DNA from: a bacterium
GTDB lineage: Bacteria; SAR324; NAC60-12
Length of the DNA: 64,000 bases
Assembly (NCBI GenBank): GCA_965233585.1
Contig: CBDDTI010000745.1
Span: forward strand, 352,001-416,000
Direction of reading: 5' to 3'
Shown piece by piece: positions 1 through 64,000 of the stretch (positions within the stretch are counted from its first letter, which is position 1; the number at the start of each line of letters is the position of its first letter). Position numbers and translations under genes: made by a program. Under the pieces are notes generated by a model. It was not told where the DNA came from. It did not search any database and worked only from the letters and a program-made list of their open reading frames with translations.

Positions 1-1
1 A

Positions 2-1756
2 AATGGAAATTATGTCCAAGTCAGACGTTCTCCTAGATTTGCAACACGTATCATTGACAGAGTTTCTGACCCTCAAAAACCTGATGAAATATGGCTTTAC
101 CGAGATAAGGATTATAACGTCGTAGATACGCTGCTCCGAGAGCCAAAGTTTGACCCGCGCGTGCGACCATGGTACCAAGGAACAGGAAGGTCAGAAAAGA
201 TTTATTGGACTGATGTTTACGTTTTTACAACCGCCAAAACGCCGGGAATTTCTGCAAGCTATCCCATTCTCGTTAATGGGGAACAGAAGGGGGCGTCCGT
301 TTTTAATATTCCCCTCAGCAGTCTCTCTCAATTACTAGCTAAGCAACAAGTGTCAGAAAATGGTGTTGTTCTAGTGCTGGACTCTAAAGACCAAGTCTTA
401 GCTTACCAAGATGCCAGTCTTTTATTAAAAACTGAGGGAAGCAAGTTGCGATTGATTACCATTGATGAGTTCCCTTTGGATTGGGTTGCCAAATCTTATA
501 ACGCTTATCAACAGCAAGACCAGAAACGTTTTGTCTATTCAGCAGGGAATTTTTTTAACCCTTATGAACGTTACGTCACACAACTGATTGACTTCCCAAC
601 AGAGTTGGATTGGAAAGTGTTGATTGTCATTCCTGAAATGGATATTTTAGGAGAATTTTATGACATTTTATGGAAAACGATTGCAGTGTCTTTAGGTATT
701 CTTTTGTTTGGGGTTGGTTGGATTTACGTGTTTGCCAAACAAATCACCAGACCAATTGTCAATATGACGCAAGAATTGAGAAAAATCAGAAACCTAGATT
801 TAGATAATGTAGGTTTTATGGAGAGCCGTTTTGTGGAGTTGCATTCTATGCGTTCATCAATGGAAGCCATGATTCAGAGCCTGCATTCGTTCAATCGGTA
901 TGTCCCTGCCTCCTTGGTACGTCAGCTGATTGAATTAGGCAAAGAAGCAGTCATAGAAGCTGACGAAGCAGAAGTGGTCATCTTCTTTTCTGACATTGTT
1001 GACTTTACAACCATTGCTGAAGGCTTAGATAACCAAGAATTAATTCGCTATCTATCACTTTACTTAAAAGAAGTCTCAACCACTATTCAAGACAATTTAG
1101 GAACGATTGATAAGTTTATTGGTGATGCTGTGATGGCATTTTGGGGTGCGCCTGTGCATTTTCCCAATTCTCCATACCTTGCTTGTCACTCAGCTCTCAA
1201 ATGTATCCAACAAATTGAAATGTTGAATAAGTTGTGGAATTACTCCCCCAATCTGAAGACAAGGATTGGATTACATTCTGGCTCAACGTTGGTTGGTAAT
1301 ATTGGTTGCGATGACAGAATGAATTACACGGTCATTGGTGACAATGTGAATTTAGCGGCACGCTTAGAAGCATTGAATAAGCTCTATGGCACAAGTATCA
1401 TCATTAGTGGTTCTTTACGTCAAAGTGTTGCTAAATTTTTTCAGTTCAGATTTTTAGATGTTGTCGTCGTCAAAGGCAAAAGTAAAAGTGTCAGAATTTA
1501 TGAACTAATTGCTGAGGCTAATGAGATTCTCCCTGCTGAGCAAAATCATTTTATTCAAGAATATGAAAGAGGCATGAGTTTTTATCTGGCTCAAAACTGG
1601 GACAGCGCCACTCAGTGCTTTGCAGAGTTGTCAAAGAAATATCCTGATGACCTGTCAGTCGCACGCCTCTTGGAACGTTGCACCAGATACAGAAACGAGC
1701 CAAATTTAAAATTTGGCGAAGACTGGGACGGTGCCGTGATTCTTGACTCTAAATAA
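2..1756 (+). CDS. Class III adenylate/guanylate cyclase (Cache sensor-TM-HAMP-cyclase), 5' partial
   Basis: Frame is open from base 2 (…FDPRVRPWY, Cache-like); TM segment; cyclase motifs FFSDIVDFT, DKFIGDAVM, YTVIGDNVNLAARLE. Confidence 0.93.
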   Translation, partial: NGNYVQVRRSPRFATRIIDRVSDPQKPDEIWLYRDKDYNVVDTLLREPKFDPRVRPWYQGTGRSEKIYWTDVYVFTTAKTPGISASYPILVNGEQKGASVFNIPLSSLSQLLAKQQVSENGVVLVLDSKDQVLAYQDASLLLKTEGSKLRLITIDEFPLDWVAKSYNAYQQQDQKRFVYSAGNFFNPYERYVTQLIDFPTELDWKVLIVIPEMDILGEFYDILWKTIAVSLGILLFGVGWIYVFAKQITRPIVNMTQELRKIRNLDLDNVGFMESRFVELHSMRSSMEAMIQSLHSFNRYVPASLVRQLIELGKEAVIEADEAEVVIFFSDIVDFTTIAEGLDNQELIRYLSLYLKEVSTTIQDNLGTIDKFIGDAVMAFWGAPVHFPNSPYLACHSALKCIQQIEMLNKLWNYSPNLKTRIGLHSGSTLVGNIGCDDRMNYTVIGDNVNLAARLEALNKLYGTSIIISGSLRQSVAKFFQFRFLDVVVVKGKSKSVRIYELIAEANEILPAEQNHFIQEYERGMSFYLAQNWDSATQCFAELSKKYPDDLSVARLLERCTRYRNEPNLKFGEDWDGAVILDSK

Positions 1757-1853
1757 GACAAGTCTCAATCCAAAAATTTCGCCTTTTTCATTCCTTAATC
1801 TCAACAAGCTGACTAAAAAGGGACTCAAAGACTCTCTTGCAACAGCTTTTGAA

Positions 1854-2411
1854 TTAGAGTTTTTCCAAAAAAAACACTTTTGTATCTCCATAAATTTTCA
1901 TCAGTTTTTGAGAAAGTTTGGTCTGAGGTAAGTTCGTCGTCTTAGTCATTTCTACAATGACCCATGTTTGTTCTGTCAAACACGGGTTTGTTTCTATTTC
2001 TTCCAAGATTGTTTCATATTCCAGACTTGCATAAGGTGGGTCAATAAAAATCAGTGCTTTAAAAGGTTGGACTTGCCTGTGCCTTTGTAAAACCTTCAAT
2101 GCCCGACCTTTGACACACTTGACGGCTACCTCATCGCACTGAATTTTTTGCAGATTACTTTGCAAGCATTTGTACGCACTCTGGGAATGTTCTACAAATA
2201 AAGCCTCTGGTACTCCCAAACTTAATGCCTCAATTCCCAAAGCCCCTGACCCTGCATATAAATCTAAAACCTTGTAATCTTGCCAGCAAAGACGATGTGC
2301 CAGCACATTAAAAATGCCTTCTTTAGTGCGTGCTGAAGTCGGACGAGTTTGTGAGGGGTCTGGAAGAGTCAGCCGTAACCTTTTCCACCTACCCCCAATG
2401 ACTTGAATCAT
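1854..2411 (-). CDS. rsmD: 16S rRNA m2G966 methyltransferase
   Basis: TRPTSARTKEGIFN, LDLYAGSGALGIEALS, FIDPPY, YGDT motifs. Confidence 0.93.
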   Translation of the reverse strand: MIQVIGGRWKRLRLTLPDPSQTRPTSARTKEGIFNVLAHRLCWQDYKVLDLYAGSGALGIEALSLGVPEALFVEHSQSAYKCLQSNLQKIQCDEVAVKCVKGRALKVLQRHRQVQPFKALIFIDPPYASLEYETILEEIETNPCLTEQTWVIVEMTKTTNLPQTKLSQKLMKIYGDTKVFFLEKL

Positions 2412-2557
2412 AGAGATTTGCTATTTTGACAAAAGACTTGTAACCTGTTGGGTTTTTGTGTTTGCACTTTACTTTACCTCATCTTTCAAATGAAGTAGAG
2501 CTTGTTCCTTCACCGTCCAATCTCTCAAAAGAAACACTCAACACATTTTTATAATTT

Positions 2558-3298
2558 TTGATGAAGACCCAGGGCTTTTTAGAAGTTTGTATAGATAATC
2601 CTCTCTCATTGCATCATGCGATTGCAGGAGGTGCTGATCGGATTGAGTTGTGTCAGTCGTTAAACACAGGAGGATTAACGCCTTCGCTTGGGTTTATCAA
2701 GTGGGCATTACAGAAAACAACTGTGCCAATTCGTGTAATGATCCGTCAAAGAGGTGGTGATTTCTGTTACACCAATGACGATATAGAAACCATGTTACAA
2801 GACATCAGAGCTTTGCCTCAACATGAAATGCTGGAAGGAATTGTTGTGGGAATTTTGACACAAGACCACCAAATTGATTGTAAAAAGATGCAAAAAATCA
2901 AAGAGGCTTGTGGCAATCTGGCTGTCACTTTTCATCGTGCTTTTGACCATAGCCAAGATGCTTATCAAGCATTAAAGGATTTGCAAACATGCGGAGTAGA
3001 TACCCTGTTGACCAGCGGACAACAAGAACAGGCTGTTGATGGAATAGACTTACTTGCTGATTTAGCCAGCCATGCAGGAGTCCTTCAAATTATGATCTGT
3101 GGCGGATTTGCACCCTTGCCAAAAGAAGTGCGGCTGTTAAAAAAACATTGTCCCACTTCATGGTTTCATATTGCGGGTGCCAAAATTCATAACTCCAATG
3201 AAACAGAAATCAACATGGGCAAAGATGTAACGTCTGATGATTTACTCATCACTGATGTAGATGTTGTGAAAGCTGTCAGACGAACATTAGATGAGTGA
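2558..3298 (+). CDS. cutC: CutC family protein
   Basis: LEVCID, GGADRIELC, GGLTPS, VTFHRAFD, LLTSGQ motifs. Confidence 0.93.
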   Translation: MMKTQGFLEVCIDNPLSLHHAIAGGADRIELCQSLNTGGLTPSLGFIKWALQKTTVPIRVMIRQRGGDFCYTNDDIETMLQDIRALPQHEMLEGIVVGILTQDHQIDCKKMQKIKEACGNLAVTFHRAFDHSQDAYQALKDLQTCGVDTLLTSGQQEQAVDGIDLLADLASHAGVLQIMICGGFAPLPKEVRLLKKHCPTSWFHIAGAKIHNSNETEINMGKDVTSDDLLITDVDVVKAVRRTLDE

Positions 3299-4212
3299 TG
3301 ATCTTACTTGGAAACATAGAAGCCTATTGCGGTTTTAAAAAAGCAAGTCAGTTGTTACTTGACAAATACAATGCCACTGAAACATTGGTTTCAGGAATCA
3401 AATGTGTAGAAGCCAACCATTCTGTCAAAACAGTTGGCTATGGTGGGCGGGCAAATTTGCTGGGACAGGTTCAATTAGATGCTTGCTTAGTTGATGGGAC
3501 AAGTCGCAAAACTGGAGCAGTCGGCGCTATGACTACGATCAAACACCCGATTGAAACAGCATATCATGTCATGCAAAAGTTACCCCATGAAGCTCTAGTC
3601 GGTGAAGGGGCTGAAACCTTTGCCAAAGAGTGCGGTCAAGCTCAAGAAACTCTTTTAACTGAAGAATCTCAAAACATCTGGCAACACAAATTAAAGCAAT
3701 TTTTGACTGATCAAGAATGGCAACAATTCCCCAATATTCCACTGACAAAATTGGCAGGTCTCACGCAAGACCCTGAACTTGTCAAAGACACTACTATCAT
3801 GCTGGCTAGGGATTCTCATCAAAACATTGCCGCAGGAGGGAGTACTTCAGGTTGGGCATGGAAATATCCCGGTCGTTTAGGAGACTGCCCAATAGTAGGG
3901 GCTGGTTTGTATGCAGATAGTCGTTATGGTGCAGTAGGCTGTACACATCAAGGCGAAATGGTGATCCGTTGTGGAACTGCACGTTACATTATCACACTTT
4001 TATCAGAAGGTTATACACTTCAAAATGCCGTGTATCAAGCAGGGAAAGATTTAAAATCATTAGAAGATTTCTTTGATGAAGGTGTGGTCATTCATGCCAT
4101 TGATGCTCACGAAAAGAGTTGTGTGCTAGCAGTGAATTTTTCAACTCCTATTTTTTACTGGCAATGGACACCAAAAGAAGGGCTTCAAAAGAAACAAGCA
4201 GAAATGTTATAG
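3295..4212 (+). CDS. Ntn-hydrolase, glycosylasparaginase/isoaspartyl peptidase (Asparaginase_2)
   Basis: VGYGG, QLDAC, GAVGA, DT autocleavage site, STSG, KYPGRLGDCPIVGAG. Confidence 0.9.
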   Translation: MMILLGNIEAYCGFKKASQLLLDKYNATETLVSGIKCVEANHSVKTVGYGGRANLLGQVQLDACLVDGTSRKTGAVGAMTTIKHPIETAYHVMQKLPHEALVGEGAETFAKECGQAQETLLTEESQNIWQHKLKQFLTDQEWQQFPNIPLTKLAGLTQDPELVKDTTIMLARDSHQNIAAGGSTSGWAWKYPGRLGDCPIVGAGLYADSRYGAVGCTHQGEMVIRCGTARYIITLLSEGYTLQNAVYQAGKDLKSLEDFFDEGVVIHAIDAHEKSCVLAVNFSTPIFYWQWTPKEGLQKKQAEML

Positions 4213-4295
4213 TCCATTTTACAACATGAAATCTATTTGCGAAATGAGACTGCTCCTTTTCAAAAATCTCTAACAAGATGTTTTGACTTGATATA

Positions 4296-5234
4296 ATGAC
4301 TCAACGAGTGAAACTTGCTGTTGTCGTACCTTGTTTTAACGAAGAAGAGGTTCTACCTTTGACTGCTAAAAAGCTCTTGGAGGTTTTGTCCAATACTTCA
4401 TTTGTTCAACAGACCAATGAAATCCTTTTTATTGATGATGGAAGTACAGACGAGACATGGGGGGTCATTCAAAAACTTGCATCAGAACATCAAAATATCA
4501 AAGGAGTGAAACTCTCTCATAACTTTGGGCATCAAAATGCCCTTTACTGCGGTTTGATGGAAGTGAAAGACCGTTGTGATTGTGCCATCTCCATTGATGC
4601 AGACTTGCAACAAGATGAAACAAAAATCAAAGACTTCATTGAAGAATATTTAAAAGGTAATCATATTGTTTATGGCATCAGATATGACCGCCAAACAGAT
4701 AGTTTTTTTAAAAAACACACAGCCCGACTTTTTTATCAGATGATGAAAAAAGCAGGAGTTCATTTATTTCCTCATCATGCTGATTATAGACTAGTTTCTC
4801 ATCAAGTTTTAAAAGCTCTATGTTCTTTCAAAGAATATAATCTCTTTTTAAGGGGGCTTTTCCCGTCAATGGGATTTACTCATAGTTTTGTCTATCATGG
4901 AGTTCAAGAACGCAAACATGGTCATTCTAAATACACATTATTTAAGATGTTCTCTTTTGCTTTGAACGGTCTTTCTTCCTTTAGTATCTTTCCAATTCGC
5001 TTAATCACTCTGTTTGGATTAGTCATTTCTACCTTTTCAATAGTGATGGCATTTTTTTATTTTGCAAGTTATTTTTTTGATGAAACTGTACCAGGCTGGG
5101 CATCACTCATTGTTGCTGTCTTTTTTCTGGGAGGTGTACAACTCATCAGTATTGGAGTCATTGGAGAATATATTGGAAAAACTTATCTGGAATCTAAGAA
5201 ACGACCAAACTATTTGATTGAAGAAGTATGTTAA
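4296..5234 (+). CDS. GT2 polyprenol-phosphate glycosyltransferase (GtrB-like)
   Basis: VVPCFNEE, DDGSTD, SHNFGHQNAL, IDADLQ, two C-terminal TMs, GEYIGK. Confidence 0.92.
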   Translation: MTQRVKLAVVVPCFNEEEVLPLTAKKLLEVLSNTSFVQQTNEILFIDDGSTDETWGVIQKLASEHQNIKGVKLSHNFGHQNALYCGLMEVKDRCDCAISIDADLQQDETKIKDFIEEYLKGNHIVYGIRYDRQTDSFFKKHTARLFYQMMKKAGVHLFPHHADYRLVSHQVLKALCSFKEYNLFLRGLFPSMGFTHSFVYHGVQERKHGHSKYTLFKMFSFALNGLSSFSIFPIRLITLFGLVISTFSIVMAFFYFASYFFDETVPGWASLIVAVFFLGGVQLISIGVIGEYIGKTYLESKKRPNYLIEEVC

Positions 5235-5894
5235 TTGAATATAAATGATGAGAAAATGAGAAAACAAAAAAGTGAATTATACTTTGAAGAAATTGGAAGC
5301 AATTTTGACAACTGGATGTCCCTTTATGATGTCAATCAAAGAATAGATCTGATTAAAAGTTTGATGCCTTTAAATACTCTTGAAATGTCATGTTTAGAAA
5401 TAGGTTGCGGCACTGGAAAAATAAGCGAGGCTATTCAACCATTGGTGAAAGATTTCACAGTGTCAGACCTCTCAGAAAAATTAGCAAAAGAAACGGGCAA
5501 TAGGCTAGGAACTCACTGGGTTGTTCAAGATGCTTGTCATTTAAAAATTCCTGACCATTCGTTTGACATGGTTATTTCATCAGAGTGCATTGAGCATGTT
5601 CCCAATCCTAAATTAGCACTTTCTGAGATGGCTAGAATATTAAAACCTCAAGGATTTCTTATTGTCACTTCTCCAAACAAACTATGGTACCCCGTTCTTT
5701 GGTTATCAATGATTTTAAAAATTAGAAATTTTGAAGGAAATGAGAATTGGATGTTTCCTAAGGAAGCAGTAAATACATTAATACAGAACAACATGACTAA
5801 TATACAAATAAGCGGTTGTCATTTATTCCCTTGGCAAATTCCTCTGGCAAAATCAATCCTTCCTATTTTTGATCAATATGGAGAAAAGGCTTAA
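5235..5894 (+). CDS. Class I SAM-dependent methyltransferase
   Basis: LEIGCGTG, FDMVISSECIEHV, RILKPQG. Confidence 0.88.
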   Translation: MNINDEKMRKQKSELYFEEIGSNFDNWMSLYDVNQRIDLIKSLMPLNTLEMSCLEIGCGTGKISEAIQPLVKDFTVSDLSEKLAKETGNRLGTHWVVQDACHLKIPDHSFDMVISSECIEHVPNPKLALSEMARILKPQGFLIVTSPNKLWYPVLWLSMILKIRNFEGNENWMFPKEAVNTLIQNNMTNIQISGCHLFPWQIPLAKSILPIFDQYGEKA

Positions 5895-5932
5895 AGATTA
5901 AACATATTTATTTTTAATGTTATTTTTTAGTT

Positions 5933-6781
5933 TTGAAAAAAATAATACACACTTGCGATGATTTTGGCTTGCACCGTTCTATCAATCAAGCTGTTTTGGA
6001 AACCTATAGAAATGAAATGTTAAGTGGAGCATCTATTATTCCATCAGGTGCTGAAGTAGAAAATGCGATATCCATTGCAAAGCAATGTAAAAATTTAGAC
6101 ATTGGTTTACATTTTACTTTGATTGAAGAGTTACCAGTTTCTGATCCTAATACAATTCCATCGCTTTTAAATCAAAAAGGACGATTTTTCAAAAATTATA
6201 AAGAATTTTTATTAAGATTGGTTTTAGGAAAAATTAAGAAAGAGCATATTCAACTAGAGTTAGAAAATCAAATTATTTTTTTAAAAGATCACGGAATCCA
6301 AATAATTTATTTTGATAGTCATCAGCATTTACATATGTTTCCTATTGTTTTTTCAAAACTTTTACCTGTTTTAAATCAATATCAAATTTCTTTGATTCGT
6401 TCTTCCAACACTCCTTATTTTTCTAAAAATCTTAAAAGAATAGTTCCTTTATTTTCAAGTTTTATGTTTGATGCTATGAAACTTTATATTCGTAAAAAAG
6501 GATTTATCACTCCAGATTATTTTATAGGCTTATTTGATAGTGGTTCTATTAGTGTAGATAAACTTTTAAACTGGTCTAGTCATTTCACTGATAAGACTTA
6601 CGAAATTGGTTTTCACTTAGGAACATCAGATCAACAGCTAAATAAGATTTATAGTCATTGGAAAAAACCATTTTCGTGGGAAAAAGAATTCAATGCTATC
6701 AATCATCCTGAATATAAAGCTTGTTTTGAACAAAACAAGATTACTTTAACAAAATATTCTGATTTAATTAACAATCTATAA
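5933..6781 (+). CDS. ChbG/YdjC/HpnK family carbohydrate deacetylase
   Basis: DDFGL, GLHFTL, DSHQHLH. Confidence 0.9.
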   Translation: MKKIIHTCDDFGLHRSINQAVLETYRNEMLSGASIIPSGAEVENAISIAKQCKNLDIGLHFTLIEELPVSDPNTIPSLLNQKGRFFKNYKEFLLRLVLGKIKKEHIQLELENQIIFLKDHGIQIIYFDSHQHLHMFPIVFSKLLPVLNQYQISLIRSSNTPYFSKNLKRIVPLFSSFMFDAMKLYIRKKGFITPDYFIGLFDSGSISVDKLLNWSSHFTDKTYEIGFHLGTSDQQLNKIYSHWKKPFSWEKEFNAINHPEYKACFEQNKITLTKYSDLINNL

Positions 6782-6791
6782 TCAAATCAAA

Positions 6792-7538
6792 ATGCACTCT
6801 ACTCTGTATTCCGATTTTTATAAATATGAAGACAAACACTGGTGGTTTGTAGCAAGACGCAAAATTATTCAAAAATTTATCAAAAAATGTATCAATGTAA
6901 GTGGAGATTTTCAAATTCTAGAAATAGGTGCTGGAACAGGTGGAAATCTTGCTATGTTAAAAACTTTTGGAAACGTTGATGCAATGGAAATGGATAAGAA
7001 CGCTGTTCAAATGGCAAATCAAAGAAACATTTGCGAGGTTCAAGTTGGTTCTCTTCCCAATGATATTCCATTCCATCAACAATTTGATTTGGTAGTGATG
7101 TTGGATGTGTTAGAACATATTGAAGATGATTATGCAGCATTAGATTCAATTAAAGTATTACTAAAAGAACAATCAAAATTACTTATTACTGTTCCTGCTT
7201 ATCAATCCCTTTGGAGTAATAGGGATGTGGTCAATCAACATTTTAGGCGTTATAATATTAAAAATTTAACTGAGCTATTACTAAGATGTAATTTTAAAGT
7301 CAGCTATTGCAGTTATTATAATACTTTTTTATTTTTACCTTTTGTGCTAAAAGTTATTTTTGATAATCTTAAAAAAGAAAAACGAAGAGAGAGTGATTTG
7401 AATATACCTTCTGACCTAATTAATTACTTTTTAAAAAAAATTTTTTGCACTGAAAGATTTTTAATTCCTCACATTAAATTTCCATTTGGAGTTTCCATTA
7501 TAATGGAAGCAGAATTTGAAAAAAGTTCAAAAATTTGA
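6792..7538 (+). CDS. Class I SAM-dependent methyltransferase
   Basis: HWWFVARR, LEIGAGTGGN, LDVLEHIEDD, TVPAY, HFRRY. Confidence 0.9.
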   Translation: MHSTLYSDFYKYEDKHWWFVARRKIIQKFIKKCINVSGDFQILEIGAGTGGNLAMLKTFGNVDAMEMDKNAVQMANQRNICEVQVGSLPNDIPFHQQFDLVVMLDVLEHIEDDYAALDSIKVLLKEQSKLLITVPAYQSLWSNRDVVNQHFRRYNIKNLTELLLRCNFKVSYCSYYNTFLFLPFVLKVIFDNLKKEKRRESDLNIPSDLINYFLKKIFCTERFLIPHIKFPFGVSIIMEAEFEKSSKI

Positions 7539-7544
7539 ATTAAG

Positions 7545-8994
7545 ATGCAAAAAGAATTCTGGAATCAAGAAACTTTATATTTTGAGTTTTCCTATACTAA
7601 GAAGCAACAATGCCAAAGTTCTCAGGAAATTATTGATCTCATTGGAAATTTAGAACATAAAAAAGTATTAGACTTCGGATGTGGCTATGCGTATGGTTCA
7701 AATCTTTTTTTATCCTCTGGTATAGAAAAACTAATCTTGTATGATCAATCTGATCATGTGTATAAATATTTATGTGAAAATGACAATAAAAATCCAAAAA
7801 TAAAAGTTGTTAAAAATTTAAATGGTTTGTTAATAAATGAATTTAAGGTGGACATAATTATTATTTACTCTGTCATTCAATATCTTGAAAAGAATGATTT
7901 AGAAAAAATTTTAAATCAACTTAGTAAAATTTTAAGTGAAAAAGGGTTGATTGTGATTGGAGATGTTCCTAGTAAAGATACTAGAATCTATGATTTACTA
8001 CATTTATTTGAATTTGCATTTAAAGAAAAAATTTTGAAGGAAACTATTCAAAATATTATTCAATTTATTTTCAACAAGAATTATCAAAATCTAGTTTTTT
8101 ATACAGAAAAAGCTTTGAAAAAAATGGTATTGTTAAACTATAAGTGATATGCGATATTAAGTTCATTTAATTGAATTGATAGTCATGGTGTAGCAATGAA
8201 GTCGTGTCCTAGATGTGAAAGTGAGAAGACGGTTAAGAATGGTTTTTTATATGGTAAACCGAGGAGGCGTTGCAATGCCTGCAACTATCAATATACCAAG
8301 TCCTATCGTGGCCAAATCTCACCACAGATCAAAAGAAGAGCATTAGAGTTGTATTTGGAGGGTCTTGGTTTCAGGTCAATCGGTCGTTTGCTGAATTGTT
8401 CTCATGTTTCAGTTTATAATTGGGTCTGTAGTTTTGGCGAACAGCTCAAGGCATTAAGATAAGGACACAGACATTGAAATTATGGAAATTGATGAAATGC
8501 ACACCTACATCCAGTCAAAAAAAACTACTGCTGGCTCTGGATTGCTGTTGATAGATGTGGGAAGCAATTTATCAATTGTGTGCTTGGAAACAGAGACTCA
8601 AAAGCCTGTAGGCATTTATGGGACAAGGTCAAGGAAACAAAACCTCTTCAGGTGATGACTGATCACTGGAAGGCTTACAAACAAGTCATTCCCAAAGAAA
8701 TTCATACATGTTCCAAGGCAGAAACATACACGATAGAAGGGTATAATTCTCTCTTGAGACATTTCTTGGCAAGAATGAGAAGGAAAACCAAATGTTACAG
8801 CAAGTCTCTTAAAGCATTACAATATTCTGTTCTTTTGTTCATGGCAAAACGGAATAATCAGCTATCACTTATTATTTAACAATGCCAAAAAAATTACTCC
8901 AAAAATTTTTAAAATACAAAAATTAGATAGAAATATTGGAATCTCTAGGAAAAGAAACAGTTATATTTTAACAAAACTTAACGATGACTTTTAG
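7545..8994 (+). pseudogene. SAM methyltransferase split by IS1
   Basis: LDFGCG motif; removing IS 8126-8886 and one TSD copy restores the frame …KALKKITPKIFKIQKLDRNIGISRKRNSYILTKLNDDF* ending at 8994. Confidence 0.88.
8126..8886 (+). mobile_element. IS1-family element, species A copy 1 (InsA frameshifted by 1-bp insertion)
   Basis: TIRs GGTATTGTTAAA…/…TTAACAATGCC; 8-bp TSD AAAAAAAT; InsA zinc finger CPRC…C..C plus InsB DDE ORF; extra T near 8460 relative to copies 2 and 3. Confidence 0.96.
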
Positions 8995-10720
8995 ATTATT
9001 TTATTTGATAACTATTAGTTTATTAGTTTTGTATATTCTATTACATTGGTTCTATGCTATTTTTCCTGTCAAAGATTTTGAATCTGTCATACTCATTAGT
9101 GAGGATACACTTTATCAAACAGAAGAGTTCTTATTAGCTTTAGACTATCCGAATATTCAGATGATGAATAGCGGTCCTGTTGCTTATGGGATTGAACCGT
9201 ACTATCTCATACCTATCTTCAAAATAGTTGAGTTGATTTTAGGACAATCTGATCCATTGTATGCTTATTACATTCTAATTATTTTCCACATTGTTAGTGC
9301 CTCCCTAGCACTGTTTATTTTTTCAAAGCTTATTTTTAAGTACACTGGTTCCATTCTTTATCCCATTTTATTTCTTGCCACGTCATTGACCTCTCCTCTT
9401 TTCTTTTTCAATTTTTCCTACATCAAACCTGATCCTACTATTGTGTTATTGTGTAGTGCTTGTGCTTTGTGGTGCATAGACAAATCTGCCACTCTTAAAT
9501 CTGAAAAATACTTTCTCATTGCAATTTTATTTGCTTCTTTGGGGTTTGCTTTTAAATGGTGGACTCTTTTATTATTACCAACTTTCTTGTTTCTTTATAA
9601 GGATTTACAGTTTTATAAAATTAATACTAAGTTTTTATACTTCACTTTTATTTCATTTTTAATTGTTATTTTTTCTGTTTATTTTACTATACAAAATGAA
9701 CTTCTCATTTCTCTTCAAAAAAGATTACCTTTTTTTGTTGAAGATGATCAGCTTTCTGCATCCTTAATTGCTTTTTTATTTTTTGGTTGGGTGAGTCTAT
9801 TTATTTTCATAACTTATGTCAATTATAAACAAAATGATTTTTTAAAAATCGTCAAAATTTACATCAGTCCATTTGCTCTTTTTTCAGTATGGGTTTTGAT
9901 TTTTCAAACTCCATTGCTCTTAGAATTTAAAAGGATTGTCATCAGCATTTATTATTTTATTGGAAGGTTTTTTATTAAATCTTATACTGGTACAAGTGAT
10001 ACAATAGGATTGTTTAATAATGTTGTTAATTGGCTAAGTCTTTCTTGGAATGAAAGTGTTATTTCTCCATTTACAATTATATTGATTGTAGCAAGTATTT
10101 ATTTGATTAAGAATCAGCGTATTAAACTCATAAAGTATTATTCACTATGGTTATTTTCTTTAATGAGTTTTATGTTTATTTTAGTTGCTAGAAATAGCTC
10201 TTACGCATTGGCAATGTTGTATCCTGTATTGTTATGTTGGATATTTCTATCTTGCAACAGTCATAGATTCAAACCTATTCTTGTTTCGCTTATCTGTTTA
10301 CAAATTTTATATCAGAACTTTACAAAAAATGACCAGCAAATTCGTATCATTTCAATGTTAGAAAATAGACAAAAGATACCTCAATTTGCATCAAGTGTTA
10401 AAAATGAAGTGGATTCTTTTAGAAATCAATCACATCCCAGCTCAAAAATATTTTTATTAAATAGAAATTATCCTACAAAAATAGATCATTTTGAACGATT
10501 TACTTTAACTAATCTGGTGAAAGAAAAGAGAGTCCAACGTTTCAATCAGGTGATGAATCAAATGTCTCCTGATGATTTATTGCTACTTGTCAATAGACAA
10601 AATGAGGTCATCAACCAGTACGATAACCAGCTTCATTTAGAACATGAAATTTCTTTGATTGATATAGACAACAACCCTTACAAAATTTATTTTTACCAAA
10701 AAGGTGATGTATCTTTTTAA
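8984..10720 (+). CDS. Polytopic membrane protein, probable GT-C-fold glycosyltransferase
   Basis: Many TM segments, acidic N-terminal loop (SEDT), YIKPDP and FAFKW motifs, glycan-cluster context. Confidence 0.6.
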   Translation: MTFRLFYLITISLLVLYILLHWFYAIFPVKDFESVILISEDTLYQTEEFLLALDYPNIQMMNSGPVAYGIEPYYLIPIFKIVELILGQSDPLYAYYILIIFHIVSASLALFIFSKLIFKYTGSILYPILFLATSLTSPLFFFNFSYIKPDPTIVLLCSACALWCIDKSATLKSEKYFLIAILFASLGFAFKWWTLLLLPTFLFLYKDLQFYKINTKFLYFTFISFLIVIFSVYFTIQNELLISLQKRLPFFVEDDQLSASLIAFLFFGWVSLFIFITYVNYKQNDFLKIVKIYISPFALFSVWVLIFQTPLLLEFKRIVISIYYFIGRFFIKSYTGTSDTIGLFNNVVNWLSLSWNESVISPFTIILIVASIYLIKNQRIKLIKYYSLWLFSLMSFMFILVARNSSYALAMLYPVLLCWIFLSCNSHRFKPILVSLICLQILYQNFTKNDQQIRIISMLENRQKIPQFASSVKNEVDSFRNQSHPSSKIFLLNRNYPTKIDHFERFTLTNLVKEKRVQRFNQVMNQMSPDDLLLLVNRQNEVINQYDNQLHLEHEISLIDIDNNPYKIYFYQKGDVSF

Positions 10721-12497
10721 GTTGATTCAAAGTCTTAGACAGAAAGGATTCCTGCAAACGATACGTCTTGTTTATATTAGGTTCGTTCCTCTTAGAATCA
10801 CTTGGATTTTATATGATTCTTATTTTCTTTCTTTTTTAAGAAGGTTGAGTTTCCAAATTTATTATAAAGAGTATTTAAGCAGAGTCCAGCTTTCTCGTTT
10901 AGAAGAGACCATTTCTTGTTCTAGTCGTTGGGAAAAATCTCCTAAGATTGAGTGGTTTTTAATTGTGCATCAAAGTTGTTGTTTAGATGCAGTTAAATCT
11001 ATTTTGAATCAACGTTACCAACAGTGGAAACTCAAAATTATCTTTGAATGCCAAACTCAAAAATTACCTGACCGGGTTACAAGAGATTCTCGCCTTTCCA
11101 TTCTTCAAAAAAAAGACAATCAAAGTCTTGCTTCTTTATGCAATCAGTTGATTAAAAAATCATCTTCAGATTGGGTTGGTTTTAGTTCTTCAGATGATGT
11201 CTTAGCTCCTTCTTTTTTTTATGAGATTGCAAATACAATCCATCAAAATCCTCAAATTTCTGCCATTTACTCTGACCATCAAACTCAGTTCACAACAAGC
11301 CAGAGAACTTCCTCTTTTCCTAAGACACAATTTTCATACTGGACGTTACTTTCTCACCAATACATTGGAAGTGTTTTTGCTATTAAACGTCAAGTGATAT
11401 TAGATGCCAGTTGCTTTAAGACAAAATCAACAAGTCCGTTTTATGACCTACTTTTGAGGCTCAATAAAAATCTCACTCATCAGCAAATTGTATGTCTTCA
11501 ATTTCCTTTATGGACTCGTCTGCTAAGAGGGCAAAAACGTTCAGCTTTTTGGGGAGAGTATCCTCATGGGAAGGTAGCATTAACCGAATATTGGAAAAAC
11601 GAAAAAACTGAAGTTGCACTTTCACAAAATTATCTTTTCACAACTCATCAATTTCAAATTAAAAATCAACCTCTGGTCTCTATTATCATTCCGTTCAAAG
11701 ATCATTGGAATCTCACAGAAAAAGCAATTCATTCTGTACTCAATCAAAGTTCTTATTCTCATTTTGAGATTCTATTAGTTGACAATCAAAGTTCCATAGA
11801 AACTAAACAAAAAGTTCAAAAGTATTTGACCAATCATCATCAAATCAAACTGCTAAATTATGATGAGATTTTTAATTTTTCAGCAATTAATAACTTTGCA
11901 GTTCAACAAGCCAAAGGTGAGTATTTAGTTTTATTGAATAATGATGTAGAAGTTTTATCAAAAAACTGGTTAGAAAAAATGTTAGGTTATGCACAGCATC
12001 AACAAATAGGGGCAGTTGGTGCAAAGTTGTATTATCCTGATTTTTCTATTCAGCATGCAGGGATAGCATTGGGTCTTTTCAGTTGTGCAGGGCATCCTTT
12101 GCGTTTTTTAAAAAACCAAGACGATGAGTATTTTTCACTGATGCTTCATGCAAGTCGTGAGGTTAGTGCTGTCACAGCAGCATGTTTGATGGTTAAAAAG
12201 TCAATTTATCAGCAAGTCGGGGGATTGGATTCTCAATTTGCTGTGGCATTCAATGATGTAGATTTTTGCTTAAAACTCCGTCAGGCAGGTTATACCAACT
12301 TGGTGCTAAATGATGTAGAATTGCTCCACAATGAGTCTTCTAGTCGTGGCGATGATGAGACCCCCGAAAAGCAACATCGTATCCAATCAGAAATCTCACT
12401 TTTGCAAAGCAAATGGCAAGATTTACTTGAAAATGACCCATTTTATTCACCAAGGTTGACAAAAGATGCTGAAGACTGTTTATTAGTTTTTCCATAG
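10704..12497 (+). CDS. GT2 glycosyltransferase with two GT-A domains (LPS/O-antigen type)
   Basis: VSIIIPFKD, FNFSAINN, LLNNDVE, SAVTAACL, FNDVDFCL, ESSSRG. Confidence 0.92.
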   Translation: MMYLFKLIQSLRQKGFLQTIRLVYIRFVPLRITWILYDSYFLSFLRRLSFQIYYKEYLSRVQLSRLEETISCSSRWEKSPKIEWFLIVHQSCCLDAVKSILNQRYQQWKLKIIFECQTQKLPDRVTRDSRLSILQKKDNQSLASLCNQLIKKSSSDWVGFSSSDDVLAPSFFYEIANTIHQNPQISAIYSDHQTQFTTSQRTSSFPKTQFSYWTLLSHQYIGSVFAIKRQVILDASCFKTKSTSPFYDLLLRLNKNLTHQQIVCLQFPLWTRLLRGQKRSAFWGEYPHGKVALTEYWKNEKTEVALSQNYLFTTHQFQIKNQPLVSIIIPFKDHWNLTEKAIHSVLNQSSYSHFEILLVDNQSSIETKQKVQKYLTNHHQIKLLNYDEIFNFSAINNFAVQQAKGEYLVLLNNDVEVLSKNWLEKMLGYAQHQQIGAVGAKLYYPDFSIQHAGIALGLFSCAGHPLRFLKNQDDEYFSLMLHASREVSAVTAACLMVKKSIYQQVGGLDSQFAVAFNDVDFCLKLRQAGYTNLVLNDVELLHNESSSRGDDETPEKQHRIQSEISLLQSKWQDLLENDPFYSPRLTKDAEDCLLVFP

Positions 12498-12513
12498 TAT
12501 TTCAAAGGGAGGT

Positions 12514-12954
12514 GTGATGAGCAATTTATACGAGGAGGATTTTTGCAAATGGGCAGACCAGCAGGCTCTTTTGCTTAAAACAGGAAGGATTGACCAGCTA
12601 GATTTATCCAACTTAATTGAAGAGGTAGAAGACATGGGCAACAGGCATAGAGATGCTTTGCAAAGTCAGTTAGTCCGATTGATGATGCACATTATTAAGT
12701 GGGAGATTCAGCCCCAAAAACGTTCAAAAAGTTGGGTCTCTTCTATCAATGATGCGAGGAATCAAATTGATTTCAGCCAAGAACGTTATCCTTCATTGAA
12801 CAATCAATATATTCAATCCATTTGGGAGTCATCTTTCACTTTAGCAAAACGATATGCCCAAAAAGAGACAAGACTTCAAACCAATATGACAAAACTTTCG
12901 TGGCAAGAAGTCTTTGAAGAAGATTATTTTTTAGACGATACACAATCATCATAA
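12514..12954 (+). CDS. DUF29 family protein, copy 1
   Basis: LYEEDF..W…Q..LL, LD..NLIEEVEDMG, L..HIIKW, RSKSW, PSL signature. Confidence 0.9.
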   Translation: MMSNLYEEDFCKWADQQALLLKTGRIDQLDLSNLIEEVEDMGNRHRDALQSQLVRLMMHIIKWEIQPQKRSKSWVSSINDARNQIDFSQERYPSLNNQYIQSIWESSFTLAKRYAQKETRLQTNMTKLSWQEVFEEDYFLDDTQSS

Positions 12955-13037
12955 GAGGAAGGCATGAAAGGGATTGTATTGGCAAGCGGGATTTGAAGAC
13001 TGTTTATTAGTTTTTCCATAGTATTTCAAAGGGAGAT

Positions 13038-13478
13038 GTGATGAGCAATTTATACGAGGAGGATTTTTGCAGATGGGCAGACCAGCAGGCTCTTTTGCTG
13101 AAAACAGGAAGGATTGACCAGCTAGATTTGTCTAATTTAATTGAAGAGGTAGAAGATATGGGCAAAAGCATTAAGAGGGGATTACAAAGTCAGTTAGTCC
13201 GATTGATGATGCACATCATTAAGTGGGAGATTCAGCCCCAAAAACGTTCTCATAGCTGGGTTTCTTCTATCAATGATGCTAGAACTCAAATTGACTTAAC
13301 TCAATACCATCATCCTTCATTGAACAATCAATATATTCAATCTATTTGGGAGTCATCTTTTACTTTAGCAAAACGATATGCCCAAAAAGAAACAAGACTT
13401 CAAACCAATATGACAAACCTTTCGTGGCAAGAAGTCTTTGAAGAAGATTATTTTTTAGACGATACACAATCATCATAA
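13038..13478 (+). CDS. DUF29 family protein, copy 2
   Basis: Same signature; near-identical to copy 1 outside two patches. Confidence 0.9.
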   Translation: MMSNLYEEDFCRWADQQALLLKTGRIDQLDLSNLIEEVEDMGKSIKRGLQSQLVRLMMHIIKWEIQPQKRSHSWVSSINDARTQIDLTQYHHPSLNNQYIQSIWESSFTLAKRYAQKETRLQTNMTNLSWQEVFEEDYFLDDTQSS

Positions 13479-13487
13479 GAGGAAGAC

Positions 13488-14201
13488 ATGAAAGGTATTG
13501 TATTGGCAGGTGGGACAGGCTCAAGGCTTTATCCTTTAACGAAGGTAACCAATAAACATTTGTTGCCTATTGGAGCGAAGCCAATGATTTTTTACCCCAT
13601 AGAGAAATTGGTTGAGGCAGAAATAGATGACGTCTTGATTGTGACAGGTATTGATCACATGGGAGACGTAGTTTCATTGCTTGGTAGTGGCAAGGATTTT
13701 GGCTGTCGTTTTACTTACAAGGTGCAAGATGAGGCAGGAGGCATCGCCCAAGCCTTAGGATTGTGCAAAGAATTTGTCGGGTTTGATGAAGTGTGCGTCA
13801 TCTTGGGGGACAATATTTTTCAAGACTCCATTGTTCCCTATATTGAAAATTTTAAAAAGCAACGCAACGGAGCTAAGCTATTGCTGAAAGAAGTCAATGA
13901 CCCTCAAAGGTATGGTGTGGCTGAAATTCAAGAAAATTCCATCATTGGTATTGAAGAAAAGCCAAAATCTCCTAAATCATCTTATGCTGTAACTGGAATT
14001 TACATGTATGACCAGCACGTTTTTGAAAACATTCCTACCTTGCAACCCTCAGCACGTGGTGAGCTAGAAATTACAGATGTCAATAATTTTTACGTCCAAC
14101 AAAATACCTTGAGTTATGACATTTTACAAGGTTGGTGGACTGATGCGGGGACGTTTTCTTCTTATTACTTAGCCAATCAACTGGCGGCTCAAACTCTCTA
14201 A
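13488..14201 (+). CDS. rmlA: Glucose-1-phosphate thymidylyltransferase (short form)
   Basis: GIVLAGGTGSRLYPLT, PSARGELEITD, WTDAGT; precedes rmlB. Confidence 0.93.
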   Translation: MKGIVLAGGTGSRLYPLTKVTNKHLLPIGAKPMIFYPIEKLVEAEIDDVLIVTGIDHMGDVVSLLGSGKDFGCRFTYKVQDEAGGIAQALGLCKEFVGFDEVCVILGDNIFQDSIVPYIENFKKQRNGAKLLLKEVNDPQRYGVAEIQENSIIGIEEKPKSPKSSYAVTGIYMYDQHVFENIPTLQPSARGELEITDVNNFYVQQNTLSYDILQGWWTDAGTFSSYYLANQLAAQTL

Positions 14202-14212
14202 GCTTATCGTTT

Positions 14213-15211
14213 ATGAACCTTCTTATTACAGGCGGGGCTGGCTTTATCGGCTCAAATTTAATCCTCTACTGGCTCAAGCAATTTCCCAATGACTACCTTG
14301 TCAACTTTGATGCTCTCACTTATGCAGGGAATCTTGAAAATTTAAAAGAGGTTGAAAATCACCCTAACTATCAGTTTATCAAAGGAAATTTACTTGAGCA
14401 GGAAGTGATTGAGAAGGTTTTCCAAGATTACTCAATAGATGGTGTCATTCATTTAGCTGCAGAATCCCACGTAGACCGCAGTATTTTAGGACCAAGTGCC
14501 TTTGTGCAAACCAATATTGTTGGCACGTTTCATCTGTTAGAAGTTGCCAAAAAATTTTTTCAAGGCAAGCCACATTGCCGATTTCATCATGTCAGCACTG
14601 ATGAAGTCTATGGGTCATTAGGTGCAACAGGACAATTTACAGAACACACGCCCTATGCACCAAATTCTCCCTATTCTGCCTCTAAAGCCTCAAGCGATCA
14701 TTTGGTGCGTGCTTACCACGAAACGTATGGCTTAAATACAACCATTAGCAACTGTTCTAATAATTACGGACCTTATCAATTCCCCGAAAAACTGATTCCT
14801 CTGACCATTCAAAATTGTTTGAACCATCGTGAAATCCCTGTTTATGGCGATGGTCAAAACGTCAGAGATTGGCTTTATGTAGAAGACCATTGCGAAGCCC
14901 TTGCTACCATTTTTCATCATGGTCAATCTGGACAAACCTACAACGTCGGAGGACACAACGAATGGCAAAACATTCAGATTGTAGAAAAAATTTGCGAATT
15001 GATAGACCAGCAGACTGGGAGACAAGACTCAGCCAAAAAGCTCATCACGTTTGTCAAAGATAGGCTGGGACATGATAGACGTTATGCCATAGACGCCTCC
15101 AAAATCCAGAAGGATTTAGGCTGGAGTCCTCGTCATTCATTTGGGCAGGGATTGATGAAAACAGTCAACTGGTATTTGGATCAATCAGAAGAAACGAAGA
15201 AACAACCCTAA
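14213..15211 (+). CDS. rmlB: dTDP-glucose 4,6-dehydratase
   Basis: GGAGFIGS, LTYAGN, HLAAESHVDRSI, STDEVYG, YSASK, GHDRRYAID. Confidence 0.97.
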   Translation: MNLLITGGAGFIGSNLILYWLKQFPNDYLVNFDALTYAGNLENLKEVENHPNYQFIKGNLLEQEVIEKVFQDYSIDGVIHLAAESHVDRSILGPSAFVQTNIVGTFHLLEVAKKFFQGKPHCRFHHVSTDEVYGSLGATGQFTEHTPYAPNSPYSASKASSDHLVRAYHETYGLNTTISNCSNNYGPYQFPEKLIPLTIQNCLNHREIPVYGDGQNVRDWLYVEDHCEALATIFHHGQSGQTYNVGGHNEWQNIQIVEKICELIDQQTGRQDSAKKLITFVKDRLGHDRRYAIDASKIQKDLGWSPRHSFGQGLMKTVNWYLDQSEETKKQP

Positions 15212-15269
15212 CACCCAGAAAAACGAATTGCAAAGAAGTTAAGGAGACGATGGGCTTATTGAAGGGAAT

Positions 15270-15488
15270 CTATAAATCCATTTTTTGCGCGGCTCGGATT
15301 TCTCGTTTGATGTCCTTGTGGCGCTGCTTCTGGGCATTTTCTCTTTTGATACGTTTGGCAACGCAGGGCTTCATGTAGAACTTTCGTTTTTTGAGTTCTC
15401 TAAAAAGTCCCTCTCTAATCAAGGTACGTTTGAGTTGCATCAGGGCTTTGGGCATGTTTCCATCACGAATTTCAATTGTAACAGGCAT
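15270..15488 (-). CDS. rpsU: 30S ribosomal protein bS21
   Basis: Basic 72-aa protein, KAL..LKR…EGLFRELKKRKFYMKP; start taken at ATG 15488. Confidence 0.9.
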   Translation of the reverse strand: MPVTIEIRDGNMPKALMQLKRTLIREGLFRELKKRKFYMKPCVAKRIKRENAQKQRHKDIKREIRAAQKMDL

Positions 15489-15649
15489 AGATTGCTTTTC
15501 AGTAAAAAGTTGACAAAAAACCCAAGATTGTAACAAACTGCTTCAGTTTAGACAAGACGTGATTATGACAAAAGTTGTAGGCATTGTTTGTGTGGGGTTT
15601 TGAGTCAAGGATTTTGTGATGCCTTTGAAATGTGGTTTAACAAAAGGTT

Positions 15650-16252
15650 TTAAAATAAGGTCATTTGTTGAGATGGTGGCTTTTCTTTGTCCAGACTCCA
15701 AGTAAGTTCTACTTTTTGAATACCACCTCGTGAGTCATACAGCAGGTGTCCACGGTCTAAGGCGTAACGATGGACGTCTCTGGTAATGGTCACGTCGTCT
15801 TTGCAATATTTAATGATTTTGTCTAGCTGACCTGTTTTATACCATTCTAAAGCCTGCAAGCCGTCTGCTGATTTTCCAATCTTTAAAGTCGGGCTTGCAA
15901 TGCTGTCTAACTTCAAACGGTGTCCCAAGACTTTTTTTAATTCAAGAAGCATGTCAAAATTGTTCAAATTACTCAATTCGCCATAAGCTCGTTCCCTGTC
16001 ACCTGATTTTTGTGCGACACAACCTGCAACCACTTTGTAGTCAAAACCAACATGATTGAAGCCAACCACCATGTCAGCTTCTTTACAATGCCGAACCAAT
16101 TCTAAAGATTGATCTTCTTTGTAAATATGGAACTTCTCATCTTGTGTATCCCACAAAATCCCAACGGACATTCCCATATCCATAATGTTTGACCAACCTC
16201 CAACGTCATCAGCAGAACGTTTTGTCTCTAAATCAAAATATAAAATACGCAT
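15650..16252 (-). CDS. RNase H-like (RNase_H_2/YprB-type) exonuclease-domain protein
   Basis: YFDLET, VVGFN..GFD, LKLDSIA, YC..DV motifs; C-terminal QMTLF. Confidence 0.85.
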
Positions 16253-16267
16253 AATTTCAAAATCAAT

Positions 16268-16831
16268 ATGATGAATTACTATGAAACTCTAGGAGTTTCT
16301 CACTCTGCTAGCCAAGAAGAGATTCAAAAAGCCTTCCGCACTATGGCAAAACGTTACCACCCAGACGCCTACGCTGGTAACGATGAACATGAAATGAAAC
16401 GAAGGCAAACACAATTTATTTTAATCACGCAAGCCTATGAAACATTGAAGGACTCACAAAAACGCAGAACATACGACGCCAAATTAAATCTGCATTCAAA
16501 AAAGAATCACTCTTCTGACCAACGGTCTCATTCTAAAGGATTTCAGCAAAACAGTCATGCTTTTAATGACTTTGACTCAAACGTTCCTCCTTTTGAAACA
16601 GAAAATTTAAGTGATTTATTTCAAGATGCAGAGGATTTGCTAGGGAAGTTAGGGGTAGATCCACGTCCCAGATTTGAGCAACTTTTAGATTGGGCATTGG
16701 CAGTCTTTCGTTCATTGATTGATGAGGAATCTGACCATGGCAAAAACTCATCTTCTACCCGTTCCAAGCGAAAAAGTTTTACTGATGAGGTAGAACGAGA
16801 ATTTTCAAATTTAAAACAAAAGTATTTTTAA
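16268..16831 (+). CDS. J-domain (DnaJ-like) protein
   Basis: NYYETLGV…YHPD…AYETLKD..KR..YD. Confidence 0.9.
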
Positions 16832-16841
16832 ACGTTTTCTT

Positions 16842-17774
16842 ATGAACTTCAATAATCCATTTCAGGCATCTATTGCCGTTTTGATTCCATGCTTGAATGA
16901 AGAAGTCACCATAGGCAAGGTAGTGTCTGATGCAAAACAGGCTTTGCCTGAGGCAACTATCTTTGTTTTTGACAACAATTCTACCGACCGCACAGCAGAA
17001 ATTGCGAAAGAAGCAGGGGCTGTGGTGATTCCCGAACCCCGCCCGGGTAAAGGTCATGTAGTGGCATCTATGTTCCGTTTGATTGACGCAGAATACTACG
17101 TCATGGTTGATGGTGATGACACCTACTGCATCAAAGAGGTTCAAAAATTACTTGACCCGCTGATGCAAAATCAAGCAGATATGTGTGTTGCCACAAGGTT
17201 AGAAGAGTACAGTCAAACTTCATTTCGTCCTCTTCATGTGTTTGGCAATGAGCTAGTGAAGAAGCTGGTGAATCAAATTTTTCAAAGCGACCTTAAAGAC
17301 ATCATGTCTGGATTCCGTACCTTTACCAAAGAGTTTGTCAATACCGTTCCCACACTTTCATCAGGCTTTGAGATAGAAACAGAGCTAACGATTAGAGCAT
17401 TGGACTACCACATGAGAATCTCAGAAATTCCCTTGCCTTATCGTGAACGTCCGACAGGTTCATTTTCCAAACTTCATACTTTCCGAGATGGCACGCGAGT
17501 CTTGCTACAAATTTTCAATATTGCCAAAGCGTATCGTCCATTCACTTTTTTTGGATACATCAGTGCCTTTTTCATGTTGCTGTCATTCTTGACAGGGAGT
17601 GCCGTCATCATTGACTTTTTAGAAGACCAATACGTCAACAAAGTCCCTACTGCGATTTTGGCATCTGCATGTGGTCTCATTTCCATCGGGGCATTGTCAC
17701 TTGGGGTTGCCTTGCATACCCTGAATGAACGTTTTAGGGAGATCAACCACCTTTGGAAAAAAATGAACTCATAG
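16842..17774 (+). CDS. GT2 glycosyltransferase (DPM1-like, with C-terminal TMs)
   Basis: LIPCLNEE, DNNSTD, MVDGDDTY, GFEIETE, SKLHTFRDG. Confidence 0.92.
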   Translation: MNFNNPFQASIAVLIPCLNEEVTIGKVVSDAKQALPEATIFVFDNNSTDRTAEIAKEAGAVVIPEPRPGKGHVVASMFRLIDAEYYVMVDGDDTYCIKEVQKLLDPLMQNQADMCVATRLEEYSQTSFRPLHVFGNELVKKLVNQIFQSDLKDIMSGFRTFTKEFVNTVPTLSSGFEIETELTIRALDYHMRISEIPLPYRERPTGSFSKLHTFRDGTRVLLQIFNIAKAYRPFTFFGYISAFFMLLSFLTGSAVIIDFLEDQYVNKVPTAILASACGLISIGALSLGVALHTLNERFREINHLWKKMNS

Positions 17775-17802
17775 ACAAACCACTTGACCTAAAACTCCAA
17801 AA

Positions 17803-18735
17803 TTAGGAGGACGAACGTTGTTGAGAAAGGAGTTTTTGAGTGTCTTCAAGTGTAGGAATGGAATCTTGCGCACCTTTTTTTGAGACAGCAAGCGAGGCGG
17901 CAAGTTGCCCATCATTCAATGCTGTTTGAAGAGACTCTTGACGCATGAGAGAAGCACAGAATGCCCCGATGAATGTATCACCTGCCGCAGTGGTGTCCAC
18001 AACACGGGTCTGATAGGCAGGGAACGTCCAAACATCTGCTTTGTCACAAGCCACAACACCTTTGTCTCCCAGTGTGATGATGGCATGTTTTACTCCTAAA
18101 TCTTGAAGTTTCAACACCGCCTGCTTGGCATCTTCAACTGATTGAATCCGAATTTGCAGCAAATCACCAGCTTCTACTTCATTGACCACAAGATAAGCCA
18201 GTTTTGACAAAAGATGCGTGTCAAAATTCTGGAAAGGTGAGGGGTTCAGCACAACAGGCACACCTGCACGATGTGCCATGTCAATGGCATCAAACACAGT
18301 TTCAAGGGGTGTTTCAAATTGACAGACCAAACAACTGGCTTGCTGAATGGTCTCCTTTGCCTCTGACAGCAATTTGGGGGTCAATTCCCCATTTGCCCCT
18401 TCAATCACAATGATTGAATTTTGCCCCTCTGCATTTAGTAAAATAGCCGCAACTCCTGTTGCCACTCCCTCCCTTTCAAAAACCCAATCCACACCCACTT
18501 GAGCCTTGGCAAGACTCCCTTTCAGTTCTTGACCAAATCCATCTTTCCCTACACAGCCAATCATTTCTACTGAAGCCCCTTGCTTTGCACAAGCCACAGC
18601 TTGATTTGCACCTTTTCCCCCAGAACCTGATAAAAAATGTTGTCCATGAATGGTCTCACCAGCCCTCGGAAACCTTGCACTTTGAAAGCACAAATCCATG
18701 TTCAAACTTCCTAAAACAACAACCGACTTAGACAT
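17803..18735 (-). CDS. rbsK: Ribokinase
   Basis: GSLNMD, GGKGANQA, NEVEA, DTTAAGDTF, GAQDSIP. Confidence 0.95.
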   Translation of the reverse strand: MSKSVVVLGSLNMDLCFQSARFPRAGETIHGQHFLSGSGGKGANQAVACAKQGASVEMIGCVGKDGFGQELKGSLAKAQVGVDWVFEREGVATGVAAILLNAEGQNSIIVIEGANGELTPKLLSEAKETIQQASCLVCQFETPLETVFDAIDMAHRAGVPVVLNPSPFQNFDTHLLSKLAYLVVNEVEAGDLLQIRIQSVEDAKQAVLKLQDLGVKHAIITLGDKGVVACDKADVWTFPAYQTRVVDTTAAGDTFIGAFCASLMRQESLQTALNDGQLAASLAVSKKGAQDSIPTLEDTQKLLSQQRSSS

Positions 18736-18844
18736 GATTCACTCCTCTTTGATTCAAAATCATTACAAACTGCCTATTATGCAATTTTTTATAACTTTAG
18801 TGAAAAACAAAATGACTCCCGTTATTCTCTGTCGTAGAAAACTC

Positions 18845-19603
18845 TCAAGACAAAGTCCATTCAACGATGGCATGAGCCAGATGCTTCATGTCTTGTGTTT
18901 CAGGAACGACTGCGGGTTGCATGGAATAATGCCGTAATTTTTGTGCAGTGACCTGACCAATGCAAGCGATTTGCACATCAGCCATCTTGGCATGAATCGT
19001 GGCACACTCAAAAAAATGTTGAACAGTGGATGGGCTGGTGAAGACAATCCAGTCAAGCGAATCCAAAAGATTCTGATGCTTGCTGAAAGAGTCTTTGGCA
19101 CAAGAGACAATCTGATAAACAGGGGTTGCGATGACGGTAGCACCTTGTTGGGTGAGTTGTTCCTGCAAAAGTGTTCTCGGTGCTTCAGCTTGCAAAAGCC
19201 AGTAAGTTTGTTGAGCAAAATCTTGACGTTGCAGTGCATGGAGTAGCCCCTCGCTTTGGAAAAATTCAGGAATTAAATCTGTCTCAATCCCAAATTTTTG
19301 CAGGCTTTGGGCAGTGGCACGTCCGACACAAGCGATTTGAGATTGTTTGAAATAGTTTGCACTGAACCCCAACAAGCGGAGTCTTTCCAAAGTGAACTCT
19401 ACCCCATTCTTACTACTAAAAATCACCCAATCTGCCACAAAATTTTGCTGAAGCAATTCATCAAAAGCAAGCCATGAAGACGGAGGTTTCACCTGAATCA
19501 TGGGCAGTTGGACAACCTCTGCCCCTTGAGACTCTAAAATTTTGACCAATTCAGAGCCTTCTAATCCTGTCAATGCAATCCGCTTGTTCTTTAAATGTTG
19601 CAT
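18845..19603 (-). CDS. hemD: Uroporphyrinogen-III synthase
   Basis: WVIFSSKNGV, IACVGRATA, FTSPSTV, ACIGQVTA. Confidence 0.92.
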   Translation of the reverse strand: MQHLKNKRIALTGLEGSELVKILESQGAEVVQLPMIQVKPPSSWLAFDELLQQNFVADWVIFSSKNGVEFTLERLRLLGFSANYFKQSQIACVGRATAQSLQKFGIETDLIPEFFQSEGLLHALQRQDFAQQTYWLLQAEAPRTLLQEQLTQQGATVIATPVYQIVSCAKDSFSKHQNLLDSLDWIVFTSPSTVQHFFECATIHAKMADVQIACIGQVTAQKLRHYSMQPAVVPETQDMKHLAHAIVEWTLS

Positions 19604-19834
19604 CTGAACCTCCAGTCAGTCAAAAAATGTGAGTCAAAATTTGTGATGACTTCAAAATTTGCATAGTATTCCTCATCTTTAACACTTTTCATTGATTTGT
19701 TGTGCATACTAAAAAAATAATAGACACAGTTTAAAATTTTCTATAGAACTTTTTTACTTATCCTAAGCATATACACGGCACGAAGTGTAAGTTGCGTTGT
19801 GACTGCTTATTTCCAATCTCAAAAATTTTTCATC

Positions 19835-21088
19835 CTATAATTTTCTTGAAAACTTTCTAAAGGATTTGACCAGCTCATAAAACAAAACAATATCAAGAAT
19901 GTTCTTGAATGAGTTTAAAGGTTCAAAGAAATTGATGTATTTCAAATGATCAAGATCAGAAAATATTTTTTGAATTGAAGAGGTTGGATTAAGAAAATGT
20001 AAAAAGTATTTGACAAATTCTTCTAAGCAAAAGTAATCAAAATAAATCAAAGCGAATGTCATGGATAAATTCAATACAATAATACAAATCAAGGGAATTA
20101 CAGGTTGTGTTCCATAATAACTTACTACCTTTTCAAAAGACAAAAGCCACATATTCAAATTTTTCCAACTTAAACTTTGCCTGTATTTCTCCATCTCTTG
20201 TACATGAAAGTCTAATGCTTTGATTTGATCTTGTTGTTTTAAAGCAAGATTTTTTAAAATCAAAAAAGTTTCTCTATTGGCTGCATGCTCTATATTTGTA
20301 TCAGTATAATCTATGGCTTGAATTTGAGAAGATTTTAAATTTAATTTAAATTGGTCACACTTTCTAGTATTAACTTGCCCAAAACTTAAAAATTTTTCAA
20401 AAACTGTATACTCAAAATTAACATCTTGAATAAAAACTACCTGCCTAAAGGAAACATTATCCATGAAATGTGCATATCTAAAATCTACATTTTTTGTAAA
20501 AATAGCCTCTCTAAAATATGTTTTTTCACTAAAAATGGCGTCAATAAAATCTGCATTTTTATAAAAAATAGTCTCTCTAAAATTTGCTTCTTTTTTAAAC
20601 TGAGAACCATTAAATTTCACAAATTTTTGAAAATTTGATCCTGTAAAGATTGCTTCTTTTTTAAAAATACTCCTAGAAAAATTTGAGTCTTCCTTGAATA
20701 TAGAGTTTTTAAAGTCAGCATCAAATTCAAAAGTTTCACCTTCAAAAGATGCTTCTATAAGAAAAATACAACGACTAAATTTGGCAAGAGTTGGATCATT
20801 ACCATCAAATTTTGCAATACTCCTTGTTTTTTGTAGGGTTTTTTCCATACGCTTTTTAATTTGTGAGGGCTTTTCAATTAAGTCATATTCCTCACTACCT
20901 AACTTGACAAATCTCTGCTTAAAATCTAGTTTTTTACTAGAATGCTCATAAATCATATCTAAATCACCTTGATCTAATTTAGAAATTTCTGCTTCTATAT
21001 GCCTTTCTTCAATTTTAAGCTCTAGCCATTCTCCATTCTTTTTAACCTTGATTAATCCTTGTTTTAGTTTTAAAGTATCTACTTTCAT
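19835..21088 (-). CDS. Pentapeptide-repeat protein with C-terminal membrane segments
   Basis: Tandem A.F…F.... repeats (ADFKNSIF, ANFRETIF, ADFIDAIF); hydrophobic C-terminus; GAGGAG RBS before ATG 21088. Confidence 0.8.
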   Translation of the reverse strand: MKVDTLKLKQGLIKVKKNGEWLELKIEERHIEAEISKLDQGDLDMIYEHSSKKLDFKQRFVKLGSEEYDLIEKPSQIKKRMEKTLQKTRSIAKFDGNDPTLAKFSRCIFLIEASFEGETFEFDADFKNSIFKEDSNFSRSIFKKEAIFTGSNFQKFVKFNGSQFKKEANFRETIFYKNADFIDAIFSEKTYFREAIFTKNVDFRYAHFMDNVSFRQVVFIQDVNFEYTVFEKFLSFGQVNTRKCDQFKLNLKSSQIQAIDYTDTNIEHAANRETFLILKNLALKQQDQIKALDFHVQEMEKYRQSLSWKNLNMWLLSFEKVVSYYGTQPVIPLICIIVLNLSMTFALIYFDYFCLEEFVKYFLHFLNPTSSIQKIFSDLDHLKYINFFEPLNSFKNILDIVLFYELVKSFRKFSRKL

Positions 21089-21167
21089 TGCTCCTCTTTG
21101 ACTCAAAAAATTGCTTGTATTATAACATCTTTTTGACTTTCCCAACTTATCTTTCTCGTAGAAAATT

Positions 21168-21198
21168 TTTTACTATACTTTAACAAAGTATAGTAAAA
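21168..21198. repeat. Perfect 14-bp inverted repeat
   Basis: TTTTACTATACTTT-AAC-AAAGTATAGTAAAA. Confidence 0.85.
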
Positions 21199-21235
21199 GT
21201 ACAGTATTTTGAAAATGTTTTTAAATTTCAAATAG

Positions 21236-22290
21236 ATGAATGCTTTCTTCAAATTACAAGCCTTTCACTCTTTACTTGGTGAAGACTCTCAAATCTTTTC
21301 TGATGATGAACAGGTGGAAACTTTTGAGCTTTTTGAAAAAGAATTTGCTGAAGAACAAGACGAACAACTCCAATTCCTCATGGAACTCCAAACATTTAAA
21401 AGAGAATACCCAGAAGAATTTAGGAAGATTCAAAATTTACCTCATAAAACACGAAATGCCGTTTGCAATGACCAACTCAACCAACAAAGCCTTGTTTTTT
21501 TGAAAAATCAACACCGATTAGCCTTTTATCAAGTCTCTCCTAACCTTCAAGAACCAATAAAGCCAAAAACGACTGAAACCACTTTTGTTCAAACTGCCAA
21601 AACATTGAAGGCTCAAATCTTCAAACACACACTTCACACTCTGCCACATTTTCACTATCCACATGTCCAAGCTGCCAAACAACATTTTGACAATGAAAAC
21701 GTTCAACAAACCCAAGAAGACCCTGCATTCAACAAACAAGAAAACAAAGCCTTGTTTTTTTAAAAAATCAACACCGATTAGCTTTTTATCAAGTCTCTCC
21801 TAACCTTCAAGAACCAATAAAGCCAAAAACGACTGAAACCACTTTTGTTCAAACTGCCAAAACATTGAAGGCTCAAATCCTCAAACACACACTTCACACT
21901 CTGCCACGCTTTCACCATTCACACGTCCAAGCCGCCAAACAGAATTTTGACAATGAAAACGTTCAACAAACCCAAGAAGACCCTGCATTCAACAAACAAG
22001 AAAACAAAGCCTTGAAGTTTTTAAAAGCCTGTTTGACCACTCCAGACCTCTCATCTTCAGAACGAAACACCCTTCAAGGTGCAATCAATCAGATTCATCA
22101 AGGCACGGTCAAAAGTCTTGTCAAAGAACTTAATCTATTAGCCAAGTCCATTGCCAAATCCAAGCAAAACTCTGCCATTGAGGACATTTTAGCCCTCCTT
22201 GCCAAGTATGAAAAAATTTATCTGGAAGAGCAAAACTCTGGTGGAACAGACGATGCACAAATTGTCATCTCTCAATCTTATACCGAATGA
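21236..22290 (+). pseudogene. C-terminal remnant of an RM-associated helicase, frameshifted by a 260-bp duplication
   Basis: KLQAFHSLLGEDSQIFS and the terminal IVISQS resemble the C-termini of helicases encoded upstream of type IIG RM genes; no N-terminus; 21483-21742 repeated at 21743-22002. Confidence 0.7.
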
Positions 22291-22411
22291 GAAAAAATCG
22301 TTTTCTTTGAGATTCTGATTTGATGATTTATATTGTATTTGTTCCAAAGCAGTTATAGAATTTTTCATATTTTGGTTTGAAAACAACAAGCATTTTAGAA
22401 AAAGAGGATTT

Positions 22412-23620
22412 ATGAACTTATCATGGCATGAAAAAGGTTTGAAGAAGTTCCTGATGTTCCTAGCTGTTTTTGCATTTTTGCTAGCAGGTTGTCAGGACAA
22501 AAAGAAAGAGTCATCTTCTTCCAAAGAGAAAGATGAGGAAGTTTTGCCAGTAGCAGAACAGCCCAAGGGACCTCCTGTTGTGTTTTTTGTAGGCAATAGT
22601 TTGACCTACAACCATGACATTCCCAAGAAGTTTGGCAGTCTTTTGGAGCAGAACAACATCAAGGCATCAGGTTATCAAGGAGTGCAGTCCGATGTAGCAG
22701 GTGCGCGTAGTTTGGACGGGGGATTCTTTTCTATGATTCACAAAGTGTTGCTGGACAAAAACAGCCATCCTAAATTTTTGGTGTTGCAAGAACAAAGCAA
22801 CGGCTGGAGTTTTAACGACACAAAAGAAATCATTGAATATTATAAATCAGTTGCAAGTGAAATCGGAGCAACGATTGTCTTGTATCAAACATGGAACAAA
22901 CTTTTTCCTCAAAGTCGGAAAAGCTCTTGTAGATGGTCTGGTAAGACTTTTGACAATAGCGTACCAAAGCAATATTTGACCAATGGGGCAAAGTATTCTT
23001 TAGCAGTCGCTCCTGTTGCAGAGGCTTGGGAAAGTGCTTGTAGAAAATCCCTGACCGTGCCTTTAACTCCTCACAATGATTATCATGCTGACGCCGCAGG
23101 GGCTTATGCCGCCGCCTATACCTTTGTTTATACTCTGTTTCCCAATCAGCCCAAAGTGCCGTCAGTGTTAGATGCACAAATTCCAGCATCAGACATGCAA
23201 AAGCTCAACGACAGTGCTTATGAAGCAGTGAAGGCACAAAAACAGACCAAATTCATTCCCCCTGACCCACGCGTCAAAGATGATATTGGAGGGACCATAG
23301 AAACAGCCAAACGCATTGTCAATTTAAAAAACAACACTCTGACAGTCAGGCTGGAAACCTGTGATGTAGATTTATATTTCATTGAACCCACCCCCACCCC
23401 TCAAAAACTTAAAATTTCTGGTAACAAATACGATTGGTTGTACGTCTTTCTGGCTGATGGAAAGAAGCCAGCCAACTGGGTTGATGACTGGAGAAATGAA
23501 GATGCTCAGAAATTTGACACTTCTACCACTCAAAGGATTTATTTGTACGGGATTCAAAACAACTGCAACACTGCCAAACCTTGGACATGGGCATTTAATG
23601 TCAAGCTAGAGACCTTGTAA
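22412..23620 (+). CDS. Lipoprotein with SGNH/GDSL-like hydrolase domain
   Basis: Lipobox LLAGC; FVGNSLT, LVLQEQS, YQTW, APVAEAW, D.HA. Confidence 0.78.
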   Translation: MNLSWHEKGLKKFLMFLAVFAFLLAGCQDKKKESSSSKEKDEEVLPVAEQPKGPPVVFFVGNSLTYNHDIPKKFGSLLEQNNIKASGYQGVQSDVAGARSLDGGFFSMIHKVLLDKNSHPKFLVLQEQSNGWSFNDTKEIIEYYKSVASEIGATIVLYQTWNKLFPQSRKSSCRWSGKTFDNSVPKQYLTNGAKYSLAVAPVAEAWESACRKSLTVPLTPHNDYHADAAGAYAAAYTFVYTLFPNQPKVPSVLDAQIPASDMQKLNDSAYEAVKAQKQTKFIPPDPRVKDDIGGTIETAKRIVNLKNNTLTVRLETCDVDLYFIEPTPTPQKLKISGNKYDWLYVFLADGKKPANWVDDWRNEDAQKFDTSTTQRIYLYGIQNNCNTAKPWTWAFNVKLETL

Positions 23621-23745
23621 ATCTCAATCTTATTGATAGGCAATCTATCTTCAATCAGAGTTTGAAAAGTTGAAGACGGGTTGCTGATAGGATCAGATGA
23701 AGAATTTGAGAGGATGGTGGATTCGTTTAATGATCCATTAAGTCA

Positions 23746-24045
23746 ATGGAAACTTTAAATTTTGAAAAATTAGATAGTTTATTTTTTGAGTGGAGCAAAG
23801 CAAAGAATGAAAGATTAAAAACAGATAGAAAAGTCAGTTTTGAAATGGTAGAAAATTTGATTTTTAATGATGAAGTGATCAATATTGTTCCAGTCAGAAA
23901 TCAAATTAAATATCCGGGACAGAGATGTTTTTTGGTCAAATTGAATCATTATATTCATTATGTTCCTTTTGAAGTAAGGGGAGAAAATATAAGATTAATT
24001 ACTATTGTTCCAGATAGAAAATTTAATAAAATTTATAATAGTTAG
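23746..24045 (+). CDS. BrnT/DUF497-like toxin
   Basis: FEWSKAKNE…RKVSFE, YPGQ, VPF…IRLITI..DRK. Confidence 0.8.
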   Translation: METLNFEKLDSLFFEWSKAKNERLKTDRKVSFEMVENLIFNDEVINIVPVRNQIKYPGQRCFLVKLNHYIHYVPFEVRGENIRLITIVPDRKFNKIYNS

Positions 24046-24048
24046 ACA

Positions 24049-24351
24049 ATGGCAAATATAGAATTTGATAAATTGCACAAAGACCATGCTTTCGTCAAAC
24101 AGCATCAATTAGATGATTATGAAATAGAAACTTCTAATGATTTTTTAGATTATGAGGTTCAAGAAGTAGATCAGTCCGAAATTGACAATATTGTCAGGCT
24201 TGTCAGAAATGGTAGAAGAAAGAAAATGTCTTTCACTATTCAGGAATCTGATTTTTTAAAACTTCAAGAACAATCCAAAAAGAAAGGCATCAAAGAAAAT
24301 GAGTTGATAGAACAAGTCATACATAATTATTTGCTTGAAATAGCATCATGA
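24049..24351 (+). CDS. Putative antitoxin with C-terminal ribbon-helix-helix
   Basis: 3 bp downstream of the toxin; acidic N-half; KMSFTIQESD…KKKGI…LIEQVIHNY. Confidence 0.7.
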   Translation: MANIEFDKLHKDHAFVKQHQLDDYEIETSNDFLDYEVQEVDQSEIDNIVRLVRNGRRKKMSFTIQESDFLKLQEQSKKKGIKENELIEQVIHNYLLEIAS

Positions 24352-24522
24352 ACACTCACCAAGCCAAGCAAATATAAATAAAAATTGTACTTTCAAGATA
24401 TACGTGAACGTTCAAAGACTTTCAAAGCAATCAAATAAGAAAGTCAAAACCCCAAACTAAATCAATACTCCCTCTTCTTGTTTTAGTCCACTGAATCAGC
24501 TAGACTCTTCCCAATCTCTCAT

Positions 24523-24796
24523 CTAAAAAAATTCTTTGAGGTAAGGAATGACTTGAATGGTGACTATTAAACCAAGCATCCAACGATTAAGTTTAATTTC
24601 CCCTTTGACCAAACAAATTCCCTCTTTAAGTTCTGCTTTTGTTAAAATCAAGTCTTCTTCGGTTGCAAGTCCATCTTGTTTGGCACTTGCAAGATTTTTA
24701 AAGTGCATCGCTCAACGATTCTGATTGTTCTGATGTGAATCCTTTGTTTTGCAATCGTTGAATCATTTGATAAGTATCAAAAACTAATGTTGCCAT
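24523..24796 (-). pseudogene. DUF1640-like coiled-coil protein, frameshifted
   Basis: MATLVFDTYQMIQRLQNKGFTSEQSE then stop; continues in another frame as LATEEDL…RWMLG; span is 274 nt (3n+1). Confidence 0.78.
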
Positions 24797-24874
24797 GACA
24801 AAAATCTTTCTTAAATGGGTGCTTGTTTAATGGACAGCATAACAAATTTTAATACAAAATTAAAAAAGGAAAAA

Positions 24875-27800
24875 ATGGAAGAACAAGCACTAAAAAATTT
24901 TTTACAAAATCAATATGACCGCCAAGACTGGCAAGGTGTTTTGCAAAGCCTTTTTAGTCAGGGAAAGTTAAAATTACGAGAAAATCCAATTCCAATGCCT
25001 TGTCAAGACAAGTTAAAGGATTTTAAGCAACTTGGTTCTGTTACACTCAAACAAGACGAACGTCTGGATTTGTTTGAGGTAGAAGTTTCTGAAGAACTGA
25101 ATCTTGCAAGGAATCGTGTGGGAGTTAGCCAGATGGTGAAAGACACAGACCATGCACTTTGTGTCTATCATCAAGCAGGTTCAAAGCACTGGCGTCTGTC
25201 GCTGATTTCTAAAAGCTACGGCTTCCATCAAGGCACTGTCCAAGTCACAGACCTTGATGCCAAACGTTACACCTTCTTGCTTGGACAAGATGCCAAAGTC
25301 CGCACACCTGCCAATCAGCTTTTTACCTTCTCACAATCTGGCAGAACACTTGCAGAATTAGAAAAAGCCTTTAGCGTTGACCCGCTCAACAAAGAATTTT
25401 ATCAAGCCATACAACAATGGTATGACTGGGCTTGCCAATGCGTTCAATTTCCTAATGACTTGAATGAAACCGCTCATCAACCAAAAGCATTGATTAGACT
25501 GCTCACAAGGCTCATCTTTTGTTGGTTTCTCAAAGAAAAAAACTTAATCAACCAAGACATTTTTGACCGAAGCAAAGTTGCAGGGTTTTTAAATCTCAAT
25601 TCTGATGCAAGCAGTTATTACAAGGCAATGTTACAAAATCTATTTTTTGGAACACTTAATAAACCCAGAGACGGGGAGAGTGAAGACCCACGTTTGAAAC
25701 GTGAATTTAGAACAGACAGACAACATTACAACATCACTCATCTTTATCGCTACAAAGCGTTGTTCCAAAATGACCAAAAGGCACAACAATTCATAGATGA
25801 TTACTTCAAAGACATTCCATTTTTAAACGGAGGGTTGTTTGAATGCCTAGACCAGCCAAGCAAAACAGAAAAAACAGCCAAAGGCAATGACAAAATTTTA
25901 AGAGTTGACGGATTTTCTGACCGACCAGATAATCCTCTCAAAGTGCCAAATCATTTGTTTTTTGAAAACACCCCGCTTGCTCACACAAGCACATCTGGGA
26001 AGCTAGGACTTTTTGACATCTTAAACCGCTATCAATTCACGCTAGACGAAAGCACTGCCTCTGACGTCAATGTGGCACTTGACCCCGAATTGCTTGGACA
26101 AATCTTTGAAAACTTACTTGGTGCTTATAATCCTGAAACCAAAGACAATGCACGCAAAAGCACAGGTTCTTTTTACACGCCACGTGAGGTGGTTCAGTTC
26201 ATGGTAGATGAGTCCCTGCAAACTTATTTTGCCCAAAAGGTTCAAAACACTCTGCAAAATCCCAAAGACAAGTTTTGGCAAGAAACTCAAGCAGAATACA
26301 AAGAATTTTCTTGCAAGGAGGACATTTTGAAGGAGGTAAAAAGTTTGTGGGAGGACTGCTGTTCCCTCCATGCACAACCTGACAGCTCTAAGGCCGGGGA
26401 AGTTCCGCGGCAAGCAGTTGGCTTTTGCTCTGATTACAAAAGTCTTTCCACGTTTCACAAACTCTTTAGACCAAACAGTCTAGCAAATCATCATAAACTT
26501 TGTCAAAGGCTGTTTAAAAAATTATTGATTCAGGCGATTGATGATTTAAAAATTCTTGACCCCGCTTGCGGGTCAGGGGCTTTTCCGATGGGAATTTTAA
26601 ACACACTTGTCCAAATCTTACACATTCTTGACCCCAAAAATGACCATTGGAAGCAACGACAAATCCAGAAAGCTGAACAAATTGATGAAGACCAGACCAA
26701 AACAAAAGCGATTGAAGACATTGAGACGCTTTTTCAAACCAATCAACTAGGCTACAGCAGGAAACTTTACTTAATTCAAAACTGCATTTATGGCACTGAC
26801 CTTCAAAACATTGCTGTTCAGATTTCAAAACTCCGCTTTTTTATCTCTTTGTTGGTGGATCAAGACATTGATGAGGTATTGTTAAACTATAAGTGATATG
26901 CGATATTAAGTTCATTTAATTGAATTGATAGTCATGGTGTAGCAATGAAGTCGTGTCCTAGATGTGAAAGTGAGAAGACGGTTAAGAATGGTTTCTTATA
27001 TGGTAAACCGAGGAGGCGTTGCAATGCCTGCAACTATCAATATACCAAGTCCTATCGTGGTCAAATCTCACCACAGATCAAAAGAAGAGCATTAGAGTTG
27101 TATTTGGAGGGTCTTGGTTTCAGGTCAATCGGTCGTTTGCTGAATTGTTCTCATGTTTCAGTTTATAATTGGGTCTGTAGTTTTGGCGAACAGCTCAAGG
27201 CATTAAGAAAGGACACAGACATTGAAATTATGGAAATTGATGAAATGCACACCTACATCCAGTCAAAAAAAACTACTGCTGGCTCTGGATTGCTGTTGAT
27301 AGATGTGGGAAGCAATTTATCAATTGTGTGCTTGGAAACAGAGACTCAAAAGCCTGTAGGCATTTATGGGACAAGGTCAAGGAAACAAAACCTCTTCAGG
27401 TGATGACTGATCACTGGAAGGCTTACAAACAAGTCATTCCCAAAGAAATTCATACATGTTCCAAGGCAGAAACATACACGATAGAAGGGTATAATTCTCT
27501 CTTGAGACATTTCTTGGCAAGAATGAGAAGGAAAACCAAATGTTACAGCAAGTCTCTTAAAGCATTACAATATTCTGTTCTTTTGTTCATGGCAAAACGG
27601 AATAATCAGCTATCACTTATTACTTAACAATGCCATATTTTTCTGCCAAAACTCCAGCCACCAAAAAGAAATACCAAGACCAAGACCAACAGCAAAGGCA
27701 AGAACTTGCGACATTCCTGAAACAGAATGGCTGGCAAGATGAGATTGCCGACCGCATTGCCAGCTGGGTCCCTTACAATCAAAACACCGAAGCAGATTGG

Positions 27801-28223
27801 TTTGATGCAGAATTTATGTTTGGTGTGAAGGAGGGCTTTGACCTTGTGATTGGCAACCCCCCTTATATTCAATTACAAAAAGATGGGGGTAAGTTAGCCA
27901 GAAAATATGAACTCAAAGGTGTATCTGAAAAACATCGCTACCAAACTTTTGCCAGAACTGGGGATATTTATGTCTTGTTCTATGAAAAAGGACTCCAGTC
28001 TTTGAGGTCAGGCGGGCATCTTTGCTTCATCACTTCCAACAAATGGATGCGAACAGGATATGGCAAGGCGTTAAGAAAGTTTTTTACAGAACAAACCACT
28101 CCTAAACTTTTAATTGACCTTGGTCCCGGTGTGTTTGAATCTGCAACAGTAGATACAAATATCTTGCTTTTGCAAAGGACGCAACCTTCTGTTACAACCT
28201 CCCCCAGCCCCTCCTTATCAGGA
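24875..28223 (+). pseudogene. Type IIG (Eco57I-like) restriction-modification enzyme, disrupted
   Basis: RLLTRLIF, FLNGGLF, DPELLGQIFENLL, TGSFYTPRE, LDPACGSGAF, FDLVIGNPPY, TSNKW; cut by IS at 26875-27634 and truncated by IS at 28224. Confidence 0.92.
26875..27634 (+). mobile_element. IS1-family element, species A copy 2 (760 bp, apparently intact)
   Basis: Same TIRs as copy 1; InsA 26945-27403 and InsB linked by an A-run frameshift signal; no TSD. Confidence 0.96.
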
Positions 28224-28996
28224 GGCAGTGTTCACTTGATATTGGCATGATATTTTTCAAACCTTTTATAGTCAAAGAAGAGTTGTAGAGAGTGTTCCAG
28301 CATGTCAAAAGTTTTGGAATGTCGTTTAGATTTTCTCATCAAGCGAGCTAGGTTATCTCTGATGGAAGAATTAGAAGATTCAATGAGATGAGTGTTGTCC
28401 TTGCCTATCTGATGCTTTTGTGGAATTTGGAGTTGTGCAAATGCCACTTGATAGCATGAGTTGGCATCTGTATAAATCGTTTCAATTCTAGCTCGTTGTG
28501 CTTTGACTAGTCCATACAGCTGCTTTGCTGCTGCTAATCCTTTGCCTATCACAAAGGCAATCACACATTGTTCTTGACGAGAATAGGCTGTCCAAACAGC
28601 TACTCTTTGGCTTTTTTTTGAACAAAAGTGTAGATCTCATCCATCTCTATACTATCTACTTGTGCATGGAAACTTGGTGCGTCTTTTGGAAGTTGAGACA
28701 CTCTAGCTTTTTTGATCCAGTTGACAATTGAAGCGGGAGACACCTGCAAAAAACGAGCGATCTTTCTGATGCCTACACTATTGACATACATCTCTAAGGC
28801 TTGACGCTTGGTCTCTAGTGGGATTCTCAACCCATTTGAGGTGAATGCTCTCTGACATGACTTGCAACGATACCTCTGAACCCCTTTGTAACTTCCATTC
28901 TTGATATAAGTCTGACTCCCACAATGATGACAACTTCTCATTTCCATTCCTCAAATTCACTCTCACATGCAATGACAATACCAACTAAACACTGCC
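28224..28996 (-). mobile_element. IS1-family element, species B copy 1
   Basis: TIRs GGCAGTGTTCACTTG / revcomp GGCAGTGTTTAGTTG; InsA 28600-28947 (CHHC…CKSC) and InsB 28232-28564 (YTD, THLIES.NSSIR). Confidence 0.93.
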
Positions 28997-29029
28997 CTGA
29001 CAAGAGGGGTGTCCGTCAGGATGGGGTGT

Positions 29030-29631
29030 TTCCCTCTCCTCCTATTCAAAAGGTGGCATGGGAGAACAAACGTACTGGATTCACTGAAATCATTCCGCAA
29101 GGCATTGATCCCGGCTGGGATACTAACCCCGGCAAGACAAGATTCAAAAACCTGCTCAAATCCACCACTGACAAGCTCAATGACTATTCTGCACCACTGG
29201 CAGCTGCCACCATTGCCTCACTGCTCAAAGGCGTCTCTTTCAAACAATGGTATGAAGAAGGAAAGCAAGGAAACTTCCCAGTAGGCAGGCTGTCTGAAAC
29301 AGATGCCAAAAAAATCAGTGCCAAAACTCAAACAGTCGTCTTGTCTCAAGAAACTCTCACCAAACAGAAAGAACACCATCCTGATTTGAGTTTAGAAGAG
29401 TATGAGCTGGTGCAAGAGACCATTGAAAGAGGCGAGATGATTCAAGAAGATGAAAACAATTTGACTTATCTTTTAAAAAAGGAACAAGGGTATACAAGCA
29501 TCGTGAAATCAACAAAAACGGGGGAAGCTATCTTTTTAACAAGTTTCAGAAGACTACCAAGTCATCAGTTAGAAAGAGAGAGTGAGTTCAGAAGGCTGGG
29601 CAAGAAAAAAGGTCAAAACAAAAGAGATTAA
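29030..29631 (+). pseudogene. C-terminal remnant of a MuF (Mu gpF-like) protein with PBECR2-like domain
   Basis: GIDPGWDTNPG (end of MuF domain) followed by FPVG…LSQETL.KQ..HHPDL…IVKSTKTG..IFLTSFR; 5' end replaced by IS/REP sequence. Confidence 0.72.
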
Positions 29632-29993
29632 AAAGGGGCAAATACCGCTGCTGCTAACTTTCCTCTGCTCTCATCAAGGTTTGCAATTTCATCTCGATCA
29701 GGCTCAATGATGAAAGGGTTCTCAATTTGAGAGTGGTTGCGTTTGCAGTAAAGCCCATAGTAATCCACAATGGAAAACTGCATCAGATACCACTCTTGCA
29801 CCAAATCATTCTGAATGTAGGCATGTTGAGACCACATCTTAATTTCATCTAAGGAAAGATCAGTGATTTGAGTATATTCTTTCACATCAAGTTTGGGAAG
29901 TCTCTCTATTTGGTTGTAGTCAAAGTAACGTTTGACATGTAAGAGTCTGTTGTTTTCTAGGTTGCACTCTATGAGACAGATGGATGTTTTCAT
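29628..29993 (-). CDS. Hypothetical protein
   Basis: 121-aa ORF whose ATG overlaps the stop of the upstream metallopeptidase gene. Confidence 0.6.
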   Translation of the reverse strand: MKTSICLIECNLENNRLLHVKRYFDYNQIERLPKLDVKEYTQITDLSLDEIKMWSQHAYIQNDLVQEWYLMQFSIVDYYGLYCKRNHSQIENPFIIEPDRDEIANLDESRGKLAAAVFAPF

Positions 29994-31105
29994 TTTCTCT
30001 TGTTGAATGTGATAGGAATCACATTGGAAAAATTTCTCTCAAAATCACCTTCCTGAAACTCAAAATCACTGACTAGTTTCTTGAGCATCTCTGATTGAAT
30101 TTTAAGATGGGATAAAAGCCCTTCGTATTTCAAAGGTTGAGTTCTCAGTAACTGCAAGCAGTGATGAATCACTTCTGCTTTTTCACCAGTTACTTCTTCA
30201 TCAAACTTTTCTTGTTTGGACTGACCTGATTTGTTGAGATAGATATTGGCGTGTTGATAACGTTTGGAGTCTATCATGCCCAAGTCATACGCTCTACGAA
30301 TCATAGCTAACACAGATGTTCTCCATCTTAACTTAAGCCTGTATAGTTTTTGCCAAGAAATATAACGATCTTTCTCCAAAAAAGAAAACTCTTGAAGAAA
30401 TGCAACTCTGGGTAATAAAAAAGCACTAGCAAATCGGTTTGCTTCATTTTCAGTTTGATCATCTCCTGTTTCTATTCCTTGATGCATCACTAAATGCCCT
30501 AACTCATGAGCTAGATCAAAACGCATACGACAAACACTGGGTTTAGAAGGGTTGCGGATCACCAGAGGCCTCTTACAACCTATGGAAAAAGCATCTATCT
30601 TTTCTGATACTTGACTAAAATGACTCACAAAAATACCTGCTCGCTCAAGAACTCTAGTCATGTTCAAAATAGGTGTTTGTATGCCAAGTCCCCAATGTTG
30701 ACGGCATTTTTCTGCTATTTGTTCTATCTCCATCTCTTTTGAAATGGCTGGTAAGTTGACAGAAGGAAGTGTCAACACTTCGTCTAAATAACGAACTAAT
30801 CTCTGAAAGAGGTGAGCATAATTCCATGCCTGCCTTTCTATGTGACGAGGTGTGGTTTTGAGTTTTCTGAAATGACAAGACTCTTCTGAAATCAGTGTAT
30901 GATCATTGAGATCAAAGAAAGCAGGTGTCACTAATAAAGTCTCAGCAAGAGCTTTGATCATCCCATGTCTAGGATAGGTAGAATTGATCTCAAGTCTCTG
31001 AATATACTGCTTACTTGAGCCGACCTTGTCTCCTAACTCTTCCAATGTCAACCCATGGAATAAACGAGCTGACCTTAACTGCTCTCCTCTAAAGTCTATT
31101 GTCAT
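29990..31105 (-). CDS. XRE-HTH plus ImmA/IrrE (M78) Zn-metallopeptidase, RmrA-like antitoxin
   Basis: LRSARLFHGLTLEELG HTH; RFDLAHELGHLVMH; E.EANRFASAFLLP. Confidence 0.92.
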   Translation of the reverse strand: MTIDFRGEQLRSARLFHGLTLEELGDKVGSSKQYIQRLEINSTYPRHGMIKALAETLLVTPAFFDLNDHTLISEESCHFRKLKTTPRHIERQAWNYAHLFQRLVRYLDEVLTLPSVNLPAISKEMEIEQIAEKCRQHWGLGIQTPILNMTRVLERAGIFVSHFSQVSEKIDAFSIGCKRPLVIRNPSKPSVCRMRFDLAHELGHLVMHQGIETGDDQTENEANRFASAFLLPRVAFLQEFSFLEKDRYISWQKLYRLKLRWRTSVLAMIRRAYDLGMIDSKRYQHANIYLNKSGQSKQEKFDEEVTGEKAEVIHHCLQLLRTQPLKYEGLLSHLKIQSEMLKKLVSDFEFQEGDFERNFSNVIPITFNKRK

Positions 31106-31116
31106 TTATGATTTCA

Positions 31117-31701
31117 CTAATGTTTTTTAATTTGAATTTGATTATGACTTTCTGCAAAATCAATTCCTTCTATGGCTGATGGCTGCTCAATACCTTCATG
31201 TTCTCCTGATTGATTGTCAAATGGTTTTGCAGCGAGAGAGACTTCATGTTCACAGATGATTTCATTTTGAGAATTGACTCCAACAAATAAAATTCTGGTT
31301 GTTTCTAATTCTTCACATTCTATTAGGAATCTCCAGCAGTCCATTTTGCCTGTTGTCTGTTGGTCAAATAGACTTCCATTCTGCTCATACTTGTCACGTT
31401 TGAATTTCTCTCTATGCGTATCTCTTTTAAATTTGAAAGATACACCTGATATTGCTCCTAAAAACTTATTCCCCGATTTATCTATTATTTCCAAGTAATC
31501 ACATTCATCAGAAAATCTTGTCAAGGCATAGCAAGTTCTCTCGTAGCATTTGATACCATGACCCAATTTACCATCTCCTTTATCGGAATCGTGTGATTCT
31601 AATCCTTCCATACGAGTATGATGTATGAGATTGCCTATAGCATTGATCTTGTCCTCTGTAAGACTAGGGTTATAGTCCCATGGTTTCTTTAGGTGTTTCA
31701 T
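31117..31701 (-). CDS. Hypothetical protein, putative RmrT-like toxin partner
   Basis: 11 bp upstream of the HTH-IrrE gene on the same strand; PWDYNPSL…HD..KGD…G..CYER. Confidence 0.6.
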   Translation of the reverse strand: MKHLKKPWDYNPSLTEDKINAIGNLIHHTRMEGLESHDSDKGDGKLGHGIKCYERTCYALTRFSDECDYLEIIDKSGNKFLGAISGVSFKFKRDTHREKFKRDKYEQNGSLFDQQTTGKMDCWRFLIECEELETTRILFVGVNSQNEIICEHEVSLAAKPFDNQSGEHEGIEQPSAIEGIDFAESHNQIQIKKH

Positions 31702-31809
31702 AAATTTTTAAATGAAAAAGTTTAAAATCTTTATTCTATGCCTATTTATAAAAAAGTCAATCAATTTATATCTCTTATCTTCAAAATAAAAAGCTAATCT
31801 AGTTATTAG

Positions 31810-31975
31810 TCAAAACAAACTCTGTTGTCTAGGATCATTTTGAGTGGCATCTTGAATGATGCGGTAGATGTGCATCTCTGACAGGTGGTGGTCTTTGGCG
31901 ATTTTGTGAACACTGACACCTGCTTTGTATGCTTGTAGGATTTCTTGATTGCGGAGGGAGATCAGCAGTTGCTTG
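31810..31975 (-). pseudogene. C-terminal fragment of a Mor/C-family (Mu-like phage) transcription activator
   Basis: Not in the ORF track; manual translation KQLLISLRNQEILQAYKAGVSVHKIAKDHHLSEMHIYRII…RQQSLF* fits the Mor HTH and Q..LF tail. Confidence 0.72.
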
Positions 31976-32617
31976 GCAAATCATGTGGGAGGTCGTTCAG
32001 TTCAAATGGGTTGAGAATCCCACTAGAGACGAAGCGTCAAGCGTTAGAAATGTCTGTCAATAGTGTAGGCATCAGAAAGATAGCTCGTTTTGTGCAGGTG
32101 TCTCCAACTTCTGTTCTCAACTGGATCAAAAAAGCCAGAGTGTCTCAAATCCCAAAAGACGCACCAAGTTTCCATGAACAAGTAGATAGTATAGAGATGG
32201 ATGAGATCTATACTTTTGTTCAAAAAAAAGTCAAAGAGTAGCCGTTTGGACAGCAGACTCTCGTAGAAAGCAATGTGTGATTGCCTTTGTGATAGGCAAA
32301 GGATTGGCAGCTGCCCAAAAGTTGTATGCACTAGTCAAAGAACAGCGACCTAGAATGAAGACGATCTATACCGATGCCAACTCATGCTATCAAGTGGCAT
32401 TTGCTCAATGACAAATTCAACAGAACCACGAAATAGGCAAGAGAAATACTCATCTCATTGAATCTTCTAATTCTTCCATCAGAGATAACCTAGCTCGCTT
32501 GATGAGAACATCTAAACGACATTCTAAAACTTTGGACATGCTACAACACTCTCTCAAACTCTTCTTTCACTATAAAAGACTTGAAAAATATCATGTCAAC
32601 ACCAAGTGAACACTGCC
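31976..32617 (+). mobile_element. IS1-family element, species B copy 2 (5'-truncated, InsB nonsense)
   Basis: Homologous to copy B1; right TIR CAAGTGAACACTGCC; TGA near 32410. Confidence 0.9.
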
Positions 32618-32940
32618 GTCATTGCTCACCTTGACCCGCAATCTCCCTTGTTTTTTTCCCAATAACTCTTGTTTTTGAGATTCTGAATCAAGTTCAGAAT
32701 GACGGATTTGAGTCATTCCCCTGTTTTCACAAGAGGCAGGCTCTGAGTTCTCTTCGTCATTCCTGCGAAAGCAGGAATCCATGCTTGGTTTGGTGATAGA
32801 TTCCGCATCAAGTGCGGAATGACGATTTGCTCTTTTTTCCCATTCCCCCGTCATTGCGGGACCTGACCCGCAATCTCTCTTTTTTTCCTATACAGAACTT
32901 TTTCACTTTTGAGATTCCGCATCAAGTGTTCCAATGACAA
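32618..32940. repeat. Cluster of REP-like palindromes
   Basis: GATTCTGAATCAAGTTCAGAATGAC, GTCATTCCTGCGAAAGCAGGAATC, GATTCCGCATCAAGTGCGGAATGAC, GTCATTGCGGGACCTGACCCGCAATC and degenerate copies in alternating orientation. Confidence 0.88.
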
Positions 32941-33309
32941 AAGATGTCATTTTTATTTTGTGCAAAGATGCAATACTGAAAAAATTTAATTTGTTTATTT
33001 AAAGGCTGTCCTAGATAGATACCCAATCATAGGTTAGATACCTATGCCAACCCCAAAACATTTCAAACAAATCAAACAAAATTTTTGTTTCAAATAAACT
33101 GTTCTGCTTGACTTAAAAAATTCATCAGATGGCATTGCCAATGCAGAGTTTTTTTAAAAAAAGCAAAAGGAGTCAAGCAACGTCTTCATTTTTAAATCTT
33201 TTTCAGTTATGCTCGTAGGCGTTCCCTAATTCAAGCAAAACTTGAATCAAAATTAAATCACGCTTAAATTGCTTAAATTCAACTTGAATCCAACCAGTAT
33301 AGGAATGTT

Positions 33310-34221
33310 ATGAATCGTATAGGAATTGACCTTGGAGGTACTAAGACAGAAATCATTTTAACGAAAGAAAACCCTTTAGATGTTGTAGAACGCAAGCGGA
33401 TTCCCACACAACAACACGCAGGCTATCACTTTGTTTTCAATCAACTGGCAAACCTCATCAATGATTTTCAAACGCTCTGCGAGACTCCCCCCATGATTGG
33501 CATGGGGATCCCGGGAATCATTGACCCCAATACAGGCATTGTCAAAAATGCCAATACGACTTGTCTCATTGGACAACCTCTGAAGGCAGACCTTGAATCT
33601 GTGATTGACAATCAAATCACCATCTCTAACGATGCCAACTGCTTTGCTTTGTCAGAAGCACTTTATGGTGCAGGACAGGGTTATCAGACAGTGCTTGGTA
33701 TCATTTTGGGGACAGGCACAGGAGGGGGATTGATTGCTCATGGTAAAGTTTGGGAAGGCAAGCATGGCATTGGTGCTGAGATTGGGCATGTGAGTTTGAA
33801 TCACAAAGGTCCGAAATGTTGGTGTGGCATCTCAGGTTGTATGGAACAATACATCTCAGGGACAGGCTTGCAACGACTTTATTTTAAAAAAACAAAGGTT
33901 AAAAAAACGGCTCAACAGATTCATGCCGATTATCGTGCCAAAGACCCCTCTGCCCAAGAAGTCTTTGCTGATTATTTCCGCTTTTTTGGTCAAGCAATCG
34001 GTGGATTGATTTGTGTGCTTGACCCTGAAATTATCGTATTGGGGGGCGGAGTGTCTAATATTCCTGAACTTTATACTTTGGGATTAGAATCTATTCAAGA
34101 CTTTGTACTTTCGGAGGGGGCGCAAATTTTGCTCGTGCCAAATCAATTAGGTGATTCAAGCGGTGTCTATGGTGCGGCTTTGCTGTCTCACCCTGAAGTC
34201 AAGCAGAATCTGAATTTATGA
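33310..34221 (+). CDS. ROK family sugar kinase (fructokinase/Mak-like)
   Basis: [40 protein letters not shown]. Confidence 0.93.
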
Positions 34222-37055
34222 TTCCCGGACGTATTCGTACCAAAATTCTGCTAGCGTTCTTCTTCATTTGTGCCATTGCTCTAGCAGGGTATCTCTTCCT
34301 TTACTTTCAATTTAAACGTCAAAACCAAGTCATCAATCGCTTGATTGAGCAGCAACAACCCATGATTTTGGCATGGTCTCAGTTGTTAGGTGGCATCAAT
34401 CGTTCGCTGGCGGCAAGCCGTGGATACGCTCTTTTTGGCACTCAATCCTTTTTGAATGAAAGAAATCAGGCATGGAAGGAGCAGATTTATCCCACGATGG
34501 AAAAGCTCAAAATCTTCTACGACCAAGACCATGAAGAATTTCAAGCCCAAGAAGTGAGAATGTACTATGATTTGAGGCTTGATGTCTTGGAATTAGACCA
34601 AGTGCAAAAGGAAATAGGAAACATTGTGCAACGTCCAGAAAATATCCCTGCACTAGAGACCTTTGAGCAAACTATCTATCCTGCCATCTCTCAAATGGTG
34701 ACCAATCTCACTCAAATTTTCCAAAATTCTCCAGAGATTCAATATGCCACAACTCATCATCAACTTTGGGATATGATTGAGGCATTGAGATTTTTTATTT
34801 CTGAAGGACAAGAAGACCAATGGCAGGCAGTTTTGGCACTTTGGGCAACCAATGAACGTGTGTCACTTGATTTAAACTCTCAAAGCCAACAATTCTCCAA
34901 ACTACAAAAATCGCATTGGAGGCAATACCAAACGAACAGAAGACGAGTTGAAGGCACTTTGCCCCAAATTCATCAGCTCCGTCATTTAGAAGATTGGAAC
35001 ATCGCACATCATCGCATGACAGCGGTTGCTGTTCCACTAGTCAAAAAAATAGAATCGGACATCTCCAAGATTTTGCAGTGGCACTTTGATTCTGCAAGAA
35101 CCAACAATTTACAACTTCAAGAAGACTTGACGTTGTCGCTCACATGGCTTTTAGCGGTGGCACTTGGTGTCTTTTTGTTGGGAATTGTCCTTGCTATTTT
35201 ATTAAGACAACGGATTGTGCAACCTTTGATGGAGCTTCGCGATGCTGTCAGAAAAGTCAAATATGAAGATTTTGATGGGCATTTAGAACTCAACAGCCAA
35301 GATGAAGTAGGTGAGCTAGCAGGTGAGTTTGAGGAGATGCTTCATGCCATCAGTGAACGTACGAAAGATGCCAACCGCAGTCGTCAGATTTTGGAAAACT
35401 CTCCTTTTCCTGTGATGCTGGCAACCCCTGACAGAGAACTGGTTTATTTGAATGCCGCTGCCCTGCGTGAGTTGAAACGACTGGCTCAATTCCTGCCAGT
35501 GTCTCCTGACCAGATGCTTGGTCAAAACATTGACTTCATGTTGGAAATGGGAAAAGTCCAACCCTCTCGCTTGTCCCTTCCCTACACACTTCCCCCAAAA
35601 ACAGACATTCACATTGGCACACAAATTATTGAGATGACCTTCAGCCCCTTGCACGATGCAGACAACCAATTTCTTGGCTCTGCTCTTCATTGGAACAATG
35701 CCACACAAGAAAGGCAGACCCAACAAAAACTTTTGGAACTTGTCAGTCATCGCGAAGCAGAAGGGAAGAACCAGCAAAAAATGTTACAACAGCTTGAAAG
35801 TCAGAATGAAAAATTATTGGAGCAAGTCCGCATTGACCGCGCCCAAGCAGACATGTCAGAAATCATTCTTACCCTTGACATCAATGAAACCTTAGCCTCT
35901 GCTGTTCAAATTCTGGCAGAAGCCACAAATTCACAATTTGCTCTGCTTTATCTTGACGAACAACAAAACGCAACCTTGCAACTCAAACAATCCTATGCCA
36001 TAGACCGCAGTGTGTTGGACGCAGAGCTTTACAAGTCTGATGGCTTCCCAACTCATATTTTTCAAACACACCAAGCTCAAATGATTCGTCAGCCTGAAAT
36101 TCTTAAAACAAGCTCCTTTCAACTGGGATTTGGCATCGCCTCACCTGCAGTGGTGGCAGGCTATCCTTTAATGTTCCAAAAAACTTGTTTAGGAGTGCTG
36201 ATTTTGGCAAGCACGACTGAATTTCACGAGGTCATTTTACGTTTCATTGAAAACATCACCCCCCAAATCGCTGTCTCTTTGCAAAATGCAATGACCTTTC
36301 AAACTGCAGAAAACAGACGTGAAACCTTAGAAGTGGTCAATTTAGAACTAGAAGCGGCAACCCAAATGAAAAGTGAGTTTTTGGCAAATATGTCCCATGA
36401 GTTGCGTACGCCACTCAATGCCATTATCGGATTTGCAGACACCTTGCTTGATGAAGACAATGACCCATTGACTTCATACCAAAAAGACCGTCTTGGCAGG
36501 ATTCACAAAAGCGGGCAACATCTGCTGGAACTCATCAATTCCATTCTTGACATTTCCAAGATTGAGGCAGGCAAGATGCAGTTGCATGCAGATTGGTTTA
36601 GCTTCTATGATTTGGCAGAAGAAACACTTGGCGTCGTAGAACCCCTTGCCAGTCATAAACATTTAGCCCTCAACATGGAAGTCTCAAAAAGCATCGCCAA
36701 ATGCTACACAGACCAAGACAAAATCAGGCAAATTCTCATCAACTTGCTAGGGAATGCCATCAAGTTTACACAAGCAGGTGAGGTGTCCCTTTCTGCTAAA
36801 ATTGTTGATGATATGCTCACTTTTCAAGTGCAAGACACAGGTTGTGGCATTGAAGAGTCTCAGCTTGAGACCATTTTTGAAGTGTTTAATCAAGGCGATG
36901 CCTCCGATACAAGAAAATTTGAAGGCACAGGACTTGGACTAGCACTTGTTAAAAAAATGGCACAACTTCTTGGCGGTGATGTCTCTGTCAGCTCGCAACT
37001 TGGTCAAGGCTCACAATTCACACTCCAAATCCCAAGTCATTTCAAACAACTATGA
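34218..37055 (+). CDS. Sensor histidine kinase (TM-periplasmic-TM-HAMP-PAS-GAF-HisKA-HATPase)
   Basis: [48 protein letters not shown]. Confidence 0.93.
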
Positions 37056-37167
37056 AGAAACCAGCCCTCAAAGAACAACAAAGAAAAGTAAGGAGCAAGT
37101 CCAAGTGGGCAAGTAGGGAAGTTTTTAATGAATTTTTGAATCAATGAGTTTCAAGGAAAAAAGAAAG

Positions 37168-38001
37168 ATGATGCGATTTTTAGACATGAAGACAGATTAT
37201 GCCTTCAAGATGGTGTTTGGCAGTGAGCAGAACAAAGACATTTTAATCAGCCTACTCAATTCTATTGTTCACTTTGAAAATGACCACAAAATCAAAGACT
37301 TAACTTTGCAAGACCCCTACAATCTGCCTTTGTTAGAGGGCATGAAAAACTCCTTTGTAGATGTCAAAGCAAGGCTAGACAACGGCAAGCTGGTCATCAT
37401 TGAGATGCAAGTGCTGAAACATGAGGGTTTTGAACAGCGAATACTCTACAATGCCTGTAAGAATTATTCTGCACAACTTCAAGAAGGAGACCCCTACCAG
37501 CTCATCAATCCTATCATCGCTTTGAACTTTGTCAATTTTGTCATGTTTGGAGAGAATAAGCAGCTGATCAATCACTTTCAGTTGTTAGAAAAAACACTTT
37601 TTACCCGCTACTCTGGGGACATTGAACTGATTTTTGTAGAACTACCAAAATTCCAAAAAGGATTAGAAGAGTTGCAAGAATTGAAAGAACAATGGATTTA
37701 TTTTGTCAAAAATGCAGAACTGCTGCATGACATTCCAGAAAGCCTTGATTCACACATTCAAAAAGCCTTGGTGCAAGTCAATACCGCTGCAATGACACCA
37801 CAAGAATTGGAGAGAATCTACAAGCGGAGAGAATTTTCTGTTGTCATCAACAGTGTCAAACATCAGAGCTTTCAAGAAGGCAGAGAAGAAGGAATTGAGA
37901 AAGGGAAACTTGAGATTGCCCACAAAATGTTGGCATCTGGCACCGATTTAGAGACTGTTTGCCATCTAACAGGACTCACCAAACAACAACTTGAACAATA
38001 A
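37168..38001 (+). CDS. Rpn family recombination-promoting nuclease (PD-(D/E)XK nuclease 2)
   Basis: DYAFKMVFG, VDVKA…IIEMQ, FVELPKF, EGREEG..KG..EIA..ML. Confidence 0.93.
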   Translation: MMRFLDMKTDYAFKMVFGSEQNKDILISLLNSIVHFENDHKIKDLTLQDPYNLPLLEGMKNSFVDVKARLDNGKLVIIEMQVLKHEGFEQRILYNACKNYSAQLQEGDPYQLINPIIALNFVNFVMFGENKQLINHFQLLEKTLFTRYSGDIELIFVELPKFQKGLEELQELKEQWIYFVKNAELLHDIPESLDSHIQKALVQVNTAAMTPQELERIYKRREFSVVINSVKHQSFQEGREEGIEKGKLEIAHKMLASGTDLETVCHLTGLTKQQLEQ

Positions 38002-38054
38002 AATCGCTTACGAAGCATCAGACGATGTAGTGTTTCAATTCCCCTCTGACAAGA

Positions 38055-38827
38055 GGCAGTGTTCACTTGGTGTTGTTACCATGTTCTTTGAACCTTTTAT
38101 AGTCAAAGAAGAGTTTGAGAGAGTGTTGTAGCATGTCCAAAGTTTTAGAATGTCGTTTAGATGTTCTCATCAAGCGAGCTAGGTTATCTCTGATGGAAGA
38201 ATTAGAAGATTCAATGAGATGAGTCTTTTTTTGCCTATTTCATGGTTCTCTGGAATTTGTCATTGAGCAAATGCCACTTGATAGCATGAGTTGGCATCGG
38301 TATAGATTGTCTTCATTCTAGGTCGCTGTTCTTTGACTAGTGCATACAACTTTTGGGCAGCTGCCAATCCTTTGCCTATCACAAAGGCAATCACACATTG
38401 TTCTCTACGAGAGTCTGCTGTCCAAACAGCTACTCTTTGACTTTTTTTTGAACAAAAGTATAGATTTCATCCATCTCTATACGATCTACTTGCTCTTTGA
38501 AACTTGGTGCGTCTTTTGGGAATTGAGACACTCTGGCTTTTTTTGATCCAGTTGAGAACAGAAGTTGGAGATACCTGCACAAAACGAGCTATCTTTCTGA
38601 TGCCTACACTATTGACATACATTTCTAAAGCTTGACGCTTGGTCTCTAGTGGGATTCTCAACCCATTTGAACTGAATGACCTCCCACATGATTTGCAAGA
38701 ATATCTCTGCACTCCTTTGTAACAACCATTCTTGATGTAAGTCTGACTCCCACAATGATGACAACTTCTCATATTCATTCCTCAAATTTACTCTCACACG
38801 CAATAACAATACCAAGTGAACACTACT
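38055..38827 (-). mobile_element. IS1-family element, species B copy 3 (frameshift plus nonsense)
   Basis: GGCAGTGTTCACTTGG end; InsA with an extra base in the A-run; same InsB TGA as copy B2. Confidence 0.9.
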
Positions 38828-38968
38828 CTCTACTGGAGAGGTGTTTGCTCACAGCAAGTGGGATGGTTCAAAATTAAAAAAATCCCCTTCCTAATCTCTT
38901 AACCTTCTTCTTCCTTAAATTTTTCAAAATACTCTCAAGTCACAGCCTGAGTTTTTTGTACTTGTATA

Positions 38969-39461
38969 ACCCAAGTTTCTAGTAAGAAGTAGTCCATATC
39001 TCGTGATAGAGTAGTGTTTTGACAATCAACTTTAATCCATCATGGTGGGACATAGACTACGAAATCATAAGAGTCTATTGCCTCCTTACGCAAAGATAAC
39101 CACAGCTGTAGTTGCCAACCTGTATTTTGTTTCAAATCACTAACAAGCTCAACAGTTTTTAAGAGAACACCGCTATATTCCTCACATGCTCAATAAAATC
39201 TGCTTTAACAAAAGATTGCACCAACTTCCTAAAGCCTTGTAGAGCCAAGTCTTTGTGACTTCTCAAGACAAACTCATCATGACAATGTTAGCCAAGAAGA
39301 TAGCATAGATAGTTTTCCAATTGCAGTTTGCCACAACCAAATCTCGGCTCTCTTTCCTAAATCTATTCATGCCGTCACCCAAAGAGGTTTCTATATCAAA
39401 GCAACTTCTTTTATCTGGGCTTTCTCTCTACCAAAATCAAAAATTTACTAGTAACTTGAGT
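38969..39461 (+). mobile_element. Internally deleted, degenerate IS982-family remnant
   Basis: TIRs ACCCAAGTTTCTAGT / ACTAGTAACTTGAGT (13/15 match); residual peptides IDSFPIAVCHN and FPKSIHAVTQRGF. Confidence 0.75.
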
Positions 39462-39544
39462 TATCTTAAATGAGCATCAGATACAAATTGGCATGTCATA
39501 GGTAGGGTACGGAAAACTTCGTATGATACCGCAAATCTACCGAG

Positions 39545-42500
39545 ATCTACAACAGTAGAAATTAAATAAGTCTATTAGACGATACGGCTTAGATCTGAAT
39601 CCTTCATATCTACAACAGTAGAAATTAAATAAGTCTATTAGACTCTCATGGTTATAGAAACTCCTATATATCTACAACAGTAGAAATTAAATAAGTCTAT
39701 TAGACCAGCAATGGATTAATAAGATTGGTGCAATCTACAACAGTAGAAATTAAATAAGTCTATTAGACGCGGGAAGATTTACGGACATAGTTACCTAATC
39801 TACAACAGTAGAAATTAAATAAGTCTATTAGACAGTTTCGCAAGTCCTGTGATCTTGACATCTACAACAGTAGAAATTAAATAAGTCTATTAGACAATAA
39901 CGGAGGTTAGTGTTGGGACTTAGATCTACAACAGTAGAAATTAAATAAGTCTATTAGACGTTGTTGAATGGAAAAAACGACAGAAATCTACAACAGTAGA
40001 AATTAAATAAGTCTATTAGACGCTCCTGAACGAGCGAACTGCTTCATATCTACAACAGTAGAAATTAAATAAGTCTATTAGACGAGCCACAACAGAAGCT
40101 CCCACAGGATATCTACAACAGTAGAAATTAAATAAGTCTATTAGACTAAAAAAAGCTGTCAGACTTGCGTCTCTATCTACAACAGTAGAAATTAAATAAG
40201 TCTATTAGACTATGCGGTGGTGATTGATGCAGACTACATCTACAACAGTAGAAATTAAATAAGTCTATTAGACGCATCTTGGAACAAACAGAATTTTACA
40301 TCTACAACAGTAGAAATTAAATAAGTCTATTAGACGAGCCACAACAGAAGCTCCCACAGGATATCTACAACAGTAGAAATTAAATAAGTCTATTAGACTA
40401 TGCGGTGGTAATTGATGCAGACTACATCTACAACAGTAGAAATTAAATAAGTCTATTAGACGCATCTTGGAACAAACAGAATTTTACATCTACAACAGTA
40501 GAAATTAAATAAGTCTATTAGACATGCGAAAAGGACTAGAGTGATGAGTATCTACAACAGTAGAAATTAAATAAGTCTATTAGACGATCCACAACAGAAG
40601 CTCCCACAGGATATCTACAACAGTAGAAATTAAATAAGTCTATTAGACATGCGAAAAGGACTAGAGTGATGAGTATCTACAACAGTAGAAATTAAATAAG
40701 TCTATTAGACGCACAAATCTCCAAGGCACCAGTGCATATCTACAACAGTAGAAATTAAATAAGTCTATTAGACACTTCTGACCTTATAATATCCTATGTA
40801 TCTACAACAGTAGAAATTAAATAAGTCTATTAGACTAAAGCAAGAAATATGACGACGCAAGTATCTACAACAGTAGAAATTAAATAAGTCTATTAGACTA
40901 AAGCAAGAAATATGACGACGCAAGTATCTACAACAGTAGAAATTAAATAAGTCTATTAGACTATAATGACAATCTGCACACATGTCATCATCTACAACAG
41001 TAGAAATTAAATAAGTCTATTAGACGAACTCAAAGCAGTCAATGCCTCATTATCTACAACAGTAGAAATTAAATAAGTCTATTAGACAGCATTTATTTCC
41101 ATTCTGAACAGAAATCTACAACAGTAGAAATTAAATAAGTCTATTAGACGAACTCAAAGCAGTCAATGCCTCATTATCTACAACAGTAGAAATTAAATAA
41201 GTCTATTAGACGGCATTTATTTCCATTCTGAACAGAAATCTACAACAGTAGAAATTAAATAAGTCTATTAGACCAAAAGGCGCTAAAGGTGAACTAATAA
41301 TCTACAACAGTAGAAATTAAATAAGTCTATTAGACCGTTGAAGAAGTAATCATCAGAGACAATATCTACAACAGTAGAAATTAAATAAGTCTATTAGACA
41401 ATTGGAGCGAAAAAAAGACGTTGACGAAATCTACAACAGTAGAAATTAAATAAGTCTATTAGACAAGTCTCTGTGCGACTCATCAATGGTGATCTACAAC
41501 AGTAGAAATTAAATAAGTCTATTAGACGGTGCTGCAATCTGCCAAAACGGGTCGTATCTACAACAGTAGAAATTAAATAAGTCTATTAGACTTCCAAGAT
41601 TGAAGAGTCTTTTTGTCTTATCTACAACAGTAGAAATTAAATAAGTCTATTAGACTCAACACGATCTAGGTTGTCTTTGGTATCTACAACAGTAGAAATT
41701 AAATAAGTCTATTAGACTTTTTCTGGAATTGATGCATACATCTATCTACAACAGTAGAAATTAAATAAGTCTATTAGACTTGAGACGTTAGTCGAGATCA
41801 GTTCGGTATCTACAACAGTAGAAATTAAATAAGTCTATTAGACGTTTTTCTGGAATTGACACGTACACCTATCTACAACAGTAGAAATTAAATAAGTCTA
41901 TTAGACCAAACTATTGAAGTTGAATACAATATATCTACAACAGTAGAAATTAAATAAATCTATTAGACTTTTTCTGGAATTGATGCATACATCTATCTAC
42001 AACAGTAGAAATTAAATAAGTCTATTAGACTTGAGACGTTAGTCGAGATCAGTTCGGTATCTACAACAGTAGAAATTAAATAAGTCTATTAGACGTTTTT
42101 CTGGAATTGACACGTACACCTATCTACAACAGTAGAAATTAAATAAGTCTATTAGACCAAACTATTGAAGTTGAATACAATATATCTACAACAGTAGAAA
42201 TTAAATAAGTCTATTAGACGCAAGATGAATCTTTTGAGATATTTCTATCTACAACAGTAGAAATTAAATAAGTCTATTAGACTTTTGGACAATCATGTTT
42301 ATAGAATTAATCTACAACAGTAGAAATTAAATAAGTCTATTAGACAGACTTTTTCAAATCTAATCCCTCGTATCTACAACAGTAGAAATTAAATAAGTCT
42401 ATTAGACAACAACGAAATTAACTTGAACAACCCTATCTACAACAGTAGAAATTAAATAAGTCTATTAGACATCATTTTCCGAAACTTGGAGAAACCAATC

Positions 42501-45500
42501 TACAACAGTAGAAATTAAATAAGTCTATTAGACAATTCAGGAGGGTATCATTCCCATTCTAATCTACAACAGTAGAAATTAAATAAGTCTATTAGACATG
42601 GAGGGGGGAACATTCTCAACACATCTACAACAGTAGAAATTAAATAAGTCTATTAGACAAAAAGAATTACGTCCCATTCTGGAGATCTACAACAGTAGAA
42701 ATTAAATAAGTCTATTAGACATGATGATAATTATCATCATCATCTAATCTACAACAGTAGAAATTAAATAAGTCTATTAGACATTACTGGATTGGATATA
42801 TGTAAATCCATCTACAACAGTAGAAATTAAATAAGTCTATTAGACTTCACAACTATAAATCTTCACAACTAATCTACAACAGTAGAAATTAAATAAGTCT
42901 ATTAGACCCTCTCAATAGACTGGTGCTGGGTTCATCTACAACAGTAGAAATTAAATAAGTCTATTAGACCTAGCTTCTCAAAAGCAAATGACTCAGAATC
43001 TACAACAGTAGAAATTAAATAAGTCTATTAGACAAAAAGAATTACGTCCCATTCTGGAGATCTACAACAGTAGAAATTAAATAAGTCTATTAGACATGAT
43101 GATAATTATCATCATCATCTAATCTACAACAGTAGAAATTAAATAAGTCTATTAGACATTACTGGATTGGATATATGTAAATCCATCTACAACAGTAGAA
43201 ATTAAATAAGTCTATTAGACTTCACAACTATAAATCTTCACAACTAATCTACAACAGTAGAAATTAAATAAGTCTATTAGACCCTCTCAATAGACTGGTG
43301 CTGGGTTCATCTACAACAGTAGAAATTAAATAAGTCTATTAGACCTAGCTTCTCAAAAGCAAATGACTCAGAATCTACAACAGTAGAAATTAAATAAGTC
43401 TATTAGACAAGATTTGGATTTGAGGAAGATGAAACCATCTACAACAGTAGAAATTAAATAAGTCTATTAGACACTTTGATGTCTGCTGCTCCGTATTATC
43501 TACAACAGTAGAAATTAAATAAGTCTATTAAACAAAAATAACTTACAAAATTGACAATTAATCTACAACAGTAGAAATTAAATAAGTCTATTAGACATGC
43601 AAGATTTAATAGCTTTTTCAGAAATCTACAACAGTAGAAATTAAATAAGTCTATTAGACCAATTCAATAAGAGTATTCTCTCACACCATCTACAACAGTA
43701 GAAATTAAATAAGCCTATTAGACAGGTTTGTATCATTCTATGATTCCGGATCTACAACAGTAGAAATTAAATAAGTCTATTAGACATGGAAAAGCAACAG
43801 AAATGTTACTTATCTACAACAGTAGAAATTAAATAAGGGCATTGTTAAGTAATAAGTGATAGCTGATTATTCCGTTGGCATTGTTAAGTAATAAGTGATA
43901 GTTGATTATTCCGTTTTGCCATGAACAAAAGAACAGAATATTGTAATGCTTTAAGAGACTTGCTGTAACATTTGGTTTTCCTTCTCATTCTTGCCAAGAA
44001 ATGTCTCAAGAGAGAATTATACCCTTCTACCGTGTATGTTTCTGCCTTGGAACATGTATGAATTTCTTTGGGAATGACTTGTTTGTAAGCCTTCCAGTGA
44101 TCAGTCATCACCTGAAGAGGTTTTGTTTCCTTGACCTTGTCCCATAAATGCCTACAGGCTTTTGAGTCTCTGTTTCCAAGCACACAATTGATAAATTGCT
44201 TCCCACATCTATCAACAGCAATCCAGAGCCAGCAGTAGTTTTTTTTGACTGGATGTAGGTGTGCATTTCATCAATTTCCATAATTTCAATGTCTGTGTCC
44301 TTTCTTAATGCCTTGAGCTGTTCGCCAAAACTACAGACCCAATTATAAACTGAAACATGAGAACAATTCAGCAAACGACCGATTGACCTGAAACCAAGAC
44401 CCTCCAAATACAACTCTAATGCTCTTCTTTTGATCTGTGGTGAGATTTGACCACGATAGGACTTGGTATATTGATAGTTGCAGGCATTGCAACGCCTCCT
44501 CGGTTTACCATATAAAAAACCATTCTTAACCATCTTCTCACTTTCACATCTAGGACACGACTTCATTGCTACACCATGACTATCAATTCAATTAAATGAA
44601 CTTAATATCGCATATCACTTATAGTTTAACAATACCGAAATTAAATAAGTCTATTAGACAAAGATTCAACAACATTTCTGAGCCTAATCTACAACAGTAG
44701 AAATTAAATAAGTCTATTAGACATCTGTGTTTTACATGGTTTTCTATCTTTATCTACAACAGTAGAAATTAAATAAGTCTATTAGACCTATTTGAGCAAA
44801 GGTCAATCTTGAATATCTACAACAGTAGAAATTAAATAAGTCTATTAGACTTAGACAAAAACCTTTTAGACGACCTATCTACAACAGTAGAAATTAAATA
44901 AGTCTATTAGACTAAGAGAAAAAAAATATCCGTGCCAAATCTACAACAGTAGAAATTAAATAAGTCTATTAGACGTGATGTTTGAGACACACCATCTTTT
45001 ATCTACAACAGTAGAAATTAAATAAGTCTATTAGACAGAATCATCAGACTCAATAGATTCAAATCTACAACAGTAGAAATTAAATAAGTCTATTAGACTA
45101 TAATGTTTAATCATTATTCTCTTAATCTACAACAGTAGAAATTAAATAAGTCTATTAGACTTTATTCTAAAAAATAAAATGAATAACATCTACAACAGTA
45201 GAAATTAAATAAGTCTATTAGACCCCCTAAAGTGATTTTTTTTGCATATTATCTACAACAGTAGAAATTAAATAAGTCTATTAGACATAAATACCCTAAA
45301 TTAGTTTGATTATATCTACAACAGTAGAAATTAAATAAGTCTATTAGACAACAATCAAAGAATCTTCAGAATCAAATCTACAACAGTAGAAATTAAATAA
45401 GTCTATTAGACAGAATTTTCTTTGACAAATCCTAGTTTATCTACAACAGTAGAAATTAAATAAGTCTATTAGACAAAGCACTGTCAGCAGAAAACCACAC

Positions 45501-48500
45501 ATCTACAACAGTAGAAATTAAATAAGTCTATTAGACCAAAAAAAATATGATGAACTCAATAACATCTACAACAGTAGAAATTAAATAAGTCTATTAGACG
45601 TCATTCAATCGCAACAAGAGTTGATTATCTACAACAGTAGAAATTAAATAAGTCTATTAGACGTTTTGGATTTAAGCCTAGTAAATACAATCTACAACAG
45701 TAGAAATTAAATAAGTCTATTAGACACAAACTTCATTTTTAGAAGAGAAACCATCTACAACAGTAGAAATTAAATAAGTCTATTAGACGATGCAAGAGCT
45801 AATAGCTTATGCAATATCTACAACAGTAGAAATTAAATAAGTCTATTAGACCAAGAACTCAAGAAATTGAATCTTTTATCTACAACAGTAGAAATTAAAT
45901 AAGTCTATTAGACAAGCGACAAAACAACTGGCATTTTGTATCTACAACAGTAGAAATTAAATAAGTCTATTAGACCGCATTCGTAATAGGGAGGATCCAG
46001 AATCTACAACAGTAGAAATTAAATAAGTCTATTAGACAAGAGGGGAACGAACTGTTTCCCCTTATCTACAACAGTAGAAATTAAATAAGTCTATTAGACG
46101 GGGAGCAGTCAGCTACATTGCTTCAATCTACAACAGTAGAAATTAAATAAGTCTATTAGACTCTGATTGGTTTCGGAAGATCAAAAAAATATCTACAACA
46201 GTAGAAATTAAATAAGTCTATTAGACGAGAAAAAAGTTTTGGAAATTGAACTCATCTACAACAGTAGAAATTAAATAAGTCTATTAGACCGCCAGTGCGG
46301 CAGAAAAATCAGCCACATCTACAACAGTAGAAATTAAATAAGTCTATTAGACTTTTAGATGCTGGTCAAGGTGTCCAAATCTACAACAGTAGAAATTAAA
46401 TAAGTCTATTAGACTTTTAGATGCTGGTCAAGGTGTCCAAATCTACAACAGTAGAAATTAAATAAGTCTATTAGACTCAAAAAATGGTCTATCTCTTTTG
46501 TCATCTACAACAGTAGAAATTAAATAAGTCTATTAGACGGTCTAAAAATGGTTTATCTCTTCTTTATCTACAACAGTAGAAATTAAATAAGTCTATTAGA
46601 CCTTCAAATAGGTCTATCTTCATATTGGATCTACAACAGTAGAAATTAAATAAGTCTATTAGACATTCAAATAATTATATGCGTTCCTTAATCTACAACA
46701 GTAGAAATTAAATAAGTCTATTAGACATTCAGATTTTGACAAATCTAATTATATCTACAACAGTAGAAATTAAATAAGTCTATTAGACGTGTGCTAGACT
46801 AGAGGCTTCTTTGGAATCTACAACAGTAGAAATTAAATAAGTCTATTAGACTCTTCAAAAGTAGAAGACCATCATGCCATCTACAACAGTAGAAATTAAA
46901 TAAGTCTATTAGACTGATGTAGCAAAAGTAACACCACCATATCTACAACAGTAGAAATTAAATAAGTCTATTAGACGTGTGCTAGACTAGAGGCTTCTTT
47001 GGAATCTACAACAGTAGAAATTAAATAAGTCTATTAGACCTTTCTCTGATAATGGAATGCCAACTATCTACAACAGTAGAAATTAAATAAGTCTATTAGA
47101 CTCTAATCTTTTAGCGCTTCTTTGGAATCTACAACAGTAGAAATTAAATAAGTCTATTAGACTTGAAAAACTGGGTTTTGATGCAAGTTATCTACAACAG
47201 TAGAAATTAAATAAGTCTATTAGACTTTAGTAACTAATCAATTCTTTTCCATATCTACAACAGTAGAAATTAAATAAGTCTATTAGACTTTGCGGAGTGG
47301 CTCCAGTGGAGCTGTATCTACAACAGTAGAAATTAAATAAGTCTATTAGACCGCAAGTTTTTGGATTTGGAACTGATATCTACAACAGTAGAAATTAAAT
47401 AAGTCTATTAGACAACAAAATAAACACAGAATTGAACAATGATCTACAACAGTAGAAATTAAATAAGTCTATTAGACTGTAAAGCATAAGACTCCTGCAC
47501 TCCATCTACAACAGTAGAAATTAAATAAGTCTATTAGACCGAGATGACCTAGCAGCAAGAATCGGATCTACAACAGTAGAAATTAAATAAGTCTATTAGA
47601 CTCAAAAAAAAAATGACATTTCCACTTTATCTACAACAGTAGAAATTAAATAAGTCTATTAGACTGTGCTAGACTAGATGATTCTTTAGAATCTACAACA
47701 GTAGAAATTAAATAAGTCTATTAGACGAGTATAGGAATCTTTTTGGACTCTTATCTACAACAGTAGAAATTAAATAAGTCTATTAGACGTATTTATAAAT
47801 ATTGATTCCTCTACATCTACAACAGTAGAAATTAAATAAGTCTATTAGACATCAGAATCCAAAGACTCATCAGAATCATCTACAACAGTAGAAATTAAAT
47901 AAGTCTATTAGACTTCCGAGTACTTTTGACTTGCAAAAGATCTACAACAGTAGAAATTAAATAAGTCTATTAGACGATGAAAATTAACCTATAGAATAAA
48001 ATCTACAACAGTAGAAATTAAATAAGTCTATTAGACAAGGAGAGCTAGGAGTAGTTAATTCGTATCTACAACAGTAGAAATTAAATAAGTCTATTAGACT
48101 TAAAAGGATCAATAGAAACAGAATAATCTACAACAGTAGAAATTAAATAAGTCTATTAGACGTTAAGTCCTAATGAAGATCATATTACATCTACAACAGT
48201 AGAAATTAAATAAGTCTATTAGACTATTGACCCAACAGACATGAGAACAAATCTACAACAGTAGAAATTAAATAAGTCTATTAGACCCTAAACATGTTTA
48301 ACTTCTGTGAGTATCTACAACAGTAGAAATTAAATAAGTCTATTAGACCAGAGCATCATTGAGCGTTTTATTTATCTACAACAGTAGAAATTAAATAAGT
48401 CTATTAGACAACCAGATTGGTGAGCCAAATAAGCAAATCTACAACAGTAGAAATTAAATAAGTCTATTAGACCCGACAATCAACATTTTAAGAACATACA

Positions 48501-51500
48501 TCTACAACAGTAGAAATTAAATAAGTCTATTAGACATTTTTATCTTCCCTTTTTTCTCTGGTATCTACAACAGTAGAAATTAAATAAGTCTATTAGACGA
48601 TCGCATTGCATCTATCAGGAGAAAATCTACAACAGTAGAAATTAAATAAGTCTATTAGACCTCTTCAGGTTTGACTTTTCCTTCTTTATCTACAACAGTA
48701 GAAATTAAATAAGTCTATTAGACATTGAATCGGAGCGGTTTTGATTCAAATCTACAACAGTAGAAATTAAATAAGTCTATTAGACATGTAGATTGTTTAC
48801 ATTGCGGGCATTATCTACAACAGTAGAAATTAAATAAGTCTATTAGACGATTCTTTAATTGGTTCTGATGAGTCTATCTACAACAGTAGAAATTAAATAA
48901 GTCTATTAGACCCTCATCAGGAGCGTCAGGACGATCAGATCTACAACAGTAGAAATTAAATAAGTCTATTAGACGCGCCATTGACCAGTGGCTTCAGTTG
49001 ATCTACAACAGTAGAAATTAAATAAGTCTATTAGACACACATCGCATCTATTCCCTTATCCCTATCTACAACAGTAGAAATTAAATAAGTCTATTAGACG
49101 TGATGACGTTCCCCCGAGAAAACAGACATCTACAACAGTAGAAATTAAATAAGTCTATTAGACTGGTGAAAGAGCAGGCAGACATACTCATCTACAACAG
49201 TAGAAATTAAATAAGTCTATTAGACTTTGTTACCTTTATCTCCTGTCTGTCCCTATCTACAACAGTAGAAATTAAATAAGTCTATTAGACAAATTGAAAG
49301 TCTTCAGCGTTTCACTATCTACAACAGTAGAAATTAAATAAGTCTATTAGACACTACTGCCAAACGATTCAAATCTGAATATCTACAACAGTAGAAATTA
49401 AATAAGTCTATTAGACATTACAAGTGGAATCATAGCAGTGAAAAATCTACAACAGTAGAAATTAAATAAGTCTATTAGACCCTGATGCAATGGAGGGATC
49501 AAGTCCATCTACAACAGTAGAAATTAAATAAGTCTATTAGACTCGTAAAGTTAAAAATTCTTCTGGAAATCTACAACAGTAGAAATTAAATAAGTCTATT
49601 AGACATTGACAGAAGGAATGATGTTAAGAATCTACAACAGTAGAAATTAAATAAGTCTATTAGACAATGAATGGGCTTAAAGCAAAAACTTTGATCTACA
49701 ACAGTAGAAATTAAATAAGTCTATTAGACCAAACTTCGCTGAATATCTAAGTCTAATCTACAACAGTAGAAATTAAATAAGTCTATTAGACAGAGAGGTG
49801 TAGAGGTTACACTCAATATCTACAACAGTAGAAATTAAATAAGTCTATTAGACTTTTTTATCTTGTAAATTGTAAACAGAATCTACAACAGTAGAAATTA
49901 AATAAGTCTATTAGACGTCCGTCAAATGGTCTCGCTGTTCAACATCTACAACAGTAGAAATTAAATAAGTCTATTAGACGTCCGTCAAATGGTCTCGCTG
50001 TTCAACATCTACAACAGTAGAAATTAAATAAGTCTATTAGACATTGTTGATTCCTTTGTTTATTCTGTATCTACAACAGTAGAAATTAAATAAGTCTATT
50101 AGACAAAATGAATACAGAAACAAACCATGATGATCTACAACAGTAGAAATTAAATAAGTCTATTAGACATTTATTATTTATAATGAGACCATTGATCTAC
50201 AACAGTAGAAATTAAATAAGTCTATTAGACAAAATTAAAGAAAACTCATTGGCTATAATCTACAACAGTAGAAATTAAATAAGTCTATTAGACAAAATCA
50301 ACAACATTGTTGGTCACCGCATCTACAACAGTAGAAATTAAATAAGTCTATTAGACCTCACTGGCATTGACTTTTCTAGTGCATCTACAACAGTAGAAAT
50401 TAAATAAGTCTATTAGACGAGATTTATTTTTTTGAATCTTATTTTATCTACAACAGTAGAAATTAAATAAGTCTATTAGACAGATGAGAATGACAACTTA
50501 TTTGACTATCTACAACAGTAGAAATTAAATAAGTCTATTAGACCTCACAAAAAAACCAGCATGCTGGCAATCTACAACAGTAGAAATTAAATAAGTCTAT
50601 TAGACTAAACCTAAACAATCCCAAGACTCTTATCTACAACAGTAGAAATTAAATAAGTCTATTAGACAGGATAAAAATGACAAAGAAAATAAAAATCTAC
50701 AACAGTAGAAATTAAATAAGTCTATTAGACGGAGTTACGTTGACTGCAGACAATGTATCTACAACAGTAGAAATTAAATAAGTCTATTAGACTCCCCGTT
50801 GGCTACATCGTTACCAGTATCTACAACAGTAGAAATTAAATAAGTCTATTAGACGGTTTTAATCTTGTCCAGCCTCCTGAATCTACAACAGTAGAAATTA
50901 AATAAGTCTATTAGACATTTTTCAGATATGTTTACAACGAAACATCTACAACAGTAGAAATTAAATAAGTCTATTAGACAGTCTTGTTGTCAAAGTCAAA
51001 GACAAATCTACAACAGTAGAAATTAAATAAGTCTATTAGACGAGATTGCGGGTCAAGCCCGCAATCTCATCTACAACAGTAGAAATTAAATAAGTCTATT
51101 AGACGCTAAAGCAGTCACCTCTGTCGCTTTATCTACAACAGTAGAAATTAAATAAGTCTATTAGACCAAGAGATCACCATTGCATGGTGCAAATCTACAA
51201 CAGTAGAAATTAAATAAGTCTATTAGACTGATTCAATGTTTTTTAACCTTTATTATCTACAACAGTAGAAATTAAATAAGTCTATTAGACTCTACTCCAG
51301 TCAAAAAAAGACCGCATCTACAACAGTAGAAATTAAATAAGTCTATTAGACCAAGGAGAACAACATGTTTCATTTTTTATCTACAACAGTAGAAATTAAA
51401 TAAGTCTATTAGACTTTTAGATTTTTCATTTTCTCCTTTAAATCTACAACAGTAGAAATTAAATAAGTCTATTAGACTTGGGCTTCACAGGTTGCCCATT

Positions 51501-52723
51501 GATGATCTACAACAGTAGAAATTAAATAAGTCTATTAGACCTTCCCTGTTGAGCTGAAACAATAAATCTACAACAGTAGAAATTAAATAAGTCTATTAGA
51601 CAAGCAAGCTTTAGCAAATTCCCCTCATCTACAACAGTAGAAATTAAATAAGTCTATTAGACACGGAAAGCATTGCCACGATTTCAGGATCTACAACAGT
51701 AGAAATTAAATAAGTCTATTAGACGAATTAATCCATGTTTATCAAGTGTATCTACAACAGTAGAAATTAAATAAGTCTATTAGACTCTGGGTTGACAACT
51801 ACGTATTTGTGTATCTACAACAGTAGAAATTAAATAAGTCTATTAGACTCATGGCTTCGAACTCGCCTATCGCAACATCTACAACAGTAGAAATTAAATA
51901 AGTCTATTAGACTCAAAATCTGCAGGTTTGGACTTCAATCTACAACAGTAGAAATTAAATAAGTCTATTAGACGTTTTTCAATGGATCATTTTGAATGAA
52001 TCTACAACAGTAGAAATTAAATAAGTCTATTAGACTGTATTGGATTTTTTCACCCGCGATGATCTACAACAGTAGAAATTAAATAAGTCTATTAGACAGA
52101 CAAAAAAAAATCGTGTTCAAAACATCTACAACAGTAGAAATTAAATAAGTCTATTAGACAATCAAACAAAACATAATGCGTTAACAATCTACAACAGTAG
52201 AAATTAAATAAGTCTATTAGACGGTATCACAATCGTGATTTGTTTTACATCTACAACAGTAGAAATTAAATAAGTCTATTAGACACAGAAATGAAATAAA
52301 TCTAAACATGCTATCTACAACAGTAGAAATTAAATAAGTCTATTAGACCCTCTCCATACCTTATCACGGACAAAGATCTACAACAGTAGAAATTAAATAA
52401 GTCTATTAGACGCCTTATGTCTCTGCATGGATAGAGACGATCTACAACAGTAGAAATTAAATAAGTCTATTAGACCATATTCACTAGTTTTTGAATCCAT
52501 AATCTACAACAGTAGAAATTAAATAAGTCTATTAGACATGAGTTTATCAATATTTATTGATGAATCTACAACAGTAGAAATTAAATAAGTCTATTAGACA
52601 CTAAAATGTCATAAATATCGTCAATATCTACAACAGTAGAAATTAAATAAGTCTATTAGACCAAAGACTCTTCAGTCCCGTCAGTCTATCTACAACAGTA
52701 GAAATTAAATAAGTCTATTAGAC
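39545..52723 (-). CRISPR. Type V-A CRISPR array, about 197 spacers (68 left of the IS, about 129 right; manual count)
   Basis: 36-bp repeat GTCTAATAGACTTATTTAATTTCTACTGTTGTAGAT (minus strand) ending in the canonical Cas12a handle AATTTCTACTGTTGTAGAT; spacers 25-29 nt. Confidence 0.99.
43838..44636 (-). mobile_element. IS1-family species A copy 3 (43877-44636) plus a 39-bp IS-end remnant (43838-43876), inside a CRISPR repeat
   Basis: Reverse complement of copy 2; GGCATTGTTAAGTAATAAGTGATAG occurs twice in tandem. Confidence 0.96.
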
Positions 52724-52996
52724 AGATAACATGCCTGCAACCCGCATATCTTGGTGAAAAAACAAAGACAAAAGTGCGAATTTTGAGCGATTTCTGCCAT
52801 TAAGACCGAGGTTTGCAATTTTTCAAGAAAGAAGCGATCCATCAGCGGTATCACTCCTCACTTCGCACCCCACACATTGACAACAGTCAAGACCCAAAGA
52901 AGGCTTTTAAAAGTGCGACCAAAATTGCCTAAAAAAGCACGATAGACTTTAGCCTAATAGACAAGTCAGCCATTCTAAACGTTCTTATCTCACAAG
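52724..52996 (-). promoter_or_regulatory. CRISPR leader
   Basis: Non-coding gap between cas2 and the first repeat in transcription orientation; variant repeats and most duplications lie toward the opposite end. Confidence 0.8.
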
Positions 52997-53272
52997 TCAA
53001 GAGATCATTATCAAATCAGACTCATCATTTTTGGCATAACCAAAACGTGTGATTTTGCATTGTTGGCTTAAATTAAAAATGATGATGCTGTCTGACTGGC
53101 TAAACGATTTGCTAAAGTCTGTCTCTATCTGCGTTTCAATCAAGTCCAAAATTCGTTTGCTATTTTCAATCTCAAAGACTGAATATTGCAGACGGTAGCC
53201 AAATTTTTTAAGAAACTCTGAGAACCTTGTCCGCAAAGGTGTCTCTGAAATATCATACGTCACAATCAACAT
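52997..53272 (-). CDS. cas2: CRISPR-associated Cas2
   Basis: IVTYDIS, FGYRLQYSVFE. Confidence 0.97.
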   Translation of the reverse strand: MLIVTYDISETPLRTRFSEFLKKFGYRLQYSVFEIENSKRILDLIETQIETDFSKSFSQSDSIIIFNLSQQCKITRFGYAKNDESDLIMIS

Positions 53273-53284
53273 GTCATACCTCCT

Positions 53285-54283
53285 CTATTGAATTTGCTTG
53301 GTTTCATTCTTTGCCTGACGCCTCATGCTAAAAACAGGGTAGTCCGCAATGGGCTTGTCCCTCATAAAAGAACGATAATAACTTTGCATATACAAAAACA
53401 TCTCTATCTTATACTCCAGCAAAACCTCCATATAAAGTTGAGTGTAAGGCTTGGCGTCTTTGCCAAAAAGTTTATATTGATTGTTGATGACCTTAAAATC
53501 TTCTTCTTTCACTTGTCCCAGCTGATACGCCTTGCGTGTCCTGTAATCAATCAAAGGACGGAACGGCTCTATCAAATCACAAACCAACGCCTTGCGTTGA
53601 AAAAACTCTTTGTGATACACGCCACGATACAAATCAAACCCGTAAATCTGCAAAAGAGCCTCAATCAAGTTAAACAACAAGGTATAGCCAATATCCAGCA
53701 AACAATTAATAGAATCTGCCTTCACTCTGGGTCTTCTGGCTTGCCAAGGATACACAGAAAAGATTTGCTTAAAATACACCCGCGAGGCAATCCCTTCCAG
53801 CCCCAAAATCTGCTGCAAATCTAAACCCTCCGTTTGAAGTTGCCCCCGATACTCCTTTAAACTGCTGATGGCTCTTTGGCAAGCAAGCGACTTTTCACGA
53901 ATCCGACCCAACGCCTCAATTTGATTGGACAACTTATTGCCTACCAGATGCCTTGCCACCTCAAGCCCGTCATAGTCATATTGTTTTTTTCTCAAACGGA
54001 CATTGCCCTCTATTTTCGTATTCCAAGACCCGTAAGGACGCAGACCATAATTCAAAAAAATGATGCTAAACCCAAACCGCTTAGCACGTTCCAACAAGCC
54101 AGAACTCACCGTACAATGACCCGAGATAAACAAAGCAAACAAACGATGACAAGTAGATTGATGCTTCAGCTGACCCTCCTTGTCATAAATCATAATATTG
54201 TCATTTTTGTAGCTAAATTTTTCTCCTAGGTTAGAAAACACAAAGAGAATCTGCTTCTTTTCAAAATCTGGTTTACTCAACAT
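53285..54283 (-). CDS. cas1: Type V-A Cas1
   Basis: Start MLSKPDFEKK overlapping the cas4 end; GLEGIASRVYF, NCLLDIGY, GVYH, LVCDLIEPFR. Confidence 0.96.
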   Translation of the reverse strand: MLSKPDFEKKQILFVFSNLGEKFSYKNDNIMIYDKEGQLKHQSTCHRLFALFISGHCTVSSGLLERAKRFGFSIIFLNYGLRPYGSWNTKIEGNVRLRKKQYDYDGLEVARHLVGNKLSNQIEALGRIREKSLACQRAISSLKEYRGQLQTEGLDLQQILGLEGIASRVYFKQIFSVYPWQARRPRVKADSINCLLDIGYTLLFNLIEALLQIYGFDLYRGVYHKEFFQRKALVCDLIEPFRPLIDYRTRKAYQLGQVKEEDFKVINNQYKLFGKDAKPYTQLYMEVLLEYKIEMFLYMQSYYRSFMRDKPIADYPVFSMRRQAKNETKQIQ

Positions 54284-54839
54284 CAGCCAAAGAATAATCG
54301 CAAAGGTTATGATAAATACAGCCACGACATTTAGCCGCAACAGGCGTAAAGTCTGCACTCATGTCAAAATCCCTCAAATCAGCAAGGCATTGTTCAAAGG
54401 CTTGAAAATCTTCAGGGCTATCTTCAGGCTTCTTCACGGGGTAACTTTTGTTGTCAACCATGCTGTACAACTTCAACTTCTCCACCTCATACCCCATCTC
54501 ACGCAAACAAAAATACTGGGCATACAACTGAAAAATATAACCCTGATACACCAGCCGAATCTGACGTTTACGTTCCACCAACTCCCGCTTCTTCTCATCA
54601 TAAATGTCAATCTTTCCGCACAATCCGTAACGTTCACAATACACATCTATCCCCTGCAACACATGACGAGAGGTGCTGTAACCCTTTTCATCAATACTCT
54701 GATGCGCCGCACGACCCTTCCTTTGAGCCGTGCCATGATACAACCACTCTGACGTCTGTGCATACAGCTGATGAAAGTAAATAGAACGAGGACAAAACAG
54801 AAAATCATTTAAATACGAAATTAAAATGTAACTCTCCAT
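54273..54839 (-). CDS. cas4: Type V-A Cas4
   Basis: LNDFLFCPRSIY, GKIDIY…VERK, QLYAQ, C..C…..C Fe-S ligands. Confidence 0.96.
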   Translation of the reverse strand: MESYILISYLNDFLFCPRSIYFHQLYAQTSEWLYHGTAQRKGRAAHQSIDEKGYSTSRHVLQGIDVYCERYGLCGKIDIYDEKKRELVERKRQIRLVYQGYIFQLYAQYFCLREMGYEVEKLKLYSMVDNKSYPVKKPEDSPEDFQAFEQCLADLRDFDMSADFTPVAAKCRGCIYHNLCDYSLADVE

Positions 54840-54981
54840 TCAAAACCCTCCTCAAAAACTCAAAAGACTAAAAAAACAAAAAATCTAACATCACGAAAAT
54901 TCAACATCACAAAAGCCCAAAAAAGTTGACTTTGCAGACTCAACCTTGACCACCGCAAAGACCTCATCTGCAAATCACTTT

Positions 54982-57900
54982 TTAGTCCTCTTCACTGTCT
55001 TTGTTGATAATCTCATACTTTGCCTTTTGCTTTTCTACAATTTCCTCCTTTTGAGAAAAATTTTGCCAATCAGTTTTTGTAATAGATAAATTCAGTTTAT
55101 CCTCCTCTTTCTCCTTAACAAAATCTCTTATTCTTTCCAATATCATGACTCCTTTTCTAGCAATGTTATAAGCTCCATTAGCATCGCTATCTACTGGCAA
55201 AGGAGCTTCACTTGGTTTATAGTTTTTTAACTGCCTACTATCAAAAAAAGGTTCAACAGGAGAAAGGATAAAATCATCTTTATTATTTTGGTCTCCTATA
55301 AAAACTCTCATATCTAAAAGCCGCTTCAAGTAAGCAATCAGTTTTGCTAAAAATTTAGATTCTTCAAATTGTTCTGTTAAATCTTGGCTACAAATAAAAT
55401 CCTTATAATCCTTGTTTTCTAAACCATCTTTTAACTCCTTATTGAATAAATCTACTAGTTTTTGATTGACATCAACTTTGACATTTTTTCTCCATTTGCC
55501 ATTAACTGCTTCTTTATATTCATCTTGTTTTCTTTGTTCTTCCGTTAGTTTAACCTCTTTATATTGCGACCTTTCTACATGACTACAAATAGTCCAAATC
55601 TTATTGATTTTTTCTTCATCTAAATCTTTCTTATCCTCATAAGACCCTGTCATTCCCTTTAGATTTTTTAAATTATAGGTAAATTCAAAAAACTTACCAT
55701 TGTATTTAATAGAATTAAATTTGCTAAAAAACTCTTGAGCTTTTTTAGCCTCGCTATACTTAGGATAAAGTCCTCTCATATATCCCGTGACAGGATCAGT
55801 TTTAGATGTATAACTAGCATCAGTGTAAAACAAAATTCCAGATTGAATTCCTATGTCACTAAAAGTTTTAAATTTATTAGTAAGTTGATAACCTTTTAGG
55901 TAATGTCCTGTTTTCTCAAAATCAGTTTCTTTTTTGTTCACTAAATAGTTAAGTTTATGGATCAATGCCATTTCAAACTTCTGATAAACCTGTTTTTCAA
56001 ATTTAAATCTTCCCCCTTTAAATCCAGCATTTAGGTTTTCTAAAACTACAATCGCATTATGTTTTAAGATTAACTGAGCAAGCTGATGCACGACTTGAGA
56101 AAGATAACCGTTTTTTAAGTCTTTGATGTTTTCTACTTTTTCCCAATTCTCTCTTGCTTTTCCTCTTGCTTTTTGTTTCTCATCTAATTTTTGATGATAA
56201 TCTATTTTTTGAGTTTCTTGACTTCCAGCAGGTTGAAAACCACTGTCAATTTCATTAAAACTTCCTTGTTCTAAAATTTTACCGTCTTTATCAATGACAC
56301 TATAATAAAGTAAATTCTTTTCACCCCTGTCTATCCCGATAATATTAATATCTTGGTAATGTTCTTTAAGAAAATCATTAATATCACTACTAATGTAGTC
56401 TCTCCCCTCGCTTTTAAAATTAATGGTAATCGAACAATGGAATAAAATTTTATCTTCACTATATCTTTTATCCTTTATTATTGGATAGCTGAATTTACTT
56501 TTTAACTCTTGGTAATGATGCCCTTTTTCTCTTTTTTCTTTTGAATAATTTAAAGAAGCCTTACGATAAAAAAGCTCTGCCTGTCCGTTGAGCTTAATAA
56601 CAACATCCTTTAAATTTTGCTCTTCAAATAATGCTTTCCAATAAATTGTATGAAGGTTAGGTCTGCCTTGACTTCTTTTTGAAAAATCTTTACTGTAAAT
56701 TTCAAAGAGATAAAATTTTTGATTTTCTACCATTCTATCCACATAAGATTGTGAGATATTAGAAAATTCTATTTTGTAGCCTTGCTTATTAATATCATCT
56801 GTAAACTCTTTTAGATTGTTGTACTCTTCAGTTTTTTCAAATTTTAAATCTGCCCATTTCCAGTAGCTTAAAGCACATTTTTTATAGTAATCAATAAGTT
56901 TTATCAAATCTTCTTTTACTATATCAGTACCTTTGTATGTTCCTTTTTCTCTTATTTTTTGTATTTCAGGACAATGTTTTTTCCTTATGACATCTAATCC
57001 TTTGGTAAATCTTTCCGCTTTACCATTGACATAAACCAAGTTATGAATATCTAATGCTGGATTAGCAACCTGTTTATAATCCATTTTTTTATACATGGAA
57101 GAATGATCACTTAGCAAGCTCAAATCAATTTCTAACCCCTGTATCTCTTCTTGAAGTATTGATATTTCAGACTTTAATTCTTTGTAAGTTTTTGTTCCTT
57201 CTTTCTTTTCAGAAAGATTTTTTTCTTTCTTTTTAATTTTTTTCTTTTTATCTTCTAAATCTTTCTCTAATTTAGTAAAATCAAAAAGATTTTTATTGTC
57301 TCTGCTCATTATCCCAAGATAATACTTTCCATCTTTGAGCAAAATGACACAAGTATTATCGGTTTCTTTGTTTTTATCCCAACCATTTGCCAACGTAGGA
57401 TTTTCAAAATTCAACTTGTACTTATCTTCATTAAATTCTTTTTTTGTTAAAAAATTTCTCACTTTATTATAGAATTTTGTAATATTATTCCTATCGGAAT
57501 TAGTAAATCTAATCACCGTATCATTCCAAATTTGTTCTTGATTTGCCCCCTTATCCGAATGAGTAAAATCTTTTTCCTTAACATTGAAACTTCTTAAAAA
57601 TCGGTATAAATCTTGTGAAGCGTCAAGATATTTTTTAATACTATTCTTTTCTTCTTGTTCAAAAGGATTTGTTAAACACTTCGCATTTTCTAGAATCTTT
57701 GAGTTTTCTAAATTTCTTAAATGCTCTTTTTGTTGCTTTAACAAATAAGTAAATTTATTCGCCAAATAAGTAAACAAAAAATCTTCTTCTGGCAAATCTT
57801 TTAAAAAAGCTCTTTTCTTTTTTATACCCTCTTGTTGATCTACTTGTCCAAAATTATCTTTTATTGGCTTAATAAATTGAGTATAAAAATTTGCTGATTC

Positions 57901-59616
57901 TTTCTTTTCTTCTTCTCCCAGATTAATCCATTCTCTTTTTTCATTTAACTTTTTCTGTAATTCTCCAAAAGTATAAACTTTTCTTCGGTGTTGCTTTTTG
58001 ACTTCTTTATCGTCAAAACTAGCTAAATACCAAGTTTCAAGACCTTTCCAACTAGATACTAAATCTTGCGAAAAAAACCTTAAAACTTCTTTGCTAACAT
58101 AAACATCATCTAAGTTTAGATGACTTCCATCATCTTTGTTTTGTTCTTTTCCATATTCCAATAATTCTGTAAAAGATAAATCACCGTTCTCTTTTTGAGT
58201 TTTATCTATATCTCTTATAAAATCTTCTTCTTTTTCTACAAATTTTTTTAATTCTTCTATAAGATGTTTATTGTCTTGAATTGTTTCAATGAATGCTCCT
58301 TTTTTACTTAAAATTTGTTTATAAAATTCTTTTAGAGATGGAAAGTTTTTTCTATCACCATCAATCTGTTGCCTTGTCAGATTAATAATTTCATTGAGTC
58401 CTTGTATTTTGGGGTTTTGTTCCTCTGCTTTCTGTCCCCCGATTATCAGATTATAGTCATCTACTCCTGTTTGAGAAAAGAATCTAAAAAAACTTTCAGG
58501 ACTCAAAAAAACTTCTGCTGAAAAATTTAGCTGTCGTTCTACTTTTCCTATTCTTTCCTGAAAATTCCAACTTTTTTCTTCCAGTTGTTTTTTAATTTCT
58601 TCTTTATTTAAGTATTCTTTTAACTTTTGCCATTTCAAAATATTATCAAAATGAAATTTTATATTCTGCTCAAATAAACGAAAAGCAATAGAAGTAGATT
58701 TAAAAATGCTATCTTTATTTTTAGCATTCTTATTTTCAATATCATAAACATTCTGTCTTGTTGTATTAAAGCCAGAAAAATAAGTATGAAAGGCATCAAA
58801 TTTTTTGATTGAATCAGTTACCTCTTGATTGTTAATAAAATATAACCTTAACAAAGTGAACAGATTATCAGTTTTGTCATAAAGATTTTTAGATTCAGAG
58901 AATTTGTAACCCTCGCATTTTTTGAGTTCTTTAATCTCTTTTTTTAAGTTGTTGATTTTTTGTTCCAATTCTTCTTTTTGTTTTATAAACTCTTCTTTCT
59001 GTTCTTTACTTTCCTTTAAAGTTTTTTTAATTTTTTGTTGTAGGTCACCTTTATAACTTTCAAGCTCATTTTTTTCTTCTTGTTTTTCATCAAGAAGATT
59101 TTCAAGATATTCTCTTTGCTCTGTAAAATTTTCTTCCAAAAATTTTGGAGCATTGGTATCAAGAACACTTTTTAAGTGCTTAGCAAGTTGTTTTTGAATT
59201 TCTATAATTTCTTTGTTATTCTTATCAATTTTACTGATAATTGCTTCTTGGTTTTCTGATTGTTTCTTCTTTTTTAGGTTTTTTAACTCTTTTTTTAAAG
59301 TTACATTTTCAGAATACTTTCCATAAAATTTATTAATTTCATCTTTTAATAAATTTTTAATTTCTTCTGACAAATTTTCTTTATCTAAGGCAAAAGATAA
59401 AAAATGACGGTGCAAGTCGTCTATTGCTTTTTTCACTTGCCTATATACCTCTGATTTTTCCCAATCTTCATAAATGAGTGGAGATAAAGGATTATTAAAA
59501 TCACTTTCCTCTTTTAGCTTTCTTATAATTTCTCTAGTCGCTCCCACAGGTTCCAAGCCAAAGCGAAGGGTTTTTTGCAACGAATATTGATTAATGAATT
59601 TTTTGAAAATGCTCAT
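54982..59616 (-). CDS. cas12a: Cas12a (Cpf1), unusually long (1544 aa)
   Basis: YSLQKTLRF, KLNFENPTLANGWDKNKE, PNLHTIYW, KLNGQAELF; RuvC IIGIDRGE, VVLENL, DSDANGAYNIARKG. Confidence 0.97.
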   Translation of the reverse strand: MSIFKKFINQYSLQKTLRFGLEPVGATREIIRKLKEESDFNNPLSPLIYEDWEKSEVYRQVKKAIDDLHRHFLSFALDKENLSEEIKNLLKDEINKFYGKYSENVTLKKELKNLKKKKQSENQEAIISKIDKNNKEIIEIQKQLAKHLKSVLDTNAPKFLEENFTEQREYLENLLDEKQEEKNELESYKGDLQQKIKKTLKESKEQKEEFIKQKEELEQKINNLKKEIKELKKCEGYKFSESKNLYDKTDNLFTLLRLYFINNQEVTDSIKKFDAFHTYFSGFNTTRQNVYDIENKNAKNKDSIFKSTSIAFRLFEQNIKFHFDNILKWQKLKEYLNKEEIKKQLEEKSWNFQERIGKVERQLNFSAEVFLSPESFFRFFSQTGVDDYNLIIGGQKAEEQNPKIQGLNEIINLTRQQIDGDRKNFPSLKEFYKQILSKKGAFIETIQDNKHLIEELKKFVEKEEDFIRDIDKTQKENGDLSFTELLEYGKEQNKDDGSHLNLDDVYVSKEVLRFFSQDLVSSWKGLETWYLASFDDKEVKKQHRRKVYTFGELQKKLNEKREWINLGEEEKKESANFYTQFIKPIKDNFGQVDQQEGIKKKRAFLKDLPEEDFLFTYLANKFTYLLKQQKEHLRNLENSKILENAKCLTNPFEQEEKNSIKKYLDASQDLYRFLRSFNVKEKDFTHSDKGANQEQIWNDTVIRFTNSDRNNITKFYNKVRNFLTKKEFNEDKYKLNFENPTLANGWDKNKETDNTCVILLKDGKYYLGIMSRDNKNLFDFTKLEKDLEDKKKKIKKKEKNLSEKKEGTKTYKELKSEISILQEEIQGLEIDLSLLSDHSSMYKKMDYKQVANPALDIHNLVYVNGKAERFTKGLDVIRKKHCPEIQKIREKGTYKGTDIVKEDLIKLIDYYKKCALSYWKWADLKFEKTEEYNNLKEFTDDINKQGYKIEFSNISQSYVDRMVENQKFYLFEIYSKDFSKRSQGRPNLHTIYWKALFEEQNLKDVVIKLNGQAELFYRKASLNYSKEKREKGHHYQELKSKFSYPIIKDKRYSEDKILFHCSITINFKSEGRDYISSDINDFLKEHYQDINIIGIDRGEKNLLYYSVIDKDGKILEQGSFNEIDSGFQPAGSQETQKIDYHQKLDEKQKARGKARENWEKVENIKDLKNGYLSQVVHQLAQLILKHNAIVVLENLNAGFKGGRFKFEKQVYQKFEMALIHKLNYLVNKKETDFEKTGHYLKGYQLTNKFKTFSDIGIQSGILFYTDASYTSKTDPVTGYMRGLYPKYSEAKKAQEFFSKFNSIKYNGKFFEFTYNLKNLKGMTGSYEDKKDLDEEKINKIWTICSHVERSQYKEVKLTEEQRKQDEYKEAVNGKWRKNVKVDVNQKLVDLFNKELKDGLENKDYKDFICSQDLTEQFEESKFLAKLIAYLKRLLDMRVFIGDQNNKDDFILSPVEPFFDSRQLKNYKPSEAPLPVDSDANGAYNIARKGVMILERIRDFVKEKEEDKLNLSITKTDWQNFSQKEEIVEKQKAKYEIINKDSEED

Positions 59617-59863
59617 AATAATTCCTAGAATTGAGTTAATGAAAAAACCAATCAGGATAGCATGGCTTTCACAAGAATCAAAGATTTTTCTGCCATTTTG
59701 CGAGAGCTGACCCTTGCTGTCTTTGAAGGCAAGCCTTTTGGTGATTTTGCAAAAAAGATTGCAAAGAAGATGAAAAGAGAAAAAGAAGTCAGGCAGATTG
59801 TGTGAATCTGAACGATAGGTTTGGCTGGAATGATAGAGTTTTCTTTGGGACTAAATGAAGAAC

Positions 59864-61015
59864 CTAAATGAAAGAACTTGCAGTCTGGCGTCCCCACCTG
59901 TCAGCTTCAAAATAGCATTCTAAATCTTGGGTATGATGAAAATCCTGACAAGCAGTTTTCCATTGTTGCATGACACGTTGCAGGGTGGTTGCGATGTCAG
60001 TCAAACCGATGTGTTCGTCAAGAAACGCCTTAACAACACACTCATTTGCACCATTCAACACTGCAGGTGCAAGACCTCCCAAAGATGCGGCATCAAGTGC
60101 AATCTGAAAGCAGGGATAACGTTTGTGACAAATCGGCTCAAAATGCAAGGTGTTTAAACCTTGAGCAGACAATCGGGGCAGTTTGAGAGGAAGCCTTTGA
60201 GGAAAGGATAAGCAGTAAGCAATGGGGAGCCGCATGTCTGGTGCAGACATTTGAGCCATCATAGATCCGTCCACGTATTCTACTAAAGAATGCACATGGC
60301 TTTGCCTATGAATCACAGCTTGAAAAGAAGCAAGGGGAATGTCAAACAAATGAGAGGCTTCCATGAGTTCCAAACCCTTGTTCATCATGGTTGCAGAATC
60401 TACCGTAATCTTGTCTCCCATCTCCCAGTTAGGGTGTTGCAAGACTTCATGCCGTTTGACCTTTGGCAGTTGTTCCAGCGGAACATCACGCAAAGCCCCC
60501 CCAGATGCTGTTAACGTGATTTGATGAACATCTTCTTTCTGCTGTCCTTGCAATGTTTGAAAAATGCCATTGTGTTCGCTGTCCACTGGCAAAATCAGGC
60601 TTCCTGAACGTCTAGCTTCACTCATCATCAAATCCCCTGCCAGCACTAAGGATTCTTTGTTTGCCAAAGCAACAGTCTTGCCTGCACAAATCGCCGCGTA
60701 TGTTGACCTTGCCCCTGCAACACCTACAATGGCAGCCACCACAAAATCCACTTGCGAAAGACTCGCCACCTGTTGTAACCCTTCGCTCCCATGCAATAAC
60801 TTCAGATGCTCTGGCAACGCCCCCAAATCTATCTGTTGCTCTGACGCCACACAGGCAAAAGCAGGCTGGAACTCTTGAATTTGAGAATACAAAAGGTCTG
60901 TGTTGGAATAGCAAGTTAAGGCTTCCACTTGGAAGTGTTCAGGGAATTGCCTGACAATGTCCAACGTACTTTGACCAATAGACCCTGTTGAACCCAAAAT
61001 GGCAATCTTTTTCAC
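59864..61015 (-). CDS. dxr: 1-deoxy-D-xylulose-5-phosphate reductoisomerase
   Basis: LGSTGSIG, LANKESL, PVDSEH, LTASGG, HPNW.MG.KITVDSATMMNKGLE. Confidence 0.98.
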   Translation of the reverse strand: MKKIAILGSTGSIGQSTLDIVRQFPEHFQVEALTCYSNTDLLYSQIQEFQPAFACVASEQQIDLGALPEHLKLLHGSEGLQQVASLSQVDFVVAAIVGVAGARSTYAAICAGKTVALANKESLVLAGDLMMSEARRSGSLILPVDSEHNGIFQTLQGQQKEDVHQITLTASGGALRDVPLEQLPKVKRHEVLQHPNWEMGDKITVDSATMMNKGLELMEASHLFDIPLASFQAVIHRQSHVHSLVEYVDGSMMAQMSAPDMRLPIAYCLSFPQRLPLKLPRLSAQGLNTLHFEPICHKRYPCFQIALDAASLGGLAPAVLNGANECVVKAFLDEHIGLTDIATTLQRVMQQWKTACQDFHHTQDLECYFEADRWGRQTASSFI

Positions 61016-61791
61016 AGCACCAAAGCCAAATAATACACTACGACCAAAGAAGGCAATACCGAATCCAGACGGTCCAGCACCCCTCCATGTCCTGCCAAAA
61101 AGTACCCCGAATCTTTCGCGTCACAAAAACGTTTCAAACGAGACTCTATCAAATCTCCCAACTGCCCCACGATTCCAATTGCCACCCCCACAATCAGCGC
61201 ATCAAACAACGATAAAAATTCAACCAAAAGAGGCATTGAAATCACAGCAAAGACAATCCCTGCCAAGACACCACACAACGCACCTTCCACCGTCTTACCC
61301 GGACTCACACCCGGGCAAAGTTTCACCTTCCCCCAACGTTTACCCCCTAAATACGCTGCAGAATCAACAACCCAAATAGACAACACCACCAGCACAAGCA
61401 GACTTGAACCCTCCTGAAGTTGAGACAAAGCAACCAAATGAGCAAGAGGCAAAGGAATCCAAAAGAGAGCCATCGCAAAAAGCAAGTCCTGCCTCCAGTC
61501 TTTCTCTTGCATGAAGCAACTCAAGGCAAACTTAGCCAATACCAAAGCCCATGCAACGAATGGAGAAAACTCTGCAGAACTGACAATCACAATGGAACAA
61601 AATACCATCGTATATTGAGGCAAGCTGATTTGCTGTTTTTTAAGAAGATGACAAAACTCACAAATGGCAACCCCACCCACCATGGCACACAGTCCTATTA
61701 AAATGAAAACGTTGCCATACCCCAATAAAAAGAGCATGCCAAGAGCAATAGGGGTGGCAGACATCAGGCGTTGCTTCATGTCGCTGTTCAT
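61012..61791 (-). CDS. cdsA: Phosphatidate cytidylyltransferase
   Basis: SPGKTVEG, GDLIES.LKR….KDSG…GHGGVLDRLD. Confidence 0.96.
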   Translation of the reverse strand: MNSDMKQRLMSATPIALGMLFLLGYGNVFILIGLCAMVGGVAICEFCHLLKKQQISLPQYTMVFCSIVIVSSAEFSPFVAWALVLAKFALSCFMQEKDWRQDLLFAMALFWIPLPLAHLVALSQLQEGSSLLVLVVLSIWVVDSAAYLGGKRWGKVKLCPGVSPGKTVEGALCGVLAGIVFAVISMPLLVEFLSLFDALIVGVAIGIVGQLGDLIESRLKRFCDAKDSGYFLAGHGGVLDRLDSVLPSLVVVYYLALVL

Positions 61792-62501
61792 TCTGCACCC
61801 ATTCTACGTTGACGTGTCTGATAGTCTGCAATGGCATGTAAAAACTCTTCTCTTCCAAAATCAGGCCACAAGACAGAGGTGAAGTAAAGTTCTGCATAAG
61901 CAGACTGCCACAGTAAAAAGTTAGACAGCCGTTGCTCGTTGCTGGTGCGAATCACCAAATCTAATTCTGGAAGCCCTGCGGTGTAAAGATGTTTGGCAAG
62001 CAAAGGCTCATCAATCGCTTCAATGCTGAAGTCCCCTTGTCTCACCTTATCAGCGATTTTTTGAGTCGCCTGAACCAGCTCATCTCTGCCACCATAGTTG
62101 ACAGCAAGATTCAAAACAAGTCCTGAATTTTGAGCCGTTTGCGTCAGTGCCTCCTTGAGAGAAGCATGAGTAAAAGTTGGCAAATCATGGATCCTACCTG
62201 AAGTTTTAAGGCAGATGTTATGTTCAACCAACGTGCTAAGCTCCTTTTCCAAATATTCTACAAAAAGTTGCATCAGCACATTGACTTCTTCTTTGGGACG
62301 TTTCCAGTTTTCAGTAGAAAACGCATAAAGGGTCAAAGCACGAATGCCAAGTTCCACAGACGTCTCTACAACAGCCCGTACAGATTGGACAGCATTGCGA
62401 TGCCCTTGCGTTTTTTCAAACATTCTTTTAGAAGCCCAGCGACGATTGCCGTCCATGATGATTGCCACATGTTGAGGTAAGTTATCCAAATCTAAATTCA
62501 T
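61788..62501 (-). CDS. uppS: Undecaprenyl diphosphate synthase
   Basis: HVAIIMDGNRRWA, YAFSTENWKRP, RTS.E.RLSNFLLWQ; start taken at ATG 62501. Confidence 0.97.
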   Translation of the reverse strand: MNLDLDNLPQHVAIIMDGNRRWASKRMFEKTQGHRNAVQSVRAVVETSVELGIRALTLYAFSTENWKRPKEEVNVLMQLFVEYLEKELSTLVEHNICLKTSGRIHDLPTFTHASLKEALTQTAQNSGLVLNLAVNYGGRDELVQATQKIADKVRQGDFSIEAIDEPLLAKHLYTAGLPELDLVIRTSNEQRLSNFLLWQSAYAELYFTSVLWPDFGREEFLHAIADYQTRQRRMGAE

Positions 62502-62791
62502 ACCAAACAAAAGAAACAGCAAAGGATAGCATAGAACTCTCACAAATGTTAGAACATTTCAAAATTCCTGACTCCATCTTGCCATTTCTACCTTGTCAAA
62601 CTCTCTGCTTAAATCCCAGTTTTTTCTACTCCCCAAGCCCCATTTCATCTATAAAGGGAGGACTCTTTTATAAAGATGATTTGAATTTTTTGAAAGAAAC
62701 ATCTTTTTTTTTGGACTCCTTTTTGCTACAATGGTCAACTTGTCTTTTGTGTTCGTAATTTGATTAACTTATTTATAATTAAGAGGTTCTT

Positions 62792-63481
62792 ATGCTTAAT
62801 TCTTATGCTGAAAATACGTATTATCATATACGTCCTGTTGCAGAGACATCTGTACAGGAAAAAATGACTTTCCTCAAGAAAGTCTATGGACTGCTCACCG
62901 CTTCAATGGTGTCTGCCACTTTAGGCAGTGTGATTGGAATGCAACTTGCTCCCATACTTGCCAGAATGGGATTTTTGACCATCATCTTATGGTTTGGTGC
63001 ATTCTTCTTTCTCAAATATACCGAGCGGAAGCCGGGGCTGAACATGGTAGGGTTGTTTACCTTCACAACGCTTTCAGGACTGATGATTGGACCAATGCTG
63101 ATGATGTATATTTCTGCAGGTATGGGAATGGTCGTTGTGCAGGCATTGGCATTGACTGCTGTGACATTTTTGGGTCTGACAGGCTATGTGATTTTTTCCA
63201 AAAAAGACTTCAGCTTCATGTCAGGTTTTTTAACTGTGGGCATCATCGTTTTGATTGCAGGAGTTCTGATTAACTTGTTTGTGCAAAGCTCTATGATGCA
63301 CTTCGTGTTTTCAGGTCTTGGAGTCTTTTTATTCAGTGGATTTATCCTTTATGACACAAGCAACATCATGCGTCGCCACGACTCTTCAGGTTATGTTGAT
63401 GCTACGGTTTGCTTATTCCTTGATGTGTTTAATCTGTTTGTTCATTTACTGAGCTTACTAGGGATTATGAACCGCGATTAA
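62792..63481 (+). CDS. Bax inhibitor-1/YccA family membrane protein
   Basis: Seven-TM pattern; FLKKVY, KKDFSFM, ILYDT, LFLDVFNLF. Confidence 0.92.
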   Translation: MLNSYAENTYYHIRPVAETSVQEKMTFLKKVYGLLTASMVSATLGSVIGMQLAPILARMGFLTIILWFGAFFFLKYTERKPGLNMVGLFTFTTLSGLMIGPMLMMYISAGMGMVVVQALALTAVTFLGLTGYVIFSKKDFSFMSGFLTVGIIVLIAGVLINLFVQSSMMHFVFSGLGVFLFSGFILYDTSNIMRRHDSSGYVDATVCLFLDVFNLFVHLLSLLGIMNRD

Positions 63482-63507
63482 ACTCAAATGAGGCAGGTAA
63501 CTGGCGA

Positions 63508-64000
63508 ATGCTTCACTCTTTCAAAGTTACCTGCTCTCTCCTTTCTTGCCTCTTTCTCCTTGCCTCAACGTCTTTTCTCATTGCTCTAGTCCTTAACTTC
63601 TCTCAAATCATCACAGATTTTCAAAACGCCCTCCAAAATTTACCAGAAAATACCTTGCTGTATGACAGAAACACCTCTGTTTATGCCACCATCAAAGGAG
63701 TTGAAAATAGAGAGTCTATCACACTGAACCAGATGGGAGGTCATATACCCTTTGCTACCGTTGCCGCAGAAGATTCAAGGTTCTTTCATCACTGGGGAGT
63801 TGACCCCATTGGAATTATACGTGCGTTGCTTGTCAATCTCACAACCCAAAGCTATCAGCAAGGGGCAAGCACCATCACCCAACAACTTTCAAAATTACTA
63901 CTGCTTTCACCCAAACCCACCTTGAGACGCAAGGCACAAGAGATTTTAAGTGCCATCTCCTTAACCATTCAATACGACAAAACATTCCTGCTGCAAACGT
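63508..64000 (+). CDS. Class A penicillin-binding protein (transglycosylase domain), 3' partial
   Basis: Not in the ORF track; manual translation gives an N-terminal TM, EDSRFFHHWGVD and GASTITQQL. Confidence 0.92.
   Translation, partial: MLHSFKVTCSLLSCLFLLASTSFLIALVLNFSQIITDFQNALQNLPENTLLYDRNTSVYATIKGVENRESITLNQMGGHIPFATVAAEDSRFFHHWGVDPIGIIRALLVNLTTQSYQQGASTITQQLSKLLLLSPKPTLRRKAQEILSAISLTIQYDKTFLLQT

Follow-up and report, generated by a model that had tools for sequence, protein, structure and literature searches.

Structural and engineering work on Cas12a regards a lysine in a loop of the PAM-interacting (PI) domain, K607 of AsCas12a or K595 of LbCas12a, as essential. We take LbCas12a to read YKLLPGPNKMLPKVF at this position, and the second of the two lysines in the loop, that of 'LPK', to be the PAM-reading residue As K607, Lb K595 and Fn K671. 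In Neisseria type II-C Cas9, near-identical orthologs differ sharply in the PAM-interacting domain alone; such differences imply that this module has been recombined, and the swapped domains read different PAMs. Lb2Cas12a of Lachnospiraceae bacterium MA2020 presumably retains the second loop lysine. One report describes Q571 of this enzyme as the equivalent of Fn K667, the first loop lysine, in a loop that is otherwise of the canonical type; the enzyme is active with a TTTV PAM, and restoring the lysine led to higher activity and a wider PAM (PMC7940699). The PI domain and the REC lobe were the most variable regions among 21 orthologs in another report (PMC13330018). According to two further papers, the anti-CRISPR protein AcrVA5 acetylates a key conserved Cas12a lysine and blocks PAM binding (PMC9114340; PMC9811890).

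The Cas12a studied here, P0001, is encoded in a 64,000-nucleotide stretch of bacterial DNA, the whole of which is referred to as the window. It has the domain set and order of the canonical enzymes (Fn, Lb, As, Mb), their crRNA 3′ handle AATTTCTACTGTTGTAGAT, the cas4-cas1-cas2 genes, the WED lysine motif 'GWDKNKE' and the invariant RuvC residues, and its predicted WED-PI structure superposes on those of both Fn and ReChb Cas12a. Unlike the canonical enzymes, P0001 lacks both loop lysines, contains a hairpin and carries extra K/E-rich inserts that extend it to 1544 aa. Absence of the first loop lysine is shared with Lb2Cas12a, whereas P0001 is without both lysines and has the class-2 variant of the loop described below.

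The Cas12a locus and its lysine-less loop

The effector gene and its neighbors (Table 1) are predicted to form an intact type V-A system, in which a Cas12a is accompanied by cas4-cas1-cas2 and 36-nt repeats. Among PDB sequences searched with phmmer, P0001 matched ReChb (1.5e-196) and FnCas12a (1.9e-182) best, followed by LbCas12a (9e-142) and AsCas12a (~1e-120), and each of the 26 sequences matching at E ≤0.001 was either a Cas12a/Cpf1 chain or ReChb, an ancestral Cas12a. Pfam identified RuvC_1 (4.1e-86) and NUC (8.6e-16), as well as REC1 and Cpf1_PI-like domains. Residues D1096, E1193 and D1478, which we take to be the RuvC catalytic triad, were invariant in a 30-sequence homolog alignment. 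Cas12a2 systems also have Cas12a-like repeats; these RNA-triggered proteins have low identity to Cas12a, contain zinc-ribbon and insertion domains where Cas12a has Nuc, and are represented by structures in the PDB. This identity was rejected for P0001, in which the Nuc domain is present and whose PDB matches were all of the Cas12a type.

Each of the 197 repeat copies in the window is 36 nt long and ends at its 3′ side with the handle AAUUUCUACUGUUGUAGAU, the spacer being downstream. The leader is on the cas2 side of the array, and leaders were identical over arrays with 195 and 46 spacers; the three arrays of the system contain 241 spacers in all. A second copy of the IS1-family element that splits the array, 98% identical, is present at C747:2124-2919; the ORF of the element has an HTH_23 domain, and its plasmid matches carry the annotation 'IS1 family transposase'.

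Table 1. Features of the Cas12a locus (positions are those of the window)
Feature	Position	Strand	Basis or remark
cas12a (P0001), 1544 aa	54982..59616	-	ORF; PDB phmmer and Pfam
cas4	54273..54839	-	Pfam Cas_Cas4, E 8.3e-7
cas1	53285..54358	-	Pfam Cas_Cas1, E 2.8e-49
cas2	52997..53272	-	Pfam CRISPR_Cas2, E 7.1e-13
CRISPR array (197 repeats; 195 spacers, each 25-29 nt)	39545..52723	-	repeat GTCTAATAGACTTATTTAATTTCTACTGTTGTAGAT
IS1-family element splitting the array	43786..44686	unassigned (.)	gap in array
K750 codon, WED motif ANGWDKNKETDN	57367..57369	-	K750 invariant in class-2 alignment
K/E-rich insert, 57 residues (780-836)	57109..57279	-	predicted two-helix hairpin
Loop peptide YKKMDYKQVANPALDIHNLVYVNGKAERFTKG, residues 842-873 of P0001	56998..57093	-	within 56930-57100 of the first-pass annotation
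L855 codon, first loop lysine position	57052..57054	-	HMMER alignment
N859 codon, second loop lysine position	57040..57042	-	HMMER alignment
PI-domain cassette, residues 849-944, exchanged unit	56785..57072	-	near-identical pairs

The first-pass annotation had claimed that the PAM-reading lysine of the loop is absent from this protein and that a short insertion follows, and HMMER alignment bears this out. The known LLPGxNKMLPKVFF is replaced in P0001 by QVANPALDIHNLVY and a 7-residue insertion, such that 'ykqvanpaldihnlvyvngkaerftkgld' pairs with 'ykllpgankmlpkvffsn-------knid' of ReChb and the two lysine positions are occupied by L855 and N859. The motif YKLLPGPNKMLPKVF itself is present in many homologs and in the ReChb and Fn chains. 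The L855 codon reads TAA on the plus strand and TTA (Leu) on the minus strand, and any Lys codon is two base changes away. When the PI domain alone (best PDB match, E 8e-11) was aligned with FnCas12a using HMMER, the register shifted slightly, still with no Lys opposite either loop lysine.

AlphaFold2 predicted a strand, a short helix (ALDIHNL) and a beta-hairpin over residues 842-873 with pLDDT values of 92-97, the hairpin being the 7-residue insertion. The model of the WED-PI region had a mean pLDDT of 85.7 and matched Fn and ReChb Cas12a in Foldseek with E 3e-23 and a TMq of ~0.6. As modeled, the strand-helix-hairpin stretch is the predicted counterpart of the canonical loop-lysine-helix-loop. 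The WED motif around K750 is identical in the HMMER alignment with FnCas12a, and this residue is presumably the second, major-groove PAM-reading lysine (As K548 / Fn K613). The helices of the K/E-rich insert span model residues 81-104 and 110-136 with pLDDT values of 95-98. Since the insert is common to long homologs of both PI classes, it is characteristic of the long lineage of Cas12a and lies outside the PI cassette.

Class-2 PI domains and exchange of the cassette

The loop of P0001 belongs to a second form of the PI domain, which we named class 2, with the consensus YKQIADAGKDIQNLI..RFTKNLD. In this form, QIADAGKDIQNLI takes the place of the canonical LLPGxNKMLPKVFF and is followed by an inserted beta-hairpin. 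The pattern of the class is Y-K-Q-[IV]-A-x-x-x-[KR]-D-I-x-N and then an insertion ending in ..RFTK.LD; P0001 fits it and departs at the [KR] position, where it has L855. Over 30 class-2 members including P0001, residues Y847, K848, Q849 and I857 were invariant and D856, N859 and R869 were at least 90% conserved. Position 859 was Asn in 50 of the 69 class-2 sequences. At position 855, Leu was unique to P0001 among these 69 (K in 44, R in 13), and the residue was non-basic in 8 of the 65 members that have an aligned residue there.

The class-2 loop (YKQ..KDIQN) is carried by 51 of the 99 homologs aligned and is present at 12 of 80 GTDB genome loci. The class frequencies are biased, as the homologs were collected with a WED-PI query of class 2. 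Because 51 of the 99 homologs lack it, the PI-loop lysine characterizes the canonical PI form rather than the whole family; for the window taken alone, the missing lysines are not in themselves evidence of a new PAM. In the text of the literature searched, neither the class-2 loop nor an exchange of PI cassettes in Cas12a was described. None of ten class-2 protein clusters could be linked to a characterised ortholog.

Comparison of closely related Cas12a proteins revealed pairs that were 83-97% identical elsewhere and 20-45% identical within PI. Backbone and PI identities were 97.3% and 42% for L096/P0047, 90% and 37% for L051/P0035, 85% and 45% for P0058/P0076, 84% and 20% for L041/L043, and 83% and 42% for P0022/P0063, while P0064 was 84-88% and 35-40% identical to 11 class-2 proteins. 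For the Moraxella proteins L081 and L153, 1013 of 1261 aligned positions were identical, and the identities over residues ~610-730 were 7/35, 10/32, 13/44 and 20/48. In P0001 numbering, the edges of the cassette mapped to 849-944 (L096/P0047 and P0022/P0063) or 846-952 (L081/L153). Both PI classes were present in 8 of 19 backbone clusters (≥75% identity), and parsimony on a FastTree tree built from a quick alignment gave 33 class changes, whereas 200 shuffles of the labels averaged 55 and never gave fewer than 43. The PI cassette has been moved repeatedly between Cas12a lineages by recombination. P0001 is itself a mosaic of a long-lineage backbone and a class-2 PI cassette: its 7 nearest backbones (50-55% identity) all have non-class-2 loops, either canonical or As-like, with PI identities of 27-35%, whereas its nearest PI domains (46-58%) reside on backbones that are merely 37-40% identical.

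The remainder of the system changed little across these swaps. Cas4, Cas1 and Cas2 were 91, 95 and 96% identical in the Sulfurimonas swap pair and 86, 84 and 97% identical in the Moraxella swap pair, and the CRISPR repeats differed by 1 nt. That the adaptation proteins and repeats are nearly unchanged argues for an unchanged PAM.

Protospacer flanks

The Sulfurimonas class-2 protein L041 has the loop ADPSKDVQN, in which the Lys of the class is kept. The 5′ flanks of its protospacers were TTTG (28/28 match), TTTC/TTTT (one spacer at 7 sites with 1-2 mismatches), TTTT (3 mismatches) and CTCC (2 mismatches), such that TTTN was present at 3 of 4 independent protospacers versus a background of 5.5%. 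That a class-2 member goes with a TTTN PAM is shown on small numbers, the basis for the class being one organism and four spacers, and this organism retains the Lys that is absent in P0001. Two family-level Sulfurimonas protospacer candidates were dropped, one being an array remnant and the other a non-match. For the Moraxella class-2 protein L081, which has no loop Lys, the flanks were ATGG, CTTC, TTGC/TTGT/TTGC (a single spacer, matched in three genomes) and TTTA. TTTV was thus present at 1 of 4, versus 3 of 4 for a canonical Moraxella control. The canonical control likewise has a self-target with a non-PAM flank. For gut class-2 members, no usable PAM was obtained from a phage collection, their own genomes, their genera (4 and 8 genomes) or three IMG/VR scans.

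Three perfect self-targets and one near-perfect self-target of window spacers were identified in the host genome. The perfect chromosomal sites lie in or beside housekeeping genes and have the flanks TAAG, AAGG and AGAA, in which positions -3, -2 and -1 are always purines. Host-genome matches were found for ~5 of the 177 unique spacers of the window array, none with a T-rich flank, which points to ongoing selection against self-targets that are flanked by a PAM.

An exhaustive scan of the assembly (≤6 mismatches) identified one truly enriched contig, C109, a conjugative element with 10 spacer matches versus 2.98 expected; other 'enriched' contigs were rejected as artefacts of a single GAT-repeat spacer. 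Four window-array matches on C109 with ≤5 mismatches had the flanks CATC, ATTC, TGAT and TTTC. Thus, TTV was present at 2 of 4 versus a background of 6.9%, TGAT and CATC not being TTV, and TTTV at 1 of 4. Five further spacers (A3_4, A1_110, A1_123, A2_16 and A2_36) matched C109 with 5-6 mismatches, and ~3 chance matches are expected on this contig; their flanks were CAAA, AGAA, TGTC (same spacer, two sites), TTAC and GAGT. Because the C109 flanks lean toward T/pyrimidine and the self-target flanks are purine-only, the flanks of the window spacers are consistent with a still-enforced, pyrimidine-rich PAM, the own-assembly matches being few, mismatched and possibly selected escapers.

Searches of phage and plasmid collections with the window array gave repeat-like or chance matches and the IS1 match, with nothing real among them. 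No external protospacers were found in 101 related genomes, and no protospacers in five IMG/VR exact scans and one metagenome exact scan. Among metagenome relatives of the VirB4 of the C109 plasmid, none of 45 pattern matches was confirmed. Analysis of overlapping spacers yielded one usable pair, with a mismatch, which implied the flanks CCAA and AATT.

Readings of the PAM

We consider it probable, with moderate confidence, that P0001 is an intact effector fitted with a class-2 PI cassette and that it needs a T/pyrimidine-rich PAM, and a T/pyrimidine-rich 5′ PAM is what we infer for this protein. In the DNA-free model from which these residues were chosen, the PAM would be read by K750 of WED together with the class-2 helix (D856, I857, H858 and N859), and K866, R869 and K872, which are basic residues in the hairpin insertion, might also contribute. 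The unique Leu855 at the position of the class Lys would at most lower stringency or affinity.

The first-pass annotation had proposed that the PAM may be altered or relaxed. After loss of both loop lysines, a relaxed enzyme would prefer pyrimidines via the WED lysine and accept a broader range of flanks, for example NTTV, YTV or NTN. We find this possible and rather doubtful. It would account for the four C109 flanks, which are not uniformly TTTV, for the looser Moraxella pattern relative to its canonical control, and for the purines at -3 to -1 of the self-targets, as expected if any pyrimidine flank were dangerous; it also suits a Leu855 without parallel in a class where 57 of 69 members have K or R. 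However, the Moraxella comparison is one of 4 versus 4 samples, the C109 sites, which coexist with the array, may hold escape changes in the PAM itself, and Lb2Cas12a, without the same first lysine, reportedly has a narrow TTTV PAM (PMC7940699). The other half of the proposal fared worse, since a strongly altered PAM in P0001 is unlikely. We give very little credence to a lysine-less loop that reads a different, non-T-rich motif, even though the perfect genomic matches are all purine-rich on the 5′ side, the overlapping spacer pair implies CCAA and AATT, and a TTTV majority is absent among the flanks of the window spacers. Those perfect matches lie at or next to housekeeping genes of the host chromosome, where a functional PAM would kill the cell. 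Moreover, the Asn loop is widespread, 3 of 4 protospacers of the class member L041 have TTTN, Cas4, Cas1 and Cas2 are constant across PI swaps, the WED lysine motif is that of FnCas12a, and the plasmid matches include TTTC and ATTC.

Alternatively, loss of the loop lysines could have crippled dsDNA binding, with the system being kept for adaptation or another role and self-targets being tolerated. This would explain the self-targeting spacers, of which three match perfectly and one almost perfectly, and also the coexistence in the assembly of a plasmid with imperfectly matching protospacers. Such decay of interference is nonetheless highly improbable in our judgment: the ORF is intact and its RuvC residues are invariant, 195 and 46 spacers stand behind identical leaders, the ~5 of 177 unique spacers that match the host have no T-rich flank, 8 of 65 class-2 members are also non-basic at 855, and the canonical control too has a non-PAM self-target.

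The cassette exchange resembles the swaps of Cas9 PAM-interacting domains and would make the PAM module of Cas12a a mobile unit too. The two cases differ in that the Cas12a forms seem to share a T-rich PAM. If many Cas12a proteins in nature read a T-rich PAM despite lacking the lysine, they would represent a second, structurally uncharacterised way of PAM reading. The lysine acetylated by AcrVA5 is presumably the one that is Asn in class 2. A tentative extension of the preferred T-rich reading, which we would not yet call likely, is that a PI dimorphism across the family is kept by recombination, with class 2 reading a T-rich PAM without the lysine and spreading by escaping AcrVA5 and possibly the PAM-mimicking AcrVA1. 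Natural pairs that differ solely in the cassette are ready tests of PAM reading and of anti-CRISPR sensitivity, and class-2 pairs could give AcrVA5-resistant editors. If anti-CRISPR escape is the driving force, its fully acetylation-proof end point would be variants that have no loop lysine, such as P0001 with L855/N859 and the 'GADIAT' protein of Moraxella.

The type V-A locus and its PI loop

The minus strand of the window carries a complete type V-A locus comprising cas12a, cas4, cas1, cas2, a leader and a CRISPR array whose repeat, GTCTAATAGACTTATTTAATTTCTACTGTTGTAGAT, is typical of Cas12a systems. The Cas12a, P0001, matched the solved chains of ReChb (E value of 1.5e-196), FnCas12a (1.9e-182), LbCas12a (9e-142) and AsCas12a (about 1e-120), and its Pfam matches were RuvC_1, REC1, NUC and Cpf1_PI-like (its C-terminal two thirds). 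Because dxr (DXP reductoisomerase) is immediately upstream of cas12a, the CRISPR locus is set among ordinary chromosomal genes.

Positions of features in the window and, where a contig (C-number) is named, elsewhere in the assembly
Feature	Position	Strand	Detail
cas12a	54982-59616	minus	P0001, 1544 aa
K/E-rich insert	57109-57279		residues 780-836
Loop peptide	56998-57093		residues 842-873
Exchanged block	56785-57072		residues 849-944
cas4	54273-54839	minus
cas1	53285-54358	minus
cas2	52997-53272	minus
CRISPR array	39545-52723	minus	197 repeats, preceded by leader
IS1-family element	43786-44686		901 bp, interrupts array
Palindromic spacer	51042-51068		GAGATTGCGGGCTTGACCCGCAATCTC
Self-matching spacer	51478-51504		target C747:994729
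Self-matching spacer	49666-49693		target C745:258859
Self-matching spacer	49605-49629		target C746:814425
dxr	59864-61015
Second array	C745:87812-90698		47 repeats, 46 spacers; 80-nt leader identical to window's
Third array	C109, about 19270-20437		14 spacers; leader about 90% like window's

The first-pass annotation had claimed that a PI-loop lysine was absent from P0001 and that a short insertion followed, and both observations were borne out. HMMER paired 'ykqvanpaldihnlvyvngkaerftkgld' of P0001 with 'ykllpgankmlpkvffsn-------knid' of ReChb, which places Leu855 at the first loop lysine and Asn859 at the second, with seven residues inserted. In a PI-only alignment to FnCas12a the register was slightly shifted, and neither loop-lysine position was occupied by lysine in P0001. 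The WED motif ANGWDKNKETDN, which has its own PAM lysine, is identical in FnCas12a. An AlphaFold2 model of residues 700-1070, built from a 44-sequence alignment, had a mean pLDDT of 85.7 and values of 92-97 over the loop, where it predicted a strand (..MYKKMDYKQ) followed by a short helix (ALDIHNL) and a beta-hairpin of the inserted residues (VYVN / AERF). As modeled, P0001 would keep the canonical loop-lysine-helix-loop layout with a helix that lacks the lysine. The WED-PI model matched FnCas12a and ReChb (E about 3e-23, TMq about 0.6), and the PI domain alone had no close relative among solved structures (best match, E 8e-11). Between WED and PI lies a K/E-rich insert of 57 residues, predicted to form a two-helix hairpin (pLDDT 95-98), and most insert-bearing long homologs (1400-1550 aa) of both PI classes contain a Gly-Thr/Ser-x-x-Tyr turn. 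REC1 of P0001 also has K/E-rich inserts.

An alternative PI cassette among Cas12a lineages

A homolog search with P0001 residues 690-1100 identified no near homolog of this region; the best among the proteins listed was 50% identical there. Among the 99 of 120 listed homologs that could be cut and aligned, 51 had a second, lysine-less loop form (class 2; consensus YKQIADAGKDIQNLI..G...RFTKNLD) and 48 had the canonical YKLLPGxNKMLPKVFF or an As-like loop, proportions that are biased because the query was itself a class-2 WED-PI segment. In an alignment of 30 class-2 members Y847, K848, Q849 and I857 were invariant, and D856, N859 and R869 were at least 90% conserved. Class 2 also accounted for 12 of 80 Cas12a loci in species-representative genomes, from Victivallaceae, Bacteroidales (two MAGs), Prevotellaceae, Sulfurimonas, Lachnospiraceae, an uncultured Clostridia MAG, Bdellovibrionales (two MAGs), a gammaproteobacterial MAG, Acetobacterium and a Moraxella MAG. 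Across 69 class-2 sequences the 855 position was K in 44, R in 13, a gap in 4, Q in 3, N in 2, and L, A and M in 1 each, while the 859 position was N in 50, T in 8, a gap in 4, S in 3, C in 2, and G and K in 1 each. Loss of the lysine together with the insertion thus characterizes the class, and the window's gene is one more class-2 member; what is peculiar to P0001 itself is its unique Leu at the basic position. The class-2 loop varies within Moraxella (ANAGADIAT in L081, a MAG locus; ANARRDLAC in L156), and the PI domains of these two proteins are 59% identical.

Twelve of 42 Moraxella genomes encoded Cas12a, 2 with a class-2 PI domain and 10 with a canonical one. Class-2 L081 and canonical L153, the latter encoded by genome G119, agreed in 1013 of 1261 aligned positions, and most 50-column windows were 85-95% identical, but at residues about 610-730 identity fell to 7/35, 10/32, 13/44 and 20/48. 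We then aligned 181 proteins (110 canonical, 69 class 2 and 2 unlabelled) and compared their backbones after removing the PI columns.

Cas12a proteins with similar backbones and dissimilar PI domains
Comparison	Backbone identity	PI identity	PI classes
L096 / P0047	97.3%	42%	opposite
L051 / P0035	89.9%	37%	opposite
P0064 / 11 class-2 proteins	84-88%	35-40%	opposite
L081 / L153	85%	37%	opposite
P0058 / P0076	85%	45%	opposite
L041 / L043	84%	20%	opposite
P0022 / P0063	83%	42%	opposite

Same-class pairs with backbone identities of 55-95% averaged 64% PI identity. Both classes occurred within 8 of the 19 multi-member backbone clusters (at least 75% identity), and a FastTree backbone phylogeny required at least 33 class changes, whereas 200 shuffles of the labels averaged 55 and never fell below 43; the alignment and tree were quick ones, and the pairwise comparisons are independent of the tree. 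In the tightest pairs the exchanged block corresponds to residues 849-944 of P0001, with its start between YK and Q of the loop peptide. L096 and P0047 matched at 19 of 88 aligned positions within the block and were 97.7% and 96.8% identical in its flanks; P0022/P0063 agreed on these bounds, and 846-952 was obtained from the Moraxella pair. On sequence comparison P0001 is itself a mosaic. Its seven nearest backbones (50-55% identity) belong to long Cas12a proteins with canonical or As-like loops and PI domains 27-35% identical to its own, whereas its nearest PI domains (46-58%) reside on backbones 37-40% identical. We conclude that this loop marks an alternative PI-domain cassette circulating among Cas12a lineages. 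Full-text searches of the literature turned up neither the class-2 loop nor PI-cassette exchange in Cas12a; one study names the PI domain and REC lobe as most variable among 21 orthologs (PMC13330018). AcrVA5 is reported to inactivate Cas12a by acetylating a key PAM-binding lysine (PMC9114340, PMC9811890), which makes escape from lysine-directed anti-CRISPRs an attractive hypothesis for why two PI forms might be kept and exchanged.

PAM flanks at class-2 and control loci

Whole arrays were searched against same-genus or same-family genomes, and 5′ flanks were read in the crRNA sense. The class-2 Sulfurimonas locus L041 (loop ADPSKDVQN; 94 spacers against 194 genus and 353 family genomes) had four independent spacers with protospacers at no more than 3 mismatches. 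One matched at 28/28 positions with flank TTTG, another had seven sites in five genomes, six of them flanked by TTTC and the seventh by TTTT, and the others had TTTT (3 mismatches) and CTCC (2 mismatches). Thus, three of four spacers had TTTN, against a 5.5% TTTN background in the fetched stretches. Canonical Moraxella G119 (85 spacers) served as the positive control: one spacer gave TTTA, TTTA, TTCA and TTTA in four genomes, and the other flanks were TTTA, TTTG (once the register was shifted by 3 nt) and TTGG. The sole self-target of G119 was flanked by TGCA. For class-2 L081 (17 spacers), which has no loop lysine, the flanks at non-self sites were ATGG, CTTC, TTTA and, for a fourth spacer in three genomes, TTGC, TTGT and TTGC, and two perfect self-targeting spacers had the non-PAM flanks TGTA and GATG. 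Cas4, Cas1 and Cas2 were 91, 95 and 96% identical across PI classes in the Sulfurimonas swap and 86, 84 and 97% identical in the Moraxella swap, and the repeats across both swaps differed by one base. This near-constancy indicates that in these swaps the PAM-selecting acquisition machinery has not changed with the PI domain. The available evidence ties the class-2 cassette to an ordinary T-rich PAM.

Spacer targets and the PAM of the window's enzyme

The 12.0-Mb assembly (747 contigs) contains one cas12a by tblastn and three arrays of the window's repeat. The orphan Cas12a-type array on C109 has 15 full-length repeats by a stricter search and 16 by a core search. C109 is a 36-kb conjugative element without cas12a that encodes VirB4/6/8/9/10/11, VirD4, a relaxase, a primase-ArdC fusion, a topoisomerase and ParA; it may represent a plasmid relying on the host's effector. 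Several host-array spacers target it with 2-6 mismatches. In an exhaustive assembly scan at up to 6 mismatches, C109 was the sole contig truly enriched, with 10 hits where 2.98 were expected (Poisson p about 0.001). The remaining contigs that seemed enriched were rejected since their hits stem from one GAT-repeat spacer. The C109 flanks were CATC (A1_109, 2 mismatches), ATTC (A1_154, 3), TGAT (A1_94, 3), TTTC (A1_106, 5), CAAA (A3_4, 5), AGAA (A1_110, 6), TGTC (A1_123, two sites, 6), TTAC (A2_16, 6) and GAGT (A2_36, 6), where A1 denotes the window's array and A2 and A3 the others. They lean to T at −2/−3 and C at −1, on a C109 background of 2.7% TTTV and 6.9% TTV. Phage, plasmid, related-genome, IMG/VR and metagenome searches identified no further external protospacers of the window's spacers.

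Perfect chromosomal matches were obtained for three window spacers (flanks TAAG, AAGG and AGAA); of two further spacers, one matches with a position-1 mismatch (TTAT) and the other with three mismatches (TTGG). A prophage origin of the perfect targets was rejected, as the sites are housekeeping DNA (a tricorn-type protease gene at C747:994729, the spacer that follows the his genes at C745:258859, and a gene for thiamin pyrophosphokinase at C746:814425), where such targets persist only if uncleaved. A dead effector would spare them too, but we regard this reading as unlikely. All three sites have purines at −3 to −1, which together with the T/C-leaning plasmid flanks is the pattern expected of a pyrimidine-requiring PAM under continuing selection.

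The first-pass annotation had suggested from the lysine loss that the PAM may be altered or relaxed. The departure is real, but its interpretation has to be recast: the TTTN flanks of L041 and the constant adaptation genes across swaps argue against an altered PAM, and a truly different specificity is improbable for the window's enzyme. Because of L855, a relaxed PAM is a live alternative, although a distinctly less likely one than the T/pyrimidine-rich PAM that we consider the probable state. Lb2Cas12a is a precedent for loss of the first loop lysine, as at L855: it is reported to have Gln there and still to use TTTV, and restoring Lys increased activity and broadened the PAM (PMC7940699).

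The window's array contains 195 spacers, 177 of them unique; 18 occur twice, which suggests block duplications. One C745 array spacer equals a window spacer save for a 1-nt length difference. The IS1-family element is 98% identical to a copy at C747:2124-2919, and lone copies of the repeat 3′ core occur at C269:6066, C729:99554, C746:351622 and C109:17418. Several spacer pairs, among them A1_156/158, A1_170/172, A1_180/184 and A1_183/186, share a target start with 1-4 bases changed between the partners, which would fit repeated sampling of variant copies of one mobile element at a common PAM-anchored site. Another spacer, a perfect palindrome, matched a dispersed genomic repeat at 94 sites with 2-3 mismatches (293 BLAST hits overall); bases 4-27 are exact in the listed genomic copies, so the mismatches there lie in bases 1-3, the PAM-proximal seed.

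Follow-up and report, generated by a model that had tools for sequence, protein, structure and literature searches.

A 1544-residue Cas12a with predicted helical elaborations at two sites in a complete type V-A locus of a SAR324 bacterium

What accounts for a Cas12a that is about 240 aa longer than FnCas12a, and does the extra length make it a different kind of enzyme? The question is raised by P0001, the cas12a product of a type V-A locus in a SAR324 bacterium; the whole stretch of 64 kb that was analysed is referred to here as the window. A preliminary description made from the sequence alone had proposed a 1544-aa open frame next to intact cas1, cas2 and cas4 and a very long array. It set the protein apart from the smaller As, Lb and Fn enzymes on account of two helical insertions. 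The frame was found to be free of stops, the three cas genes are whole and matched by Pfam, and 197 repeats were counted (Table 1). The size contrast also holds: the solved Lb, Fn and As chains have 1228, 1300 and 1307 aa, respectively, and none of them aligns across either segment.

Table 1. Features of the type V-A locus and of the Cas12a protein P0001 (positions in the window)
Feature	Residues	Position	Strand	Evidence
cas12a (P0001)	1544 aa	54982..59616	minus	ORF without internal stop
Site 1, expanded REC1 helix-loop-helix ("flap")	72-247	58876..59403	minus	AlphaFold2 and alignment
Site 2, helical hairpin in WED-II loop	779-838	57103..57282	minus	AlphaFold2 and Fn alignment
PI domain, "type C"	842-950	56767..57093	minus	Residue mapping via Fn alignment
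WED-III loop with pre-crRNA RNase site	1019-1052	56461..56562	minus	Alignment to Fn 833-873
RuvC-I/II/III, bridge helix, Nuc	1091-1500	55117..56346	minus	Pfam RuvC_1 and NUC; column counts
cas4		54273..54839	minus	Pfam Cas_Cas4, 29.7 bits (cut-off 22.7); intact
cas1		53285..54358	minus	Pfam Cas_Cas1, E 2.8e-49; intact
cas2		52997..53272	minus	Pfam CRISPR_Cas2, E 7.1e-13; intact
CRISPR array		39545..52723	minus	TRF; 36-nt repeats (197) and 25-29-nt spacers (195)
IS1-family insertion sequence		43838..44636	minus	Pfam DDE_Tnp_IS1, E 3.5e-11

P0001 contains the Pfam domains RuvC_1, REC1, NUC and Cpf1_PI-like, and it scored 776.7 bits against the NCBIfam equivalog TIGR04330 (Cas12a/Cpf1; cut-off 300). 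Among solved structures it is closest to ReChb (E 1.5e-196) and FnCas12a (phmmer E 1.9e-182); a Foldseek comparison of the P0001 model with FnCas12a (5ng6) gave a TM of 0.63. Cas12a2 and Cas12a3, large RuvC effectors with Cas12a-type repeats, are sister nucleases associated with Cas12a. P0001 differs from Cas12a3 in that its significant PDB matches (E <= 0.001), 26 distinct sequences, are all of Cas12a type with no Cas12a3 chain among them, and in that the ORF list of the 64-kb window contains no second effector gene. The cas12a gene is spaced about 140 nt from cas4, and the listed GTG start of cas1 overlaps cas4, so that its real start may be further downstream. P0001 is a genuine Cas12a, and its type V-A locus (cas12a-cas4-cas1-cas2 plus array) is complete. 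It is counted as a member of the known family, and not as a new kind of enzyme, because many uncharacterised relatives bear similar helical extensions.

The leader side of the array adjoins cas2. On the minus strand, the final 19 nt of the repeat were read directly as a 5-bp stem with a 4-nt loop; the Fn repeat bears the same 3' stem-loop, and the 3' repeat end matches that of a related locus, L001. An IS1-family element splits one repeat, leaving a gap of 901 nt between repeats. A search for protospacers matching the array spacers found none. The earlier suggestion that the locus was recently active is plausible on the indirect evidence of the repeats, which are identical in 194 of 197 cases and whose three variants are all found at the end farthest from the cas genes.

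The catalytic core appears ordinary. The three RuvC acidic residues noticed at the outset (D1096, E1193 and D1478) and the Nuc arginine R1437 are invariant in all 98 aligned rows, and AlphaFold2 modelled aa 700-1544 with a mean pLDDT of 86.3. P0001 has the fold of FnCas12a from Francisella novicida (PDB 5ng6, 5nfv, 6i1k and others) and shares with it the RuvC triad, the Nuc arginine, the K869 equivalent and the WED-II residues K613/N617, here K750/N754. Preprint 10.1101/122648 gives H843, K852, K869 and F873 as the FnCas12a RNase residues. Only K869 maps cleanly, to K1048 (invariant, 98/98). Fn has an RNase loop of the "HPA...ANK" type, P0001 one of the "KGHH" type (K1031, H1033, H1034, K1048), and the short GHH loop is found in 63 of the 98 rows; phmmer sets N1023 opposite Fn H843, and the conserved H1033 and H1034 are candidate catalytic histidines only. 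The PNLHT and KLNG motifs, first read as processing motifs, do occur, at aa 986-990 and 1008-1011, but align to Fn H804 and K823-G826, which are not RNase residues. P0001 would mature its crRNAs itself, using the 36-nt repeats, and would cut DNA through a single RuvC site.

The extra length consists mostly of helical elaborations at two surface sites, both variable in length across the family. At site 1, the preliminary description had placed a K/E-rich insertion of about 75 aa in REC1 (about aa 160-235). The segment is K/E-rich and lies where stated (aa 160-235 span nt 58912-59139), but it is larger, starting near aa 84 and adding about 113 aa to an existing motif. It aligns as a lengthened version of the normal REC1 helix-loop-helix, which has about 176 aa in P0001 and 63 aa in FnCas12a (as defined in preprint 10.1101/122648); its ends correspond to Fn F61 and approximately F123, the latter placement (~L246) depending on a low-identity alignment. 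On this comparison the REC1 segment is best described as an elongation of the normal motif and not as a clean insertion. AlphaFold2 (aa 1-1200) predicted the helices H84-117, H121-163, H165-198 and H204-235, with 10-residue blocks at pLDDT 84-98 over aa 81-240, values that may overstate the certainty of packing for long K/E-rich helices. A single non-helical residue separates H121-163 from H165-198, which suggests that the two form a single kinked helix, about 78 aa long, with a return helix probably paired at each end. In FnCas12a the helix-loop-helix acts as a "flap" that swings over the non-target strand once this is displaced, and of this flap P0001 would have a lengthened version. Between anchors 77 and 273 P0001 has 195 aa, the longest of the 98 aligned rows, and 44 of these have at least 150 aa.

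At site 2, the second proposed segment of about 60 aa before the PI domain was borne out (aa 779-841 span nt 57094-57282) as a 57-aa antiparallel helical hairpin standing in place of the 12-aa Fn loop D642-G653 in WED-II. Two independent AlphaFold2 jobs (aa 1-1200 and aa 700-1544) agreed on its helices with block pLDDT of 90-98: a basic H780-803 (net +4), a turn at 804-808 and an acidic H809-835 (net -3). The opposed charges neutralise each other, which argues against a simple DNA-binding role for the basic helix. The site lies just before the PI domain, five residues ahead of the strand with Y847 (Fn Y659) that leads into that domain; in Fn terms, it directly precedes Y659 and the LKL motif L662-I679. 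P0001 thus departs from the As, Lb and Fn enzymes at two sites that are predicted, with high confidence, to be helical.

The segments are not peculiar to P0001, and the idea that they are special to it is largely refuted. P0002-P0012, the nearest homologues at 41-55% identity, all have the REC1 expansion, and most of them have the hairpin as well. Of 98 aligned Cas12a, 27 possess a homologous hairpin, with site 2 at least 45 aa long, including Leptospira proteins named Cas12a/Cpf1 by NCBI, with a common conserved turn and hydrophobic pattern. Fifteen of the best 119 database matches are as long as P0001 or longer. The long Cas12a of Leptospira sp. 96542 and L. ilyithenensis (P0063, 1555 aa, and P0067, 1562 aa) and that of a "Candidatus Woesearchaeota" MAG (P0003, 1556 aa, locus L001) have the same hairpin with the conserved turn, as well as an expanded helix-loop-helix (measured from anchor 77 to anchor 273, it has 138-139 aa in P0063/P0067 and 170 aa in P0003), at overall identities to P0001 of 34-49% in the alignment, or 36-48% in a second comparison. 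Their PI domains differ from type C: that of P0003 is type B by motif, while P0063/P0067 have a related "LIPKC" variant outside the motif rule. L001 has the same gene order as here (cas12a...cas4-cas1-cas2-array) but, unlike here, two extra genes between cas12a and cas4; a Cas12a3-like gene stands beside its long cas12a. A literature search found no studies of P0003, P0063 or P0067, and no published description of these arms in work on Cas12a insertions; no solved structure among the PDB matches aligns across either arm. Homologues with arms are annotated or anonymous database entries.

Taken together, the window most probably holds a functional-looking type V-A locus with a catalytically ordinary Cas12a, whose arms are lineage-typical, dispensable elaborations around the PAM-proximal DNA entry. 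We prefer to regard the arms as dispensable on sequence grounds: P0005 and P0009, both close relatives, have merely 13 aa at site 2 and keep all invariant residues; hairpin presence changed at least 11 times (gains or losses) on a core tree from which the trait columns had been left out; and the hairpin occurs with every PI type (7 type A, 11 type B, 3 type C). The arms may be tolerated expansions at permissive loops with no selected function, which we consider possible but on the unlikely side. The repeated loss of the hairpin in otherwise intact relatives fits such neutral growth, as does the rapid change of the arms: against P0002-P0013 identity was 28-46% at site 1 and 24-35% at site 2 (hairpin-bearing rows), compared with 61-80% in the RuvC region. 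The two arms are also unassociated in their occurrence (sign test, median p 1; the independent pairs number 8 when well-supported branches are used and 11 when all are). However, the hairpin turn motif and heptad hydrophobics persist over deep branches, all 11 nearest homologues retain the REC1 expansion, and segments of 57 and 113 aa would be costly to maintain by drift alone. With hydrophobic positions conserved, the arms appear to evolve as a scaffold.

A protective role against phage inhibitors seems rather doubtful as the main explanation. Here the arms, together with a lysine-free PI loop, would be kept to deny inhibitors access to the PAM cleft. Knott et al. 2019 (PMC6711708) supply a precedent at another Cas12a site: a bundle of two helices within the WED domain of AsCas12a blocks AcrVA4, its swap transfers resistance, DNA cutting does not require it, and the authors suggest that indels arise in evolution as shields against Acrs. 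Like site 2, that bundle is a helical add-on to WED with a patchy distribution across orthologues. It lies elsewhere, beside the RNase centre in WED-III, where P0001 is short (26 aa between S1021 and K1048) and P0002, P0010, P0013 and P0021 have 70-82 aa. Shielding, demonstrated for AsCas12a, is conjecture for P0001. Patchy gain and loss (the hairpin changed at least 11 times, PI type C at least 10 times) and a mosaic PI domain are what an arms race would produce, and neutral indels explain the patchiness equally well. With N859, P0001 lacks the lysine that Fn has as K671, the residue that AcrVA5 is reported to acetylate. For the host, neither an Acr gene nor a phage carrying one was identified.

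The PI domain bears on a further reading, namely that P0001 reads another PAM, unwinds DNA by another mechanism or cuts weakly; we regard this as unlikely. The domain is mosaic: aa 848-950 are 62% identical to P0077, a distant Cas12a (39% overall), and aa 842-950 are only 18% identical to P0002, the nearest relative. L855 and N859 stand at the positions of FnCas12a K667 and K671, in columns that are mostly lysine (K in 78 and R in 6 of 98 rows for L855; K in 72 for N859). According to preprint 10.1101/122648, FnCas12a uses these LKL lysines for PAM reading and the start of unwinding, and K667A and K671A lower cleavage. Normal activity of P0001 is therefore an assumption. The Pfam PI match covers aa 881-947 only and leaves out the LKL part. 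On the other hand, asparagine at the K671 position is common to 17 of 98 rows, and 23 of 98 rows, many of them short Cas12a, share a conserved type-C PI, which points to a functioning alternative and not to decay. On the PAM side of WED-II, K750 and N754 are conserved (91/98 and 94/98), the nuclease residues are intact, and the array is long and uniform.

Coiled-coil-like helices could also pair between Cas12a molecules or recruit another protein. A heptad/charge filter flagged aa 117-146, 158-189, 193-235 and 769-806. When a/d hydrophobic spacing was compared with 2000 composition-preserving shuffles, three of the six arm helices exceeded the shuffles (H204-235 and H780-803, each reached by 9 of 2000; H809-835, by none), and the coiled-coil-like character first proposed stands to that extent; H84-117 (106) and H165-198 (95) gave a weaker signal, and H121-163 (541) gave none. 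Similarity to the coiled-coil proteins SAS-6, kinesin, keratin, Rad50 and plectin was also found, at insignificant levels only (E 0.22-0.85). Oligomerisation or recruitment is nevertheless very improbable, because the helices are consecutive pairs with short turns, charge-complementary at site 2, that likely satisfy each other within one chain, the operon here has no conserved extra gene, and the extra genes of L001 (a Cas12a3-like nuclease and an ATPase) include no obvious arm partner.

In sum, the preferred reading is that of an ordinary Cas12a with lineage-typical elaborations. What the analysis establishes is membership of the Cas12a family, the catalytic residues, the prediction of helices, and how widely the arms occur and that they are homologous. 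Judging from sequence position, both sites would border the cleft that holds and unzips the PAM duplex. The direction of the arms in space and their role are what we infer: the arms would create no new activity, would extend the lid that covers PAM-proximal DNA and the non-target strand, and could additionally block the access of inhibitors.

The minus-strand reading frame of the cas12a gene is stop-free, and its product, P0001, is a genuine Cas12a, intact and somewhat long, of a branch that is unstudied yet well populated. P0001 scores 776.7 bits against NCBIfam TIGR04330 (Cas12a/Cpf1, equivalog; cut-off 300), and its Pfam domains REC1, Cpf1_PI-like, RuvC_1 and NUC each exceed the gathering score. 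A phmmer search of the PDB (E <= 0.001) returned 26 distinct chains, all of them Cas12a-type, with ReChb at the head (E 1.5e-196) and FnCas12a next (E 1.9e-182); the possibility that P0001 is a Cas12a3 was rejected because of these matches. For comparison within the family, P0001 was aligned with 97 of the best 119 database hits (98 rows); the other 22 hits were excluded by hand to thin the set, mostly for low coverage or truncation and by no strict rule. The three RuvC acidic residues had been described as intact, and this is confirmed: D1096, E1193 and D1478, together with Nuc R1437, are each invariant in 98/98 aligned sequences. AlphaFold2 gave a mean pLDDT of 86.9 and a pTM of 0.75 for aa 1-1200, predicted with the 98-row alignment; a second prediction, of aa 700-1544, had a pLDDT of 86.3. 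Foldseek placed FnCas12a first for the aa 1-1200 model (lowest E 4.3e-50, 6i1l; highest TM 0.63, 5ng6), with crRNA-only FnCas12a states as the best fit, and the matches listed were Cas12a-type chains in 48/48 cases, one of them named ReChb. P0001 is thus predicted to adopt the bilobed Cas12a fold (REC1, REC2, WED, PI, RuvC, BH and Nuc). Two smaller lineage-specific additions, an insert in the Nuc domain and a C-terminal tail, are listed in the table; the former is common to the homologues P0002-P0005, P0010 and P0011, and is absent from P0006-P0008.

Positions of the features at the cas12a locus (in the window, unless another record is named)
Feature	Position	Strand	Details
spr1629-family repressor/antitoxin homologue	29990-31105	-	upstream beyond the Rpn-family gene
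Rpn-family recombination-promoting nuclease/putative transposase	37144-38001	+	TIGR01784, E 8.2e-47; about 1.5 kb off the array's distal end
CRISPR array	39545-52723		197 repeats of 36 nt, 194 identical
Duplicated spacer sequences	40084-43372, 46353-47003, 49917-50006		18 sequences occur twice
IS1-family element	43838-44636		799 bp; sits in array gap 43786-44686 and interrupts a CRISPR repeat
cas12a (P0001)	54982-59616	-	1544 aa
Cas12a C-terminal tail	~54985-55128		aa 1497-1544; K/E-rich, helical
Cas12a Nuc-domain insert	~55474-55572		aa 1349-1381; strand-loop-strand, ~25 aa
Cas12a PI domain	56767-57093		aa 842-950
81-aa ORF	59652-59897	-	between dxr and cas12a; 34-nt overlap with the dxr 3' end
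L001, locus of the closest genome-level relative (OZ242164.1)	L001 14670-19527		two genes between a long cas12a and cas4
L002, repeat-like sequence of a capybara-gut microvirus	L002 401-439 (MK496734.1 2204-2242)		22 nt identical to the handle end of the Cas12a repeat

The two K/E-rich stretches that had drawn attention to this protein were found where the preliminary description placed them. Site 1 is an enlarged helix-loop-helix (HLH) in REC1, for which helices were predicted at residues 84-117, 121-163, 165-198 and 204-235 (aa 1-1200 model; pLDDT 84-98 over 10-residue blocks). Site 2 is a helical hairpin in WED-II (residues 780-803 and 809-835, block pLDDT 90-97), which recurs in the second prediction, that of aa 700-1544. 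Heptad-like a/d spacing exceeded that of composition-preserving shuffles in helices 204-235 (9/2000), 780-803 (9/2000) and 809-835 (0/2000), was marginal in 84-117 (106/2000) and 165-198 (95/2000), and was absent from 121-163 (541/2000). At site 2, the net charge is +4 for one helix and -3 for the other. When the arm regions were searched alone, no Cas12a chain aligned across them, and only weak matches to helical or coiled-coil proteins were obtained. A predicted complex of two REC1 copies (aa 26-440), run without controls, scored 0.01 with a mark of 0.42, a value that speaks neither for nor against dimerisation.

The positions of the arms were compared with those of FnCas12a, with Fn numbering derived from pairwise alignments and the structural description taken from the FnCpf1 R-loop preprint (10.1101/122648). 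Site 1 begins at F72 (Fn F61) and ends near L246 (Fn F123), and thus corresponds to the REC1 HLH, which according to the preprint shifts in Fn to a 'flap-on' position covering the displaced non-target strand. The HLH has 63 aa in FnCas12a, whereas that of P0001 has about 176 aa; the K/E-rich REC1 segment of about 75 aa noted earlier is therefore present, but its size was underestimated. In a 20-row alignment, short Cas12a rows match the first helix pair with shortened forms of it and are gapped opposite residues 165-235. At site 2, the hairpin of P0001 stands in place of the 12-aa WED-II loop D642-G653 of FnCas12a. It stops five residues ahead of Y847 (Fn Y659), just upstream of the loop-lysine-helix-loop (LKL, Fn L662-I679); the same preprint credits Fn Y659 with a part in inverting the -1 phosphate (10.1101/122648). 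Since site 1 matches the Fn flap and site 2 lies beside Y847 and the LKL, the arms would, in sequence terms, adjoin the region where the PAM duplex is held and unzipped.

Such arms are not peculiar to this protein. A size range of 1200-1500 aa is quoted for the family in a review (PMC6507119); among the best 119 database hits, 29 have at least 1450 aa and 15 at least 1544 aa, with a maximum of 1650 aa. Between anchors 77 and 273, 44/98 rows span at least 150 aa, and the 195 aa of P0001 is the longest; between anchors 778 and 842, at least 45 aa are present in 27/98 rows, including two Leptospira proteins named Cas12a/Cpf1 at NCBI (P0063 and P0067). A common conserved turn and hydrophobic pattern indicate that these 27 hairpins are homologous, so that annotated relatives also carry the site-2 insertion. 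The view of P0001 as a structurally distinct Cas12a therefore stands against the three common laboratory enzymes, but not against the family, in which long helical arms are widespread. Great length and coiled-coil-like segments are both frequent among Cas12a proteins and are no sign of a new system. Descriptions of the arms were not found in the literature on Cas12a insertions, Woesearchaeota Cas12a or Peregrinibacteria Cpf1, as represented mostly by open papers.

A FastTree tree was built from 864 columns of the core, excluding both trait regions. In this tree P0001 pairs with P0002 (support 100); the pair is nested in a clade of 6 rows (100) and in a larger one of 13 rows (97). The minimum number of changes on the core tree was at least 11 for hairpin presence and at least 7 for the long HLH. 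In the clade of 13 rows, site 2 is just 13 aa long in P0005 and P0009, and P0010 has 15 aa there and a divergent WED-II. Identity to P0002-P0013 is 28-46% at site 1, 24-35% at site 2 (hairpin-bearing rows) and 61-80% in the RuvC region; the hydrophobic positions of the arms are retained across these homologues. A coupling between the two arms was considered and rejected, as no association was seen among independent pairs (8 when only well-supported branches were used, 11 with every branch; median p of the sign test, 1).

The evolutionary history of the PI domain differs from that of the rest of the protein. Residues 848-950 share 62% identity with P0077, a protein from the opposite side of the tree that is 39% identical overall, and residues 842-950 share 18% with P0002, the nearest relative; by these comparisons, the PI domain is mosaic. 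By motif, the 98 rows were sorted into PI types A (52), B (13) and C (23), with 10 unassigned. Type A is the Fn-like form, type B resembles the PI of AsCas12a, and type C, to which P0001 belongs, requires 10 or more changes on the core tree. The LKL of Fn and Lb type has lysines at the positions of Fn K667 and K671, and P0001 is without both: L855 replaces K667 (column: K 78, R 6, T 10 and L 2 of 98 rows; K/R 84), and N859 replaces the PAM-reading K671 (column: K 72 and N 17 of 98 rows; K/R 76). The idea that the hairpin compensates for the missing LKL lysines was discarded, because the hairpin is found with all three PI types.

The earlier placing of the pre-crRNA RNase motifs was also corrected. 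The motifs PNLHT and KLNG, previously taken for processing motifs, align to Fn H804 and K823-G826. They do not align to H843, K852 and K869, the WED-III residues given for the Fn pre-crRNA RNase in the preprint (10.1101/122648). Fn K869 corresponds to K1048, which is invariant in 98/98 rows, and the spacing of K1031 suits a match with K852. Opposite Fn H843 there is no aligned histidine in P0001, and phmmer puts N1023 there; the rest of the loop is of the 'KGHH' type shared by 63/98 rows, with H1033 and H1034 as candidate histidines.

The preliminary description of a complete type V-A locus with a very long array holds. Downstream of cas12a, the genes cas4, cas1 and cas2 follow on the same strand and complete the adaptation module; the array that comes after them is both long and uniform. 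Its 195 spacers have 25-29 nt, and its three variant repeats, with one mismatch each, are confined to the cas-distal end. From sequence, the 3' 19 nt of the repeat (minus strand) form a 5-bp stem with a 4-nt loop. This standard kind of repeat, with about 36 nt and a 3' stem-loop handle, in an array beside cas4-cas1-cas2, places the locus in type V-A. Rfam and tRNA scans of the whole window gave zero matches. The IS1-family element divides the array into 68 distal and 129 leader-proximal repeats. It contains two overlapping minus-strand ORFs; the 152-aa product has a zinc-finger/HTH N-terminus, and that of 99 aa matches Pfam DDE_Tnp_IS1 (E 3.5e-11). The ends of the element are imperfectly inverted, and a 13-nt duplication of the repeat flanks it. 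The cas-distal third of the array holds 15/18 duplicate spacer pairs, and tandem block duplications were seen (spacers 34-37 = 38-41; spacers 49-54 = 55-60); the duplicate pairs point to internal recombination in the array.

Protospacers were searched for in distant mode, under an E limit of 10 or of 1. No usable one was found for the whole array in the phage set (searched as 44800-52723 and 39545-43800), nor for the part 44800-52723 in the plasmid set. The strong phage and plasmid matches were to the repeat itself only, and the others were weak (73-93% identity). A match to Pelagibacter phage HTVC200P was rejected as a protospacer, as it spans a repeat-spacer junction. Against the remainder of the window, the spacers gave no match at <= 3 mismatches. 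Short stretches of the repeat do occur elsewhere: the microvirus sequence listed in the table is solitary and intergenic, and follows a hairpin, and the Leptospira phages KF114879, KF114880 and KX656785 carry a 24-nt stretch identical to the repeat. Solitary repeat units have been proposed as RNA anti-CRISPRs, and these matches resemble them; the matched part is common to many Cas12a systems, and therefore tells nothing specific about this host.

The flanks are bacterial: the genes immediately upstream are uppS, cdsA and dxr, and a gene for a histidine kinase is more distant. Among named homologues of Dxr, those from the SAR324 cluster come closest, at ~51-54% identity, which indicates that the host belongs to the poorly sampled bacteria. 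The 81-aa ORF between dxr and cas12a had no match in Pfam, NCBIfam or PADLOC and is probably not a real gene. The closest genome-level relative (locus L001, with P0003) lies in a 'Candidatus Woesearchaeota' MAG; that a Cas12a from a bacterium has its nearest relative in an archaeal MAG suggests transfer between domains. One extra gene of L001 encodes a 1185-aa Cas12a3-like nuclease (PDB 21we, E 3.2e-69; 9hlx, E 8.7e-49) and the other an AAA_14/DUF4143 ATPase matching PADLOC PDC-S01; neither is present in the window.

We infer that P0001 would work as a normal Cas12a, and that its arms would be lineage-typical, dispensable helical elaborations around the PAM-proximal DNA entry. It is also conceivable, though we consider it unlikely, that the enlarged flap, the WED-II hairpin and the lysine-free, horizontally exchanged PI domain form a jointly remodelled gate for the PAM duplex, with a different PAM read-out or unwinding and with resistance to inhibitors that target the PAM cleft or its lysine. 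If the remodelled gate were real, the arms would be working parts suited to transfer onto editing enzymes. The arms might also act as a shield against anti-CRISPRs, for which a published precedent exists: in AsCas12a, a two-helix bundle in WED blocks AcrVA4 (PMC6711708); this bundle occupies another site, at which P0001 has a short loop.

Cas12a is a major enzyme for genome editing and diagnostics, and its solved structures are of short orthologues (1206-1365 aa). The immediate value of this study is negative, in that neither size nor coiled-coil-like segments should be read as a sign of novelty. If the arms have no measurable effect, P0001 is simply a long orthologue; if they or the lysine-free PI shift the range of PAMs, the gating of the R-loop or the sensitivity to anti-CRISPRs, they would be of use as parts for enzyme engineering and would give a second example of arms-race-driven indels in Cas12a. 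The locus samples a large unstudied branch of Cas12a, with long helical arms at the REC1 flap and WED-II and a PI domain exchanged between lineages.
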